Made by a program: the position numbers and the translations under genes. This document shows positions 1 to 48,622 of a stretch of 48,622 nucleotides of DNA, piece by piece. Position 1 is the first letter of the stretch. Each line of letters starts with the position of its first letter. Source of the DNA: Bacteroidota bacterium (lineage in GTDB: Bacteria > Bacteroidota > Rhodothermia > Rhodothermales > JBCCMF01); contig JBCCMF010000001.1 of the NCBI GenBank assembly GCA_039026435.1, forward strand, positions 1 through 48,622, given 5' to 3'. The notes beneath the pieces were generated by a model that worked only from the letters and a program-made list of their open reading frames with translations, ran no database searches and was not told the origin of the DNA.

Positions 1-58
1 CGTGACGCTCGTGTGTTCTATCTCTCACACAGCCTGATCACTCAAGCCCCAACGCCCC

Positions 59-475
59 ATGCCTGACATCCCCGCTGTCCTCCGCAACGCCGAGACCATC
101 GCCGTGGTGGGCGCCTCGCCGCGCTCAGGACGCACGAGTCACGTCATCGCCCAGTACCTCATCGCGCAAGGCTACACGGTGATCCCCGTCAACCCGCACC
201 GCGACACCCTCTTCGGCGTGCCGTGTTATCCCGATCTGCAGTCCATCCCGTCGGATCAGCGCATCGACATCGTCAACATCTTCCGCCGCTCCGACAAGAC
301 GGCTGGGGTGATCCGCGACTTGGTGGAGCGTATCGACGAGACAGAGGAGCGACCCGTGGTGTGGACGCAGCTCGGCGTATCGAGCAACGAGGCGACGCGG
401 CTCATCCAGGAGGCCGATCTGCCCTACGTCCACGAGCGCTGCATCTACGTGGAGCATGGCCGCTTAGCCCACTGA
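59..475 (+). CDS. CoA-binding domain protein (YccU-like, CoA_binding_2)
   Basis: 138-aa ORF. N-terminal 'IAVVGASPRSGRTSHVIAQYLIAQGYTVIPVNP' matches the Rossmann-like CoA-binding signature of this small-protein family. Converges on bshC with an 8-bp gap. Confidence 0.8.
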   Translation: MPDIPAVLRNAETIAVVGASPRSGRTSHVIAQYLIAQGYTVIPVNPHRDTLFGVPCYPDLQSIPSDQRIDIVNIFRRSDKTAGVIRDLVERIDETEERPVVWTQLGVSSNEATRLIQEADLPYVHERCIYVEHGRLAH

Positions 476-483
476 GCGCACCC

Positions 484-2133
484 TCAGAGCGCCAGCACCT
501 GATGCTGTGTGGTATCGAGCGAGACGGTGGCCTGCAGCTGCTCGAAGAGGTCGAGGCCGTACTTGTTGGCGAAGTAGAGCGGCGAGAGGCTGCGCTCCTG
601 CGCCTTACCCGACGGGTAGAGGTTGACTTGCGCCTTCTCGAACTGCGCCCGCACCTGTTCCTGGTTGCGCTTCTCGGCCCGCACCACGCGCTCCTTGTAG
701 CGCGCCCACTCCTTCATGAAGCTGGCCCGCGTGGCCTCGCCCGACTTCACCAGCGAGGCGTCGATGTCCTTCACGGCGGGCTTGACCTGCTCCAGCGCGC
801 GGTGGAGGTGGCTGCTGGCTTGCTTGAAGACCGCGTCCACGTCTACGTCCATGTTGTCGAGCACGTAGCGGCGGAACAGCTTGTCGAGGTCCTCGGCGAG
901 GTCGGCGATTTCCAAACCGTAGCGGTCCAGCACTTTCTGCACCTTGCCCTCGACGAGCGTGAGGCTGGCGCGGGGGTAGATTATTGGCATGGGGATTCCT
1001 GCCCAAGCGTAGACCTCGCGGTACTGCGCGAAGTAGGCGGCCTCGCCCGGTCCGGCCACGTACGCCACCGTGGGGAGGACGCGGTCTTGCGTGAGCGGGC
1101 GGAGGACCACGTTGGGGCTGAACGCATCGGGGTCGGCGGCGAGGCGATCGAGGAGCTCGGCAGTGGTGAGGCGGCGGTCCGTGCCGCGCAGGACGAAGCC
1201 GTCGCCCTCGGCGTCGAGCGGGAAGCGGCCGTCGGGTTCTACGATGAAGAGGTTGGTCGGCTTGGTGTGGACCTGCGCGTGGAAGCGCTCGGCGATGCGG
1301 GCGCTGGCGGCCTCTAGCTTCGGGTGGATCGTCTGGTAATCCTCGATCTCCTGCCGATACAGCGGCGCCGCGAGTTGCTTGAGGCGCGTGTCATCGGACG
1401 AGAGGAAGACCAAGCCCTGATTCGGGAAGAACGCCCGCATGAGGTAGGCGAATGCGTCGAGGAGGGTGTGGCCGGGCCGGTACGCGCGGCGCACGGCCTC
1501 CATCAGCGCAGGCTTGAAGTCGGTGGGCGGGAGCAGGTCGTCGAGCTCATCGACCACCTCGGTGATCTGCTCGGTCAGCACCAAACGCCCGACGGGGCCG
1601 AGGTTGCCGTCCTCGGGCAAGGCGTGGCCGGCGTAGGTGAGCTTACGCGGTTCGTTGTTCCGCAGCATCGTCACGCTGGCGACCTCCTCGAAGTCGTGGT
1701 CGCCGCCCTCCAGCCAAAACACCGGGACGACGGTGCGCCCCGTCTCTTCGTTGAGGCGCTGCGCCAGCTGGATCGTCGTCAGCGTTTTGTAGGGCGTGTA
1801 GAGCGGCCCGGTGAAGAGACCGACCTGCTGCCCGGTGACCACCACCAGCGACTCGGGGTCGCGGAGCGACTCGATGTTGGCGCGGATGCGTTCGTCCATC
1901 CCCCAACGTGCATTCTGGTCCAGCAACATCTCCACGAGCGTGTCGCGGTCGCGCGGTGTGGCGGCCACGGCATCGGCAGCTTCGCGCCGGGCGCCCGCGT
2001 CGCGATAGTCCCAGGCGTAGAACTCGTCTAGTGCGCCGAAATCCGACGTGTAGGCTTTGTAGAGCGCAGAGAACGCATCGAAGGCGTCAAAGGGCAGACA
2101 TCGAACGTCGGCGTCGAGGGCGGTATCGGGCAT
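484..2133 (-). CDS. bshC: bacillithiol biosynthesis cysteine-adding enzyme BshC
   Basis: Track ORF is 484..2172; the likely start is Met14 (ATG at 2133, 'MPDTALD'). About 549 aa. The motif 'VVTGQQVGLFTGPLYTPYKTLTTIQLAQRL' is characteristic of the BshC/YllA family. Confidence 0.8.
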   Translation of the reverse strand: MPDTALDADVRCLPFDAFDAFSALYKAYTSDFGALDEFYAWDYRDAGARREAADAVAATPRDRDTLVEMLLDQNARWGMDERIRANIESLRDPESLVVVTGQQVGLFTGPLYTPYKTLTTIQLAQRLNEETGRTVVPVFWLEGGDHDFEEVASVTMLRNNEPRKLTYAGHALPEDGNLGPVGRLVLTEQITEVVDELDDLLPPTDFKPALMEAVRRAYRPGHTLLDAFAYLMRAFFPNQGLVFLSSDDTRLKQLAAPLYRQEIEDYQTIHPKLEAASARIAERFHAQVHTKPTNLFIVEPDGRFPLDAEGDGFVLRGTDRRLTTAELLDRLAADPDAFSPNVVLRPLTQDRVLPTVAYVAGPGEAAYFAQYREVYAWAGIPMPIIYPRASLTLVEGKVQKVLDRYGLEIADLAEDLDKLFRRYVLDNMDVDVDAVFKQASSHLHRALEQVKPAVKDIDASLVKSGEATRASFMKEWARYKERVVRAEKRNQEQVRAQFEKAQVNLYPSGKAQERSLSPLYFANKYGLDLFEQLQATVSLDTTQHQVLAL

Positions 2134-2191
2134 GGAAGGGCAAGGATTGGCGCGGTAGTGTTGTGACCTCATCGCCTGAAAAGGCTCAAGC

Positions 2192-2224
2192 GAGGGAGAT
2201 CCCTCGGCTACGCTCGGGATGACA
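2192..2224. repeat. Partial (right-arm) copy of the TGTCATCCC...GGGATGACA palindromic repeat family
   Basis: 'gagggagatccctcggctacgctcgggatgaca' nearly matches the right arm of the full element at 42941..43044 ('gggagatccctcggctgcgctcgggatgaca'). No matching left basal arm is present. Confidence 0.6.
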
Positions 2225-2335
2225 GTAAGGGACGTTTAGGATGGATTAGACCAGCGCTCGCCGTCTTACCTGACGTGCCGAAGACATGGCCATACTTCAC
2301 CAAAAACCGAATCGGGAGCCCCGAGAACCGAACCG

Positions 2336-2917
2336 CTAGTTCTGCCCGCCTTGCATCTGGTCGATCTTGTCGCGGAGTTGGGCGGCGCGTTCGTAGTTTT
2401 CTTCTTCGATGGCCTTCTTGAGCTGCGCCTTCATCCGCTCCAGCGGGTCTTTGGGCGCGGCGGCCTCTTCGGCCACCTCGCGGCTGACGGGCATCGGCGT
2501 GCCGTCGTCTTCGGTGGGGATGCCCGCTTCGTCGAGCACGGACGGGGCGACGAGGATCTGCGCATCGACGCGGACGGCCAGCGCCACGGCATCGCTGGGG
2601 CGGGCGTCGAGCTGGCTGTCGGTGCCGCCGTAGGTGTAGCGGATCTTGGCGTAGAACGTGCCCTCGCGCAGTTCGTCGACGACGACATCGGTCACCTCAG
2701 CCCCCACCACGTCGAACAGGTCCCGCAGGAGGTCGTGCGTCATCGGGCGCGGCGTCTGGATCTTCTCCAGCTCTAGGGCGATGGCCTGGGCCTCGAACGC
2801 GCCGATGATGATGGGCAACCGGCGGTTCCCCTCTACCTCACCCAGCACGAGGGCGTAGGCGCCACCGCTGGATGGGCTCGTGGAGAGGCCGATGATGTCA
2901 ACAGGAATGTAGTCCAT
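2336..2917 (-). CDS. Bifunctional nuclease (BFN/DUF151) with C-terminal UVR motif
   Basis: 193 aa. 'RRLPIIIGAFEAQAIALELEKIQTPRPMTHDLL' and 'ARPSDAVALAVR' are typical of the BFN domain. The C-terminal 'EEENYERAAQLRDKIDQM' is a UvrB/UvrC-type motif. Confidence 0.8.
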   Translation of the reverse strand: MDYIPVDIIGLSTSPSSGGAYALVLGEVEGNRRLPIIIGAFEAQAIALELEKIQTPRPMTHDLLRDLFDVVGAEVTDVVVDELREGTFYAKIRYTYGGTDSQLDARPSDAVALAVRVDAQILVAPSVLDEAGIPTEDDGTPMPVSREVAEEAAAPKDPLERMKAQLKKAIEEENYERAAQLRDKIDQMQGGQN

Positions 2918-2957
2918 ACGGAGTCCTAGAGGGGCGGTAGCGAGCGGTGGGGGTGCG

Positions 2958-4037
2958 CTAGAGAGCCGCCTGTAACGTGTCCAAAAATACCTTGTTCTCG
3001 GCGCGGGTCCCGGTGTTCACGCGCAGATACCCGCGTAGTTCAGGGTAGCCTCCCATGTTACGAATCAACACGCCCGCGTCCGCTAGGCGTTGCAACATCG
3101 TATCGGCGGGGTGCGGCGTCTTGAAAAGCACGAAGTTGGTCTGGCTCGGCAGCACCTCGACGCCGTCGATGGCGGCCAGCGCGTCGGTGAGCGCAGCCGT
3201 GTTGGTTTTCATCTCGGCGATGCGGTCGGCGATAAGCGTGGGGCGGTTCAGGAGCGCCAGCGCCACGTGCTCGGCGAAGCGGTCGATCTGGAAGGGCAGC
3301 CGCGCCTTCATCATCTCCTGCATCACCTGGGGATGGCCGATGAGGTAACCGAGCCGCAGGCCCGCTAGGCCGTATGCCTTCGAGAAGGTGCGTAGCGAGA
3401 TCACGTTGGAGTAGCGCTCCAGCAGCGTCAGGCCGCTCACCTCGCGCGTGAACTCGATGTAGGCCTCGTCTACGACTACGATGCCTGGCGAGGCGGCCAC
3501 GATGGGCTCGATCTCCTCGATGCGCATCGCCAACCCCGTCGGGTTGTTGGGCGTGGTCAGCACGGTGAGCGCCGGCTGCTCGCGCTCGACGGCCGCCAGC
3601 AGCGCCTCGGCGTCGAAGCTGAGGTCGGGGCGGCAGGGGACGGTGGTGAGGGCGGCGTCGAACAGCGCGGCGATCTTGCCCCACAGCGAGAACATCGGCG
3701 CGGGCAGGACGACTTTGGTGCCGGGGCTGATCATGGTGTAGCCGAACGTGTACATCACCTCGTTCGAGCCGTTACCCAGCAGCAGGCTCTGCGGGCTCAC
3801 GCCGTGCTGCTCCGCCAGCACATCGATCAGCTCGTACGGATGCTCAGTCGGGTAGCGGTTGACCTCCACATCCATGAACGACGCCACCAGCTCGCGCTTG
3901 AGGTCGTCAGGCAGGCCGTACGGACTCTCGTTCTGATTAAGCTTGACGCGCAGATCGGGGATGAGGCCCACGAGGTACGGCTTGAGCGCGCGCACGGCGG
4001 GGCGGATGGCGCTGAGCGCTTGGTCGAGGTCAGACAT
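2958..4037 (-). CDS. hisC: Histidinol-phosphate aminotransferase
   Basis: 359 aa. Contains 'KLNQNESPYGLP' and the PLP-lysine region 'RTFSKAYGLAGLRLGYL'. Lies 15 bp downstream of hisD on the same strand. Confidence 0.9.
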   Translation of the reverse strand: MSDLDQALSAIRPAVRALKPYLVGLIPDLRVKLNQNESPYGLPDDLKRELVASFMDVEVNRYPTEHPYELIDVLAEQHGVSPQSLLLGNGSNEVMYTFGYTMISPGTKVVLPAPMFSLWGKIAALFDAALTTVPCRPDLSFDAEALLAAVEREQPALTVLTTPNNPTGLAMRIEEIEPIVAASPGIVVVDEAYIEFTREVSGLTLLERYSNVISLRTFSKAYGLAGLRLGYLIGHPQVMQEMMKARLPFQIDRFAEHVALALLNRPTLIADRIAEMKTNTAALTDALAAIDGVEVLPSQTNFVLFKTPHPADTMLQRLADAGVLIRNMGGYPELRGYLRVNTGTRAENKVFLDTLQAAL

Positions 4038-4052
4038 GCAGATACGCGGCGG

Positions 4053-5351
4053 TTAAGAGTCGAAGCGGTCGAGGCGCACTTGGATGGCCTGCGCATGGGC
4101 ATCGAGCGACTCGGCTTGGGCGAAGGCGACGATCTTGGCGCCCGTCTGTTCGAGGCGCTGCTGCGAGTACGAAATCACCGACTGCTTGCGGATGAAGTCG
4201 TCTACGCTGAGTGCCGAGGCGTAGCGTGCGGTGCCGCCTGTAGGGAGTACATGGTTGGGCCCGGCAAAGTAATCGCCGACGGGCTCGGAGGAGTATGGCC
4301 CGAGGAAGATGGCGCCCGCGTGACGGATCTGCGTCATCGTCTGCCACGGGTCACGCGTCAGGATCTCCAGGTGCTCCACGGCGAGGTCGTTCATCATGGC
4401 CACGGCCTGGTCCATCGTCTCGGTGACGATGCAGGCGCCGTAGTCGCGGAGGGCGGGCTCGATGATGGCACGGCGGGGGAGCGCGGGTACCATGCGCTCG
4501 ATCTCGCGCTGCACGGCCTCGGCCAGCGGGCGGTGCGCCGTCACGAGGACCGCCGAGGCGCGGGTGTCGTGCTCCGCTTGCGAGAGCAGGTCGGCGGCGA
4601 CGTAGGTCGGGTCGGCGGTGTCGTCGGCGAGGATGCCGATCTCGCTGGGGCCTGCCACCGAGTCGATATCGACGGGGCCGTAGACCATCTTCTTAGCGGC
4701 CGCCACGTACGCGTTGCCCGGCCCCACGATCTTATCGACGCGCGCCACGCTGGCGGTGCCGTAGGCGAGCGCGCCCACCGCCTGCGCCCCGCCGATACTG
4801 TAGACGTGCTCCAGGCCGAGGAAGTGCGCCGTGGCCAGCACGAGCGGGTGCGGCAACCCGTTGGGCTGCGGCGGCGAGACGAGGTGGATCTCCCGGACGC
4901 CCGCCACCTGCGCCGGGATGGCGTTCATCAGGAGGCTCGATGGATAAAACGCGGTGCCGCCGGGCACGTAGAGGCCCACGCGGTCCATCGGCATGACGCG
5001 CTGGCCTAGCACCACGCCGTCGCCGTCCTCGGCAAACCACGACTGCTGCACCTGGCGTTGATGGAAGCGGCGGATGTTGCCAGCCGCCTCGGCGATGATG
5101 GCGCGAAGGTCGGCGCTGAGGGCATCGTGCGCGCTGGCGAGCGCCTGGGCAGGCACGCGGATGGCATCCAGCACCACGCCGTCGAACCGCTCGGTGTAGC
5201 GCTGGAGGGCGGCGTCGCCTTCGGCGTGCACATCCGCCAGGATGGTGCGGACGGCGGCGTCCACCTCGGGGCTGAACGACGCATCGCGGCCCAGGATGGC
5301 GCCTAGCCGCTCGTGGCGGTCAGCGTAATCAACAATCGGAATCATCAGCAC
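4053..5351 (-). CDS. hisD: Histidinol dehydrogenase
   Basis: 432 aa. 'GPGNAYVAAAKKMVYGPVDIDSVAGPSEIGILADDTADPTYVAADLLSQAEHD' is the classical HisD signature region. Confidence 0.93.
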   Translation of the reverse strand: MLMIPIVDYADRHERLGAILGRDASFSPEVDAAVRTILADVHAEGDAALQRYTERFDGVVLDAIRVPAQALASAHDALSADLRAIIAEAAGNIRRFHQRQVQQSWFAEDGDGVVLGQRVMPMDRVGLYVPGGTAFYPSSLLMNAIPAQVAGVREIHLVSPPQPNGLPHPLVLATAHFLGLEHVYSIGGAQAVGALAYGTASVARVDKIVGPGNAYVAAAKKMVYGPVDIDSVAGPSEIGILADDTADPTYVAADLLSQAEHDTRASAVLVTAHRPLAEAVQREIERMVPALPRRAIIEPALRDYGACIVTETMDQAVAMMNDLAVEHLEILTRDPWQTMTQIRHAGAIFLGPYSSEPVGDYFAGPNHVLPTGGTARYASALSVDDFIRKQSVISYSQQRLEQTGAKIVAFAQAESLDAHAQAIQVRLDRFDS

Positions 5352-5449
5352 GGATCAGAAACTCAAAGCGCGCCCTATACCGCTGCTGCCGCGCTTCGTT
5401 GCCGCACAGCGACCACCGCGGCAAGAGCTTCACCAGTTTCTCAATCCGA

Positions 5450-5660
5450 TCAAGTCCACGATGGCAAGTCAAGAGAAGCTGCCATTTGCTCAATGCACTC
5501 CAGCAGTTGCGAGATAAACGCGCGGCGTTTGCCAGTCCCATACAAGGGGTCACCGATGCTCATGTCACAGAAGAAGGGGACAGGGACGAATGTGCCTTTG
5601 GGGAGGATCTTGCCTAAGCCATGCAGAAAAATTGGATAGACGGGGACTTTGGGGTAAGTC
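5450..5660 (-). pseudogene. C-terminal (~70 aa) remnant of a lysophospholipid / 1-acylglycerol-3-phosphate acyltransferase-family gene, truncated at the IS left end
   Basis: The minus-strand frame reads 'PKVPVYPIFLHGLGKILPKGTFVPVPFFCDMSIGDPLYGTGKRRAFISQLLECIEQMAA..*'. This resembles the C-terminal block of LPLAT acyltransferases ('vPV.i.gl.k.lPKG...pvP..c.v..G.Pl'). The ORF continues into IS sequence only by chance, and no N-terminal part exists on either side of the IS. GC is lower than in hisD. Confidence 0.45.
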
Positions 5661-6955
5661 TGTGATGTAACGATGTAGGTGAGAAAACAGCTATACCATG
5701 TGCACAACGGCTAAGCGCGCCACTCGATTCTGCCTTGTGATCTCTGGCACTTGAGGCAGAGCAACCGCCGACTCAGCCAAGAAACCAAACACGTTCTCCA
5801 CTCCCCGGCGCTCCAGCAAGATCCCTGCATACAACTGCGCTGGCACCCGGTAGCCAATACCGCCGTGACTCCGATAGAAGTTGTACCACGCCCGGAACGA
5901 CTTCACGCTACGGCGCAGCCCCGACCACGTCCAGCCCTGCCCCAAACGGCCTAAACACTCGCGCTTGAAGGTCTTTACCATCGCCTCGGCCTTGCCGTTG
6001 GTCTGCGGGTAGTACGGCTTGGTCAAACGGTGCTCTACCCCAGCCTCTGCCATAAAGCGGGCAAAACGGTGCGCGCTCTGCGCCTTGACGGGCACAAAGC
6101 AGCGGGCGTTGTCGGTGATGAGCACACGCGGTTTGCCGTAGCGCTCGAAGAGCGCGTGCAACCTCGCCTCAACCGTGGCTGAACTCTGATCGTCCACCAC
6201 GTCACAGGCCAGCAGCATCCGGCTGTAGCTGTCGATGACGATCAGCACCGACTGTGCTTGGCCTTGCGCATCGGTGAGCGGCCCGGCGAAATCGACGTGC
6301 CACGTCCAGTTGGGGGCTTTCACGCGCTGGCGCCTATAGCGGATGCCGTCGCGTTTGCCGACCGGGTGATAGGTGCGCACCGGGAGGTGATAGCGCCGAA
6401 AGAGGCGGTAGATGGCCGTATGCGAGACCTGTGCCAGTCCACGGACCCTGAGCTCGTGGGCAATGCGCTGGCCGCACCAGCCGAGGTGAGCCCGCAAGGC
6501 TAGCGCCACCTGCGTGGCAGGCTCGCTGAGTCGGAGTCGAACTGCTGCCCGGGGGTGGCCAGTGCGCGATGACGGCTGCTGGAAGCAGGGCATGAGCGCT
6601 CGCTTGCCACCTTGTCGCCAGCGTTTGTGGTAGCGTCGCACGGTGCTCTTGCCCAGGGCGAAGCGTTGAGCGCAGGCATGGGCCGCCTCATCTTCGGTGG
6701 CGCAGGTGCGTCGATGAGCGCGGTAGTGGCGCACGATTTTGGCGTGTCGTTTCATCACGGCGAAGGCACTTCGTCGTCGATCCTGTCGGCGCTGTTGCTT
6801 GCGCAGGCGTTGTTGTCGAAGTTGTAGGTCGCTCCGTCGCCTGTGCGCACGGGCTGTGGGTGGTCCAGGTAGGTTGTACGTTGGCATACCCGCTTCTACG
6901 CGGGACGACAACCGGGCCTGGGCTGCCCCTTTCTCACTGCCCCCGTTACATCACA
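5661..6955 (-). mobile_element. IS481-family insertion sequence (1295 bp)
   Basis: Terminal inverted repeats: 5661..5686 'tgtgatgtaacgatgtaggtgagaaa' versus the reverse complement of 6930..6955 'tgtgatgtaacgggggcagtgagaaa'. They match at 21/26 positions, including the first 12, and start with TGT as in IS481-like elements. The element holds a single rve/DDE transposase ORF. The flanks 'ggggtaagtc' and 'accttagcct' are not direct repeats. Confidence 0.8.
5691..6911 (-). CDS. IS481-family DDE transposase (integrase core domain)
   Basis: An N-terminal HTH ('FALGKSTVRRYHKRWRQGG') is followed by a DDE triad context: 'WHVDFAGPL', 'VLITDNARCF', 'PYYPQTNGKAEAMVKTFK'. The true start may be Met53 (ATG at 6755, 'MKRHAKIV'), because the Arg-rich extension before it looks non-coding. 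Confidence 0.85.
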   Translation of the reverse strand: MSSRVEAGMPTYNLPGPPTARAHRRRSDLQLRQQRLRKQQRRQDRRRSAFAVMKRHAKIVRHYRAHRRTCATEDEAAHACAQRFALGKSTVRRYHKRWRQGGKRALMPCFQQPSSRTGHPRAAVRLRLSEPATQVALALRAHLGWCGQRIAHELRVRGLAQVSHTAIYRLFRRYHLPVRTYHPVGKRDGIRYRRQRVKAPNWTWHVDFAGPLTDAQGQAQSVLIVIDSYSRMLLACDVVDDQSSATVEARLHALFERYGKPRVLITDNARCFVPVKAQSAHRFARFMAEAGVEHRLTKPYYPQTNGKAEAMVKTFKRECLGRLGQGWTWSGLRRSVKSFRAWYNFYRSHGGIGYRVPAQLYAGILLERRGVENVFGFLAESAVALPQVPEITRQNRVARLAVVHMV

Positions 6956-6983
6956 ACCTTAGCCTCAGCCCTGTACCTTCCGG

Positions 6984-8225
6984 TTACGCCGCCAACAGCC
7001 GCAGGTAGAACATCGGCGAGATGAGGCGGGAGCGCTCGGAGAGGTCGTCGAACATGCAGGTCATGGCGTCGGCGACTTCCTTGGAGCGGGAGGCCTTGCG
7101 GATGACGAGGTTGAGCAGCCAGGTGTGGCGCAGCAGCTTCTGCATGGCGTGGCTCAGGCGTAGCTCCGAGCGGAGCGTGTCGATCACCTCGGTCTCGTAG
7201 GCCTTAAGAAACGTCTTGGTGGGCGTGCCGGCCTCAAGCGCCTGCTTGGCCCAGAACGCCGCGCGCTCGCCGCTGAGCATCGCGTTGCCGATGCCTTCGC
7301 CCGTGAACGGGTCGATCAGGCTGGCGGCATCGCCCACGAGCATCCAGCCATCCCCAGCCATGGGGCGCGGCTTGGAGCCCAGCGGCAGCCCGAAGCCTTT
7401 GATTGGGCCTACGCGGCGGGCGTTGGCGAAGCGCTCCTTGAACAGCGGCGCCTGCACCACATCGTCGAGCAGCGTCTTGAGCTTGATGCCGCGCTTCTTG
7501 ATCGTCTCGCTGAGCATGCCCACGCCCACGTTGGCGCGGCCGTCGGGCAGCGGGAAGATCCAGAAGTAGCCGGGGATGACTTCATCGACGAAGTGGATCT
7601 CGAGCGAGTTGTTTTTCTGGAAGCCGCCGATGTTCTCGTAGTAGGCACGGATGGCGCCGCAGTAGTGCTTGGGGTTGAGCTGGTCCATGCCGAGGTCGCG
7701 CACAACGACCGAGTACGCCCCATCGGCGCCGATGACGAGCGGGGCGTGGATGGTATGCACCTCTTTCTCGCCCTTGCGCTTCACCGTGACGCCCGTGACG
7801 CGCTTGCCGTCGCGGAGCAAGCCTTTCACCGTCGCCTCCTGCCAGATCTCGACGCCGGCGTCTACGGCGGCCTGGAAGACGAGTTGGTCGAACTCGAAGC
7901 GGGTACAAACAAAGCCGGGCGCGTTGGGGCGGTCGCGGTTTTGCGTCAGCGGAATGTCCACGAAGTCGCCGCGGGTGCCGCTGAACGCTACGCCCCACAC
8001 GTCGATGCTCTCGCTGGCGCGCTCCAAGTGGTTCAGAATACCCAGCTCTTTGAGCAGATCGACGCTCTTGCCACTGATGGCATCGCCACACACTTTATCG
8101 CGCGGGAAGGTGTCTTTGTCCAGCAGCAGCACGTTGAGGCCGTGCCGCGCCATCATGGTGGCCGCTGTGGAGCCACCGGGGCCGGCGCCCACCACTATCG
8201 CATCGTAATTCATCCGATCACTCAA
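6984..8225 (-). CDS. Geranylgeranyl reductase-family FAD-dependent oxidoreductase (paralog 1)
   Basis: 413 aa. Has the FAD fold 'YDAIVVGAGPGGSTAA', 'FPRDKVCGDAIS' and 'GDGWMLVGDAASLIDPFTGEGIGNAM', as in the geranylgeranyl reductase family. Confidence 0.8.
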   Translation of the reverse strand: MSDRMNYDAIVVGAGPGGSTAATMMARHGLNVLLLDKDTFPRDKVCGDAISGKSVDLLKELGILNHLERASESIDVWGVAFSGTRGDFVDIPLTQNRDRPNAPGFVCTRFEFDQLVFQAAVDAGVEIWQEATVKGLLRDGKRVTGVTVKRKGEKEVHTIHAPLVIGADGAYSVVVRDLGMDQLNPKHYCGAIRAYYENIGGFQKNNSLEIHFVDEVIPGYFWIFPLPDGRANVGVGMLSETIKKRGIKLKTLLDDVVQAPLFKERFANARRVGPIKGFGLPLGSKPRPMAGDGWMLVGDAASLIDPFTGEGIGNAMLSGERAAFWAKQALEAGTPTKTFLKAYETEVIDTLRSELRLSHAMQKLLRHTWLLNLVIRKASRSKEVADAMTCMFDDLSERSRLISPMFYLRLLAA

Positions 8226-8250
8226 TTAAAAAAACAAACCTCTCCTCTCG

Positions 8251-8294
8251 TGTCATCCCTCGGCTCTGGCCTACGGCCGTCGCTCGGGATGACA
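8251..8294. repeat. 44-nt palindromic intergenic repeat (TGTCATCCC...GGGATGACA family, short form)
   Basis: 'tgtcatccctcggctctggcctacggccgtcgctcgggatgaca'. It has 9-bp terminal arms and lies between the two reductase paralogs. It is the same length as the copy at 9624..9667 and nearly the same sequence. Confidence 0.75.
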
Positions 8295-8329
8295 ACCAAA
8301 GACGTACGGGCACTTTTAAAACTGAATAG

Positions 8330-9559
8330 TTAAGCGGCCAGCAGACGCAGGTAGAACATAGGGGAAAGCAACCTGCGGCGCTCGCTCATATCGTCGAACA
8401 TACAACTAATCGTATCGGCGACCTCGGTGGAGCGCGACGCCTTGCGAATGAGGAAGTTGAGCAAGGTTGGCCACTGTGCCAGCCGCAGCAGCATCGTGCT
8501 GATCTTCAGCTCTTGCCGCAGGTCGGCCATGACGGCGTCGCCGTAGCCCTTGAGGTCGGCGGCGCTGGTGGCGCCGGTTTCGAGGGCGCGCTCGGCCCAC
8601 TCGGCGGCGTGGATGGCGCTGATCATGGCGTTGCCGATGCCCTCGCCCGTGAACGGGTCGATCAGGCTGGCAGCATCGCCCACCAGCATCCAGCCATCGC
8701 CCGCCATCGGGCGTGGCTTCGAGCCCAGCGGCAGCCCCCACCCTTTCATCGGGCCGATCCGCTCGGCATCGGCAAAGCGGTCGCGGAAGCGCGGGTGCGT
8801 CACGAGCTGATCCAGCAGCGGGCGCAGCTTCACGTTGTGCTTCTTCATCAGGTGGCTCACCATCCCCAGCCCCACGTTGGCGCGGCCATCGGGGAGTGGG
8901 AAGATCCAGAAGTAGCCGGGAATGACGACGTCGGCGAAGTGCAGCTCGATGGAGTTCATCTCATCGAAGCCCGTGACGCCCTCGTAGTAGGCGCGCATGG
9001 ACCCGGCGTAGTGCTTCTCGTCGAGCTGCGTCATGCCCAGGTCACGCACGACGACCGAGTAGGCGCCGTCGGCCCCGATGACGATGGGCGCATGGATCGT
9101 CTGGACCTGCTTCTCGCCCTTGCGCTGCACGGTGACGCCCGTGATGCGGTCGCCGTCCATGACCATGTTCTTGACCGTGGCCTCCTGCCACACCTCGGCG
9201 CCGCTGTCCACCGCCGCCTCGAACGTGACGCGGTCGAAAGTGAGGCGCGGGCAGACGTAGCCGGGCGGAATCGGCTGGGTGAAGTCCTTGGTGAACGGGA
9301 TGGTGACCTGATCGCCTGCCGGACTGCTGAAGGTGATGCCCCATGTGTCCAGCGGCTGCGCCAGCGGCATCTTGTCGATCACGCCGAGCGCCTTCAGGGC
9401 ATCGACGCTCTTGCCGCTGATGGCATCGCCACACACCTTGTCGCGGGGAAACCGCTGTTTGTCGAGCAGGAGCACGTTCACCCCGCGCCGGGCCAGCATC
9501 GCCGCCGCCGTCGCACCACCCGGGCCTGCGCCCACCACAATCACATCACGCTTCATCAT
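8330..9559 (-). CDS. Geranylgeranyl reductase-family FAD-dependent oxidoreductase (paralog 2)
   Basis: 409 aa. Collinear with paralog 1 at roughly 65% identity by eye, with the same motifs and an identical C-terminus 'SPMFYLRLLAA'. Confidence 0.8.
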   Translation of the reverse strand: MMKRDVIVVGAGPGGATAAAMLARRGVNVLLLDKQRFPRDKVCGDAISGKSVDALKALGVIDKMPLAQPLDTWGITFSSPAGDQVTIPFTKDFTQPIPPGYVCPRLTFDRVTFEAAVDSGAEVWQEATVKNMVMDGDRITGVTVQRKGEKQVQTIHAPIVIGADGAYSVVVRDLGMTQLDEKHYAGSMRAYYEGVTGFDEMNSIELHFADVVIPGYFWIFPLPDGRANVGLGMVSHLMKKHNVKLRPLLDQLVTHPRFRDRFADAERIGPMKGWGLPLGSKPRPMAGDGWMLVGDAASLIDPFTGEGIGNAMISAIHAAEWAERALETGATSAADLKGYGDAVMADLRQELKISTMLLRLAQWPTLLNFLIRKASRSTEVADTISCMFDDMSERRRLLSPMFYLRLLAA

Positions 9560-9623
9560 TCGGTCTCAGGTCAAAAGCCGGCTAATCGCATGCGAGTTCT
9601 GCGAGATAACTACGCCTCCAGGG

Positions 9624-9667
9624 TGTCATCCCTCGGCTACGGCCTGCGGCCTCTGCTCGGGATGACA
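9624..9667. repeat. 44-nt palindromic intergenic repeat (same family, short form)
   Basis: 'tgtcatccctcggctacggcctgcggcctctgctcgggatgaca'. Lies between the histidine kinase stop (9703) and the start of reductase paralog 2 (9559). Confidence 0.75.
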
Positions 9668-9702
9668 ATAGCGGAGGATATACTGCATTCTGGATAGTAG
9701 AG

Positions 9703-11091
9703 TCAATCATTGGGTAATTCGATGCGGAAGGTAGCGCCTTGGCCGGGCTGCGACTGCTCAACGGCCAGGCTGCCGCCGTGGTAGTCCTCTACAATACGTT
9801 TGGCGAGGCTCAACCCCAAGCCCCATCCGCGTTTCTTCGTGCTATACCCCGGACGGAAGATATTCTTCCATTGCGAGCGGTCGATGCCTTTTCCGGTGTC
9901 GCGCACGCGCAGCACCGCCTTCGTGCCCTCGCGCACGGCCTCCACGTGGATGCTGCCCGTGTCGGTCTCGATGGCGTCGAGCGCGTTCTTCAGCAAGTTC
10001 TCCACCACCCACTCGAACAGCTCGGCGTTGAGCGGTACCGTGATCCGCGGATCGAGCTCGGCGGTGAGGCTGACCGTTTTGCCCTGCTGCGGGATGCGGC
10101 GGCGGATGTAGGCGATGGTGCGGTCGGCGCAGGCGGCCAGCGACTGCGCCTCCAGCTTGGGCACCGAGCCGATGTCAGAGAAGCGGCTGGCCACGCGCTG
10201 GAGCCGCTGGATGTCGTTGTCGATCTCGTCGAACGCCGTATCCACGGTCTCAGCGGGCAGCTCGCCCGCGCGCAGCAGCTGCGTCCAGCCCATCAGGCTG
10301 GAGATGGGCGTGCCGAGCTGGTGCGCGGCCTCCTTCGCCATCCCCACCCAAAGGCTCCCCTGCTCGTTGCGCCGCACGTACGAGAACCCCACGTAGCCCA
10401 CCAACACGAACAGCCCCACGAACAGGAGCTGCACGTACGGAAAGAGGCGCAGCTCTTTGATCAGGTCGGACTCGCCGTAGTACAACAATTGCTGGAGCGA
10501 CGTATCGGCAAACGTGAGGTCGATGGGTATGGGCTCATACGTGGCCGCCATCTCATCGCGCAGGTCGTCGAGCGCTCGTCGCACACGGTCCTGATCAGGC
10601 GCCTCCAACCGAAGCACATCGCCCTGAATCACCAACGAGTCGCCGGGCAGATCGACGTTGACCCAGCTCAGGTAAGGGAACGCGTTGCTGGTATCTGCCG
10701 AGACAATCAGCGACGGCACGGTGCCGCTCAGCTCGGTGTTGACCGTGCCGATGAAATCCACCTCGATGGTGGGCGGCATGGCCTGCGCAAAGTCCACGGC
10801 CTGCAGATACTGCCGCACGTCTTCGCCCGACAGCCCGGCGGCGGCCCCCGAGCGCAGCCACACCTCCATGTCGTTCAGCGTGCGGATGTGCGGGTTCTGC
10901 CCTACGTTCTGCGCGTCGATCAGCTGCTGCCGCGCTTCGGCGATGAGCTGGATCAGCACCTGCTCGCGCTGCTTCAGCTGCTCCACCAGCCGGCTCGTGT
11001 ACAGCACCGATGCCACGGCGATCAGCGCCGCAAACGCGACGAGCCCAGCCTTGAGGTTCGTAGTCCAACGGTATGCTTTCATCAGCGGCAC
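9703..11091 (-). CDS. Membrane-bound sensor histidine kinase (no adjacent response regulator)
   Basis: 462 aa. An N-terminal TM segment and a second TM ('FPYVQLLFVGLFVLVGYVGF') are followed by the H-box 'EAAHQLGTPISSL', N-box 'VVENLLKNALDA', G1 'VRDTGKGI' and G2 'GWGLGLSLAKRIV'. Confidence 0.85.
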   Translation of the reverse strand: MPLMKAYRWTTNLKAGLVAFAALIAVASVLYTSRLVEQLKQREQVLIQLIAEARQQLIDAQNVGQNPHIRTLNDMEVWLRSGAAAGLSGEDVRQYLQAVDFAQAMPPTIEVDFIGTVNTELSGTVPSLIVSADTSNAFPYLSWVNVDLPGDSLVIQGDVLRLEAPDQDRVRRALDDLRDEMAATYEPIPIDLTFADTSLQQLLYYGESDLIKELRLFPYVQLLFVGLFVLVGYVGFSYVRRNEQGSLWVGMAKEAAHQLGTPISSLMGWTQLLRAGELPAETVDTAFDEIDNDIQRLQRVASRFSDIGSVPKLEAQSLAACADRTIAYIRRRIPQQGKTVSLTAELDPRITVPLNAELFEWVVENLLKNALDAIETDTGSIHVEAVREGTKAVLRVRDTGKGIDRSQWKNIFRPGYSTKKRGWGLGLSLAKRIVEDYHGGSLAVEQSQPGQGATFRIELPND

Positions 11092-11182
11092 CTGTTCATG
11101 ATGGCACGGCCGCGACGCTTCGGTAGCGCGGCCTCAGTCCGTAGCCTCGGTCATAGGCAAGCTGGTCCTTGTGCAGGAGCGT

Positions 11183-12469
11183 TCACGACGTGCCGCTGGC
11201 GATGGTCTGCTCGCGCTTCGGCCCGGTGGAGATGATGCTGAGCGGCACGCCGATGCGGTCTTCGATGTAGCGCAGATAGTCCTGCGCGTTCCTGGGCAGG
11301 TCCTCAAACGCCGTGACGCCTACGATGTCTTCGTCCCAACCCGGCAGCGTCTCGTAGATCGGCTCGCCGATCTCCAGCGTCTGCGTCTCGCTCGGGAAGC
11401 GCTCGTGCTCGCGGCCGTCGTAGCGGTACTTGGTGGCCACCTTCAGCTCTTTCAGCCCTGAGAGGACGTCGAGCTTGGTGATGGCGAGGTCGGTGAAGCC
11501 GTTGATCATGGTCGTGTAGCGCAACGCCACCAGGTCCAGCCAACCGCAGCGGCGGGGGCGCCCCGTGGTGGCGCCGTACTCGTGCCCAATGTCGCGCAGC
11601 CGCTGGCCTACCTCGTCTTCCAGCTCGGTCACGAACGGGCCGTTGCCCACCCGCGTGCAATACGCCTTCACGATGCCCGTCACGCGGTCGATGCTCGTGG
11701 GCGGGATGCCGAGACCCGTGCAGCAACCGCCCACTGTGGGATGGCTCGACGTGACGTACGGATACGTGCCGAAGTCGACGTCCAGCAGCGCGCCTTGGGC
11801 GCCCTCGGCCAGGATGCGCTTGCCCGCCTTCAGCTCGCGGCAGAGGTACTGCGTCGTGTCGGTGACGTAGGGGTCGATCAGCTTGTCGAACTCGACGTAC
11901 TCGTCCACGATCGCATCCACGTTCAGCTCTTCCGCGCCGTGGATGTTTTTGAGGATGGCGTTCTTCTCCTCGATGGCCGCCGTCAGCTTCTTGCGCAGCA
12001 CGTCGCGGTCCAGCAGGTCCACCACGCGGATGCCGCTACGCGCGAACTTGTCCATGTACGCCGGACCTATGCCGCGCCCCGTGGTGCCGATGGCCTTGCC
12101 GTCGCGCGAGCGCTCGCGGGCTTGGTCCAGGCGCTTGTGGTAGGGCATGATGAGGTGGGCGTTGTGCGAGATCAGCAGGCGCCCGGCCACCTCGTAGCCG
12201 ATCTCGCCGATCATCTTGATCTCTTCCATCACCGCCACCGGGTCGATGACCACGCCGTTGCCGATGACGCACATGACGCCGTCGTGGAAGATGCCGCTGG
12301 GCACCAGGTGCAGCACGAACTCCTGGTCGCCCCAGCAGATGGTGTGCCCGGCGTTGGCGCCGCCCTGGTAGCGCGCCACGATGTCGATGCCGCCCTCGCT
12401 GATGAGGTCAACAATCTTACCTTTTCCTTCGTCGCCCCACTGGCTGCCGATGATGACGGATACGGGCAT
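11183..12469 (-). CDS. purA: Adenylosuccinate synthetase
   Basis: Track ORF is 11183..12562; the real start is Met32 (ATG at 12469) 'MPVSVIIGSQWGDEGKGKIVD', the canonical PurA P-loop. 'GTTGRGIGPAY' and 'YGATTGRPRRCGWLD' are present. Confidence 0.95.
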   Translation of the reverse strand: MPVSVIIGSQWGDEGKGKIVDLISEGGIDIVARYQGGANAGHTICWGDQEFVLHLVPSGIFHDGVMCVIGNGVVIDPVAVMEEIKMIGEIGYEVAGRLLISHNAHLIMPYHKRLDQARERSRDGKAIGTTGRGIGPAYMDKFARSGIRVVDLLDRDVLRKKLTAAIEEKNAILKNIHGAEELNVDAIVDEYVEFDKLIDPYVTDTTQYLCRELKAGKRILAEGAQGALLDVDFGTYPYVTSSHPTVGGCCTGLGIPPTSIDRVTGIVKAYCTRVGNGPFVTELEDEVGQRLRDIGHEYGATTGRPRRCGWLDLVALRYTTMINGFTDLAITKLDVLSGLKELKVATKYRYDGREHERFPSETQTLEIGEPIYETLPGWDEDIVGVTAFEDLPRNAQDYLRYIEDRIGVPLSIISTGPKREQTIASGTS

Positions 12470-12470
12470 A

Positions 12471-12545
12471 GTTCGTGTTTCGGAGTTTGGTTTTCGGTTT
12501 TTGGAGCGGCTTTCCAAAAGCGCGAAGCGCGTGCGAAACACGAAC
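12471..12545 (-). promoter_or_regulatory. purA 5' leader hairpin (12-bp perfect stem abutting the start codon)
   Basis: 'gttcgtgtttcg' (12471..12482) is the exact reverse complement of 'cgaaacacgaac' (12534..12545). On the mRNA the 3' arm ends 1 nt before the purA AUG. The 51-nt loop contains two small sub-hairpins. Function is unknown. Confidence 0.35.
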
Positions 12546-12637
12546 CCCGAACCTCGAAACACCCCAAAAGGAAGGCGCCGAGGCTATTGCCCCGACGCCT
12601 TACCAGAAACGGCTATCGCCCTTTGTAGGGCCGCGTG

Positions 12638-12997
12638 CTATGCGTCACCAACCGGGTCCGACTCGTAGCTCTCGATGGCTTCGTCTACGGACTCGAAGTG
12701 CTTAAACACGGTAATGAGCTTGGTAATGACCAGCAGCGACTGGATGCGGTCGGCCACGTTGGCCAGGCGAAGGTCGCCGCCGGCGTTGCGCATCGTGGTC
12801 ATGCCGCTGATCAGCATGCCCAGCCCGCTGGAGTTCATGAACTTCACCTTCGAGAGGTCGACGACGACGTTCTTTTTCCCGTTCTCGCGCATCTCGTGCA
12901 GCGTATCGTGCATCTTGGCGCCATCGGGGCCGCCCATCACGTTGCCTTTGAGCGTGATAACGACGGCATTGTAGCGTTCATCTACGTTGAAATTCAT
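12638..12997 (-). CDS. STAS-domain protein (anti-sigma-factor antagonist, SpoIIAA-like)
   Basis: 119 aa. 'VVVDLSKVKFMNSSGLGMLISG' contains the conserved phosphorylatable Ser context of anti-anti-sigma factors. No partner kinase or phosphatase is adjacent. Confidence 0.8.
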   Translation of the reverse strand: MNFNVDERYNAVVITLKGNVMGGPDGAKMHDTLHEMRENGKKNVVVDLSKVKFMNSSGLGMLISGMTTMRNAGGDLRLANVADRIQSLLVITKLITVFKHFESVDEAIESYESDPVGDA

Positions 12998-13041
12998 GGA
13001 TCGAGTAGGCTAATCAGTTGAGGTGTCGTACGTCGGGAGCG

Positions 13042-13947
13042 TCACTTGGCCGCGCGCTGGCGCAGTTCGACCACGATGGGCGAAGCGACCCAGATGGAGG
13101 AATACGTCCCGATCAGAACGCCGATGATGAGGGCAAAGGCGAAGCCGCGGAGGACTTCGCCGCCCAATATAAAGAGGGTGGTGACCACGAGCAAGGTGGT
13201 CAGAGACGTGACGACCGTGCGGCTGAGCGTGTTGTTGATCGACTTGTTGACCACCGCGCTGTAGGCCTCGGTCTTGAAGATGTTGGTGTACTCGCGGATG
13301 CGGTCGAAGATGACCACGGTATCGTTGAGCGAGTACCCGACGATCGTCAGGAAGGCCGCGATGATGGTCTGGTCGATCTGGAGCGAGAACGGCACGATGT
13401 CGAGGCCCTTGAGGATCGAGAAGATGCCGAGCGTGATGGTCACGTCGTGCGCCAGCGCCGCAATAGCGCCTACGCCGAAGCGCCACTCGAAGCGGATCAG
13501 GATGTAGATGAAGATGACCAGCAGCGAGCCGAGGATGGAGTAGATAGCACCTAGCGCCAGCTCTTCAGCGAAGCGCGGGCCCACAATGTCGGTCCCGACG
13601 ACCTGCGCGTTGCTTCCGGGGAATGCGGCGTTGATGCCATTCACCACCTGCTCCTGCACGACGGAGATCTCGCCTTCGTCGAGCGTGCGCACGAGGATAT
13701 CGTTGTCGAAGGTCTTCACCTCGGGCGTGCTGCCGAGCACGGCATCGAGCTCGTTGCGGACTTCGGTGACGTTGAGCTCGGTGTCGCTGGTGACGATGAA
13801 CTCCATCCCGCCCCTGAAGTCGATGCCCAGTTCAAGGCCGAACGTCATCAGGGAAATGGCACTCAGCGTTAGCAGAATGCCCGACGTGATGTATCCCCGT
13901 TTCCGGTTGGGGATAAGCGAATAATTCGCGGTTTCAAATAATCTCAT
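13042..13947 (-). CDS. secF: Protein translocase subunit SecF
   Basis: Track ORF is 13042..14124; the likely start is Met60 (ATG at 13947) 'MRLFETANYSLIPNRKRGYI'. 'GIDFRGG' and the six-TM C-terminal half ('NDTVVIFDRIRE') are typical of SecF. Confidence 0.9.
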   Translation of the reverse strand: MRLFETANYSLIPNRKRGYITSGILLTLSAISLMTFGLELGIDFRGGMEFIVTSDTELNVTEVRNELDAVLGSTPEVKTFDNDILVRTLDEGEISVVQEQVVNGINAAFPGSNAQVVGTDIVGPRFAEELALGAIYSILGSLLVIFIYILIRFEWRFGVGAIAALAHDVTITLGIFSILKGLDIVPFSLQIDQTIIAAFLTIVGYSLNDTVVIFDRIREYTNIFKTEAYSAVVNKSINNTLSRTVVTSLTTLLVVTTLFILGGEVLRGFAFALIIGVLIGTYSSIWVASPIVVELRQRAAK

Positions 13948-14131
13948 GGTTTCGGTATAGTCTGGGCGGCTCTGAGAGGGCCGCCGCTGTATTTCAGAAT
14001 GACGGTTTCGTGATACGAAGGCGTTTCGGGGCTCGGCGTTGGGACGCAGGCTGCGCCTGCTTTCGCGTTTCGGATTGATGCCCCGAACCTCGAAGAGCCC
14101 GCCTCGCGGGCGTCCAAGCCCCAAACACCGA

Positions 14132-16021
14132 TCAGCCCAGGCTGACCTGTGCGCGGCGTTCGTTCACGAGGTAGTCGAAGAAGAAGCGTGTGATGACGAT
14201 GGCGCTGAACATGGACGACAGGATCCCGGCCATCAGCGTCACGGCAAAGCCCTGGATGGGACCGACGCCGAACGAGTACAGGATGATGCCCACGAAGAAC
14301 GTGGTGATGTTGGCGTCGAAGATGGCGCTGAGGGCTTTGGCGTAGCCGCCGTCGATGCTCGCTTTGAGCGTCTTGCCCGTCGTCTGCTCCTCCCGGATGC
14401 GGTCGAAGATGAGCACGTTGGCGTCCACGGCCATACCGATCGTCAGCACGATCCCGGCGATACCCGGCAGCGTGAGCGTGGCGCTAAACCCGGAGAGGAT
14501 GCCCAGGATGAAGATGATGTTCACGATCAGCGCGATGTTGGCGATGACCCCCGCCGTGCGGTAGTAGAAGATCATGAAGAGCGCCACGATGAGCAGCCCC
14601 CACATCACCGACTGGATGCCCGCGCGGATAGACGCGGCGCCGAGGCTCGGGCCCACGACGCGCTCTTCCACGATCTCCACCGGCGCAGGCAGCGCGCCCG
14701 ACTTCAGGATGGTCACGATGTCGGAGGCTTCCTCTTGCGAGTCGAGGCCCGTGATGGACGAGCGACCGCCCGAGATCTTGCCCTGGACGACGGGGTACGA
14801 GTACACCACGTTGTCGAGCACGATGGCCACGTTCTTGCCGATGTTGGCGCCCGTGACGCGCGACCAGCGGGTGGCGCCTTCGCCGTTCATCGTCATCGTG
14901 ACTTCGGCCTGGTTCAGCTCGTCGAAGTCCACCTTGGAGTCGGTGATGACTTCGCCCGTCATCTCGCGCTCCACGCGAACGCCCAGGATGCTGAAGATCT
15001 CGCGGCCCTGGTCGTCTTCGCCAATCGGGTTGGACGTGTACATCAGCGTCACGCCCGTCGGGAGCATGCCTGCCACTTCGGGCTCGGCGATCAGCGCGTT
15101 GAACTCGGCGGTGTCACTCTCGGCCACGTAGGCGAAGGTCACGCCATCGCCCACGGGCTGGATGAGGTCGAGCAGGCGGTTGCCTGTGGTGCCGTCTTCC
15201 GTGGTGCCCTGGTCGAGCAAGTCATCGATGCCAAGCGTGGTGTCGGCGGCGGCGACTTCGTCTGTGCCGTCAGCGGTGGTGTCGGCGGCGGCCGCATCGG
15301 CGCTCTCGGCCTCGAAGAATTCGATCATCTCCTGGAGCGAGGCGACGAGCTGCTGCGGCTCGGCCATCAGGCGGAACTCGAGCATGGCGGTCCCGCGCAG
15401 GAGACGGCGAACGCGCTCGGCGTCCTCCACGCCGGGCAGCTCCACGATCACGCGGCGCGGGCCCTTGCGCTGGATCGACGGCTCGGTCACGCCGTAGCGG
15501 TCCACGCGGTCGCGGATGATGGACATGGCGCGGGTCACCGCATCGTCGGCTTGTGCACGGAGGTAGACGGCCACCTCATCGTTGGTGGAGCGGCGCGTGA
15601 TCTCGGCGTCGTCGTTGCGGAAGTAGCGCGAGAGGCGTGCCTCGGCGTCGCGTGCTTCGAACTCTTCGACGAAGGCGTCGATGATCGACTCGTTGCCCGA
15701 CTCGGCGCGCGCGCGGGCAGCGGCGAGCACCTCCTCAAAGGCCTCGTCTTGCTCACGGGCGAGTTCGCGGATGAGCGCGTCCACGCGCACTTCGAGCGCC
15801 ACGTGCATGCCGCCCTGGAGGTCGAGGCCCAGCTTGAGCGCCTTCTCCTTGGCCGTCTCGATGGCGGCGAAGTTCTCCTGTTCGTAGGCCTCGCGCGCCT
15901 CGCCTTCGAGGTCGTTTAGCTGGCCGCGGTAGTAGAGCGATTGAAACGACGGGAAGAGGTAGTAGCCCGTCAGCAGCAGAAAGAAGACCGCTATCGTGAT
16001 CTTGGTTCCGTTTCCTTTCAT
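14132..16021 (-). CDS. secD: Protein translocase subunit SecD
   Basis: 629 aa. Has an N-terminal TM, 'LKLGLDLQGGMHV', a large periplasmic domain and a C-terminal TM bundle with 'DANVLIFDRIREE'. Confidence 0.9.
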   Translation of the reverse strand: MKGNGTKITIAVFFLLLTGYYLFPSFQSLYYRGQLNDLEGEAREAYEQENFAAIETAKEKALKLGLDLQGGMHVALEVRVDALIRELAREQDEAFEEVLAAARARAESGNESIIDAFVEEFEARDAEARLSRYFRNDDAEITRRSTNDEVAVYLRAQADDAVTRAMSIIRDRVDRYGVTEPSIQRKGPRRVIVELPGVEDAERVRRLLRGTAMLEFRLMAEPQQLVASLQEMIEFFEAESADAAAADTTADGTDEVAAADTTLGIDDLLDQGTTEDGTTGNRLLDLIQPVGDGVTFAYVAESDTAEFNALIAEPEVAGMLPTGVTLMYTSNPIGEDDQGREIFSILGVRVEREMTGEVITDSKVDFDELNQAEVTMTMNGEGATRWSRVTGANIGKNVAIVLDNVVYSYPVVQGKISGGRSSITGLDSQEEASDIVTILKSGALPAPVEIVEERVVGPSLGAASIRAGIQSVMWGLLIVALFMIFYYRTAGVIANIALIVNIIFILGILSGFSATLTLPGIAGIVLTIGMAVDANVLIFDRIREEQTTGKTLKASIDGGYAKALSAIFDANITTFFVGIILYSFGVGPIQGFAVTLMAGILSSMFSAIVITRFFFDYLVNERRAQVSLG

Positions 16022-16152
16022 GGTAGGGTTGAAGTGTAAATGGGGGCGCGCGCCGAACGGCTAGGCGCCACAAAAGGCATATCGCATGCTGAACGAACGG
16101 CGTCGTCCAGCGCGATGGAGTGTGTACGTGGTGTGGGATGTGCCGTGCGCTG

Positions 16153-16716
16153 CTACGGCGCGCGCGGCGAGACGGATGTGCCCAGCAGCGACGCGGGCTG
16201 CAGGGTGCGCGTCTGGATCCGCTGCCGCAACTGCTCACTCGATGGAGCGATGTTGGGCGAGGCGTTGCACACGCCCGTGGCCTTGAGGGGCGGCGTCCGA
16301 TCCAGCGACGTTGTTGTGGGGCTGGCCCACGCCATCGGACGCAGCAGCAGCGCCTCGCCTACGATGCGCAGGTAGCGCTGCTGGAGCTGCGCGATGACCG
16401 CCTCATCGGTGGCCGCGTCGTGCTCAAACAGCTCGGCCATGTGCAGCGCGCCAGGCGCCGCCGCGTAGGCGTCGATGAAGGCGAGCAGGAACGCTTCGAG
16501 CGACTGGCTCCCGGCTTCTTCGACAGCGGTGGCGAGCGCGTCTTCTACCGCAGGCGTGGCTTCATCGGCCAGTTGCCCGCGCAGCCAATCTGCATGGGTC
16601 CACACCGCCCGCTGCTGCGACGCCTGCACGGCCGACGCCAACACCACGGGCGCCATGCTGACGAGCAGCACGCACACCATAAAGCGTTGCATCCAAGCCG
16701 AGCGAAGCCAGGTCAC
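16153..16716 (-). CDS. Hypothetical secreted protein
   Basis: 187 aa with a signal-like N-terminus ('MQRFMVCVLLVSMAPVVLASAVQA', possible start at 16692). Composition looks natural, whereas the antisense ORF 16120..16746 is Arg-rich shadow. No family recognised. Confidence 0.4.
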   Translation of the reverse strand: MTWLRSAWMQRFMVCVLLVSMAPVVLASAVQASQQRAVWTHADWLRGQLADEATPAVEDALATAVEEAGSQSLEAFLLAFIDAYAAAPGALHMAELFEHDAATDEAVIAQLQQRYLRIVGEALLLRPMAWASPTTTSLDRTPPLKATGVCNASPNIAPSSEQLRQRIQTRTLQPASLLGTSVSPRAP

Positions 16717-16950
16717 GAGACGAGCAGCGGGTTGAGCAGGTGGTGAAATCAGGAAAAGCGCGGACTTTACGCGGGGGGTACGCCGCTGTTTCCGCTCGAT
16801 ATACCGCTGGCCGCACCCACAGCACGGCGTCAGAAACGACCTTCCGCGTAAGGTTTCCCCTTACAGCTTGGCCTAGGGTTTGCCTGGTGGGCATGTGATG
16901 GCGCAATCCGTCGCTCCCCACCCTGTTTTTCCGGACATTCCCGCCGCCCC

Positions 16951-18213
16951 ATGCGCAAATCTTTCCTCCTCGGCTGCTTCTTGCTCCTCGCCGCACCCGC
17001 CCTCGGCCAGTCGATCCACCTCGTCCCCACCAAAACCTCGCTGGACGGCACCATCACCAGCATGGACGTAGACGCCAGCGGCACCCTGTACGTGGGCACC
17101 CGCGACGCCGACGACTTCGGGCTCCTGTTTCGGTCAGACGATCAGGGCACGACGTGGGACACGCTGTTACATCCCACCCCCGAGGCCCACGCGTGGGACA
17201 TCGCCGTAGGCCCGGATGAGGCGCTGTACGTGCTCGCGCGCTTCGATGGCCAACTCAACCTCTTCAAGGCCGAGGAGGAAACGTGGGCACCTGCGGGCGC
17301 TTGGCCCATCGCCAGTGTCGATGATGCCTCCGAGGCGCACGTCTTGCTGCACCGCGCAACGGCCACAGACGCCCTCGTGCTCGGCACCACCGACGGGGTC
17401 GTCATGCGCTCGGATGAGCTCGCGACCTCGTGGGAGGCGCTGGCCGCTCATCCCGACTCGGCCGCGACGCTCCATGCGCTGCACAGCGACATCGACGGCA
17501 CCATCTTCACTGCCGCGGGTGCACACGGCTTCCTGTGCTTCGACGAGGCCACCAGCACGTGGACCGCCTTGGCTGCCCCACTCGCCGCCGACGAACACGC
17601 CACCCACCTGGACTTCACCGCCGAGGCGACGCTGATAGGCGGATCCACGCAGAACATCTTTGCCTCAACCGACCGCGGCGCTACGTGGACCACGATCACG
17701 CCGCCGTTCACGCAGTCGGTCTATGCCGTCACCACCGTGGGTACGAACATTCTGGCGAGCACCTCAAGCGGGCTCTGGCTCTCGCAGAACGGCGGGACCA
17801 TCTGGATGCAGCTGCTGGCGTCCGAGTCGGGGTACCGCGTAGAATCCATCACCGTAGCCTCCACCGGGACGATCTTCCTGAGCACCGCCGATGAGCTGCT
17901 CAAGCTGCACACGCCCGTCATCACCAGCACCGATGACGAGACGCTGCCCCAGGCCTTCGCCGTGCGCGCCGCCTATCCCAACCCGTTTGTCGTGGCTACC
18001 ACGCTGGAGGTGACGGTGGAGCGGGCGGCGCATGTGACCGCGACGGTCTACGATGTGCTCGGCCGCCAGGTGGCGTCGCTGCATGACGGGTGGCAGGCAC
18101 CGGGCGCGATGCCGCTCCGTTGGCACCCAACGCACCAGCCCAGCGGCGTGTACTTCGCGCGTGTGGAGGCCAATGGCGCGACAGAAACACAGATGCTGAC
18201 CTTAGTGCGCTGA
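16951..18213 (+). CDS. Secreted Asp-box (BNR) beta-propeller protein with T9SS C-terminal sorting domain
   Basis: Signal peptide 'MRKSFLLGCFLLLAAPALGQ'. Repeated Asp-box motifs ('SDDQGTTW', 'STDRGATW', 'SQNGGTIW'). The C-terminal ~80 aa 'YPNPFVVATTLEV...VYDVLGRQVA...SGVYFARVEANGATETQMLTLVR' fits the T9SS type A CTD. Confidence 0.75.
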   Translation: MRKSFLLGCFLLLAAPALGQSIHLVPTKTSLDGTITSMDVDASGTLYVGTRDADDFGLLFRSDDQGTTWDTLLHPTPEAHAWDIAVGPDEALYVLARFDGQLNLFKAEEETWAPAGAWPIASVDDASEAHVLLHRATATDALVLGTTDGVVMRSDELATSWEALAAHPDSAATLHALHSDIDGTIFTAAGAHGFLCFDEATSTWTALAAPLAADEHATHLDFTAEATLIGGSTQNIFASTDRGATWTTITPPFTQSVYAVTTVGTNILASTSSGLWLSQNGGTIWMQLLASESGYRVESITVASTGTIFLSTADELLKLHTPVITSTDDETLPQAFAVRAAYPNPFVVATTLEVTVERAAHVTATVYDVLGRQVASLHDGWQAPGAMPLRWHPTHQPSGVYFARVEANGATETQMLTLVR

Positions 18214-18282
18214 CGTTGCGAGTAGCGCGCGATAGGCGTGCGGCCCTACCTTTTGGCGACCTGCCACACACGCACTACGGCT

Positions 18283-18957
18283 ATGAATCCTACTTCGGCG
18301 CTCGTCCTCTTCTCCGGCGGCCAGGACTCGACCACCTGCCTGTACTGGGCCTTGGCTCGCTTCGCCCGTGTTGAAGCGATCAGCTTTGACTACGGGCAGA
18401 AGCATCAGGTGGAGGTGCAGCAGGCGCAGCTCATCGCCGAGCAGGCCGACGTAGACCTGCGGCTCATCCACATGGACGGGTTGCTGCAGGGCTCGGCGCT
18501 GACGGAGCACGACAAAGACGTCTCAGGCGAGCACGAGTTGGCGCCCCACCTGCCTGCGTCGTTCGTCCCTGGCCGCAACGCGCTGATGCTCTCCATCGCG
18601 GCCAGCTACGCCTACACACGCCAGATCCATGACTTGATCGGCGGCATGTGCCAGACGGATTACTCGGGCTACCCCGACTGCCGCCGCGTTTTCATCGACA
18701 GCCAGCAGACCACCCTCTCGCTCGCGCTCGACACCGACATCCGCATCCACACGCCGCTGATGTACCTGACCAAGGCCGAGACGTGGAAGATGGCGAACGA
18801 CCTCGGCGTGCTCGACATCGTCCGCGACCTCTCGCACACCGACTACAACGGCGACCGCACCACGTACAACGCGTGGGGCTACGGCAAGCTCGACAATCCC
18901 GCATCGATCCTGCGGGCCAAGGGCTATGAAGAAGCGAAGGCGAAGGGCTGGGTGTGA
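18283..18957 (+). CDS. queC: 7-cyano-7-deazaguanine synthase
   Basis: Track ORF is 18238..18957; the likely start is ATG 18283 'MNPTSALVLFSGGQDSTTCL' (PP-loop SGGxDS). The C-terminal zinc Cys cluster region is 'GMCQTDYSGYPDCRRVF'. Confidence 0.92.
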   Translation: MNPTSALVLFSGGQDSTTCLYWALARFARVEAISFDYGQKHQVEVQQAQLIAEQADVDLRLIHMDGLLQGSALTEHDKDVSGEHELAPHLPASFVPGRNALMLSIAASYAYTRQIHDLIGGMCQTDYSGYPDCRRVFIDSQQTTLSLALDTDIRIHTPLMYLTKAETWKMANDLGVLDIVRDLSHTDYNGDRTTYNAWGYGKLDNPASILRAKGYEEAKAKGWV

Positions 18958-19078
18958 TCCTATGGCGCGGCTGCGCGTATGCGGGCGCCTGTGAGCCGTT
19001 GAACCGAAGTTGATTGCCTGGACGATGTCCGCCGTATCGCCCTCTCTAGCTCCCCCGCCGCTGCGCAAGCGGACGAAG

Positions 19079-19774
19079 ATGTACCGCGTGAAGCACGTCT
19101 GGAAGACGCTGCAGGGCGAAGGCCTGTTCGCGGGGCGTCCGGCCGTGTTTGTGCGGTTCGTGGGCTGCAACATGTGGAGCGGCCACGACGCCACGCGCGA
19201 GCGCGATGCCGCCCGCACAGAGGCAGACTGCCCCCTATGGTGCGACACGTCGTTTACCAAGGAAGGCAGCCGCACCTACACCGCCGACGCACTCGTGGCG
19301 AGCATGACCGAGGTGGCTGATGACGTGCGGTTCTGCGTGCTGACGGGCGGTGAGCCGTTGCTCCAGCTCGACGCCGCGCTCCTCCGTGCGCTCCAAGCCG
19401 AGGGCTGGCAGGTAGCCATCGAGACGAACGGCACCGTTCCCCTCCGCACGCGCTGCTGGGACGACGACGCCAACGCGCTGGTCACGCCCGACTGGATCGT
19501 GTGCAGCCCCAAGCTCCCGCAAGACCGCCTGAAGCTGGAGCTGTTCGACGAGCTCAAGCTCGTCGTGCCCGACTACCTGCCGGACGCCTACGCCGTGTTC
19601 GCGCAGCGCCAGCGGCGGCACTACACGGGCAGCCACATCCTACCGCTGCTCTGGCTGCAGCCCGAGGACGGCCCGCGCCTCGCCGACGCGCGCCGCCTCG
19701 CCATCGAGCTATCGCTCGCGCACCCCGCGTGGCGCGTGAGCACGCAGACGCACAAGATCCTGGACGTAGAGTAG
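19079..19774 (+). CDS. queE: 7-carboxy-7-deazaguanine synthase (radical SAM)
   Basis: Track ORF is 19010..19774; the likely start is ATG 19079 'MYRVKHVWKTLQGEGLFAGRPAVFVRFVGCNMWSG'. The QueE N-terminal block 'TLQGEG..G.P..F.R..GCN' is present. The cluster cysteines are spaced C-x20-C-x3-C ('CNMWSG...DCPLWCDTSF'). Lies directly after queC. Confidence 0.85.
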   Translation: MYRVKHVWKTLQGEGLFAGRPAVFVRFVGCNMWSGHDATRERDAARTEADCPLWCDTSFTKEGSRTYTADALVASMTEVADDVRFCVLTGGEPLLQLDAALLRALQAEGWQVAIETNGTVPLRTRCWDDDANALVTPDWIVCSPKLPQDRLKLELFDELKLVVPDYLPDAYAVFAQRQRRHYTGSHILPLLWLQPEDGPRLADARRLAIELSLAHPAWRVSTQTHKILDVE

Positions 19775-19829
19775 CAGCACCATCCGGGCGAGCCCCGAAC
19801 AGCGCGGAGCGCGCCCGAACCGCCAGCCG

Positions 19830-22397
19830 CTAAAACGCGCTGCCAAAGAAGATGGCGTTCATGAAGAGGCGGTTGGTGCCGTACCAGAAGGCGCGGAAGT
19901 TGGGGTTGTCGGTGAAGGCGACGATGCTGCCCCGGCCTACGCCGTCGGCGATGACGGCGGCGCTACCGGCCACGAGCGGCAGGCGCTCCTCGGAGACGTA
20001 GCCGCTGAGCAGCGGGTCGTCGGTGTAGACGGCGACGTTGGTGCCGGGCGACTCGGACGCTTCGTAGAGGCGGCTGCTGTTGCGGAAGAGGGGCATCGTC
20101 TCGGGCATGCTGTAGGCGATGGGGTGTGTCACATCGAGCTGCGCCTCGAAAATCGTCCCGCCGATGCCTTGGGCGCCGTACGTGTCGTTGATCTCGTCGT
20201 ACGGCCGGCCGGCCACGAGCGAGTCGAGGTCCAGCGTCTTGGCGTCCAAGTCGAGCATGTTGTTGCGGATGGCCCAGTCGGTGCCGCTGCTGACGGTGAC
20301 GAGGCGCCCGCCGCCGCGCACCCAGCCGCGCACGGCGTCGGCGCTGACGTTGCCGTAGGAGCCGCCGGCCATGATGATGGTGGTGTAGCGCGAGAGGTCG
20401 GCGCCGCCTAAAGCGCTGGCCTCGACGATCGAGATCGGCATGCGGAAGCGGTGGCTGATGAGATGCCACACCTCGCCCGCGTTGTAGGCGCTGGTACCTG
20501 AGCCCACGACGAGCGCCATCTTAGGCATCGATAGCACCTCCGTACGGCGCCCGCCGAGGTCCGGCCCCATCGGCGTGAGCCCCGTCGAAATGCTGTAGAC
20601 GTTGACGTGGTCATCGGCCACGACGCGCTGCACCGCCTCGAACACGGTCATGCCGCTGGGTGCCCTCCCGGTGGCATCGCGAGGCTGCGCGGGGATGAGC
20701 ACCGTGCCGCGCTCGAACATCATCTCCTCGCCGTCGATGATGGCGGTGAATGGATCTTTCATGAGGCGCGGCTTGATGCCCATCCGCTGCAGGGTGTAGA
20801 GCGCACGCGGCGCGTAGTAGCGGTCCCACTTGAGCAAGTAGCCCACCTGCGAGCGCCCGCCGACCATCTCGCCCATGCCGATGTCCTCGGCCATGATCTG
20901 ATCGCCCAGGAGGTTGCCGGTGCTGCTCGTCACCTCGGCGTAGTCAAGGTCGAACGCCAGCGGCAGCGTCCACGTGGAGACGTCGTAGAAGAGCGAGTCG
21001 GTGAACGTGGTGGAGCGCTCCATCACCGCTTTGAGGAAGCGGCCCTGCGGCTGATCGAGCGGGACGATGAGGTCCTCGCCTGCGCGGAAGGTCATGCCAT
21101 CGGCCTGCGTGTCGCGGCTGAGGCGGTGGAAGCGCACGCGGTGCCGGGTCAGCGCGTCCACCAACTCCTTCACGCGGCTCGCGCCCCGCTCGGTGCTGAT
21201 GAGGTAGCCCTTCACGCTGCTGTTGCGCACGAAGTCCGGCACCTCGGCGTAGAAGTCGCGCTGGTGACGCAGCAGGTCTTGGCGGAGTTCAACCACGGCC
21301 TCGGCGGTCGAGATGGACGTTAAGAACTGGTTGCGCACGGTGTACGCGTAGTCGAGCACGCCATCGGGCGTATCGCGCAAGAGCGCCCGCGCCGACGCCT
21401 GCTCGAAGAGGATGCCGATGGCACCGTTCACGTCGGGGTACGTGGAGCCTTTGCCGTAGTAGAAGTCGTCGAACGACTCGCGCGTGTAGTAGAGCGCGCC
21501 GATGCGGTCGAGGATGCGGGCGTGGTAGTCGCCGATGGCGCCCGTCAGCTCCTGGTTGCGTTGCGGCGTGTTGGGGTTGGTACGGCTCGGGATGCCGGGC
21601 TGGAAGAAGTACGTAGCGTTGCTGCCCATCTCGTGGTAGTCGGTGGAGACCTGCGGGCGCCAGTGGTGGAACAGGTCGATGCGCGCCTTCGACTCGGGGT
21701 TTTGCACCGGCATCCAGTCGCGGTTAAGGTCAAACCAGTAGTGGTTGGTGCGCCCCCCCGGCCATGCCTCGCGGTGCTCGCGGTCCTGCGGGTCGGAGAC
21801 CGGCGTCGTGCCGCGGTTGCGGTTGACCCAGTCCACGAAGCGGTCGCGGCCGTCGGGGTTCATGACGGGGTCGATGATCATCACGGTGTTGTCGAGGATG
21901 GCATCGATCATACTGCCTTGTCCGGCGGCGAGGTAGTAGAGCAGCATCAGCGCCGCCTCGGTGGTGCTGGGCTCGTTGCCGTGGACCGAGTAGCCCATGT
22001 AGACAACCGTCGGCATGTCGGCGAGGTCGGCATCGCTGACATCGGCGGGGCTGTCGCTGAGGCGCAGGTTGGCTTCGCGGATCTCCTCCAGGCGGGCGTG
22101 ATTGTCGGGCGAGGTGACGATGGCGTAAACGAGCGCGCGGCCTTCATACGATTTGCCGTACTGCCCAAAGGTCACGCGGTCGCTGGCGGCGGCCACGGCC
22201 TGGAAGTAGGCGACTGTTTGGCTCGGGTCGGTATGAAAATCTCCGATGACGTGCCCGAAGACGGCTTCGTGGGTCGGGATATCACTGCTGAAGCTGCTCA
22301 CGCCGTCGGTGGGCACTTCGAGCGGAAACGGCAGTTGCTGCGCCGCCACAGGCAGGACGAGCAGAAAGGCGAGGAGGAGGCTAAGGCAAGAACGCAT
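19830..22397 (-). CDS. Secreted M14-family zinc carboxypeptidase (large, multi-domain)
   Basis: Track ORF is 19830..22469; the likely start is ATG 22397 'MRSCLSLLLAFLLVLPVAAQQ' (signal peptide). Contains 'GYSVHGNEPSTTEAAL' (HxxE zinc site) and 'STDYHEMG', typical of the M14 fold. Confidence 0.8.
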   Translation of the reverse strand: MRSCLSLLLAFLLVLPVAAQQLPFPLEVPTDGVSSFSSDIPTHEAVFGHVIGDFHTDPSQTVAYFQAVAAASDRVTFGQYGKSYEGRALVYAIVTSPDNHARLEEIREANLRLSDSPADVSDADLADMPTVVYMGYSVHGNEPSTTEAALMLLYYLAAGQGSMIDAILDNTVMIIDPVMNPDGRDRFVDWVNRNRGTTPVSDPQDREHREAWPGGRTNHYWFDLNRDWMPVQNPESKARIDLFHHWRPQVSTDYHEMGSNATYFFQPGIPSRTNPNTPQRNQELTGAIGDYHARILDRIGALYYTRESFDDFYYGKGSTYPDVNGAIGILFEQASARALLRDTPDGVLDYAYTVRNQFLTSISTAEAVVELRQDLLRHQRDFYAEVPDFVRNSSVKGYLISTERGASRVKELVDALTRHRVRFHRLSRDTQADGMTFRAGEDLIVPLDQPQGRFLKAVMERSTTFTDSLFYDVSTWTLPLAFDLDYAEVTSSTGNLLGDQIMAEDIGMGEMVGGRSQVGYLLKWDRYYAPRALYTLQRMGIKPRLMKDPFTAIIDGEEMMFERGTVLIPAQPRDATGRAPSGMTVFEAVQRVVADDHVNVYSISTGLTPMGPDLGGRRTEVLSMPKMALVVGSGTSAYNAGEVWHLISHRFRMPISIVEASALGGADLSRYTTIIMAGGSYGNVSADAVRGWVRGGGRLVTVSSGTDWAIRNNMLDLDAKTLDLDSLVAGRPYDEINDTYGAQGIGGTIFEAQLDVTHPIAYSMPETMPLFRNSSRLYEASESPGTNVAVYTDDPLLSGYVSEERLPLVAGSAAVIADGVGRGSIVAFTDNPNFRAFWYGTNRLFMNAIFFGSAF

Positions 22398-22457
22398 GGA
22401 CGCGATGAACCGGATGGTGAACTGATGAGCACGGAGTTTACGAAAGGACGAGGCCGC

Positions 22458-24137
22458 ATGCATCGGCATTCCCTGTGGGTGTGGCTCATCGTTACGCTCC
22501 CCACGTTCGCCCTCGCTCAGCAGCCTCAGCCCGCCGACACGCTCCGCGCCCTCGTCCTCTTAGTGCAGTTCCAGGACGACTTCAGCCCCGGCAGCCGCAC
22601 CCTGAACGAACGCGGATGGCCCGTCTACGCCGACCGGACGACGCTGCCCGTCCATGCGCAGACGCTGCTCGCCACCTCGCCCCAGCCGCCCTACCCCGAC
22701 ACGTCGCTGACCGCCTACTTCCACCAGCAGTCGCTCGGCCAGTTTGTGCTCTACGGCGAGGCGTATCCCGAGGTGTTGCTCACTGAACAGCCCGAGGCGC
22801 GCTACCACCAGCCGAACGGCGGCTACGGCCACCTCACGAAGGAGCTACTCGACCGGTTGGACCGCGAGGGCTTCGACTTCACGCGCTTCGACCACAACCG
22901 CGACGGCTGGCTGGACTACGTGTTCATCATCCTGCGCCGCGACAGCCTCCGCGACGCCAAACGCATCACGTTCACGGGCATCTCGTGCCTGGACGCGCGC
23001 TGCGGCGGCGGCCCCGTCGGTGGGCGGCCTGCAGGTGCGCTGGTCTACGACGGCGTCCGCGTCCACTGGATGCGGTCGGGGTCGATCCTGTTCAACCGCC
23101 TCCCCGGCCATATTGACATGCAGATGGACACCGTGCGGCTGATGGCACACGAGCTGGGGCACGACCTCTGGGCCGACCACTTCGTCCACATCCCGCCGCT
23201 CACCACCAACGACGTGCCCTGGATGAGCAACCGAGGCCGCGCCACGGCAGCGCAGGGCTATGCGCTGATGGTGGGCGCGGGCGGCGGCCCCGACCACCGC
23301 GGCGACTACGCCGTCTCGGCCTTCGAGCGTGACCTGCTCGGCTGGATCGACTGCGCCACCCCCACCGCCGACACCACCCTCGTCCTGGGCGACCTCTACG
23401 TCACGAGCGACTGCGCCAAGTGGCCGATCCCCTACCGTGGCAGCACGCGATGGCTCCATGCCACCAACCGGCAGCGCAGCGCCCCGTTCGACCAGTACCG
23501 CAAGATCGCCGGGTTTGAAATCGGGCTGCTGCGCACGACGGGTCTGCTCGTCACACTCAGCCAAGGCAACCGCTTCGACGTCCTCCCCGCCGACGGCGGC
23601 CTGACGCTGGCCACACGCAACGCCCCCTACCACGGCGACCTGTTCGGCCCCACCACGCAACGCCAGCTCACCCCCTGGACGCGCCCCTCGTTCGACGGCT
23701 ACCGCCACTACCCCGACGGCTACACGCCCACCTGGCAAGCGCTCGACGATCTCGACGTGGTCGGCGCCGAGCGGCAGATGCAGGTACGCTACGTCAGCGA
23801 CTTTCGGGACTCGCCCGTCATCCGCGCGGACTCTTGGATGGGCGAGGAGACGGCTGGACACGTCTTCGCATCGCCCGTGCGCGTCGTCGAAGGCGCCACG
23901 CTCCACGTCGGCAGCGACCTCACGTTCACCGATCGCCTCGCCCTCGGCCCGGGCAGCACGCTGGTCATCGGCCCCGAGGCGCGTGTGGTGATCACCGACT
24001 CGGGCGTGCTGCGCGTGGCCACGGGGAGCCGGATCGTGATCGAGGGCGAACTGCTTCTCGGCGGGACACTCCTGCCCCAAGGGCCGTTTGCGATTCATGG
24101 GACAGGACGGGTGGTGCGCAGCCTCGCGCGCCAGTAA
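22458..24137 (+). CDS. Secreted HEXXH zinc metalloprotease, M6 (immune inhibitor A)-like
   Basis: The upstream 312 codons of track ORF 21522..24137 are antisense to the M14 gene. The real start is ATG 22458 'MHRHSLWVWLIVTLPTFALAQQ' (signal). 'LRALVLLVQFQDD' is an M6-domain-like start, and the zinc site is 'LMAHELGHDLW'. Family assignment is tentative. Confidence 0.55.
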   Translation: MHRHSLWVWLIVTLPTFALAQQPQPADTLRALVLLVQFQDDFSPGSRTLNERGWPVYADRTTLPVHAQTLLATSPQPPYPDTSLTAYFHQQSLGQFVLYGEAYPEVLLTEQPEARYHQPNGGYGHLTKELLDRLDREGFDFTRFDHNRDGWLDYVFIILRRDSLRDAKRITFTGISCLDARCGGGPVGGRPAGALVYDGVRVHWMRSGSILFNRLPGHIDMQMDTVRLMAHELGHDLWADHFVHIPPLTTNDVPWMSNRGRATAAQGYALMVGAGGGPDHRGDYAVSAFERDLLGWIDCATPTADTTLVLGDLYVTSDCAKWPIPYRGSTRWLHATNRQRSAPFDQYRKIAGFEIGLLRTTGLLVTLSQGNRFDVLPADGGLTLATRNAPYHGDLFGPTTQRQLTPWTRPSFDGYRHYPDGYTPTWQALDDLDVVGAERQMQVRYVSDFRDSPVIRADSWMGEETAGHVFASPVRVVEGATLHVGSDLTFTDRLALGPGSTLVIGPEARVVITDSGVLRVATGSRIVIEGELLLGGTLLPQGPFAIHGTGRVVRSLARQ

Positions 24138-24223
24138 AACGTCTTATGCGAGCCGGAAGCGCTTGCACTTTACGCGTGCGTTACGTTTCCTTGAGGCGTC
24201 GATTCACGAAACGCCAACCGCCC

Positions 24224-27175
24224 ATGCGCCGCCTCTCGTTGTACCTCACCGCCCTCCTGCTGCTCGCCTTCGGCTGTACCTCGTCGCAACGGGCGGCGCT
24301 GACCTACAGCACCGTCAACAACGGCGTCCAGGACCTCACGCTGCAAAACCCGCTGGAGGCTACGCAGACGCTCGACTACCTGACCGTGCCCGACGGGTTC
24401 GAGGTGCAGCTCTTCGCCGCCGAGCCCCACATCGTCAACCCCATTGCGCTGACGTGGGATGAGCGCGGCCGTCTCTGGGTGGTCGAGTCCACCAATTACC
24501 CGCACGACCACGTGGGCGAGGAGACGGGCACGGATCGCATCACGATCTGCGAAGACACCGATGGCGACGGCACCGCCGACCGCTTCATCCGCTTCGCCGA
24601 GAACCAGCCGCTCACGACTTCCATCGCGCTCACCAAAGACGGCGCGCTTGTGGGTCAGGCGCCCGACATCGTCCTGCTCACCGACACCGACGGCGACGAC
24701 CAGTACGACACCAAATCGGTGGTCATCGACGACGCCTTCGGCACGTGGGACACGCACGCGGTGATGAGCAACTTCAAGTACGGCATCGACAACCACATCT
24801 ACAGCGCCGTCGGCTACTCGGGCATGTACGAGCCCGGGCGCGTGGGCGAAGACGACGCCCGCACCCTCCGCCAGGGCGTCTTCCGCTTCGCAACGGACGG
24901 CAACGCCCTCGAACCCATCGCCGAGTTCAACAACAACACCTGGGGGCTGGGCATCGGCGAGGACAACACCATCTTCGGCTCCACGGCCAACAACAACCAC
25001 GCGGTCGTGGTGGGCATCCCGATGCGCTACGGGCTGGAGAAAAACGAGGCGAACGTGCAGAGCCACTACCTCGTGGAGCACACGGCCACCACGCCCCTGC
25101 AGCAGGTCGATTTCCGCGACGGGTACACGGCCGCGGCGGGCGCCTTCCCCTACACCGGGCGGCGCTACCCCCAGGCGTATTGGGGCGCGCTGATGGTGAA
25201 CGAGCCGACGGCGCACGTGGTGCACGCGGGCTACCTGGAGCGCGACGGCGCCATCTATAAGGAGACCGAGAACTCGATCGACAACCTGCTCTCCAGCGCC
25301 GACGACTGGGTGGCGCCCGTCTTTTCTGACATCGGCCCGGACGAGAATATCTGGGTCGCCGATTGGTACAACCCGGTCATCCAGCACAACCCGGATCGCC
25401 GTGGCATGCGCAACCAGGTCTGGAATGCCAATCGTGGCGAGGGCAACGCCCACCGCAACCCGCTGCGCGACCGCCAGCACGGCCGCGTCTATGTGGTGCG
25501 CTACACCGAGCGCGACGGCGACACCATCACCAGCCTCGACCCCGCCGACGGTGCCGACCTCATCCGAGGCCTGCAGAGCACCAACCAGTTCTGGCGGCTC
25601 ACGGCGCAGCGCCTCATCGTGGAGCACAACCACACCGACCTCGTACCGGATCTGCTCACGCTCGTCCAGAACACGGATCTCGACGCGCACGGCATGAACC
25701 CGGCGGCCGTGCACGCGCTGTGGACGCTGCACGGGCTGGGCACTATCGACGAGGCGATGGCAGACGTGACGACGGCGCTCGAACACCCCTGCGCGGCCGT
25801 CCGCAAAGCCGCCGTGCAGGTGCTGCCGAAGACCGCCGAGACGGGCGCTATCCTTCAGTCCAACAACCTCTTCGCCGACGCCAACCTCAACACCCGCCTT
25901 GCGGCGGTCCTCGCCGTGCACGACCTCGGCGACGCGGCAGATGACGCCCTCAAAGCCGCTACGCAAGCGGCGCTCCGTGGCGGCGACGCGTGGATCGAAG
26001 CCGCCGTAGAAGGCCTCGCCCCCGTTGCCAACACGCCGACCGTAGCGAGCACGCCCGCGCCCGAACTCGACACCGCTGCGCCGCCCCGCGCCGTGCTACC
26101 CCTCGATGTTGACCCACTGATGATGTCGTTCGCGCAGCCCACGATGCACGCCTTCGCCAACCAGCCCATCGACATCGTCTTCACCAACACCAACCCCGAC
26201 CGCCACAACGTACTCGTCCTCAAAGCCGACACCGATGTCGAGGCCTTCGGCCAAGCGCTCACGGGCTACATGACCGCCGATGACGCCTGGGACAACGCCT
26301 ACGTCCCGCCGTCGATGCGCGACCGTGTGCTCGCCGCCAGCACCGTCTTGGCCCCCGGCGACGTCGCAACGCTCAGCCTCGACGGGCTCCCAGCGGGCGA
26401 GTACACGTACATCTGCACGGTGCCCGGCCACTGGATGATGATGCAAGGCACGCTCGTGGTTGAAGACGCCGCCCCCGAGCTGGCACGCAACGATGCTGGG
26501 TGGTCGTGGCTGGCTGATGCGGTGGATGCCCCGTCGATCCTCTACCTCGCGGGCGCCGCCAGCCGCGACCGCCAATCGCATTGGCACTCGCGCGTCTTCG
26601 GCTTCGCCAGCGGGCAGGTGCTTTACGACAACGGCGCCCACGCGTACACCTACACCGAGTCCTCAGACGCCGCGTTCGTCGAGCAGTTGGCCGATGCCGA
26701 CCTGCTGGTGATGTCGAACAACAAGCCCGTGGAGGCGGCCGCGCAGGAGGCGATCTTCGCGCATGTGGAGGCGGGCAAGCCGCTGCTGCTCTCGCACCCG
26801 GCCACGTGGTACAACTGGAAGGACTGGCCGCGCTACAACGCCGAGCTTGTGGGCGGCGGGTCGCGGAGTCACGAGAACCTGCAAACGTTCAGCGTGGAGG
26901 TTGTGCAGCCCAACCACCCGCTGATGGAGGGCGTCCCGGCCTCGTTCGAGGTGTTCGACGAGCTCTACCGCGCCGAACTGTTGCCCGATGCCGACGCCGT
27001 GGTGCTGGCCATCGGCCGGTCGCACGAGACGGGCACGATCTACCCCGTCGTCTGGACGCGGCAGGTGGGCGAGGCCACGGTGGTGGTCAACACGCTGGGC
27101 CACGACGACCGCGTCCACAACCTCGTCACGTACAAGCGCATCCTAGCCAACACGCGCGACTGGCTGCTGCCGTAG
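24224..27175 (+). CDS. Multidomain lipoprotein: PVC-type membrane-bound dehydrogenase domain + HEAT repeats + azurin-like cupredoxin + ThuA domain
   Basis: The real start is ATG 24224 'MRRLSLYLTALLLLAFGC' (lipobox). 'PDGFEVQLFAAEPHIVNPIALTWDERGRLWVVES...CEDTDGDGTADR' marks the dehydrogenase domain. HEAT-like 'AVRKAAVQVL' follows. Type-1 copper ligands are 'DRHNVLVL' and 'YICTVPGHWMMMQG' (C-x4-H-x3-M). The C-terminal ThuA-like region reads 'LLLSHPATWYNWKDWPRYNAELVGGGSRSHE...VNTLGHD'. Confidence 0.75.
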   Translation: MRRLSLYLTALLLLAFGCTSSQRAALTYSTVNNGVQDLTLQNPLEATQTLDYLTVPDGFEVQLFAAEPHIVNPIALTWDERGRLWVVESTNYPHDHVGEETGTDRITICEDTDGDGTADRFIRFAENQPLTTSIALTKDGALVGQAPDIVLLTDTDGDDQYDTKSVVIDDAFGTWDTHAVMSNFKYGIDNHIYSAVGYSGMYEPGRVGEDDARTLRQGVFRFATDGNALEPIAEFNNNTWGLGIGEDNTIFGSTANNNHAVVVGIPMRYGLEKNEANVQSHYLVEHTATTPLQQVDFRDGYTAAAGAFPYTGRRYPQAYWGALMVNEPTAHVVHAGYLERDGAIYKETENSIDNLLSSADDWVAPVFSDIGPDENIWVADWYNPVIQHNPDRRGMRNQVWNANRGEGNAHRNPLRDRQHGRVYVVRYTERDGDTITSLDPADGADLIRGLQSTNQFWRLTAQRLIVEHNHTDLVPDLLTLVQNTDLDAHGMNPAAVHALWTLHGLGTIDEAMADVTTALEHPCAAVRKAAVQVLPKTAETGAILQSNNLFADANLNTRLAAVLAVHDLGDAADDALKAATQAALRGGDAWIEAAVEGLAPVANTPTVASTPAPELDTAAPPRAVLPLDVDPLMMSFAQPTMHAFANQPIDIVFTNTNPDRHNVLVLKADTDVEAFGQALTGYMTADDAWDNAYVPPSMRDRVLAASTVLAPGDVATLSLDGLPAGEYTYICTVPGHWMMMQGTLVVEDAAPELARNDAGWSWLADAVDAPSILYLAGAASRDRQSHWHSRVFGFASGQVLYDNGAHAYTYTESSDAAFVEQLADADLLVMSNNKPVEAAAQEAIFAHVEAGKPLLLSHPATWYNWKDWPRYNAELVGGGSRSHENLQTFSVEVVQPNHPLMEGVPASFEVFDELYRAELLPDADAVVLAIGRSHETGTIYPVVWTRQVGEATVVVNTLGHDDRVHNLVTYKRILANTRDWLLP

Positions 27176-27252
27176 CTCGCCATCGCTTCACTTGCATCGT
27201 GAGGACGTGGCGCTCATCTTGTGGAGACGCTCTACTTACCTCTCGCGCCTCC

Positions 27253-28842
27253 ATGACCGGACAGCAGTTCATCGCGGGCACCCGCACCGCCAGCAGCACC
27301 TCTACGTTCACCGCCACCAACCCGGCCACCACCAACCCGATAGCGCCCGCGTTTTACGAGGCCACCGCCGATGAGGTGGACCGCGCACTGACAGCCGCGT
27401 TCGAGGCGTTCCAGCTTACGCGCACGCTGCCGCCTGAGCGCACCGCCGCCTTCCTCGACGCCATCGCCGACGAGATCCTGGCGCTGGGCGATGACTTGAT
27501 CCATCGGGCCACGGCCGAGACGGGCCTGCCCAACGGCCGCTTCGTGGGCGAGCGCGGACGCACGGTGAACCAGCTGCGCCTCTTCGCCCAAGTCGTGCGC
27601 GAGGGATCGTGGGTAGACGCTCGCATCGACACGGCTCAGCCCGACCGCTCGCCGATCCCCAAGGCCGACATCCGGCTGATGAAGGTGGCGCTAGGTCCGG
27701 TGGTGGTCTTTGGCGCGAGCAACTTCCCGCTGGCGTTCTCCGTGGCGGGCGGCGACACCGCGTCGGCGCTGGCAGCAGGATGCCCGGTGGTGGTGAAGGC
27801 GCACCCGGCGCACCCGGGCACCTGCGAACTTGTGGCCGGGGCGATCACGCGGGCGGCGGAACGCACCGCGATGCCCGCAGGCGTGTTCTCGATGCTGCAC
27901 GGCCGGAGCCACGAGGTCGGGCTGGCGCTGGTAGAGCACGCGCGCACGGCGGCCGTCGGCTTCACGGGTTCGCTGCGCGGCGGACGAGCCCTCTTCGACG
28001 CCGCCAACCGTCGCGCCGTGCCCATTCCGGTCTTCGCCGAGATGGGCAGCACCAACCCTGTCTTCGTGCTGCCCGAAGCGCTCGCCGAACGTAGCAATGC
28101 GATCGCCCAGGGCTTGCTGCAGTCCGTCACGTTGGGCGTGGGGCAGTTTTGCACCAACCCCGGCCTCGTCGTCGGTCTGAGCGGCGCTGCCTTCGACGCG
28201 TTTGCTGAGGCGGTTGCCACACACGCCAAAGGCAGCGCGCCCGGCACGATGCTCCACGAAGGCATCCGCCACGGTTACGAGCAGAGCGTGGCGCACATGG
28301 CAAACACCACCGACGTCGCCGAGATCGCTCGTAGCACCACCGATGCCGATCCGCTGCGCACGGAGGCAGACGCCGCGTTCTTCCGCACCGATGCACACAC
28401 GTACGCCGAGCACCCGCACCTGCACGAGGAAGTCTTCGGCCCTGCCTCGCTGCTGGTCACCTGCGCTGATCGCAAGGCGATGCTCGACCTCGCCCGCAAC
28501 CTCGACGGCCACCTCACCGCCACCCTCCACGGTACGCCCGCCGATCTGGAGGCGCACCGCGACCTCATCGACATCCTCACACAGAACGTCGGCCGGCTCG
28601 TCATCAACGGCTTCCCGACGGGCGTCGAAGTGTGCCCGTCGATGCACCACGGCGGCCCCTACCCCGCCACCACGGACAGCCGCTTCACGTCAGTAGGCAC
28701 CGCAGCGATCCAGCGCTTTGTGCGGCCCATCTGCTACCAAAACCTGCCCGATAATTTGCTGCCTCCTGCCCTCCAAAACGCCAACTCGCTCGGCCTCTGG
28801 CGCCTCGTGGACAACGCGATGACGCAAGAAGATATCATGTAG
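27253..28842 (+). CDS. NADP-dependent aldehyde dehydrogenase (alpha-ketoglutaric semialdehyde dehydrogenase-like)
   Basis: The real start is ATG 27253 'MTGQQFIAG'. 529 aa. Contains 'VVVFGASNFPLAFSVAGGDTASALAAGCPVVVKAHPAHPGT', catalytic Glu 'FAEMGSTNP' and catalytic Cys 'GVGQFCTNPG'. Confidence 0.85.
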   Translation: MTGQQFIAGTRTASSTSTFTATNPATTNPIAPAFYEATADEVDRALTAAFEAFQLTRTLPPERTAAFLDAIADEILALGDDLIHRATAETGLPNGRFVGERGRTVNQLRLFAQVVREGSWVDARIDTAQPDRSPIPKADIRLMKVALGPVVVFGASNFPLAFSVAGGDTASALAAGCPVVVKAHPAHPGTCELVAGAITRAAERTAMPAGVFSMLHGRSHEVGLALVEHARTAAVGFTGSLRGGRALFDAANRRAVPIPVFAEMGSTNPVFVLPEALAERSNAIAQGLLQSVTLGVGQFCTNPGLVVGLSGAAFDAFAEAVATHAKGSAPGTMLHEGIRHGYEQSVAHMANTTDVAEIARSTTDADPLRTEADAAFFRTDAHTYAEHPHLHEEVFGPASLLVTCADRKAMLDLARNLDGHLTATLHGTPADLEAHRDLIDILTQNVGRLVINGFPTGVEVCPSMHHGGPYPATTDSRFTSVGTAAIQRFVRPICYQNLPDNLLPPALQNANSLGLWRLVDNAMTQEDIM

Positions 28843-28863
28843 GCCCTGAGGATAAATTGCTCC

Positions 28864-29244
28864 ATGGACACACTACCTCTCCCGAGTTCTGCCTCGTTCA
28901 CCAGAGAGTTCTGCCTCCACCTGGCCGTCCAAGTTGGCAATGCCCTTACTGCATCTAATCGTGATGATTTGAGGGGCTTCTGGTGCGATGGGATTCTCCA
29001 CCATCCCGTGATTGATCGGCAATTGAGCAAGAAAAGTGTAAACGATACGCGGCAGATTCAGACCACGGCTTGGCTTGGCAAGACGGGTCAAGATGTTTAT
29101 GTGATGACGATCCACTTCGGCAAGTATGCGCTTCGTCGGTATGCCCGAGGCACGAGCATGCTTGATTGTATCCCAGCCTATGAGACTAGGGGCTGGCTCA
29201 TCGTCGAACCAAGTGAGAAGACAGTCCAAGTCTTTCTGCTTTGA
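28864..29244 (+). CDS. Hypothetical ORF inside the low-GC insert (coding strand unresolved)
   Basis: A 126-aa ORF fits exactly inside the insert. An in-register antisense ORF (28873..29301, with a possible TTG start near 29222) is also open and has an HTH-like stretch 'ASGIPTKRILAEVDRHHINILTRL'. Neither frame matches a family I can name with confidence. Confidence 0.25.
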   Translation: MDTLPLPSSASFTREFCLHLAVQVGNALTASNRDDLRGFWCDGILHHPVIDRQLSKKSVNDTRQIQTTAWLGKTGQDVYVMTIHFGKYALRRYARGTSMLDCIPAYETRGWLIVEPSEKTVQVFLL

Positions 29245-29249
29245 GTTAC

Positions 29250-29308
29250 CGCTCGGCCTCTGGCGGCTGGTGGATAATAGCATGACGCAAGGCGCTGTCA
29301 CAAACTAG
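29250..29308 (+). pseudogene. Orphaned, diverged copy of the aldehyde dehydrogenase 3' end (probable original gene end)
   Basis: 29250..29291 matches 28787..28828 at 35/42 positions. It reads 'LGLWRLVDNSMTQGAVTN*' versus the live end 'LGLWRLVDNAMTQEDIM*'. Its TAG (29306..29308) overlaps the stop of the convergent add gene. Confidence 0.6.
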
Positions 29309-30342
29309 CCGACGCTGATCTGTCCTTCCACCTCGGCGACCAGCGCTTGGCGCTTCTCCAGCGGCAGGAAGGCGTGGCGGAAGCCGTTGAGCGCGATGTT
29401 GGCGAGGGCAGCGGCGGAGACGCCGCACTGGGTGTGCACGCGCCACAGCTCCTCGGTCATACTCGTGCGGCTGAACAGGCGGTTGTCGGTGTTGACGGTG
29501 ACGGGAACGCCCGCCTTCACGTACTCGGCAATGGGGTGCCCCTGGAAGCTGGCGACGACGTGGGTCTGCACGTTGCTCGTCGGGCAGATCTCAAGCGGCA
29601 CCTGATGATCGACGACGTAGCGCAACAGGTCGGGGTCTTGGCGGAGCGCGATGCCGTGGCCGATGCGGTGCGCGCCGCAGTAGAAGAGCGCCTGATGGAT
29701 GGAGTCCGGCCCCCACGACTCGCCCGCGTGCACCGTGATGCCGAGCAGGTTGTTGCGCGCGTGATAGAACGCCGAGCGGTGCTGCTTGGACGGGTTGCCC
29801 GCCTCGCCGCCCGCTAGGTCGAACGCCACCACGCCGCGGTGTCGATATGCCACGGCCAGCTCCGCCTGTCGCAGCGATGCACTCTCGTAGCGATCCCGCA
29901 AACCACAGACGATGACGCGGCTGATGATGCCGAATTCGCGCTCGGCCTGCTGCAGGCCCTCCAGCACGGCGTCCATCACCTGCTCCAGCGACAGGCCTTC
30001 TTCGGTGTGCAGGATCGGCCCGAAGCGCACCTCCATGTACCGCACGTTCTCCTGCGCGTTGTCCTCGGCCAGCTCGTAGGCCATCCGGCGCAGCGCCTCG
30101 GCGGTCTGCATCAGCGGGATCGTGTAGCGGAACCACGTCAGGTAGGCCTCCAGCGTCTCCGAGTGGTCGATCTGCCGCAGGATGGTTTCGAGGCCCTCCA
30201 CGGAATCGGCGGGTAATACGTGCATCTTGCCCTGCTGCCGCGCGAGGTCGAGCATGGTGGAGAGGCGTGGGGCGCCGTCGAGGTGGGTGTGGAGTTCGGC
30301 CTTGGGCCAGGCCAGGATGGCATCGCGTGTGAGTTCAGACAT
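29305..30342 (-). CDS. add: Adenosine deaminase
   Basis: 345 aa. Contains 'WPKAELHTHLDGA', 'TVHAGE' and 'RIGHGI...VNTDN', the metal and catalytic motifs of the adenosine deaminase family. Confidence 0.9.
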   Translation of the reverse strand: MSELTRDAILAWPKAELHTHLDGAPRLSTMLDLARQQGKMHVLPADSVEGLETILRQIDHSETLEAYLTWFRYTIPLMQTAEALRRMAYELAEDNAQENVRYMEVRFGPILHTEEGLSLEQVMDAVLEGLQQAEREFGIISRVIVCGLRDRYESASLRQAELAVAYRHRGVVAFDLAGGEAGNPSKQHRSAFYHARNNLLGITVHAGESWGPDSIHQALFYCGAHRIGHGIALRQDPDLLRYVVDHQVPLEICPTSNVQTHVVASFQGHPIAEYVKAGVPVTVNTDNRLFSRTSMTEELWRVHTQCGVSAAALANIALNGFRHAFLPLEKRQALVAEVEGQISVG

Positions 30343-30570
30343 GTATGGCGGATTGGGGTGATTGTGTTTGGCCCTTCATACGCGTTCGTCCAAGGCTGCG
30401 TTCACCCATCGCCTACAGAGGAACACGCCCTCATACGTGCAGTAAGCCGCTCTCCACGTTTGCGCGATGCCGCTTCATCTCTCCTCACGTTTCGCGTATC
30501 TTTACACTGTTGTCGCGCCGCCGTATGTTGGCGCCCCGTCGAGACGCTTCCCTACCTTAAAGGTGATCCC

Positions 30571-30828
30571 ATGAGTTTGCCCGGCCCACTAGAACTCGTC
30601 ATCATTTTCCTTGTCGTCCTGCTCATATTTGGCGCCAAGCGCATCCCCGAGATCGCGCAGGGCGTGGGCAAGGGCATCCGCGAGTTCAAGAACGCCACGC
30701 GTGATATCCAGCGCGAGATCCAGCTGGACGATTCGCAAAACCGCATCCAGCAGCCGCGCGCGCCGCAGCAAACCCCGACGCCGCGTGGCTCCTACCAGCA
30801 GACCGAGAACACCGGACAGGGCAGCTAG
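30571..30828 (+). CDS. tatA: Twin-arginine translocase subunit TatA/E
   Basis: 85 aa from the internal ATG 30571: 'GPLELVIIFLVVLLIFGAKRIPEIAQGVGKGIREFK'. This is the canonical TatA TM-hinge-amphipathic helix pattern. Confidence 0.85.
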   Translation: MSLPGPLELVIIFLVVLLIFGAKRIPEIAQGVGKGIREFKNATRDIQREIQLDDSQNRIQQPRAPQQTPTPRGSYQQTENTGQGS

Positions 30829-30842
30829 GCCCGCCCCCTCGC

Positions 30843-32384
30843 ATGACCGTACCTACGTTTGCCGACGCCCGCACGGCGTTGCAGCAGCACGAGACCAGTT
30901 GCACCGCGCTGGTCTCGTCTTTTTTGGACGCTATCCACGCTCGCAACGAGGCGCTGAACGCGTTCGTCGCCGTTCACGATGAGAACGCGTTGGCGCAAGC
31001 GCAAGCCGTAGACGTCGCGTTGGCCGAGGGTACCGACCTGCCGCTGGCGGGCATGGTGATGGGCTTGAAGGACGTGCTCTGTGTCAAGGGCGAACAGGTG
31101 GCGTGCGCCTCGCGCATCCTGCAAGGCTTCGAGTCGCTGTTCGATGCTACCGCCATCCGACGGCTGCGCGACGCGGGCGCCGTCTTCGTCGGCACCACCA
31201 ACTGCGACGAGTTCGCGATGGGGTCGTCCAACGAGAACTCGGTCTACGGCCCCGCACGCAACCCCGCCAACCTGGACTACGTGACGGGCGGATCGTCGGG
31301 CGGGTCAGCCGCCGCCGTGGCCGCAGGACTGTGCCACACGAGCCTGGGCAGCGACACGGGCGGGTCGGTGCGGCAGCCCGCCGCGTTCTGCGGCACCGTC
31401 GGGCTCAAGCCCACCTACGGGCGGGTCAGCCGCTACGGATTGGTCGCCTATGCGTCGTCGTGCGATGTCATCGGCCCGTTTGGCCACACCGTATCAGATG
31501 TGGCGGATGTGCTCCAGGTCATCGCGGGTCACGACCCGTCCGATGCCACCAGCGCCAACGTGCCCGTGCCGAACTACCGCGCCGCGCTGAGCGAGTCCGT
31601 GGCGGGTCTCAAGATTGGCTTGCCGGATGAATACTTCGGCGACGGCTTGGACGCGGATATCCGCGCCGCCATCGACGAGCAGGTGAAGCGGCTGGAGGCG
31701 GCGGGCGCCTCGGTGCAGCGCGTCTCGCTGCCGCACACGTCGTATGGCATCGCCACGTACTACATCATCACGACCGCCGAGGCGTCGAGCAACCTCGCCC
31801 GCTACGACGGCATCCGCTACGGCTACCGCGCCGACCTCGCCACCATCCGCAACGACCTGGCTACCGAGCGCCGCACGCTGCAAGAAGGCATCGCCGAAGC
31901 CGACGCGCACGGCAACGCCCTCGTGGCCGAGGCGCTGGAGAAGCAGCTCGCCCAACAAGACTCGGTCCTCCGCCGCCTCTACACCGACACACGCACCCAG
32001 GGCTTCGGTGCTGAGGTCAAGCGCCGCATCATGCTGGGCACGTACGTCCTCTCCTCCGGCTACTACGACGCGTACTACGCCAAGGCCCAGCGCGTGCGGC
32101 GGCTCATCAAGCAAGACTACGACCGCGCCTTCGCGCAGGTCGATGTGCTCATCACCCCCGCCACGCCCACGCCTGCGTTTAAGATCGGCAGCATCGTAGA
32201 CGACCCGCTGACGATGTACCTCAACGACATCTACACCGTCACCGCCAACCTCGCCGGCGTCCCCGGCCTCGTCGTGCCCATCGGCACGCATCCCGCAGGG
32301 CTCCCGATGGGCCTCCAACTGCTTGGTCCGCACTTCGGCGAAGAGCGGCTGCTTACAGTGGGCCAACAGGTCATGCAGGGCTAA
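30843..32384 (+). CDS. gatA: Asp/Glu-tRNA amidotransferase subunit A
   Basis: 513 aa. Has the amidase signature '[36 protein letters not shown]' and 'KDVLCVKG'. Confidence 0.93.
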
Positions 32385-32385
32385 C

Positions 32386-33249
32386 ATGGCCTACATTCTT
32401 TTCCTCGACGAGAGCGGACAAGACCGCAAAGACTCACCCTATGAGGTACTGGCTGGCGTCGCCATCGAAGATCGCGACCTGTGGAGTTTGACGCGTAGCA
32501 TTCAGGATGCTGAGATCAAACATTTTGGACAGCGCTACTCGCTTGACCGCAGTGAACTCAAGGGAAGCAAATTGCTCAAGCGCAAAACATTCAGGCAAGC
32601 TCGCCAAATGCAAGCTATTCCTGATGAGCGGCGACGCTTATGCGCGAGTCGATGCCTTACATATGGTGCTACAGCGACACGAGAGCAAATCACGGCACTA
32701 GCTCAGGCCAAACTCGCCTATGTAACTGAGGTTTTTGATGTCTGCCAACGCTTTCGCGTTAAGGCCTTCGCAAGCATCACCTCTCAAGATGCAGACCGAC
32801 CTTCCTCACCGCTGTTTCTGCGGAAGGATTACGCTTACTTGTTTGAGCGCTTCTATTACTTCCTCGACGATTTACGCCCTTCTCCGATGGGCCTTGTGGT
32901 CTTCGATGAGTTGGAGCGAAGCCAGAGCCATTTGCTCCTGACGCAGATGGATCACTACTTCAAACGCACCCAGAACGGACAGACACGCTCGTCGCTCATC
33001 ATACCCGAGCCGCTCTTTGTCCATAGCGACCTCACTACAGGGGTTCAGGTAGCCGATCTTGTTGCCTACGTCATCAGTTGGGGCTTCCGCATCGCACGGA
33101 TGAGCATGCCTGCCCGAGAGGAGTTGGCCACCTACGCAGATCAGGTCGCGGCTATGCGCCATCGCGCTGTGCGTAGTGTGGGAGATCGCGACGACTTTGT
33201 CGTCTGGAGCTTTGCATACCTTGAGGATTTGACGACAAGCAGCACCTGA
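32386..33249 (+). CDS. DUF3800 domain protein (unknown function), low-GC accessory gene
   Basis: The real start is ATG 32386, 1 nt after the gatA stop. 287 aa. N-terminal 'YILFLDESG' and C-terminal 'TGVQVADLVAYVI' are the hallmark motifs I associate with DUF3800. GC is visibly lower than in the neighbours. Confidence 0.7.
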   Translation: MAYILFLDESGQDRKDSPYEVLAGVAIEDRDLWSLTRSIQDAEIKHFGQRYSLDRSELKGSKLLKRKTFRQARQMQAIPDERRRLCASRCLTYGATATREQITALAQAKLAYVTEVFDVCQRFRVKAFASITSQDADRPSSPLFLRKDYAYLFERFYYFLDDLRPSPMGLVVFDELERSQSHLLLTQMDHYFKRTQNGQTRSSLIIPEPLFVHSDLTTGVQVADLVAYVISWGFRIARMSMPAREELATYADQVAAMRHRAVRSVGDRDDFVVWSFAYLEDLTTSST

Positions 33250-33367
33250 AATAAAAAAGGCAATGCACCGCCGAAGCGGCACAAAGCCTCCATCGCGGTC
33301 AATAGCCTCACTAGAGTGTTTGTTCCGCTGGATAATGTGGCCTAGACGCCAGAGCAATAACACGTTC

Positions 33368-33526
33368 TCAGCGCTGCCAGGTACCCGGGAGTTCGGTGGC
33401 AAGAACGATGCGCAAATCCAGCGCTTTGCCGACAGTGATCACGGTGATGACCTGGTCGTAGTTGACCTTCTTACCGCCCCGCGCATCATCAATGGCTGTC
33501 AGCAGGTCAGCCGCGAGGGTGAGCGT
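33368..33526 (-). pseudogene. Diverged 3' fragment of an exbD/tolR allele
   Basis: The minus strand reads '*TLTLAADLLTAIDDARGGKKVNYDQVITVITVGKALDLRIVLATELPGTWQR*'. This parallels the last ~55 aa of the intact ExbD at 33824..34240, with an internal deletion of about 9 aa. It has no N-terminal part. Confidence 0.65.
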
Positions 33527-33530
33527 TCAG

Positions 33531-33566
33531 CTACTCACGGTGGGGCAACAGGTCATGTAGGGCTAA
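33531..33566 (+). pseudogene. 36-nt relic of a gatA 3' end
   Basis: 'ctactcacggtggggcaacaggtcatgtagggctaa' versus gatA 32349..32384 'ctgcttacagtgggccaacaggtcatgcagggctaa'. They match at 31/36 positions; four differences are synonymous and one changes CAG to TAG. Confidence 0.65.
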
Positions 33567-33763
33567 CGGATGCCGGGGATTGCACATTCGAGGCAAGCTC
33601 GAATATCCTCAGGCGTCAAGTGTTGATGCTCCGCCAAGATGCCATCAACAGACTCTCCGTGTGATAGCAAACCAAGGACATAGTCAACGGTGAGGCGCGT
33701 GCCTTGGATGACGGGCTTGCCTGCCATGATGGCTGGTTCAGCCGTGATGCGCGCTAAATTCAG
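33563..33763 (-). CDS. DUF433 domain protein (small, antitoxin-like); absent from the ORF track
   Basis: The minus strand reads '(LNLA)RITAEPAIMAGKPVIQGTRLTVDYVLGLLSHGESVDGILAEHQHLTPEDIRACLECAIPGIR*'. 'GKPVIQGTRLTV' plus '..ILAEHQHLTPEDIRACLE' fits the DUF433 pattern. The only in-frame ATG is at 33727 (54 aa). The ATG at 33767 is one nucleotide out of frame. Confidence 0.55.
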   Translation of the reverse strand: MNLARITAEPAIMAGKPVIQGTRLTVDYVLGLLSHGESVDGILAEHQHLTPEDIRACLECAIPGIR

Positions 33764-33823
33764 TCATGGCTTCGCCCGGGTCAATGGGTGACGTGGCCTA
33801 CCCCTGGCGGCACCAACAAGTTC

Positions 33824-34240
33824 TCAGCGCTGCCGCGTGCCCGGCAGTTCGGTGGCGAGGACGATGCGCAGCTCCAGCGCTTTGCCGATGCTCATGACGT
33901 TGACGACCTGGCCGTAGTTGGCTTCCATGTCGCCGCGGACGATGAGCGAGGCGCTCTCGCCCCGGGCCTCGTCGATGGCCATCAGCAGGTCGGGGGCGGG
34001 GGTGGGCGTTTGGTTGACGAAGTAGCGGCCGTCGTTGGTGATGGTCACCGTCACGGACTGGCTCTCGACGGGGGGCACCGACTCCACGCGCGGCAGGTTG
34101 ACCTCCACGCCGAACTGCGGGATGAAGCTGGAGGTGAGCAGGAAGAAGATCAGCAGCAGCAGCACGATGTCGGTCAGCCCTGCCATGCTGAACATGTCGA
34201 GCCGCTTGCGCGAGGTGGTGAAGTTGATGTCGTTGTTCAT
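33824..34240 (-). CDS. Biopolymer transport protein ExbD/TolR
   Basis: 138 aa. 'MAGLTDIVLLLLIFFLLTSSF' is the conserved TM with Asp, and the periplasmic domain is typical of ExbD/TolR. Confidence 0.85.
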   Translation of the reverse strand: MNNDINFTTSRKRLDMFSMAGLTDIVLLLLIFFLLTSSFIPQFGVEVNLPRVESVPPVESQSVTVTITNDGRYFVNQTPTPAPDLLMAIDEARGESASLIVRGDMEANYGQVVNVMSIGKALELRIVLATELPGTRQR

Positions 34241-34288
34241 GCCAGACGCCTCCGTTGATCGCGTGAATGCCGAACCGCCGTGCGCCGC

Positions 34289-35011
34289 CTAGCGGCGTGA
34301 CGCGGGCGAGGGCGCTTGGAGGAGGTCGATGAAGTCGGCGGTGGCGCGTTCCATCTCGGAGAGCATGCGCTGGATGCGCCCCAGCAGGAAGTTGTACGCG
34401 AAGAAGGCGAGGATGCCTGTGATGAGGCCGAAGGCGGTGGTGAGCAGCGCCTCCCAGATGCCGCCGGCCAGCACGCTGGGGTCCACGTTGCCCTGCAGGC
34501 GCTGGATGTCCTGGAAGGCTTCAATCATGCCCGTTACCGTCCCAAAAAACCCGAGCATGGGCGCCACGCCCGCGATGGTGGCCAGCGTGCCCGTGCGCTT
34601 CTCCAGCCGGAACGCCTCGCTCTTGCCCTCCGCGTTGAGCGCTTCCTTGATCTCGGCGATAGGCCGCCCCAGCCGCTCCAGGCCGCGCTTGAGGATGCGG
34701 GTGAGCGGCTTGTCCTGCGCCTCGCAGTAGGCCACCGCCCCGCCGATGTCGCCACTGGTGACGTAGGCGCGCACGCGTTCGGTGATCCCTTCGGTGTTGC
34801 CGTGCGCGCTGCGCAGCGTGAACAGCCGCTCGATGAACACGGCGATGGTCCACAGCGAGAGCACGGCGATGGGGATCATCACCCAGCCGCCTTGCATCAC
34901 CGTTTCGACAAAGCCCATGAAGCCTTCGGGCTCTGCTGCGGCCACCGTGGCCAGGCTGTCGGTGGGCAGCGTGAGGGAGTCCGCGTCTTGAAAGAGCATG
35001 GCAAACGTCAT
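34289..35011 (-). CDS. MotA/TolQ/ExbB proton-channel protein
   Basis: 240 aa with three TM segments. 'LATIAGVAPMLGFFGTVTGMIEAF' and 'GGIWEALLTTAFGLITGI' match the ExbB/TolQ family. Confidence 0.85.
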   Translation of the reverse strand: MTFAMLFQDADSLTLPTDSLATVAAAEPEGFMGFVETVMQGGWVMIPIAVLSLWTIAVFIERLFTLRSAHGNTEGITERVRAYVTSGDIGGAVAYCEAQDKPLTRILKRGLERLGRPIAEIKEALNAEGKSEAFRLEKRTGTLATIAGVAPMLGFFGTVTGMIEAFQDIQRLQGNVDPSVLAGGIWEALLTTAFGLITGILAFFAYNFLLGRIQRMLSEMERATADFIDLLQAPSPASRR

Positions 35012-35021
35012 ACAGATAGCG

Positions 35022-36542
35022 TTAAAGCGAGAGGTTAGTCAGGTCCATACGGGTGCCCACGCGCATCACCCAGGCGCCCTCGGGCAGCTTGTCGATCTCC
35101 GAGCGGAGCGCCTGGGACGCCTCGCCATCGGTCGCAAATTGCCCGACGACAGCACGGTAGCGCGTGAAGCCCATGTGCGTGCCGAATACCACGCCCGTGC
35201 GGTAGCCCAGGGCCACAAACGGCCGGGCGAGCCGCTCCGCCTGCCCCGCCGACTCGGCCGAGCCCACGATGATGCCGTAGCCGCCTTTCTGGATAGGCAC
35301 GGTGCCGTACAAGGCGGGGTTGGCGCCCACGGGTACTGGTGGAGCCTGTGACGCGGGCGCCTCGGGCAACCCACCGATGGAGTCTGCAGCGGCGGTCGTC
35401 AGCGTGTCGGTGGCTGCGAGCGTGACGCTGGTGTCGGCAGGAGCAACGGGCACCGTCTGCGCAACGGGGGGCGGGGGTGCCGGGCGCGTGAACCACCATG
35501 CGAGCAAGGCGATGAGCAGCACGGCAAGCACGCCCCCCCCGAGCAGGATGAAGCGGCGGCGGTCGGGTTCGGGCTCCGGCTCGTAGCGCCTGCGCGCGGC
35601 ACGGCGGTCGGCTTGGAAGCCCTGCGGCACCTTCAGCGTGGGCGGCGGCGGGACGACAGCATCGGCGGGCGGAGCCTCCTCCGGTTCAGGCGGATCGGCA
35701 GGTACACCTTCGGTGGGCAGCGTCTCGGCCTCGGCGTCAGTAGGCGCTGTGGCCTGCAGTGTGGCCTCTAGCTCGGCCAGCGCATCCTCAAACGACTCGA
35801 CGGCCTCCGATGGCGGCGCAAACTCGGAGGGTGGCTCGGTGGGTTGGGAAGGCATGACCTCGGCCTCTGCCCAAGGCGGTGCGCTAGCAACGGGCGGATC
35901 GGCCGTTGGCGCCGCCTCAACACTAGGAGCCTCAGCAACGGGCTCAATGTCGGCTACCTCGCCAGCAGGAGGGAACGCCTCGGCATCGTCAAAAAGAGAG
36001 GCCTCTTCGGCTGCGGGTTCTTCTGGCGGCTCGGCGAGGCCAAAGAAGCGCTCCTCGTCACCACGGACGACCTGGAAGTCGGCCTCCTCGAAGGAAGAAG
36101 GGGGCGTAGGGCCCAACGGCGCAAACATCTCCTCATCGTCGGGCGGGGCCCAGTAGTCTTCGGTGAGGCTGGTGTCCATGCGGGGCTTGGGCGTGTCGGT
36201 GGCCAGCGGCACCTGCATCTCTTCGAAGACGAACCCGTCGTCCTCGCCGTACGGATGCTCGGGGTCGCTGGGGTTGACGGCAATGGGCTCCAGCCCCCCC
36301 AAGTCGGCGTTGATCAGCTTGTTCAGCTCGTCATCGGCCTGGAAAGCAAAGGCGCCGTCGGCGCTGAACGAGAAGGTACCCAGCCCGGGCATCTCTACCT
36401 GGCCATGCTCGCGGGCAGCGGCTTTCAACTGCCCTGCCCACTGCGCCAAGGCACGGTCGGCCTCGTTGGGCGGGATGCCCAAGCGGCGGGCGAGCAGTGC
36501 GGAGAGATCGGTGGGCATGGAGGGGCGGTACGGGTTAGACAT
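35022..36542 (-). CDS. Membrane protein with HU-CCDC81-like domain 2, acidic/Pro-rich linker, one TM and C-terminal SPOR domain
   Basis: The likely start is ATG 36542 'MSNPYRPSMPTDLSALLARRLGIPPNEADRAL...VEMPGLGTFSF' (HU-like). The TM is 'RRFILLGGGVLAVLLIALLAWWF', with Arg-rich sequence before it, so the N-terminus is predicted cytoplasmic. The C-terminal 'GGYGIIVGSAESAGQAERLARPFVALGYRTGVV...YRAVVGQFATDGEAS' is SPOR-like. Confidence 0.7.
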   Translation of the reverse strand: MSNPYRPSMPTDLSALLARRLGIPPNEADRALAQWAGQLKAAAREHGQVEMPGLGTFSFSADGAFAFQADDELNKLINADLGGLEPIAVNPSDPEHPYGEDDGFVFEEMQVPLATDTPKPRMDTSLTEDYWAPPDDEEMFAPLGPTPPSSFEEADFQVVRGDEERFFGLAEPPEEPAAEEASLFDDAEAFPPAGEVADIEPVAEAPSVEAAPTADPPVASAPPWAEAEVMPSQPTEPPSEFAPPSEAVESFEDALAELEATLQATAPTDAEAETLPTEGVPADPPEPEEAPPADAVVPPPPTLKVPQGFQADRRAARRRYEPEPEPDRRRFILLGGGVLAVLLIALLAWWFTRPAPPPPVAQTVPVAPADTSVTLAATDTLTTAAADSIGGLPEAPASQAPPVPVGANPALYGTVPIQKGGYGIIVGSAESAGQAERLARPFVALGYRTGVVFGTHMGFTRYRAVVGQFATDGEASQALRSEIDKLPEGAWVMRVGTRMDLTNLSL

Positions 36543-36729
36543 CGGGCGTGAAGCGGACCTGTTGCTGCGGGGGGCTGAGCACGTACTGATCGTTTTCGCC
36601 AGCGACGAACTGGCCGCTCTGCCGTTCAAGCGCGAAGGTGCCCAGGGTGGGCACCGCGACGGTGTTGCCCTGCATGAGCCCCTCGCGGATCAGGGCCACG
36701 ATGGTGGTAGAGATTTGGTTGGCGTCCAT
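36535..36729 (-). CDS. Small HU-CCDC81-like domain 1 protein (or the split N-terminus of the following gene)
   Basis: 64 aa. 'IVALIREGLMQGNTVAVPTLGTFALERQ...LSPPQQQVRFTPDV*' fits the first bacterial HU-CCDC81 domain. Its stop overlaps the next ATG by 8 nt (GATGTCTAA). Confidence 0.55.
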   Translation of the reverse strand: MDANQISTTIVALIREGLMQGNTVAVPTLGTFALERQSGQFVAGENDQYVLSPPQQQVRFTPDV

Positions 36730-36811
36730 ACCGCGTGGCGATTTTCTCGGATTTATTGATGGCCTAATCTACGCACGGGAGCCGTCACATCAACACGAAA
36801 ACTGGAGGAGG

Positions 36812-38542
36812 CTACCACCGAAAGCGCAGGCCGCCCGTGATGACAAACGGCGTGATCGGGTAGACGTCGTAGACGTTGAGCGCGTCGATGCTGAGGTTGC
36901 CGGCCTGCAGGAGCACGGCCATCGTGGGCGTGATGAGGTACGACGCCTCTACGTCGAGGTCGAAGAAGTCGCCCACGCGGAAGGTCTCGGCGCGGTCGCG
37001 GTAGCGGCGGCCTTGGAACGTAGAGCCGATCTGAAGCAGGCCCCGCTGACGGTCGAACATGTACGACAGCTGCGCGCGCACCTCGAACGGCGAGACGTAG
37101 GGCACCACCGTGTCGCCCTCGGTCAGGCGTGCCCGGCGCAGCACCGTGCTGAGGCGCCCGTAGATCCCGCGTGGCAGCGCCGCCGACACCTCGGCCCCGC
37201 CGTGGACGATGCTGGCGCGCTCGTACCGCGCCGCGATAAGCCCGACGAGTTCTCGCTCACCTGCGCCACCTGCCTCGAAGAAGCGGTAGTTAGGCGCGAG
37301 TTGGTAGCCTACGAAGCCCTTGATCCGCAACGCGCCCACGAAGACATCGGCGCCTGCTTCGGCATCGACGGTGCGGACGGTGGCTTCTAGCCGAGGGCGC
37401 GGCACCACGTAGGGGTTGACCTCCGTCATCTCGCGGAAGCTGTGCAGCGTAGCCGAGGGCAGTGTCTGCACGTAGACGCGAACCCCTTGCTGCGGGTAGA
37501 ACAGCACCTGTGCAATGGGCGCAAAGTACGGCCGGGCCTCTTCCTCGCCCGAGACGCCACGCGCGGTGGAGCGATCCGTCATAAACCGCCCGCCGAGGTT
37601 GACTTCGGTCTGCGGTGTCGGCCGGAAGCGCAGCATGCTACCTACACTCAATCCGGCAAAGCTGTTGTCGGGGATGACATCGTCGAGGCTGCTCGTGGCG
37701 AACTCGGCATCGGCGATGAAGGCGTTGGTGCCAAACGGCAGCGTCAGCGCGCCGTCAAGCTCGAAGCGCTGCTCGTCGTAGCTGATGTCGCTGAGGCTTG
37801 AGACGGGTGGTGTCGCCGTATCAATGGACGTGCCGCCAAACGCCGCCCGCACGGCGTACTGCGTCAGGGCCGAGGGCAACGCCCGCACGTAGAACGCGCC
37901 ACCGCCTGTGTTGAGGGTGCGCGTGGGCTCTTCAACGATGATTCCGCCCGTGGGGTTGGCGCCAAACAGGTTGAGCGCATGGCTGCCGAAGTCGCCCTCG
38001 ACGCCCCAGATGGCCGCCGTAGCCGTCTGCTCGTAGCCGAGGCGCCCGAAGAAGCGGTCGTACTGGTTGCGGCGGTCGGCGAAGGGCTGGTCGCCGCGCT
38101 GGCCGCGGTAGTCGGCTTCCAGGTTGAGGCGTCCGGCGAGACCTACGGGCAGGCCGACGTTGGCGCTGCCGAAGCGGTGCAGGTACGTGCCGAGTCCGCC
38201 ATCCACGGTACCCGTGAACGGTATGCGGTTGGCCAGCGACGACACCTCGGGCGGCTCCGGTGGCTGGAGCGGGCTCGGCGGCAGGTCGATGCTCTCCTGC
38301 TTGTAGCGCTCGATGAACGGCCGCCGTCCGGCGGGTATCTCGGTGATGCGCGGCGGCGGGTTGAAGCCCACCAGCGGCTGCCTGCGCAGCGACGGTAGGC
38401 TGATTTCGAGCTGCCCGCGAATCTCGACCTCGCGCGGGGCGATGTCGGGCAGGGCGGTGCGAGTGGTGTCTTGCGCCATGACGGCCGGGGCGCCACTTAC
38501 GAGCACGGCGAGCAAGACGCTGAGGATCGTGCGCATCATCAT
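36812..38542 (-). CDS. Putative outer-membrane beta-barrel protein
   Basis: The likely start is ATG 38542 'MMMRTILSVLLAVLVSGAPAVMAQ' (signal). The sequence has an alternating beta-strand-like pattern and a C-terminal aromatic residue, '...GGLRFRW*'. The start overlaps the upstream TPR gene stop (ATGA). No specific family recognised. Confidence 0.55.
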   Translation of the reverse strand: MMMRTILSVLLAVLVSGAPAVMAQDTTRTALPDIAPREVEIRGQLEISLPSLRRQPLVGFNPPPRITEIPAGRRPFIERYKQESIDLPPSPLQPPEPPEVSSLANRIPFTGTVDGGLGTYLHRFGSANVGLPVGLAGRLNLEADYRGQRGDQPFADRRNQYDRFFGRLGYEQTATAAIWGVEGDFGSHALNLFGANPTGGIIVEEPTRTLNTGGGAFYVRALPSALTQYAVRAAFGGTSIDTATPPVSSLSDISYDEQRFELDGALTLPFGTNAFIADAEFATSSLDDVIPDNSFAGLSVGSMLRFRPTPQTEVNLGGRFMTDRSTARGVSGEEEARPYFAPIAQVLFYPQQGVRVYVQTLPSATLHSFREMTEVNPYVVPRPRLEATVRTVDAEAGADVFVGALRIKGFVGYQLAPNYRFFEAGGAGERELVGLIAARYERASIVHGGAEVSAALPRGIYGRLSTVLRRARLTEGDTVVPYVSPFEVRAQLSYMFDRQRGLLQIGSTFQGRRYRDRAETFRVGDFFDLDVEASYLITPTMAVLLQAGNLSIDALNVYDVYPITPFVITGGLRFRW

Positions 38543-41500
38543 AGGTTCGCTTTCTCTTGCGTGGCGGTGTCGGCGTAGGGCGTGCCGCTGAATTCGTTCT
38601 CCACCTTCTCGTAGATGCGCTTGGCCTCGCCCGAGCGGCCCATCTGCACGAAGGCGCGGGCTTGCCCGAGGTAGCTCTGCGCGTTCCACTCGTAGAAGCT
38701 GCCGAACAGCGTGGCCATGCGGCTCCACGTCTCCACGGCGCCACTCGGGTTACCCGAGCGCAGCAACAGGTCGCCCAGGCGGTAGAGCGCTTCGGCGCCC
38801 TCGTCGTTGCGGTTGTTCTGCGCAATCGTCCGGTACAGCCGCGCCGCCTCGGTCGCCTCGCCCTGCCGTTCCTTGATGCGTGCCAAGCCTAGCACGGCGG
38901 GTGCCGTCTCGGGCGCATCTGGCGCGCGGTCGATGGCGTCTTGCAGGAGCCGCTCGGCCTCGTCGTTGCGGCCTTGCTGCATCAGCGCCAAGCCCTGGCC
39001 GTAGCGCGCCTGCGCAATGAGCAAGCCGTCCTCACCCGCCAGCGTCTCCATCTGCTGATACGCCTCCAGCGCCCGACGAGCATCGCCGCTGTCTAGGCTC
39101 ATGGCCCCCACGCGCCGCGCGGCCTCGGGCGCTCGTGGGCTCCCCTGGTAGGAGCGCAGCAGCTGGCGGAAGTACGAGGTCGCCTCCTGTTTTTGGTCGC
39201 GCTCCTCGAAGATCGAGCCCATGTAGAAGTACGCCTCGGGCAAGAGCGACGCATCGCCCGAGGAGCGGATGAACTGCTGGAGCGAGGCCAGCGCAGCATC
39301 CAACTGCCCCGTCTGGTACTGCACCTCGGCCTGGCGGAAGCGCAGCTGGTCCACGATGGGCGAGTCGGGGTTGGCGGTGGCGAACGAGTCGATGATGGCG
39401 GTGGTGCGCGCCTCGTCGTCCAAGATGATGAGTGCGTTCTGCATGCCCGTGATGGCGTCGGCCACGAAGGGGCTGCGCGGGAAGCGGTTGAGCACGCGCT
39501 GGTACGCCGTCACCGACGCATCGTACTGCCCCGCGTTGTACAGCGCATCGCCGATGCCGTACTGCGCCTTGGCGGCCAATCCGTCCTGCGGGTAGCGGCG
39601 GATGAGGTCTTCGTACGTCTCGACGGCTTGATCGAAGTCCTGGTTCTGGAAGTAGATGTAGCCGAGCTGGTACTGCGCCTCCTGCCGCCACTCGCTCCCT
39701 GGAAACTCCTCGAACAGGGTGCGGAACGTGGTGATGGCCGCCACGGCATCGCCCGCGTTGTAGTAGGCCTGTCCTGTCTGGTAGAGCGCGTAGTCGCCGC
39801 CCTGATTGCCCACGCGTTGGTACATGCGGATGGCGCGCGGATACTGCTTCAGCGCATAGTGGCTGTCGGCGATGCGGAGTTGGGCGTCGGTGCGGTACGG
39901 GACGTACTCGTTGCGCTCGTTGTAGGTGTCGAGGAAGCGGGTGAACTGGCGGATGGCGGTGTCGTAGCGGCTCTCGCGGAAGGCGACCCAGCCCAGCGCG
40001 TAGTGCGCGGCCGTCCGCTGCGCGCCGTCGGTGTAGGTGCGGAGGTACTCCGTGAACAGCCGCTCGGCGAGGTCCAGCTTGTCGAGCTGGTAGTAGCTCT
40101 CGGCGGCCCAGAACAGCGCGTCGGCGGCCTTGCGGGCGTTGGGCGACGCGCGGTGGAGGTTCTGAAACTCGGGCGCCGCCGCTACAAAGTCCTGGTTGCG
40201 GTACAGCAGCCACGCCTTCTGGAACGTGACCTCGTCCCGCAGCTCCTGCGGCGCCGCGTCCAAGTTGATGGCCCGGTCGAAGCTCTCAAACGCCGCGTCG
40301 AAGTCGCCGATGGCGATGTAGGTGTCGCCTTGGAGGCGGAGCGCTTCGCCCACGAACGGCGAGGTGCGGTAGGTGCGGACGAGCTGCGTGAACGCCTCGT
40401 TGGCCTCGCGCCAGCGCCGCAGCTCGTACAGCGTCACGCCCGCTTCGAACTGGGCCTCATCGGCCAAGACACCCTCGGGCCAGCCTTGCACCGCGCCTTG
40501 GAACAGGCCGAGTGCGGTTTGCAATTCGCCCGTGATCTTGCGGTTGACGCCTTCGTAGTACATCGCCTTGTGGGCCAGCTCGTCGGTCTCGTTCGGGTAG
40601 ACCTTCGCGAACTCGACGGCGGCCAGCTGATGCGCCTCGGCGTAGTAGTAATTCCAGGCGAGGCCGTAGAGGGCGCGGCGGTAGTACGGGCTGTTGGGGT
40701 TGCCTTCGGTGAAGCGACGATACTGGATGATGGCGTCGTCGGTGATGCGCAGCTGGTTGTACGACTCGGCCAGCAGGAACGTGGCCCGCTCGCGCCCGTC
40801 GGTGCCCAGCGTGGGCATGCGGCGGTTGATCTCCTCCACGGCGCGGCGGTAGTCGGCCAGCTCGTAGTAGACCTCGGCCAGCGCCAGCCCGATGTTGCGG
40901 GCATAGGGCGAGTCGGGGTAGCGGCTGGCGAGCACCTCGAACGAGCGCGCCGCGTCGTTATACCTGCCGAGGCGCACCTCGGTGAAGTCGATGGCGTACT
41001 GGGCCACGTCGGCGGTGGGCGCATAGCGGTAGTCGTTGGCCGCGCGCGTGAAGTAGCGCAGCGCCTCATCCGTCTGGTCCAGCAGCAGCGCCGACTCGCC
41101 CATCCAGTACAGCGCTTTCGCGGCGAGGTCGTAGGGCGGATCGTTCGCGAGCACCTCGTTCAACGTGGCGATGGCCTGCTGGGGCTGCTGCGTCTCGTAG
41201 AAATACTTGCCGAGGGCCAGCCGCGCCTCGAACGCGAGCGGATGTACCGGAAACTCGCGCTGGAACTGCCGGAAGAGCCGCACGGCAGCATCCGAGTCGC
41301 CTAGCGCGAGCGTGGCGTCGGCTTGGTAATAGAGCGCTTCGGCGGCGCTGGGGTGCTGCGGGTGATCGGTGCGGAAGGTGGCGAAGGCGTGGGCCGCCTG
41401 CGCGTAGACCTGCGTGGCGTACAACGTGTACGCATCGGCAAAGGCCTGCTCCGGCGTGGGATCCATCGCTTGCGCCCAAGCCCGTGTGGGCAGGCTGAGC

Positions 41501-41559
41501 GCCCCCAACAGCAAGAGTCCGATGAAGCAGCCCCGCACCGTGGACGAGACGTGTGGCAT
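38539..41559 (-). CDS. Large periplasmic TPR-repeat protein (multiple YbgF/CpoB-like modules)
   Basis: The likely start is ATG 41559 'MPHVSSTVRGCFIGLLLLGALSLPTRAWAQ' (signal). About 1006 aa of repeated TPR-like units (for example 'AEALYYQADATLALGD', 'PEAYFYMGSIFEERDQKQEA', 'AQSYLGQARAFVQMGRSGEAKRIY'). Confidence 0.8.
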   Translation of the reverse strand: MPHVSSTVRGCFIGLLLLGALSLPTRAWAQAMDPTPEQAFADAYTLYATQVYAQAAHAFATFRTDHPQHPSAAEALYYQADATLALGDSDAAVRLFRQFQREFPVHPLAFEARLALGKYFYETQQPQQAIATLNEVLANDPPYDLAAKALYWMGESALLLDQTDEALRYFTRAANDYRYAPTADVAQYAIDFTEVRLGRYNDAARSFEVLASRYPDSPYARNIGLALAEVYYELADYRRAVEEINRRMPTLGTDGRERATFLLAESYNQLRITDDAIIQYRRFTEGNPNSPYYRRALYGLAWNYYYAEAHQLAAVEFAKVYPNETDELAHKAMYYEGVNRKITGELQTALGLFQGAVQGWPEGVLADEAQFEAGVTLYELRRWREANEAFTQLVRTYRTSPFVGEALRLQGDTYIAIGDFDAAFESFDRAINLDAAPQELRDEVTFQKAWLLYRNQDFVAAAPEFQNLHRASPNARKAADALFWAAESYYQLDKLDLAERLFTEYLRTYTDGAQRTAAHYALGWVAFRESRYDTAIRQFTRFLDTYNERNEYVPYRTDAQLRIADSHYALKQYPRAIRMYQRVGNQGGDYALYQTGQAYYNAGDAVAAITTFRTLFEEFPGSEWRQEAQYQLGYIYFQNQDFDQAVETYEDLIRRYPQDGLAAKAQYGIGDALYNAGQYDASVTAYQRVLNRFPRSPFVADAITGMQNALIILDDEARTTAIIDSFATANPDSPIVDQLRFRQAEVQYQTGQLDAALASLQQFIRSSGDASLLPEAYFYMGSIFEERDQKQEATSYFRQLLRSYQGSPRAPEAARRVGAMSLDSGDARRALEAYQQMETLAGEDGLLIAQARYGQGLALMQQGRNDEAERLLQDAIDRAPDAPETAPAVLGLARIKERQGEATEAARLYRTIAQNNRNDEGAEALYRLGDLLLRSGNPSGAVETWSRMATLFGSFYEWNAQSYLGQARAFVQMGRSGEAKRIYEKVENEFSGTPYADTATQEKANL

Positions 41560-41643
41560 ACTGACTACCGTCGATAAGTCGTGTTCGGCGAGCGGCGAAC
41601 GTTGGGGGCGTTCACTCCGTTCAACGTCTGACGTGGCGCAATC

Positions 41644-41883
41644 GTGTCCACCAGATTTCAGACGCCTCAGCAAGATACAACAGGAAGCCCTCTGCTGCCC
41701 ATGAACTCCCCGCAGAACCCCGAGCCCGCTGCACCGACGGGCGCCCACCTCGCCGACCATCCGCTGGCATCCTTCCAAGACCGCCTGGCGGACCTCCACG
41801 ACTGGGTGACGGCCAACGACCGCACGGCGATGCTCGGTACGTTCTGTGCGGGCGTGTTGATTGGCGTGCTGCTGCGGCGCTGA
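41644..41883 (+). CDS. Small hypothetical tail-anchored membrane protein (DUF883/ElaB-like C-terminus?)
   Basis: 79 aa, with an alternative start at Met20 (41701). The C-terminal 'AMLGTFCAGVLIGVLLRR*' resembles the ElaB/YqjD tail anchor. Evidence is weak. Confidence 0.35.
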   Translation: MSTRFQTPQQDTTGSPLLPMNSPQNPEPAAPTGAHLADHPLASFQDRLADLHDWVTANDRTAMLGTFCAGVLIGVLLRR

Positions 41884-41991
41884 GCGCGTGGAAGGGGTCT
41901 CTCAGGCGCATCTTCACAGCATCTCACCGTGAAGGAACCGTGACGCGCCCTATCTTCGGCGGGTTTGACCTCAAAAACGCCTGTTTTCGGC

Positions 41992-42915
41992 ATGAGTATC
42001 CTCGCCATCGGCACCGTCGCCTTCGACTCCATCGAAACGCCCTTCGGCTCGGCCGACTACATCCTGGGCGGCAGCGCCACCTACATCACGCTCGCGGCGC
42101 GCTACTTCACGGACGACCTCGGCCTCGTCGGCGTGGTGGGCGGCGACTTCCCCGAGGCGCACCTCAACCTGTTTCGCGCGCGCGGCATCGGGCTCGAAGG
42201 GCTGGAGATCGATGCCGACGGCAAGACGTTCTTCTGGGCGGGCAAGTACCACTACGACCTCAACGACCGCGACACCCTCACCACCGACCTCAACGTGCTG
42301 GCCACGTTCGAGCCCAAGGTGCCCGATGCCCGCAAGGACGCCCGCATCGTGTGCCTCGGCAACCTGGAGCCCGGCATCCAGCGCAGCGTCGTAGCCCAAG
42401 CCGCTGATCCCGACTTCGTCATCTGCGACACGATGAACTTCTGGATCGAAAACACGCCGAACAGCCTCGTGGAGACGCTCAAGGTCATCGACTGCCTCAT
42501 CATCAACGACGCCGAGGCGCGCGAGCTGGCGGATGAACCCAACCTGTTCAAGGCTGCCCGCGCAATTCAAGCGATGGGACCGCGTATCCTGGTCATCAAG
42601 AAGGGCGAGCACGGCGCACTGCTCTTTGCCGAGGGCGAGATCTTCGCCGTCCCGGCCTACCCGCTCGAAGACATCTTCGACCCGACGGGCGCGGGCGACA
42701 CGTTCATGGGCGGCTTCGCAGGCTACCTGGCGCGCGTGCAGCGCTACGACGTGGCCGCCCTGCGTAGCGCTGTGGTCGTGGGCAGCGCAATGGCGTCGTT
42801 CTGCGTCGAGAAGTTCGGCCCCGAGCGGCTCTACGACCTCGACAAACAAGCCATTAACGACCGCATCCAAGCCTTCCACACCCTCACGGTGATTCCGTCT
42901 GTTGAGGCGCTGTAG
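41992..42915 (+). CDS. PfkB-family carbohydrate kinase
   Basis: The likely start is ATG 41992 'MSILAIGTVAFDSIETPFG'. 'ILGGSATY' and 'DPTGAGDTFMGGFAGYL' are the ribokinase/PfkB signatures. Confidence 0.85.
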   Translation: MSILAIGTVAFDSIETPFGSADYILGGSATYITLAARYFTDDLGLVGVVGGDFPEAHLNLFRARGIGLEGLEIDADGKTFFWAGKYHYDLNDRDTLTTDLNVLATFEPKVPDARKDARIVCLGNLEPGIQRSVVAQAADPDFVICDTMNFWIENTPNSLVETLKVIDCLIINDAEARELADEPNLFKAARAIQAMGPRILVIKKGEHGALLFAEGEIFAVPAYPLEDIFDPTGAGDTFMGGFAGYLARVQRYDVAALRSAVVVGSAMASFCVEKFGPERLYDLDKQAINDRIQAFHTLTVIPSVEAL

Positions 42916-42940
42916 CGCGCAACAGCAAGCTCTTCATAGG

Positions 42941-43044
42941 TGTCATCCCGAGCGAAAGTCGAAGACTGTAGTCGAGGGATCTCCCACGTTGAGGTAGTGC
43001 AATACGAGTATCGGGGGAGATCCCTCGGCTGCGCTCGGGATGAC
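42941..43044. repeat. Full-length 104-nt palindromic (REP/MITE-like) element of the TGTCATCCC...GGGATGACA family
   Basis: 'tgtcatcccgagcg...cgagggatctccc' pairs with 'gggagatccctcg...cgctcgggatgaca'. This gives a 14-bp basal stem, an asymmetric internal loop, a 13-bp distal stem and a loop of about 29 nt. It sits between the convergent pfkB-like and S41 genes, so it could act as a bidirectional terminator. Confidence 0.8.
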
Positions 43045-43090
43045 AAACGGGAAAGCCGCGCTGCATTCCAACCGGCCACAGCGGGCGTGA

Positions 43091-44674
43091 TTATTCGCCC
43101 CTAGCCTTGGCGATGAGCGCCATCGCGGCGGCGCGCTCGGGGTCGTGCACTTCGATCACGTCGCTGACTTGCTGTTCAACCATGACATCCGGCATCACAC
43201 CCTCATCGGCAGGCATCGCGCCGACGGGGAAGTAGGCGATCAGCGGGATGTCTACTTCGATGCCGGCGTGGGGCAGGTGGAGGTTCACGTACTGGCCGCC
43301 GTTGATGCCACGCTTGTTGCCGCCCGTCTCTTGGCCGATCACCGTAGCCACGCCTGCGTCTTGCAGCGCCGTGGTCAGCGCGAAGGTGGCCGAGCTGTTG
43401 GAGGCGCCGACGAGCAGGTAGACGCTGCCTGCGTAGGCGTCGGGGTTGGCGCGGAGGGTGCGGCCTGCTTCGGAGCCGCCGCGCAGGCGGAAGTAGCCCT
43501 TGCCCGTGTCTTCCACCATGTTGCGCACGTCCAGCAGCGCCTCGTTCCACAGGGTGACGTGCGGCCGCAGCGCCTCGGGCATGACGTCGTACTGCGCGCG
43601 CTGCTCCACGGGCGCCAGGTGCAGTGGCTGCGAGGCCAGCGCCATCATCAGCATGTTGTTGACATCGTTGTCGCCGCCTTCGTTGCCGCGCAGGTCGATG
43701 ACCAGGTGCTCTACCTCGTGCTCGCGCAGCTGCGTGAACGCGTCGCGCAGAAACGCCCTCCAGTCCATCTCCAGCCGCCACGTGACGAACGTGCCGATCT
43801 GCAGGTACGCCGCGCCATCGCCCAGCAGGTCGAACTGCCACAGGTCATTGTAGGTGGTGGGCGCTTCGCCGTGCTGCGCGCTGTACCGCTCGCCGCGCTC
43901 GGTACGCGTAATGGCTTCAACGGCGACCGTCTCCGCATCGGCAGCGCCGGGGCGCTGGACCCTGAGCGTGTACTGCCCGTCGGTGGCGGGGAAGCGCAGC
44001 GGGAAGTAGATGTCGAACGCTTCGAATGTGCCGAACCCCGTCACCTGTAGGTTGTCGATGCGCTTGCCGTCGTTCGAGCCATCGGCCTTGACGTAGGTCG
44101 TCAGCGTTTCGATCAGCTCCGGCACCGGACGACCGTCGATGGCGGTGACTTCGGTGCCTACGGGAAGTCCCGCCGCTTCGTCCACGGACCAGGTGACGAC
44201 CATACGCTCGTCGATGAGGCGGAAGGCGAAGGGCAGCGTGCGGGCCGGGGCGAACAGCTCGGCTTGTAGCTCGTCGCTTTGGTTCCAGAAGTTGGCGTAG
44301 GTGTGGCCGCACTTGATCGTCGCCAGGAACTGCGAGAGGGCGAGGTAGGCGGCGCCGAGCGTCTCGGCCGTAGACCATGCGCCAGCGAGGTCGCCCATCG
44401 CCTGATCAAGCGAGGCCTCGGTGTGGTAGCGGTAGAGGCCGGGGTGGAGTTGGGTGAGGGCGCTGCGGAGCACATTGAGGTCGGCCCGTTGCTGCTCAGC
44501 GGTGAGGAAAGCTGCATCTGACGAGACGTGTGGAGCTATTGCCGACGAGGCGGGCGCGGCGCTGGCCAACACGGCGTCTTGGGCGAGCGAAGCGGGCGCC
44601 AGAAGCACGGCGCAGAGTGCGAATGCAGCAGTGGCACGCATCAGGGAGGTCACAAATCGGGGCATGGTGGACAT
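43091..44674 (-). CDS. S41-family (tail-specific protease-like) serine peptidase
   Basis: 527 aa with a signal peptide. 'VIDLRGNEGGD' and 'VYLLVGASNSSATFALTTALQDAGVATVIGQETGG' fit the S41 catalytic region. Confidence 0.8.
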   Translation of the reverse strand: MSTMPRFVTSLMRATAAFALCAVLLAPASLAQDAVLASAAPASSAIAPHVSSDAAFLTAEQQRADLNVLRSALTQLHPGLYRYHTEASLDQAMGDLAGAWSTAETLGAAYLALSQFLATIKCGHTYANFWNQSDELQAELFAPARTLPFAFRLIDERMVVTWSVDEAAGLPVGTEVTAIDGRPVPELIETLTTYVKADGSNDGKRIDNLQVTGFGTFEAFDIYFPLRFPATDGQYTLRVQRPGAADAETVAVEAITRTERGERYSAQHGEAPTTYNDLWQFDLLGDGAAYLQIGTFVTWRLEMDWRAFLRDAFTQLREHEVEHLVIDLRGNEGGDNDVNNMLMMALASQPLHLAPVEQRAQYDVMPEALRPHVTLWNEALLDVRNMVEDTGKGYFRLRGGSEAGRTLRANPDAYAGSVYLLVGASNSSATFALTTALQDAGVATVIGQETGGNKRGINGGQYVNLHLPHAGIEVDIPLIAYFPVGAMPADEGVMPDVMVEQQVSDVIEVHDPERAAAMALIAKARGE

Positions 44675-44918
44675 CGGTGTGGGTTAAGAAGAACACCCTG
44701 ACCTCTTTCAACCGCTGTGCCAATCGGCTATTTCAGATCAAAAACGGCGTTTTCCAACAATCCGATGTACAGCGCTGGACGAGCAGTGCCCGCTCCCGAA
44801 CAGCGCGTGCGCAGTGTTACACATCGGACACAAATGGTGCAAAAACCTGACATTCACACGTTTTGCTGTTCCTCATCCGTTATCTTGCGTGCCCCATTCA
44901 AGCAACTCACACACGGTT

Positions 44919-47765
44919 ATGCCGCGCTTCTTTTCTGCTGTCGCCTTGCTGCTCATCGCGTTCGCCCCGCTCGCGCTCGCGCAGGACGCCCCTGCCCCAC
45001 TGCCCGAAGACGCCGTGATCCCCCTCGACCCGCTCGTGCGCACGGGCACGCTGCCGAATGGTCTCACCTACTACGTCCGGCAGAACAGCCGCCCAGAGAA
45101 CCGCGCCGAGCTGCGCCTGGCCGTCAACGCGGGTTCGATCTTGGAGGACGACGACCAGCAGGGCCTGGCGCACTACCTGGAGCACATGGCCTTCAACGGC
45201 ACGGAGAAGTTCGCGAAGCAGGAGCTCGTTGACTACCTGGAGTCGATAGGCACGCGCTTCGGGCCAGACCTGAACGCGTACACGAGCTTCGACGAGACGG
45301 TGTACATGCTGCAGGTGCGCACCGACAGCATGGCGCAGTTCACCACAGGCATCGACGTGCTGCGCGAGTGGGCGGCCAACATCACGTTGGAGGAAGAGGA
45401 GATCGAGAAAGAGCGCGGCGTGATCATCGAGGAGTGGCGGCTGGGGCGCGGCGCGTTCGCGCGCATCCGCGAGGCGCAGTTCCCCGTGCTGCTCAAAGGG
45501 TCACAATATGCCGAGCGCCTGCCCATCGGCAAGAAAGAGAGCATCGAGTCGTTCGACGTTGAGACGTTCCAGCGCTTCTACAGCGACTGGTACCGCCCTG
45601 AGCTGATGGCCGTCGTGGCCGTGGGTGACTTCGACGTGGACGATGTGGAGGCGATGATCGTGGAGCAGTTCTCGTCGCTGGAAAACCCAGAAGACGCGCG
45701 GGAGCGTCCGGCCTATTCGGTGCCGGGCAACACCGCGCCCCTCGTGAAGGTCGCCACGGACCCCGAGCTGCCGTATGGCTCCGTCCAGGTCGTATACAAG
45801 CATCCGAAGGAGGACCGCAGCACGCTGTCGGGCTACCGCAAGGACCTCACCGAGTCGCTCTACTCGGTCATGTTCAACCAGCGCCTGCAAGAGCTGATAC
45901 AGAGCGCCGATCCGCCGTTCACGTTCGGCTCCGCCGGGCCAGGCACCTTCGTCAAGGGCGCCGACTTCTACAACCTGCAAGCCATCCTGGCGGGCGACGG
46001 CCATCTCAACGCGCTGGAGGTGCTGCTGACCGAGGCAGAGCGCGTGCGGCAACACGGCTTCACGCAGGCCGAGCTGGACCGCGCCAAGATCGACCTGCTG
46101 CGGTCGTTTGAGCAGGCCTACGCCGAGCGCGACAAGGGGGAGTCGCGCAGCTACGCCTCGCGCTACGTCAACCACTACCTGGACGGCGGCCCCTCGCCCG
46201 GCATCGCGTTCAGCTACCGCGCCAGCCAAGACATCGTGCCCATCATCACGCTGGAGGAGGTCAACTACCTTGTCACGCAGTACCTCACCGACGAAAACCG
46301 CGTCATCCTAGCCGACGGCAATGATCCCGAGATGATGCCCACCGAGGCCGAACTGCTGGCGGTGTTTGACGCTGTTGCGGCTAAGACCATCGAGCCGTAC
46401 GCCGAGGAACTGGTGGATGCACCGCTGATCGCCGAGATGCCGACGCGAGGCGGCGTGGTGGGCATGAGCGAAGAGGAGGAGGTCGGTGTGACGCGGGCTA
46501 CGCTGTCCAACGGCGTGAAAGTCGTGTTTAAAGAGACCGACTTCAAGAATGACGAGATCCTGTTCTCGGCCTACAGCCCCGGCGGTACCTCACTGGCGAG
46601 CGATGCCGAATACATCCCGGCGAGCTACGCGGCGGGCCTCGTGGCCCAAGGCGGCTTGGGCGAGTTTGGCCCCGTCGAGCTGTATAAGAAGATGACCGGG
46701 AAACTCGTCAACGTGCGCCCCAGCATCGGCAGCCGCTCAGAGGGCTTCTCCGGGTCGGCATCGCCCGAGGATATCGAGGCGCTGTTCCAGTTGGTCTACC
46801 TCCACTTCACCGCGCCGCGCGCCGATGAGACGGCCTTTGAGTCGTTCAAGAAGCGCATCGGGCAGTTCATGCTCGGCATGCAGGCCGACCCCGCCACGGC
46901 CTTCCGCGACACGATGGCGGTCGTGATGGCACAGAATCACCCGCGCGCGCAGCCGTTCTCGCAGGCCACGCTCGACGCGATGGACCTCGACGCCTCGTTC
47001 AAGTTCTACAAGGAGCGCTTTGCCGACGCGAGCGACTTCACGTTCTACTTCGTGGGCAATTTCGACACAGTGCCCATGCTGATGGAGCTTTCCAATACGT
47101 ATCTCGCCAGCCTGCCTACGCTGGATCGCTACGACAAGCCACGCAATGTGGGCATCGACACGCCCAAGGGCATCGTGACCAAGGTGGTGCAGCGCGGCGT
47201 GGAGCCGCAGGCACAGGTACGCATGGTCTTCACCGGCGAGGCCGACTGGTCGCAGGACAACCAGCGGCTGATGGGGACCATGACGCAGGCGTTTCAGATC
47301 AAGCTGCGCGAGGTGCTGCGCGAAGACCTGGGCGGCGTCTACGGCGTGGGCGCCTCGGGCCGCCTCAGCCGCGAGCCCATCCAGACGTACAGCATCTCGG
47401 TCAGCTTCGGCTGCGACCCCGAGCGTGTCAACGAACTGGTCGAGAGCGTCTATGCGCAGATCGCCAGCGTGAAGTCGGGCGCACTCGATGACACGTACGT
47501 GACGAAGGTGCGCGAGACCATCTTGCGCGGCCACGAGACCAACCTGAAGGAGAACCGCTACTGGCTCAGCACCCTCTCGTCGTTCGACCGTGCCGGCCTG
47601 GACGTCAACACGATCCCGACGGGTCTGCCGAGCTTCATGGAAACGATCACGCCGGCTATGCTGGAGGACGCGGCCAACCAGTACTTCAGCTTCGACAACG
47701 TGGCTACTTTCGTGCTCGTCCACGAAGACTTCGACGCCAGCACGCTTGAGCTGGAGCCGCGCTGA
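44919..47765 (+). CDS. M16-family (insulinase/pitrilysin-like) zinc peptidase, two-lobed
   Basis: The likely start is ATG 44919 'MPRFFSAVALLLIAFAPLALAQ' (signal). The inverted zinc motif is 'GLAHYLEHMAFNGT' (HxxEH), followed by 'EKERGVIIEEWR'. About 948 aa, so both M16 halves are in one chain. Confidence 0.88.
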   Translation: MPRFFSAVALLLIAFAPLALAQDAPAPLPEDAVIPLDPLVRTGTLPNGLTYYVRQNSRPENRAELRLAVNAGSILEDDDQQGLAHYLEHMAFNGTEKFAKQELVDYLESIGTRFGPDLNAYTSFDETVYMLQVRTDSMAQFTTGIDVLREWAANITLEEEEIEKERGVIIEEWRLGRGAFARIREAQFPVLLKGSQYAERLPIGKKESIESFDVETFQRFYSDWYRPELMAVVAVGDFDVDDVEAMIVEQFSSLENPEDARERPAYSVPGNTAPLVKVATDPELPYGSVQVVYKHPKEDRSTLSGYRKDLTESLYSVMFNQRLQELIQSADPPFTFGSAGPGTFVKGADFYNLQAILAGDGHLNALEVLLTEAERVRQHGFTQAELDRAKIDLLRSFEQAYAERDKGESRSYASRYVNHYLDGGPSPGIAFSYRASQDIVPIITLEEVNYLVTQYLTDENRVILADGNDPEMMPTEAELLAVFDAVAAKTIEPYAEELVDAPLIAEMPTRGGVVGMSEEEEVGVTRATLSNGVKVVFKETDFKNDEILFSAYSPGGTSLASDAEYIPASYAAGLVAQGGLGEFGPVELYKKMTGKLVNVRPSIGSRSEGFSGSASPEDIEALFQLVYLHFTAPRADETAFESFKKRIGQFMLGMQADPATAFRDTMAVVMAQNHPRAQPFSQATLDAMDLDASFKFYKERFADASDFTFYFVGNFDTVPMLMELSNTYLASLPTLDRYDKPRNVGIDTPKGIVTKVVQRGVEPQAQVRMVFTGEADWSQDNQRLMGTMTQAFQIKLREVLREDLGGVYGVGASGRLSREPIQTYSISVSFGCDPERVNELVESVYAQIASVKSGALDDTYVTKVRETILRGHETNLKENRYWLSTLSSFDRAGLDVNTIPTGLPSFMETITPAMLEDAANQYFSFDNVATFVLVHEDFDASTLELEPR

Positions 47766-47816
47766 CGCGCCTGATCGTGCCTCGCCTGGGCAGCCATCGC
47801 AGCACGCGCACTTCAT

Positions 47817-48215
47817 GTGAATACAATCCAAGGGTTTGCGCATGTTGCACGGCGCTCTGTAACTTGGTGTGTACTCGTGTGTATTACGCCGCCTGTGAGT
47901 CATCTCCGCCGACATAGTCTCTTGTGTGCGCTGCTGTTTGTCCTGGGCAGCGTGGTGCTGCCTGCGGTACACGCAGCCAGCCACGGCCTGCACGATCACG
48001 ACCATCACCACGGCGACGGCCTGCACGAGGTCGAGCATACGTTCGAGTGTGAACTATGCGCGCACCTCGCCCACGTCTCCGGCACACTCAACGCGACCAC
48101 GGCAGAGACGACGGTACTCCGCGTTGCCCCTAGCGCCGAGGCGCCCACTCCCCTCCTCCTTGTTGCCGATACGCATGCGCTCCAGTCGCCCCGCGCGCCG
48201 CCACACCGAGGCTAG
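47817..48215 (+). CDS. Hypothetical His-rich small membrane protein with CxxC
   Basis: Has a hydrophobic segment 'LLCALLFVLGSVVLPAV', then 'HAASHGLHDHDHHHGDGLHEVEHTFECELCAHLAH'. The start is uncertain (a GTG near 47896 is possible). It may be metal-related. No family assigned. Confidence 0.3.
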   Translation: MNTIQGFAHVARRSVTWCVLVCITPPVSHLRRHSLLCALLFVLGSVVLPAVHAASHGLHDHDHHHGDGLHEVEHTFECELCAHLAHVSGTLNATTAETTVLRVAPSAEAPTPLLLVADTHALQSPRAPPHRG

Positions 48216-48286
48216 CCGTACCGTCGCGGGGCACCGCGCCTAAGCGCGTTCTGCCCTACCCGTTCGTCGTATAGCCTCTACAGCCG

Positions 48287-48622
48287 ATGCTCGATTGGCT
48301 CGTTGTGGGCGGCGGGGTACACGGCACCCATATCTCCCATGTGCTTACGCAGCAGCTTGGCGTGCCTCGGCACCGGCTGCGCGTCGTCGATCCGCATCCT
48401 GCGTCCCTACACTTGTGGGCACAGCGGACGGCGACGGTGGGCATGCGGTTTATGCGGTCGCCGATGGTGCATCACCTCGATGTCCACCCGTTCAGCCTCA
48501 AACACTTTGCGTCGTCGGCGCCCATCGCCAACTGGGCGCGCTTCGCCTACCCGTTCAAGCGCCCGTCCCTGCCGCTCTTCAACGCGCACAGCCAGCGCGT
48601 CGTGGAGTCGTTCGGCCTGGAC
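48287..48622 (+). CDS. FAD/NAD(P)-binding oxidoreductase, 5' partial (runs off the window)
   Basis: ATG 48287 'MLDWLVVGGGVHGTHISHVL' is a Rossmann GxGxxG motif. The frame stays open for 112 codons to the window end. It is not in the track because no stop is reached. Confidence 0.5.
   Translation, partial: MLDWLVVGGGVHGTHISHVLTQQLGVPRHRLRVVDPHPASLHLWAQRTATVGMRFMRSPMVHHLDVHPFSLKHFASSAPIANWARFAYPFKRPSLPLFNAHSQRVVESFGLD

Follow-up and report, generated by a model that had tools for sequence, protein, structure and literature searches.

How did the 3' ends of two converging genes, gatA and exbD, come to be present twice, in interleaved order, around a DUF3800 gene and a DUF433 sequence? The question arises from a stretch of 48,622 nucleotides of a Bacteroidota bacterium (Rhodothermales; contig JBCCMF010000001.1), referred to below as the window, whose initial annotation had described a mosaic of diverged copies of both gene ends. 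The analysis presented here combines alignment of the repeated segments with a comparison of the gatA-exbD interval in related genomes. The best explanation of the region is that it is an old, frozen partial diploid of a single insertion slot.

Anatomy of the gatA-exbD interval

The features of the interval are listed in Table 1. Alignment confirmed that the end of gatA recurs downstream of the DUF3800 gene. Between 32349-32384 (copy A) and 33531-33566 (copy B), 31 of 36 positions are identical and one of the changes creates a TAG codon. The match widens to 38 nt with 87% identity (32348-32385 / 33530-33567), and the translations of the two copies have 11 and 10 protein letters, respectively. 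No other 36-nt site in the window matches the gatA end at more than 22 of 36 positions, and 200 shuffles peaked at 24.

The end of exbD also recurs in a diverged form, as annotated. Copies C and D align in two blocks: 33354-33481 with 33810-33937 (128 nt, 80% identity, offset 456), and 33475-33527 with 33958-34010 (79% identity, offset 483). This shift of the offset corresponds to a 27-nt in-frame deletion in C. With the downstream flank included, overall identity is about 80%, and the repeat reaches ~25 nt further into exbD than had been stated. The translation of C ends in ...GKALDLRIVLATELPGTWQR, followed by a stop.

Table 1. Features of the gatA-exbD interval. Positions are those of the window; L001 and L004 are related genomes.
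Feature	Position	Strand	Description and evidence
gatA	30843..32384	+	513 aa, amidase family, intact; Pfam Amidase, E = 3.8e-148
Copy A, live gatA 3' end plus 1 nt	32348..32385	+	Final 36 nt of gatA
DUF3800 gene	32386..33249	+	287 aa, intact; Pfam PF12686, E = 1.3e-18
Intrinsic-terminator-like hairpin and T run	33255..33283	- (exbD strand)	8-pair stem, then TTGCCTTTTT
Copy C, dead exbD 3' fragment	33329..33527	-	Stop at 33368-33370; 27-nt in-frame deletion; ~40 nt of flank
C/B junction, CA	33528..33529	.	Fits neither register
Copy B, orphan gatA 3' end with CAG>TAG	33530..33567	+	A/B alignment
DUF433 antitoxin remnant	33563..33767	-	Pfam PF04255, E = 3.2e-17; alignment to L001 and L004
Copy D, live exbD 3' end plus downstream flank	33785..34010	-	C/D alignment; homology to relatives
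exbD	33824..34240	-	138 aa, intact; Pfam ExbD, E = 1e-21; 93% aa identity to L001
exbB, upstream of exbD in the same operon	34289..35011	-	240 aa; Pfam MotA_ExbB, E = 2.1e-33

The elements follow each other in the order A, DUF3800, C, B, DUF433 remnant, D, and the annotation was correct on this point as well as on the contact between C and B. The junction is located at 33527/33530, where two nucleotides (CA) can be assigned neither to C nor to B. Direct reading against both registers gave at most 1 nt of common sequence at this joint. The longest exact word common to both halves of the locus is 16 nt, and the joint has none. The succession A-C-B-D is the pattern expected from two copies of the gatA-to-exbD slot placed head to tail, as had been proposed.

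The slot and its contents in related genomes

The content of the slot was compared in four related Rhodothermales-like genomes, the only four of the genus known. One of them, L094, was found by listing the members of the ExbD cluster. A scan of genome contigs with ExbD returned one close relative; two metagenome scans gave nothing closer than 66% ExbB identity, and gatA was never beside exbD in them. Exact look-ups with the proteins of the window itself returned nothing. In L094, which is the outgroup by gatA, exbD and exbB identity, the slot is empty and gatA and exbD overlap by 4 nt. In L001 and L004/L005, it contains an intact pair of DUF433 and DUF5615 genes. The mosaic with DUF3800 is present in the window only, among the genomes compared. 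The slot is variable, with three states (empty, toxin-antitoxin pair and mosaic), and the notion of a variable cargo slot holds to this extent. The DUF3800-only allele that it also called for, which would be the donor type, was found neither in genome contigs nor in metagenome contigs nor in a set of 5.8 billion proteins; with four genomes of the genus, this absence is weak evidence.

At the nucleotide level, gatA of the window is 87% identical to that of L001 and 80.5% to that of L094. Collinear homology with L001 runs without a break from 33589 to 40257 and takes in copy D and the DUF433 remnant, which therefore represent the resident half of the locus. A reading in which C and D are a duplicated target flanking an insert composed of B and DUF433 was rejected, D, its flank and DUF433 being contiguous in L001 too. 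On the other side of the interval, the collinearity of gatA with the relatives extends as far as copy A. The sole change point concerns its last 31 nt, and comparison with L094 shows that it corresponds to a divergent, fast-evolving tail in L001. The crossover that had been suggested inside gatA was not located: when gatA, exbD and exbB were compared with L001 in sliding windows and by the maximum chi-square method, no usable signal emerged, the close references being 10-20% divergent.

DUF433 had been regarded as the cargo of an alternative allele. This view could not be maintained: the gene is not intact, and the sequence is instead the clade's resident toxin-antitoxin locus in a decayed, frameshifted state. 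DUF433 and DUF5615 (PIN-like, Mut7-C-like) constitute a two-gene module that we take to be a type II toxin-antitoxin pair; we found no paper on it. In L001 and L004 the slot contains both genes intact, and the window retains a recognisable DUF433. Unlike this module, the window has no DUF5615 toxin gene beside DUF433, and its antitoxin has neither start nor C-terminus: it is a remnant, not a working system. The native ATG is located at 33765-33767; an 8-nt deletion follows ATGACTGAA, strips the gene of its start and frameshifts it. The residual open reading frame (54 aa, 33563-33727) begins at an internal ATG. Homology to the relatives stops at about 33590, the last ~20 codons being gone, and the toxin was deleted at a separate joint, at about 33568-33590. 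The dN/dS of the remnant is 0.09-0.12, and its window-specific changes number 4, 3 and 12 at the three codon positions; judged by this substitution pattern, the remnant shows selective constraint.

The DUF3800 gene begins 1 nt past the gatA stop. Its base composition is foreign (GC 0.54, compared to about 0.67 in neighbouring genes), and from its sequence the gene looks foreign too. The protein is full length with respect to a family of about 290 aa that is spread over many phyla; besides the window's own protein, the closest homologue is 66% identical and occurs in unrelated contexts. Searches for relatives of DUF3800 among solved structures and for NCBIfam matches found none, and PADLOC gave a single marginal match (PDC-M04A, E = 0.0015). 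For RNA motifs associated with DUF3800, a cmscan of 32000-34400 against Rfam with E up to 5 returned only chance-level matches to unrelated families. The hairpin of the terminator is recovered by folding (101 nt, -33.1 kcal/mol, z = -2.3). The idea that DUF3800 could be a self-mobile gene duplicating its flanks was rejected, as its closest homologues are solitary, in unrelated contexts and devoid of flanking repeats.

In L001 and L004/L005, copy C can be aligned with the end of exbD and with the flank downstream of it; with the sequence downstream of exbD in L094 it gave no alignment. Its flank is that of a toxin-antitoxin-type slot, which places its origin at this locus in the clade that bears the pair. 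Over shared coding columns, its identity is 0.778 to D, 0.766 to L001 and 0.70 to both L004 and L094. The changes specific to C are distributed evenly among the codon positions (5, 8 and 6), and 15 out of 28 are from GC to AT: C has evolved neutrally over about 14% divergence. The dS is 0.60 between C and D and 0.54 between D and L001. According to a rough calculation, a dS of ~0.3 would be expected if C had started as a copy of D at the onset of decay. This dS argument draws on ~40 synonymous sites and amounts, in our own estimate, to roughly 1.8 standard errors. The dS of C and its even codon changes fit a fragment that diverged elsewhere while part of a working gene and then decayed.

Concerning the other repeat, B differs from L001 at 1 of the first 17 nt and A at 3. 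Within these 17 nt, A has 2-3 synonymous changes of its own and B retains the L001 state. The gatA tail of A resembles that of the outgroup L094 (QQLMNG, then stop), unlike that of L001 (QAISQR, then stop).

Origin of the doubled slot

The reading that we prefer, although we give it slightly less than an even chance, is that the resident slot was joined by a DUF3800-type slot originating in a related lineage, through one homologous crossover and one illegitimate join. The history would be as follows. In the ancestor of the genus, gatA and exbD would have been convergent with a 4-nt overlap, a state that L094 retains. The ancestor of the clade formed by the window, L001 and L004 would have acquired the DUF433/DUF5615 pair in this slot. 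In some lineage of this clade, a foreign DUF3800 gene and its terminator would then have replaced the pair, ~40 nt of the exbD downstream flank being retained. A fragment of this DUF3800 slot, starting 38 nt ahead of the gatA stop and ending ~190 nt inside exbD, would have entered the ancestor of the window. It would have been added there through a homologous (or near-homologous) crossover on one side and an illegitimate join on the other, the C/B junction. Two routes may be envisaged: single-crossover integration of a re-circularised fragment, or recombination with one anchor and one illegitimate end, in which the join falls upstream of the anchor's end. Subsequently, the live genes would have remained intact (A on gatA, D on exbD) and the redundant ends would have decayed: B would have gained its TAG, C would have taken its 27-nt deletion and about 14% neutral change, and the resident pair would have lost the toxin gene and the antitoxin start codon. 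In this history the donor lineage and the recombination route, which make up the third and fourth steps, are inferred; the anatomy, the slot states of the relatives, the neutral decay of C, the constraint on the DUF433 remnant and the foreign composition of DUF3800 are shown by the data.

In favour of this history, the repeats are truly interleaved and have one novel joint, and the relatives display the empty and pair states. The flank of C, the collinearity of D and the DUF433 remnant with L001, the dS of C and the changes private to A also speak for it, as do the published duplications and displacements compared in the last section. The second slot described below is poorly explained by a prior large tandem duplication. 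Against the import of a DUF3800 slot, a crossover had little homology to use (36 nt at the gatA repeat, about 200 nt at the exbD repeat), as many illegitimate events are needed as in a duplication-first scenario, and no donor allele, crossover point or C/B microhomology was found.

In this duplication-first scenario, which is plausible enough to be weighed in detail but which we consider rather unlikely, an illegitimate exchange between sister chromosomes would join exbD position 34010 to gatA position -38. The whole slot with its pair would be doubled and neither gene broken. Later, DUF3800 and its terminator would replace the pair in the gatA-side copy, and the exbD-side copy would lose its toxin. 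The head-to-tail unit with one novel joint, which is the defining mark of a tandem duplication, is indeed observed, and no donor allele is known. In addition, C is nearest to the window's own D (0.778), the tail QQVMQG is common to A and B, and the counts of A- and B-specific changes fit one age of about 0.15 neutral substitutions/site. The cargo of the two units, however, has no homology at all: one holds DUF3800 and a terminator, the other what is left of DUF433. Moreover, homologous recombination would be expected to collapse a perfect tandem repeat of 1.1 kb before foreign DNA could independently replace one of its copies. The dS of 0.60 between C and D is about twice the value predicted from the neutral branch of C, which is weak evidence, and a second slot at 28787-29300, where a gene-end duplication directly flanks a foreign gene, is poorly explained.

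This second slot, located 3 kb upstream, is composed of a gene end, a foreign gene and an orphan gene end (aldehyde dehydrogenase / 126-aa gene). Its plus-strand ORF is a real gene; no homologues were found for its minus-strand ORF. Two gene-end duplications are thus present within 5 kb, gatA/DUF3800 and aldehyde dehydrogenase/126-aa gene. In each case the insert is one foreign gene placed directly after the core gene and bracketed by a ~40-nt duplication of the gene end, and in insert-free relatives the stop of the core gene overlaps the stop of its converging neighbour. No end motif or terminal inverted repeats common to both inserts were found. It is conceivable, but improbable in our opinion, that both duplications are the footprint of an undescribed, non-random insertion process targeting overlapping convergent ends and duplicating tens of nucleotides. 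If so, they would not be independent recombination accidents.

We give equally little credence to a decayed site-specific integrative element at the 3' end of gatA, of which A and B would be attL and attR and whose integrase would since have been deleted. Elements that integrate at gene 3' ends bring along a version of that end, and this one would have done so for gatA. The 38-nt direct repeats lie exactly at the gene 3' end, the left one being live (it completes gatA) and the right one orphan, the cargo is of foreign base composition, and another gene-end duplication surrounds a foreign gene 3 kb away. But no integrase or recombinase is present within 32386-33790, where family matches are to DUF3800 and DUF433 only, and no tRNA gene was found in the window. 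No terminal motif or inverted repeat is common to the two inserts, homologues of DUF3800 in other places are not flanked by repeats, and the presence at the end of the element of an exbD fragment from the locus itself (C) is left unexplained. Finally, a stitching in tandem of the slot alleles of two co-occurring strains by a metagenome assembler, which could be suspected because the closest relatives are all metagenome-derived and because the window appears to be a whole contig, its DUF3800 protein being on record on one contig of just this length, is highly improbable: a de Bruijn mis-join at the usual k of 21 or more would have no common word to use, C stops mid-gene, and C and B are decayed (27-nt deletion, premature TAG, neutral GC-to-AT-biased changes) and not intact second-strain alleles.

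Significance and comparison with known systems

The locus is a fresh example of known recombination and no new kind of system. Small foreign genes gather at a few slots of the chromosome between core genes, and intermediates of their exchange are rarely preserved. Here both versions of the slot are retained next to each other, with their joint intact and with redundant ends that have decayed measurably. Together with the empty and pair states of the relatives, they provide a concrete, datable case of cargo addition in which neither of two overlapping convergent genes was broken. The locus also shows how an antitoxin can outlive its toxin. It calls for caution in annotation, where neither the DUF433 remnant nor fragments C and B should be entered as genes.

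As in genomic islands inserted in gene 3' ends (attL/attR), cargo of foreign composition lies between direct repeats of a gene end, and the gene is intact. In contrast to these islands, the locus has no integrase, and its insert measures 1.1 kb and ends in an exbD fragment of the same locus. In the type VI secretion clusters of Vibrio cholerae, an insertion that displaces the cargo and keeps the orphan immunity gene has been proposed (PMC5361080). The locus resembles this displacement, and that of Rhs C-termini, by its cargo beside a conserved upstream gene and by the old protective gene and 3' fragments pushed downstream. Those arrays are however polymorphic-toxin loci in which the conserved gene bears the variable tip, whereas the present locus consists of two converging housekeeping genes, both duplicated as fragments in interleaved order.

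Homology-facilitated illegitimate recombination, described in Streptococcus pneumoniae, Acinetobacter baylyi and Pseudomonas stutzeri, had been put forward as a possible route. The likeness would lie in a presumed anchor in a conserved gene (gatA), in the illegitimate other end and in the foreign cargo beside a core gene. This process typically produces an insertion together with a deletion of comparable size, and the joint usually shows 3-10 bp of microhomology (PMC3240628). Here, in contrast, the result is a duplication and not an insertion plus deletion: the anchor end is duplicated as B, and the joint has neither deletion nor microhomology. As 3 of 4 E. coli clones of this type also had no homology at the joint (PMC3240628), the missing microhomology alone is not disqualifying.

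The last comparison is with Campbell-type integration by a single crossover. In a conjugation experiment in E. coli, 56 of the 60 Lac- clones analysed resulted from a single crossover with a re-circularised fragment and carried duplications of 109-950 bp (PMC3240628). Compared to such integrations, the locus is natural and ancient, its homology is short and diverged (36 nt and about 200 nt) and the circle is presumed. It has in common with them the one novel joint, between C and B, where the circle would have closed, and the homologous ends doubled around the incoming DNA (A/B and C/D).

Repeat structure between gatA and exbD

The ends of the convergent genes gatA and exbD are both present twice in the interval between them (the slot). 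The last 36 nt of gatA (copy A, 32349-32384) recur as an orphan at 33531-33566 (copy B) with 31/36 identical positions, a single one of the differences converting CAG to TAG in B, and the repeat can be followed over 38 nt (87% identity). This repeat is specific: elsewhere in the 48.6-kb window at most 22/36 positions match, and at most 24/36 in 200 shuffles. The 3' end of exbD is repeated in two blocks, 33354-33481 versus 33810-33937 (80% over 128 nt, offset 456) and 33475-33527 versus 33958-34010 (79% over 53 nt, offset 483). The change of offset indicates a 27-nt in-frame deletion in the dead copy (C) compared to the live end (D). C and B meet at 33527/33530 with 2 unassignable bases in between, and the locus order is A, cargo, C/B, cargo, D. 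Both the repeats and their A-C-B-D interleaving, as described in the initial annotation, are thus borne out.

Features of the gatA/exbD slot and of the upstream aldehyde dehydrogenase slot
Feature	Position	Strand	Remark
Aldehyde dehydrogenase ORF	26581-28842	+	
126-aa gene	28864-29244	+	intact, inside 0.42-kb insert
gatA	30843-32384	+	intact
DUF3800 gene, 287 aa	32386-33249	+	start 1 base past gatA stop
Terminator-like hairpin and T run	33283-33255	-	exbD strand
Copy C, flank included	33329-33527		dead exbD 3' fragment; translation ends ...GKALDLRIVLATELPGTWQR, stop
Copy D, flank included	33785-34010		live counterpart of C
exbD	33824-34240	-	intact
exbB	34289-35011	-	intact

The DUF433 gene of the window is a remnant. 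Compared to relatives, 8 nt are missing right behind its native ATG (33765-33767), homology stops near 33590, about 20 codons short of the normal end, and an ORF of 54 aa is left with an internal ATG as start. Its dN/dS of 0.09-0.12 and its changes, mainly at third positions ([4,3,12] by codon position), indicate that it was constrained until recently. The DUF3800 family (about 290 aa) is spread across many phyla, the best match to the window protein being 66% identical, and its closest homologues are solitary genes in unrelated contexts, without flanking repeats. One homologue, 65% identical (contigs L007 203-1858 and L006 4001-5823), lies 1 nt downstream of a 96-aa ORF, which is the spacing seen behind gatA in the window, and is followed by two small ORFs (88 and 201 aa) with a mutual overlap of 4 nt; this is possibly a conserved small neighbourhood. 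The spacer between DUF3800 and C (33250-33330, -) holds a strong terminator-like hairpin; it matches no Rfam model, and the unique sequence before the hairpin is only about 45 nt long. Structured RNAs of unknown function, in at least 11 classes, are reported to occur beside DUF3800 genes, and terminators follow several of these classes (PMC5737381). GC is lowest within the window across 32386-33790, at 0.52-0.58 compared to about 0.67.

The slot in related genomes

The window belongs to a sparsely sampled Rhodothermales-like genus with four informative genomes. Beyond the close relatives (contigs L001, L004/L005 and L094) ExbD identity does not exceed 59%, and gatA is not adjacent to exbD in more distant relatives. 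L094 (BAAHRN010000003) is placed as the outgroup, with 80-85% nucleotide identity over gatA, exbD and exbB versus 87-92% within the clade; it has an empty slot, with a 4-nt overlap between gatA and exbD. In L001 (JBCDJT010000022) and L004/L005 the order is exbD, DUF433 (82 aa), DUF5615 (PIN-like, 119 aa in L001) and convergent gatA, the L004 sequence stopping about 62 codons into the DUF5615 gene. DUF3800 occupies the slot in the window only, among the four informative genomes. With three states in four genomes the slot is therefore variable, as first proposed. The proposed DUF433 cargo allele is not supported, since L001 and L004/L005 carry an intact DUF433-DUF5615 antitoxin-toxin pair and the window half is a remnant. 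Collinearity with L001 up to 32365 and from 33589 onward marks D and the DUF433 remnant as the resident half.

Copy C aligns with the exbD ends of the pair-bearing clade (window, L001 and L004), and also with the flank of about 40 nt between exbD and DUF433 in toxin-antitoxin-type slots, which is absent from the empty L094 slot. It follows that C derives from the gatA/exbD slot of a genome within the pair-bearing clade. The sequence closest to C is D of the window itself (identity 0.778), followed by L001 (0.766). C-specific changes affect 28/199 aligned sites (15/28 are GC-to-AT); the coding ones are even over codon positions ([5,8,6]), whereas those of live lineages are concentrated at third positions. 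C has accordingly gathered roughly 0.14 substitutions per site since it became a pseudogene fragment. Between C and D, dS is 0.60 and dN 0.18; between D and L001 they are 0.54 and 0.065.

The last five gatA codons, which in L001 overlap the DUF5615 toxin stop codon, are sharply different there (QAISQR, stop; 7060-7110); the tails of the window (QQVMQG, stop; 32354-32384) and of the outgroup L094 (QQLMNG, stop; 6414-6450) are alike. It looks as though the tail was remodelled in the L001 lineage by the toxin-antitoxin insertion. Upstream of exbB, a 535-aa protein has a proline/alanine-rich middle (35300-36100) that is hypervariable compared to L001 (53-69% identity, with indels) and two ends 80-90% identical; in L094, the corresponding protein gives a weak Pfam SPOR-domain match.

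Origin of the tandem slot

The observed order would result if the segment running from gatA -38 to exbD +190 were present twice in head-to-tail arrangement. Three routes could yield it: import, local tandem duplication, or a decayed integrative element. In the weakly favoured route, import, a related lineage would have supplied a DUF3800-type slot. A re-circularised fragment may have entered by one crossover; alternatively, one end may have been anchored by recombination and the other joined illegitimately, upstream of where the anchor ends. In favour of import, C-D dS is about twice the expectation from C's neutral branch (by rough estimate 1.8 standard errors, with about 40 sites), synonymous changes particular to A occur at positions where B retains the L001 state, and a perfect 1.1-kb tandem repeat is expected to be unstable. 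Local tandem duplication, with later replacement of one interior, is viable, since a donor allele is not known and the sequence closest to C is D; the C-D dS excess counts weakly against it. An integrative element would be without integrase and would leave C unexplained. Misassembly is unlikely, as the longest exact word common to both halves is 16 nt, the C/B joint has no shared sequence, and both fragments are decayed.

A second duplicated gene end and known systems

About 3 kb upstream, the 3' end of an aldehyde dehydrogenase gene (28787-28837) is repeated at 29250-29300 (78% over 51 nt), bracketing a 0.42-kb insert of GC 0.51. The 126-aa protein encoded there has 240 homologues, forming an uncharacterised family, and matches no Pfam family. 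The orphan end retains the ancestral tail (..MTQGAVTN, stop), and its stop still overlaps that of the convergent adenosine deaminase gene by 4 nt (CTAG); in L001 and L094 this slot is empty and the genes overlap. Of the 42 repeated nt, 6 have changed in the orphan alone and 0 in the live copy alone, a divergence of about 15%, similar to that of C. The arrangement is a simple "A, cargo, B", not interleaved, and no end motifs common to this insert and that of the DUF3800 slot were found. This suggests that the lineage repeatedly gains foreign genes at overlapping convergent gene ends, the end of the upstream gene being duplicated.

Elsewhere in the window, tandem paralogues of 413 aa (6984-8225, -) and 409 aa (8330-9559, -), about 75% identical in nucleotides, resemble by eye FAD-dependent geranylgeranyl reductases. 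A 46-nt palindromic element (GTGTCATCCC...GGGATGACAA) is present upstream (high-coordinate side) of each, at 8250-8295 and 9623-9668 (87% identical). A 406-aa ORF (5691-6911, -), by eye a candidate DDE/integrase-core transposase, adjoins the paralogues.

What the locus preserves is a clear fossil intermediate, not a new system; in annotation, the C, B and DUF433 fragments should be labelled as remnants. Its closest known counterparts are single-crossover partial duplications, homology-facilitated illegitimate recombination and displacement arrays with orphan immunity genes. An E. coli conjugation study reports that homology-facilitated illegitimate recombination usually leads to insertion plus deletion, with microhomology, and that homologous-end duplications there came from single crossovers with re-circularised molecules (PMC3240628). 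The gatA/exbD locus follows the duplication pattern of the latter; the specific recombination route initially put forward is not supported. It is also akin to the displacement arrays of Vibrio type VI secretion clusters and Rhs loci, in which orphan immunity genes are kept (PMC5361080), and is a natural, aged example of a known general kind, located between two housekeeping genes.
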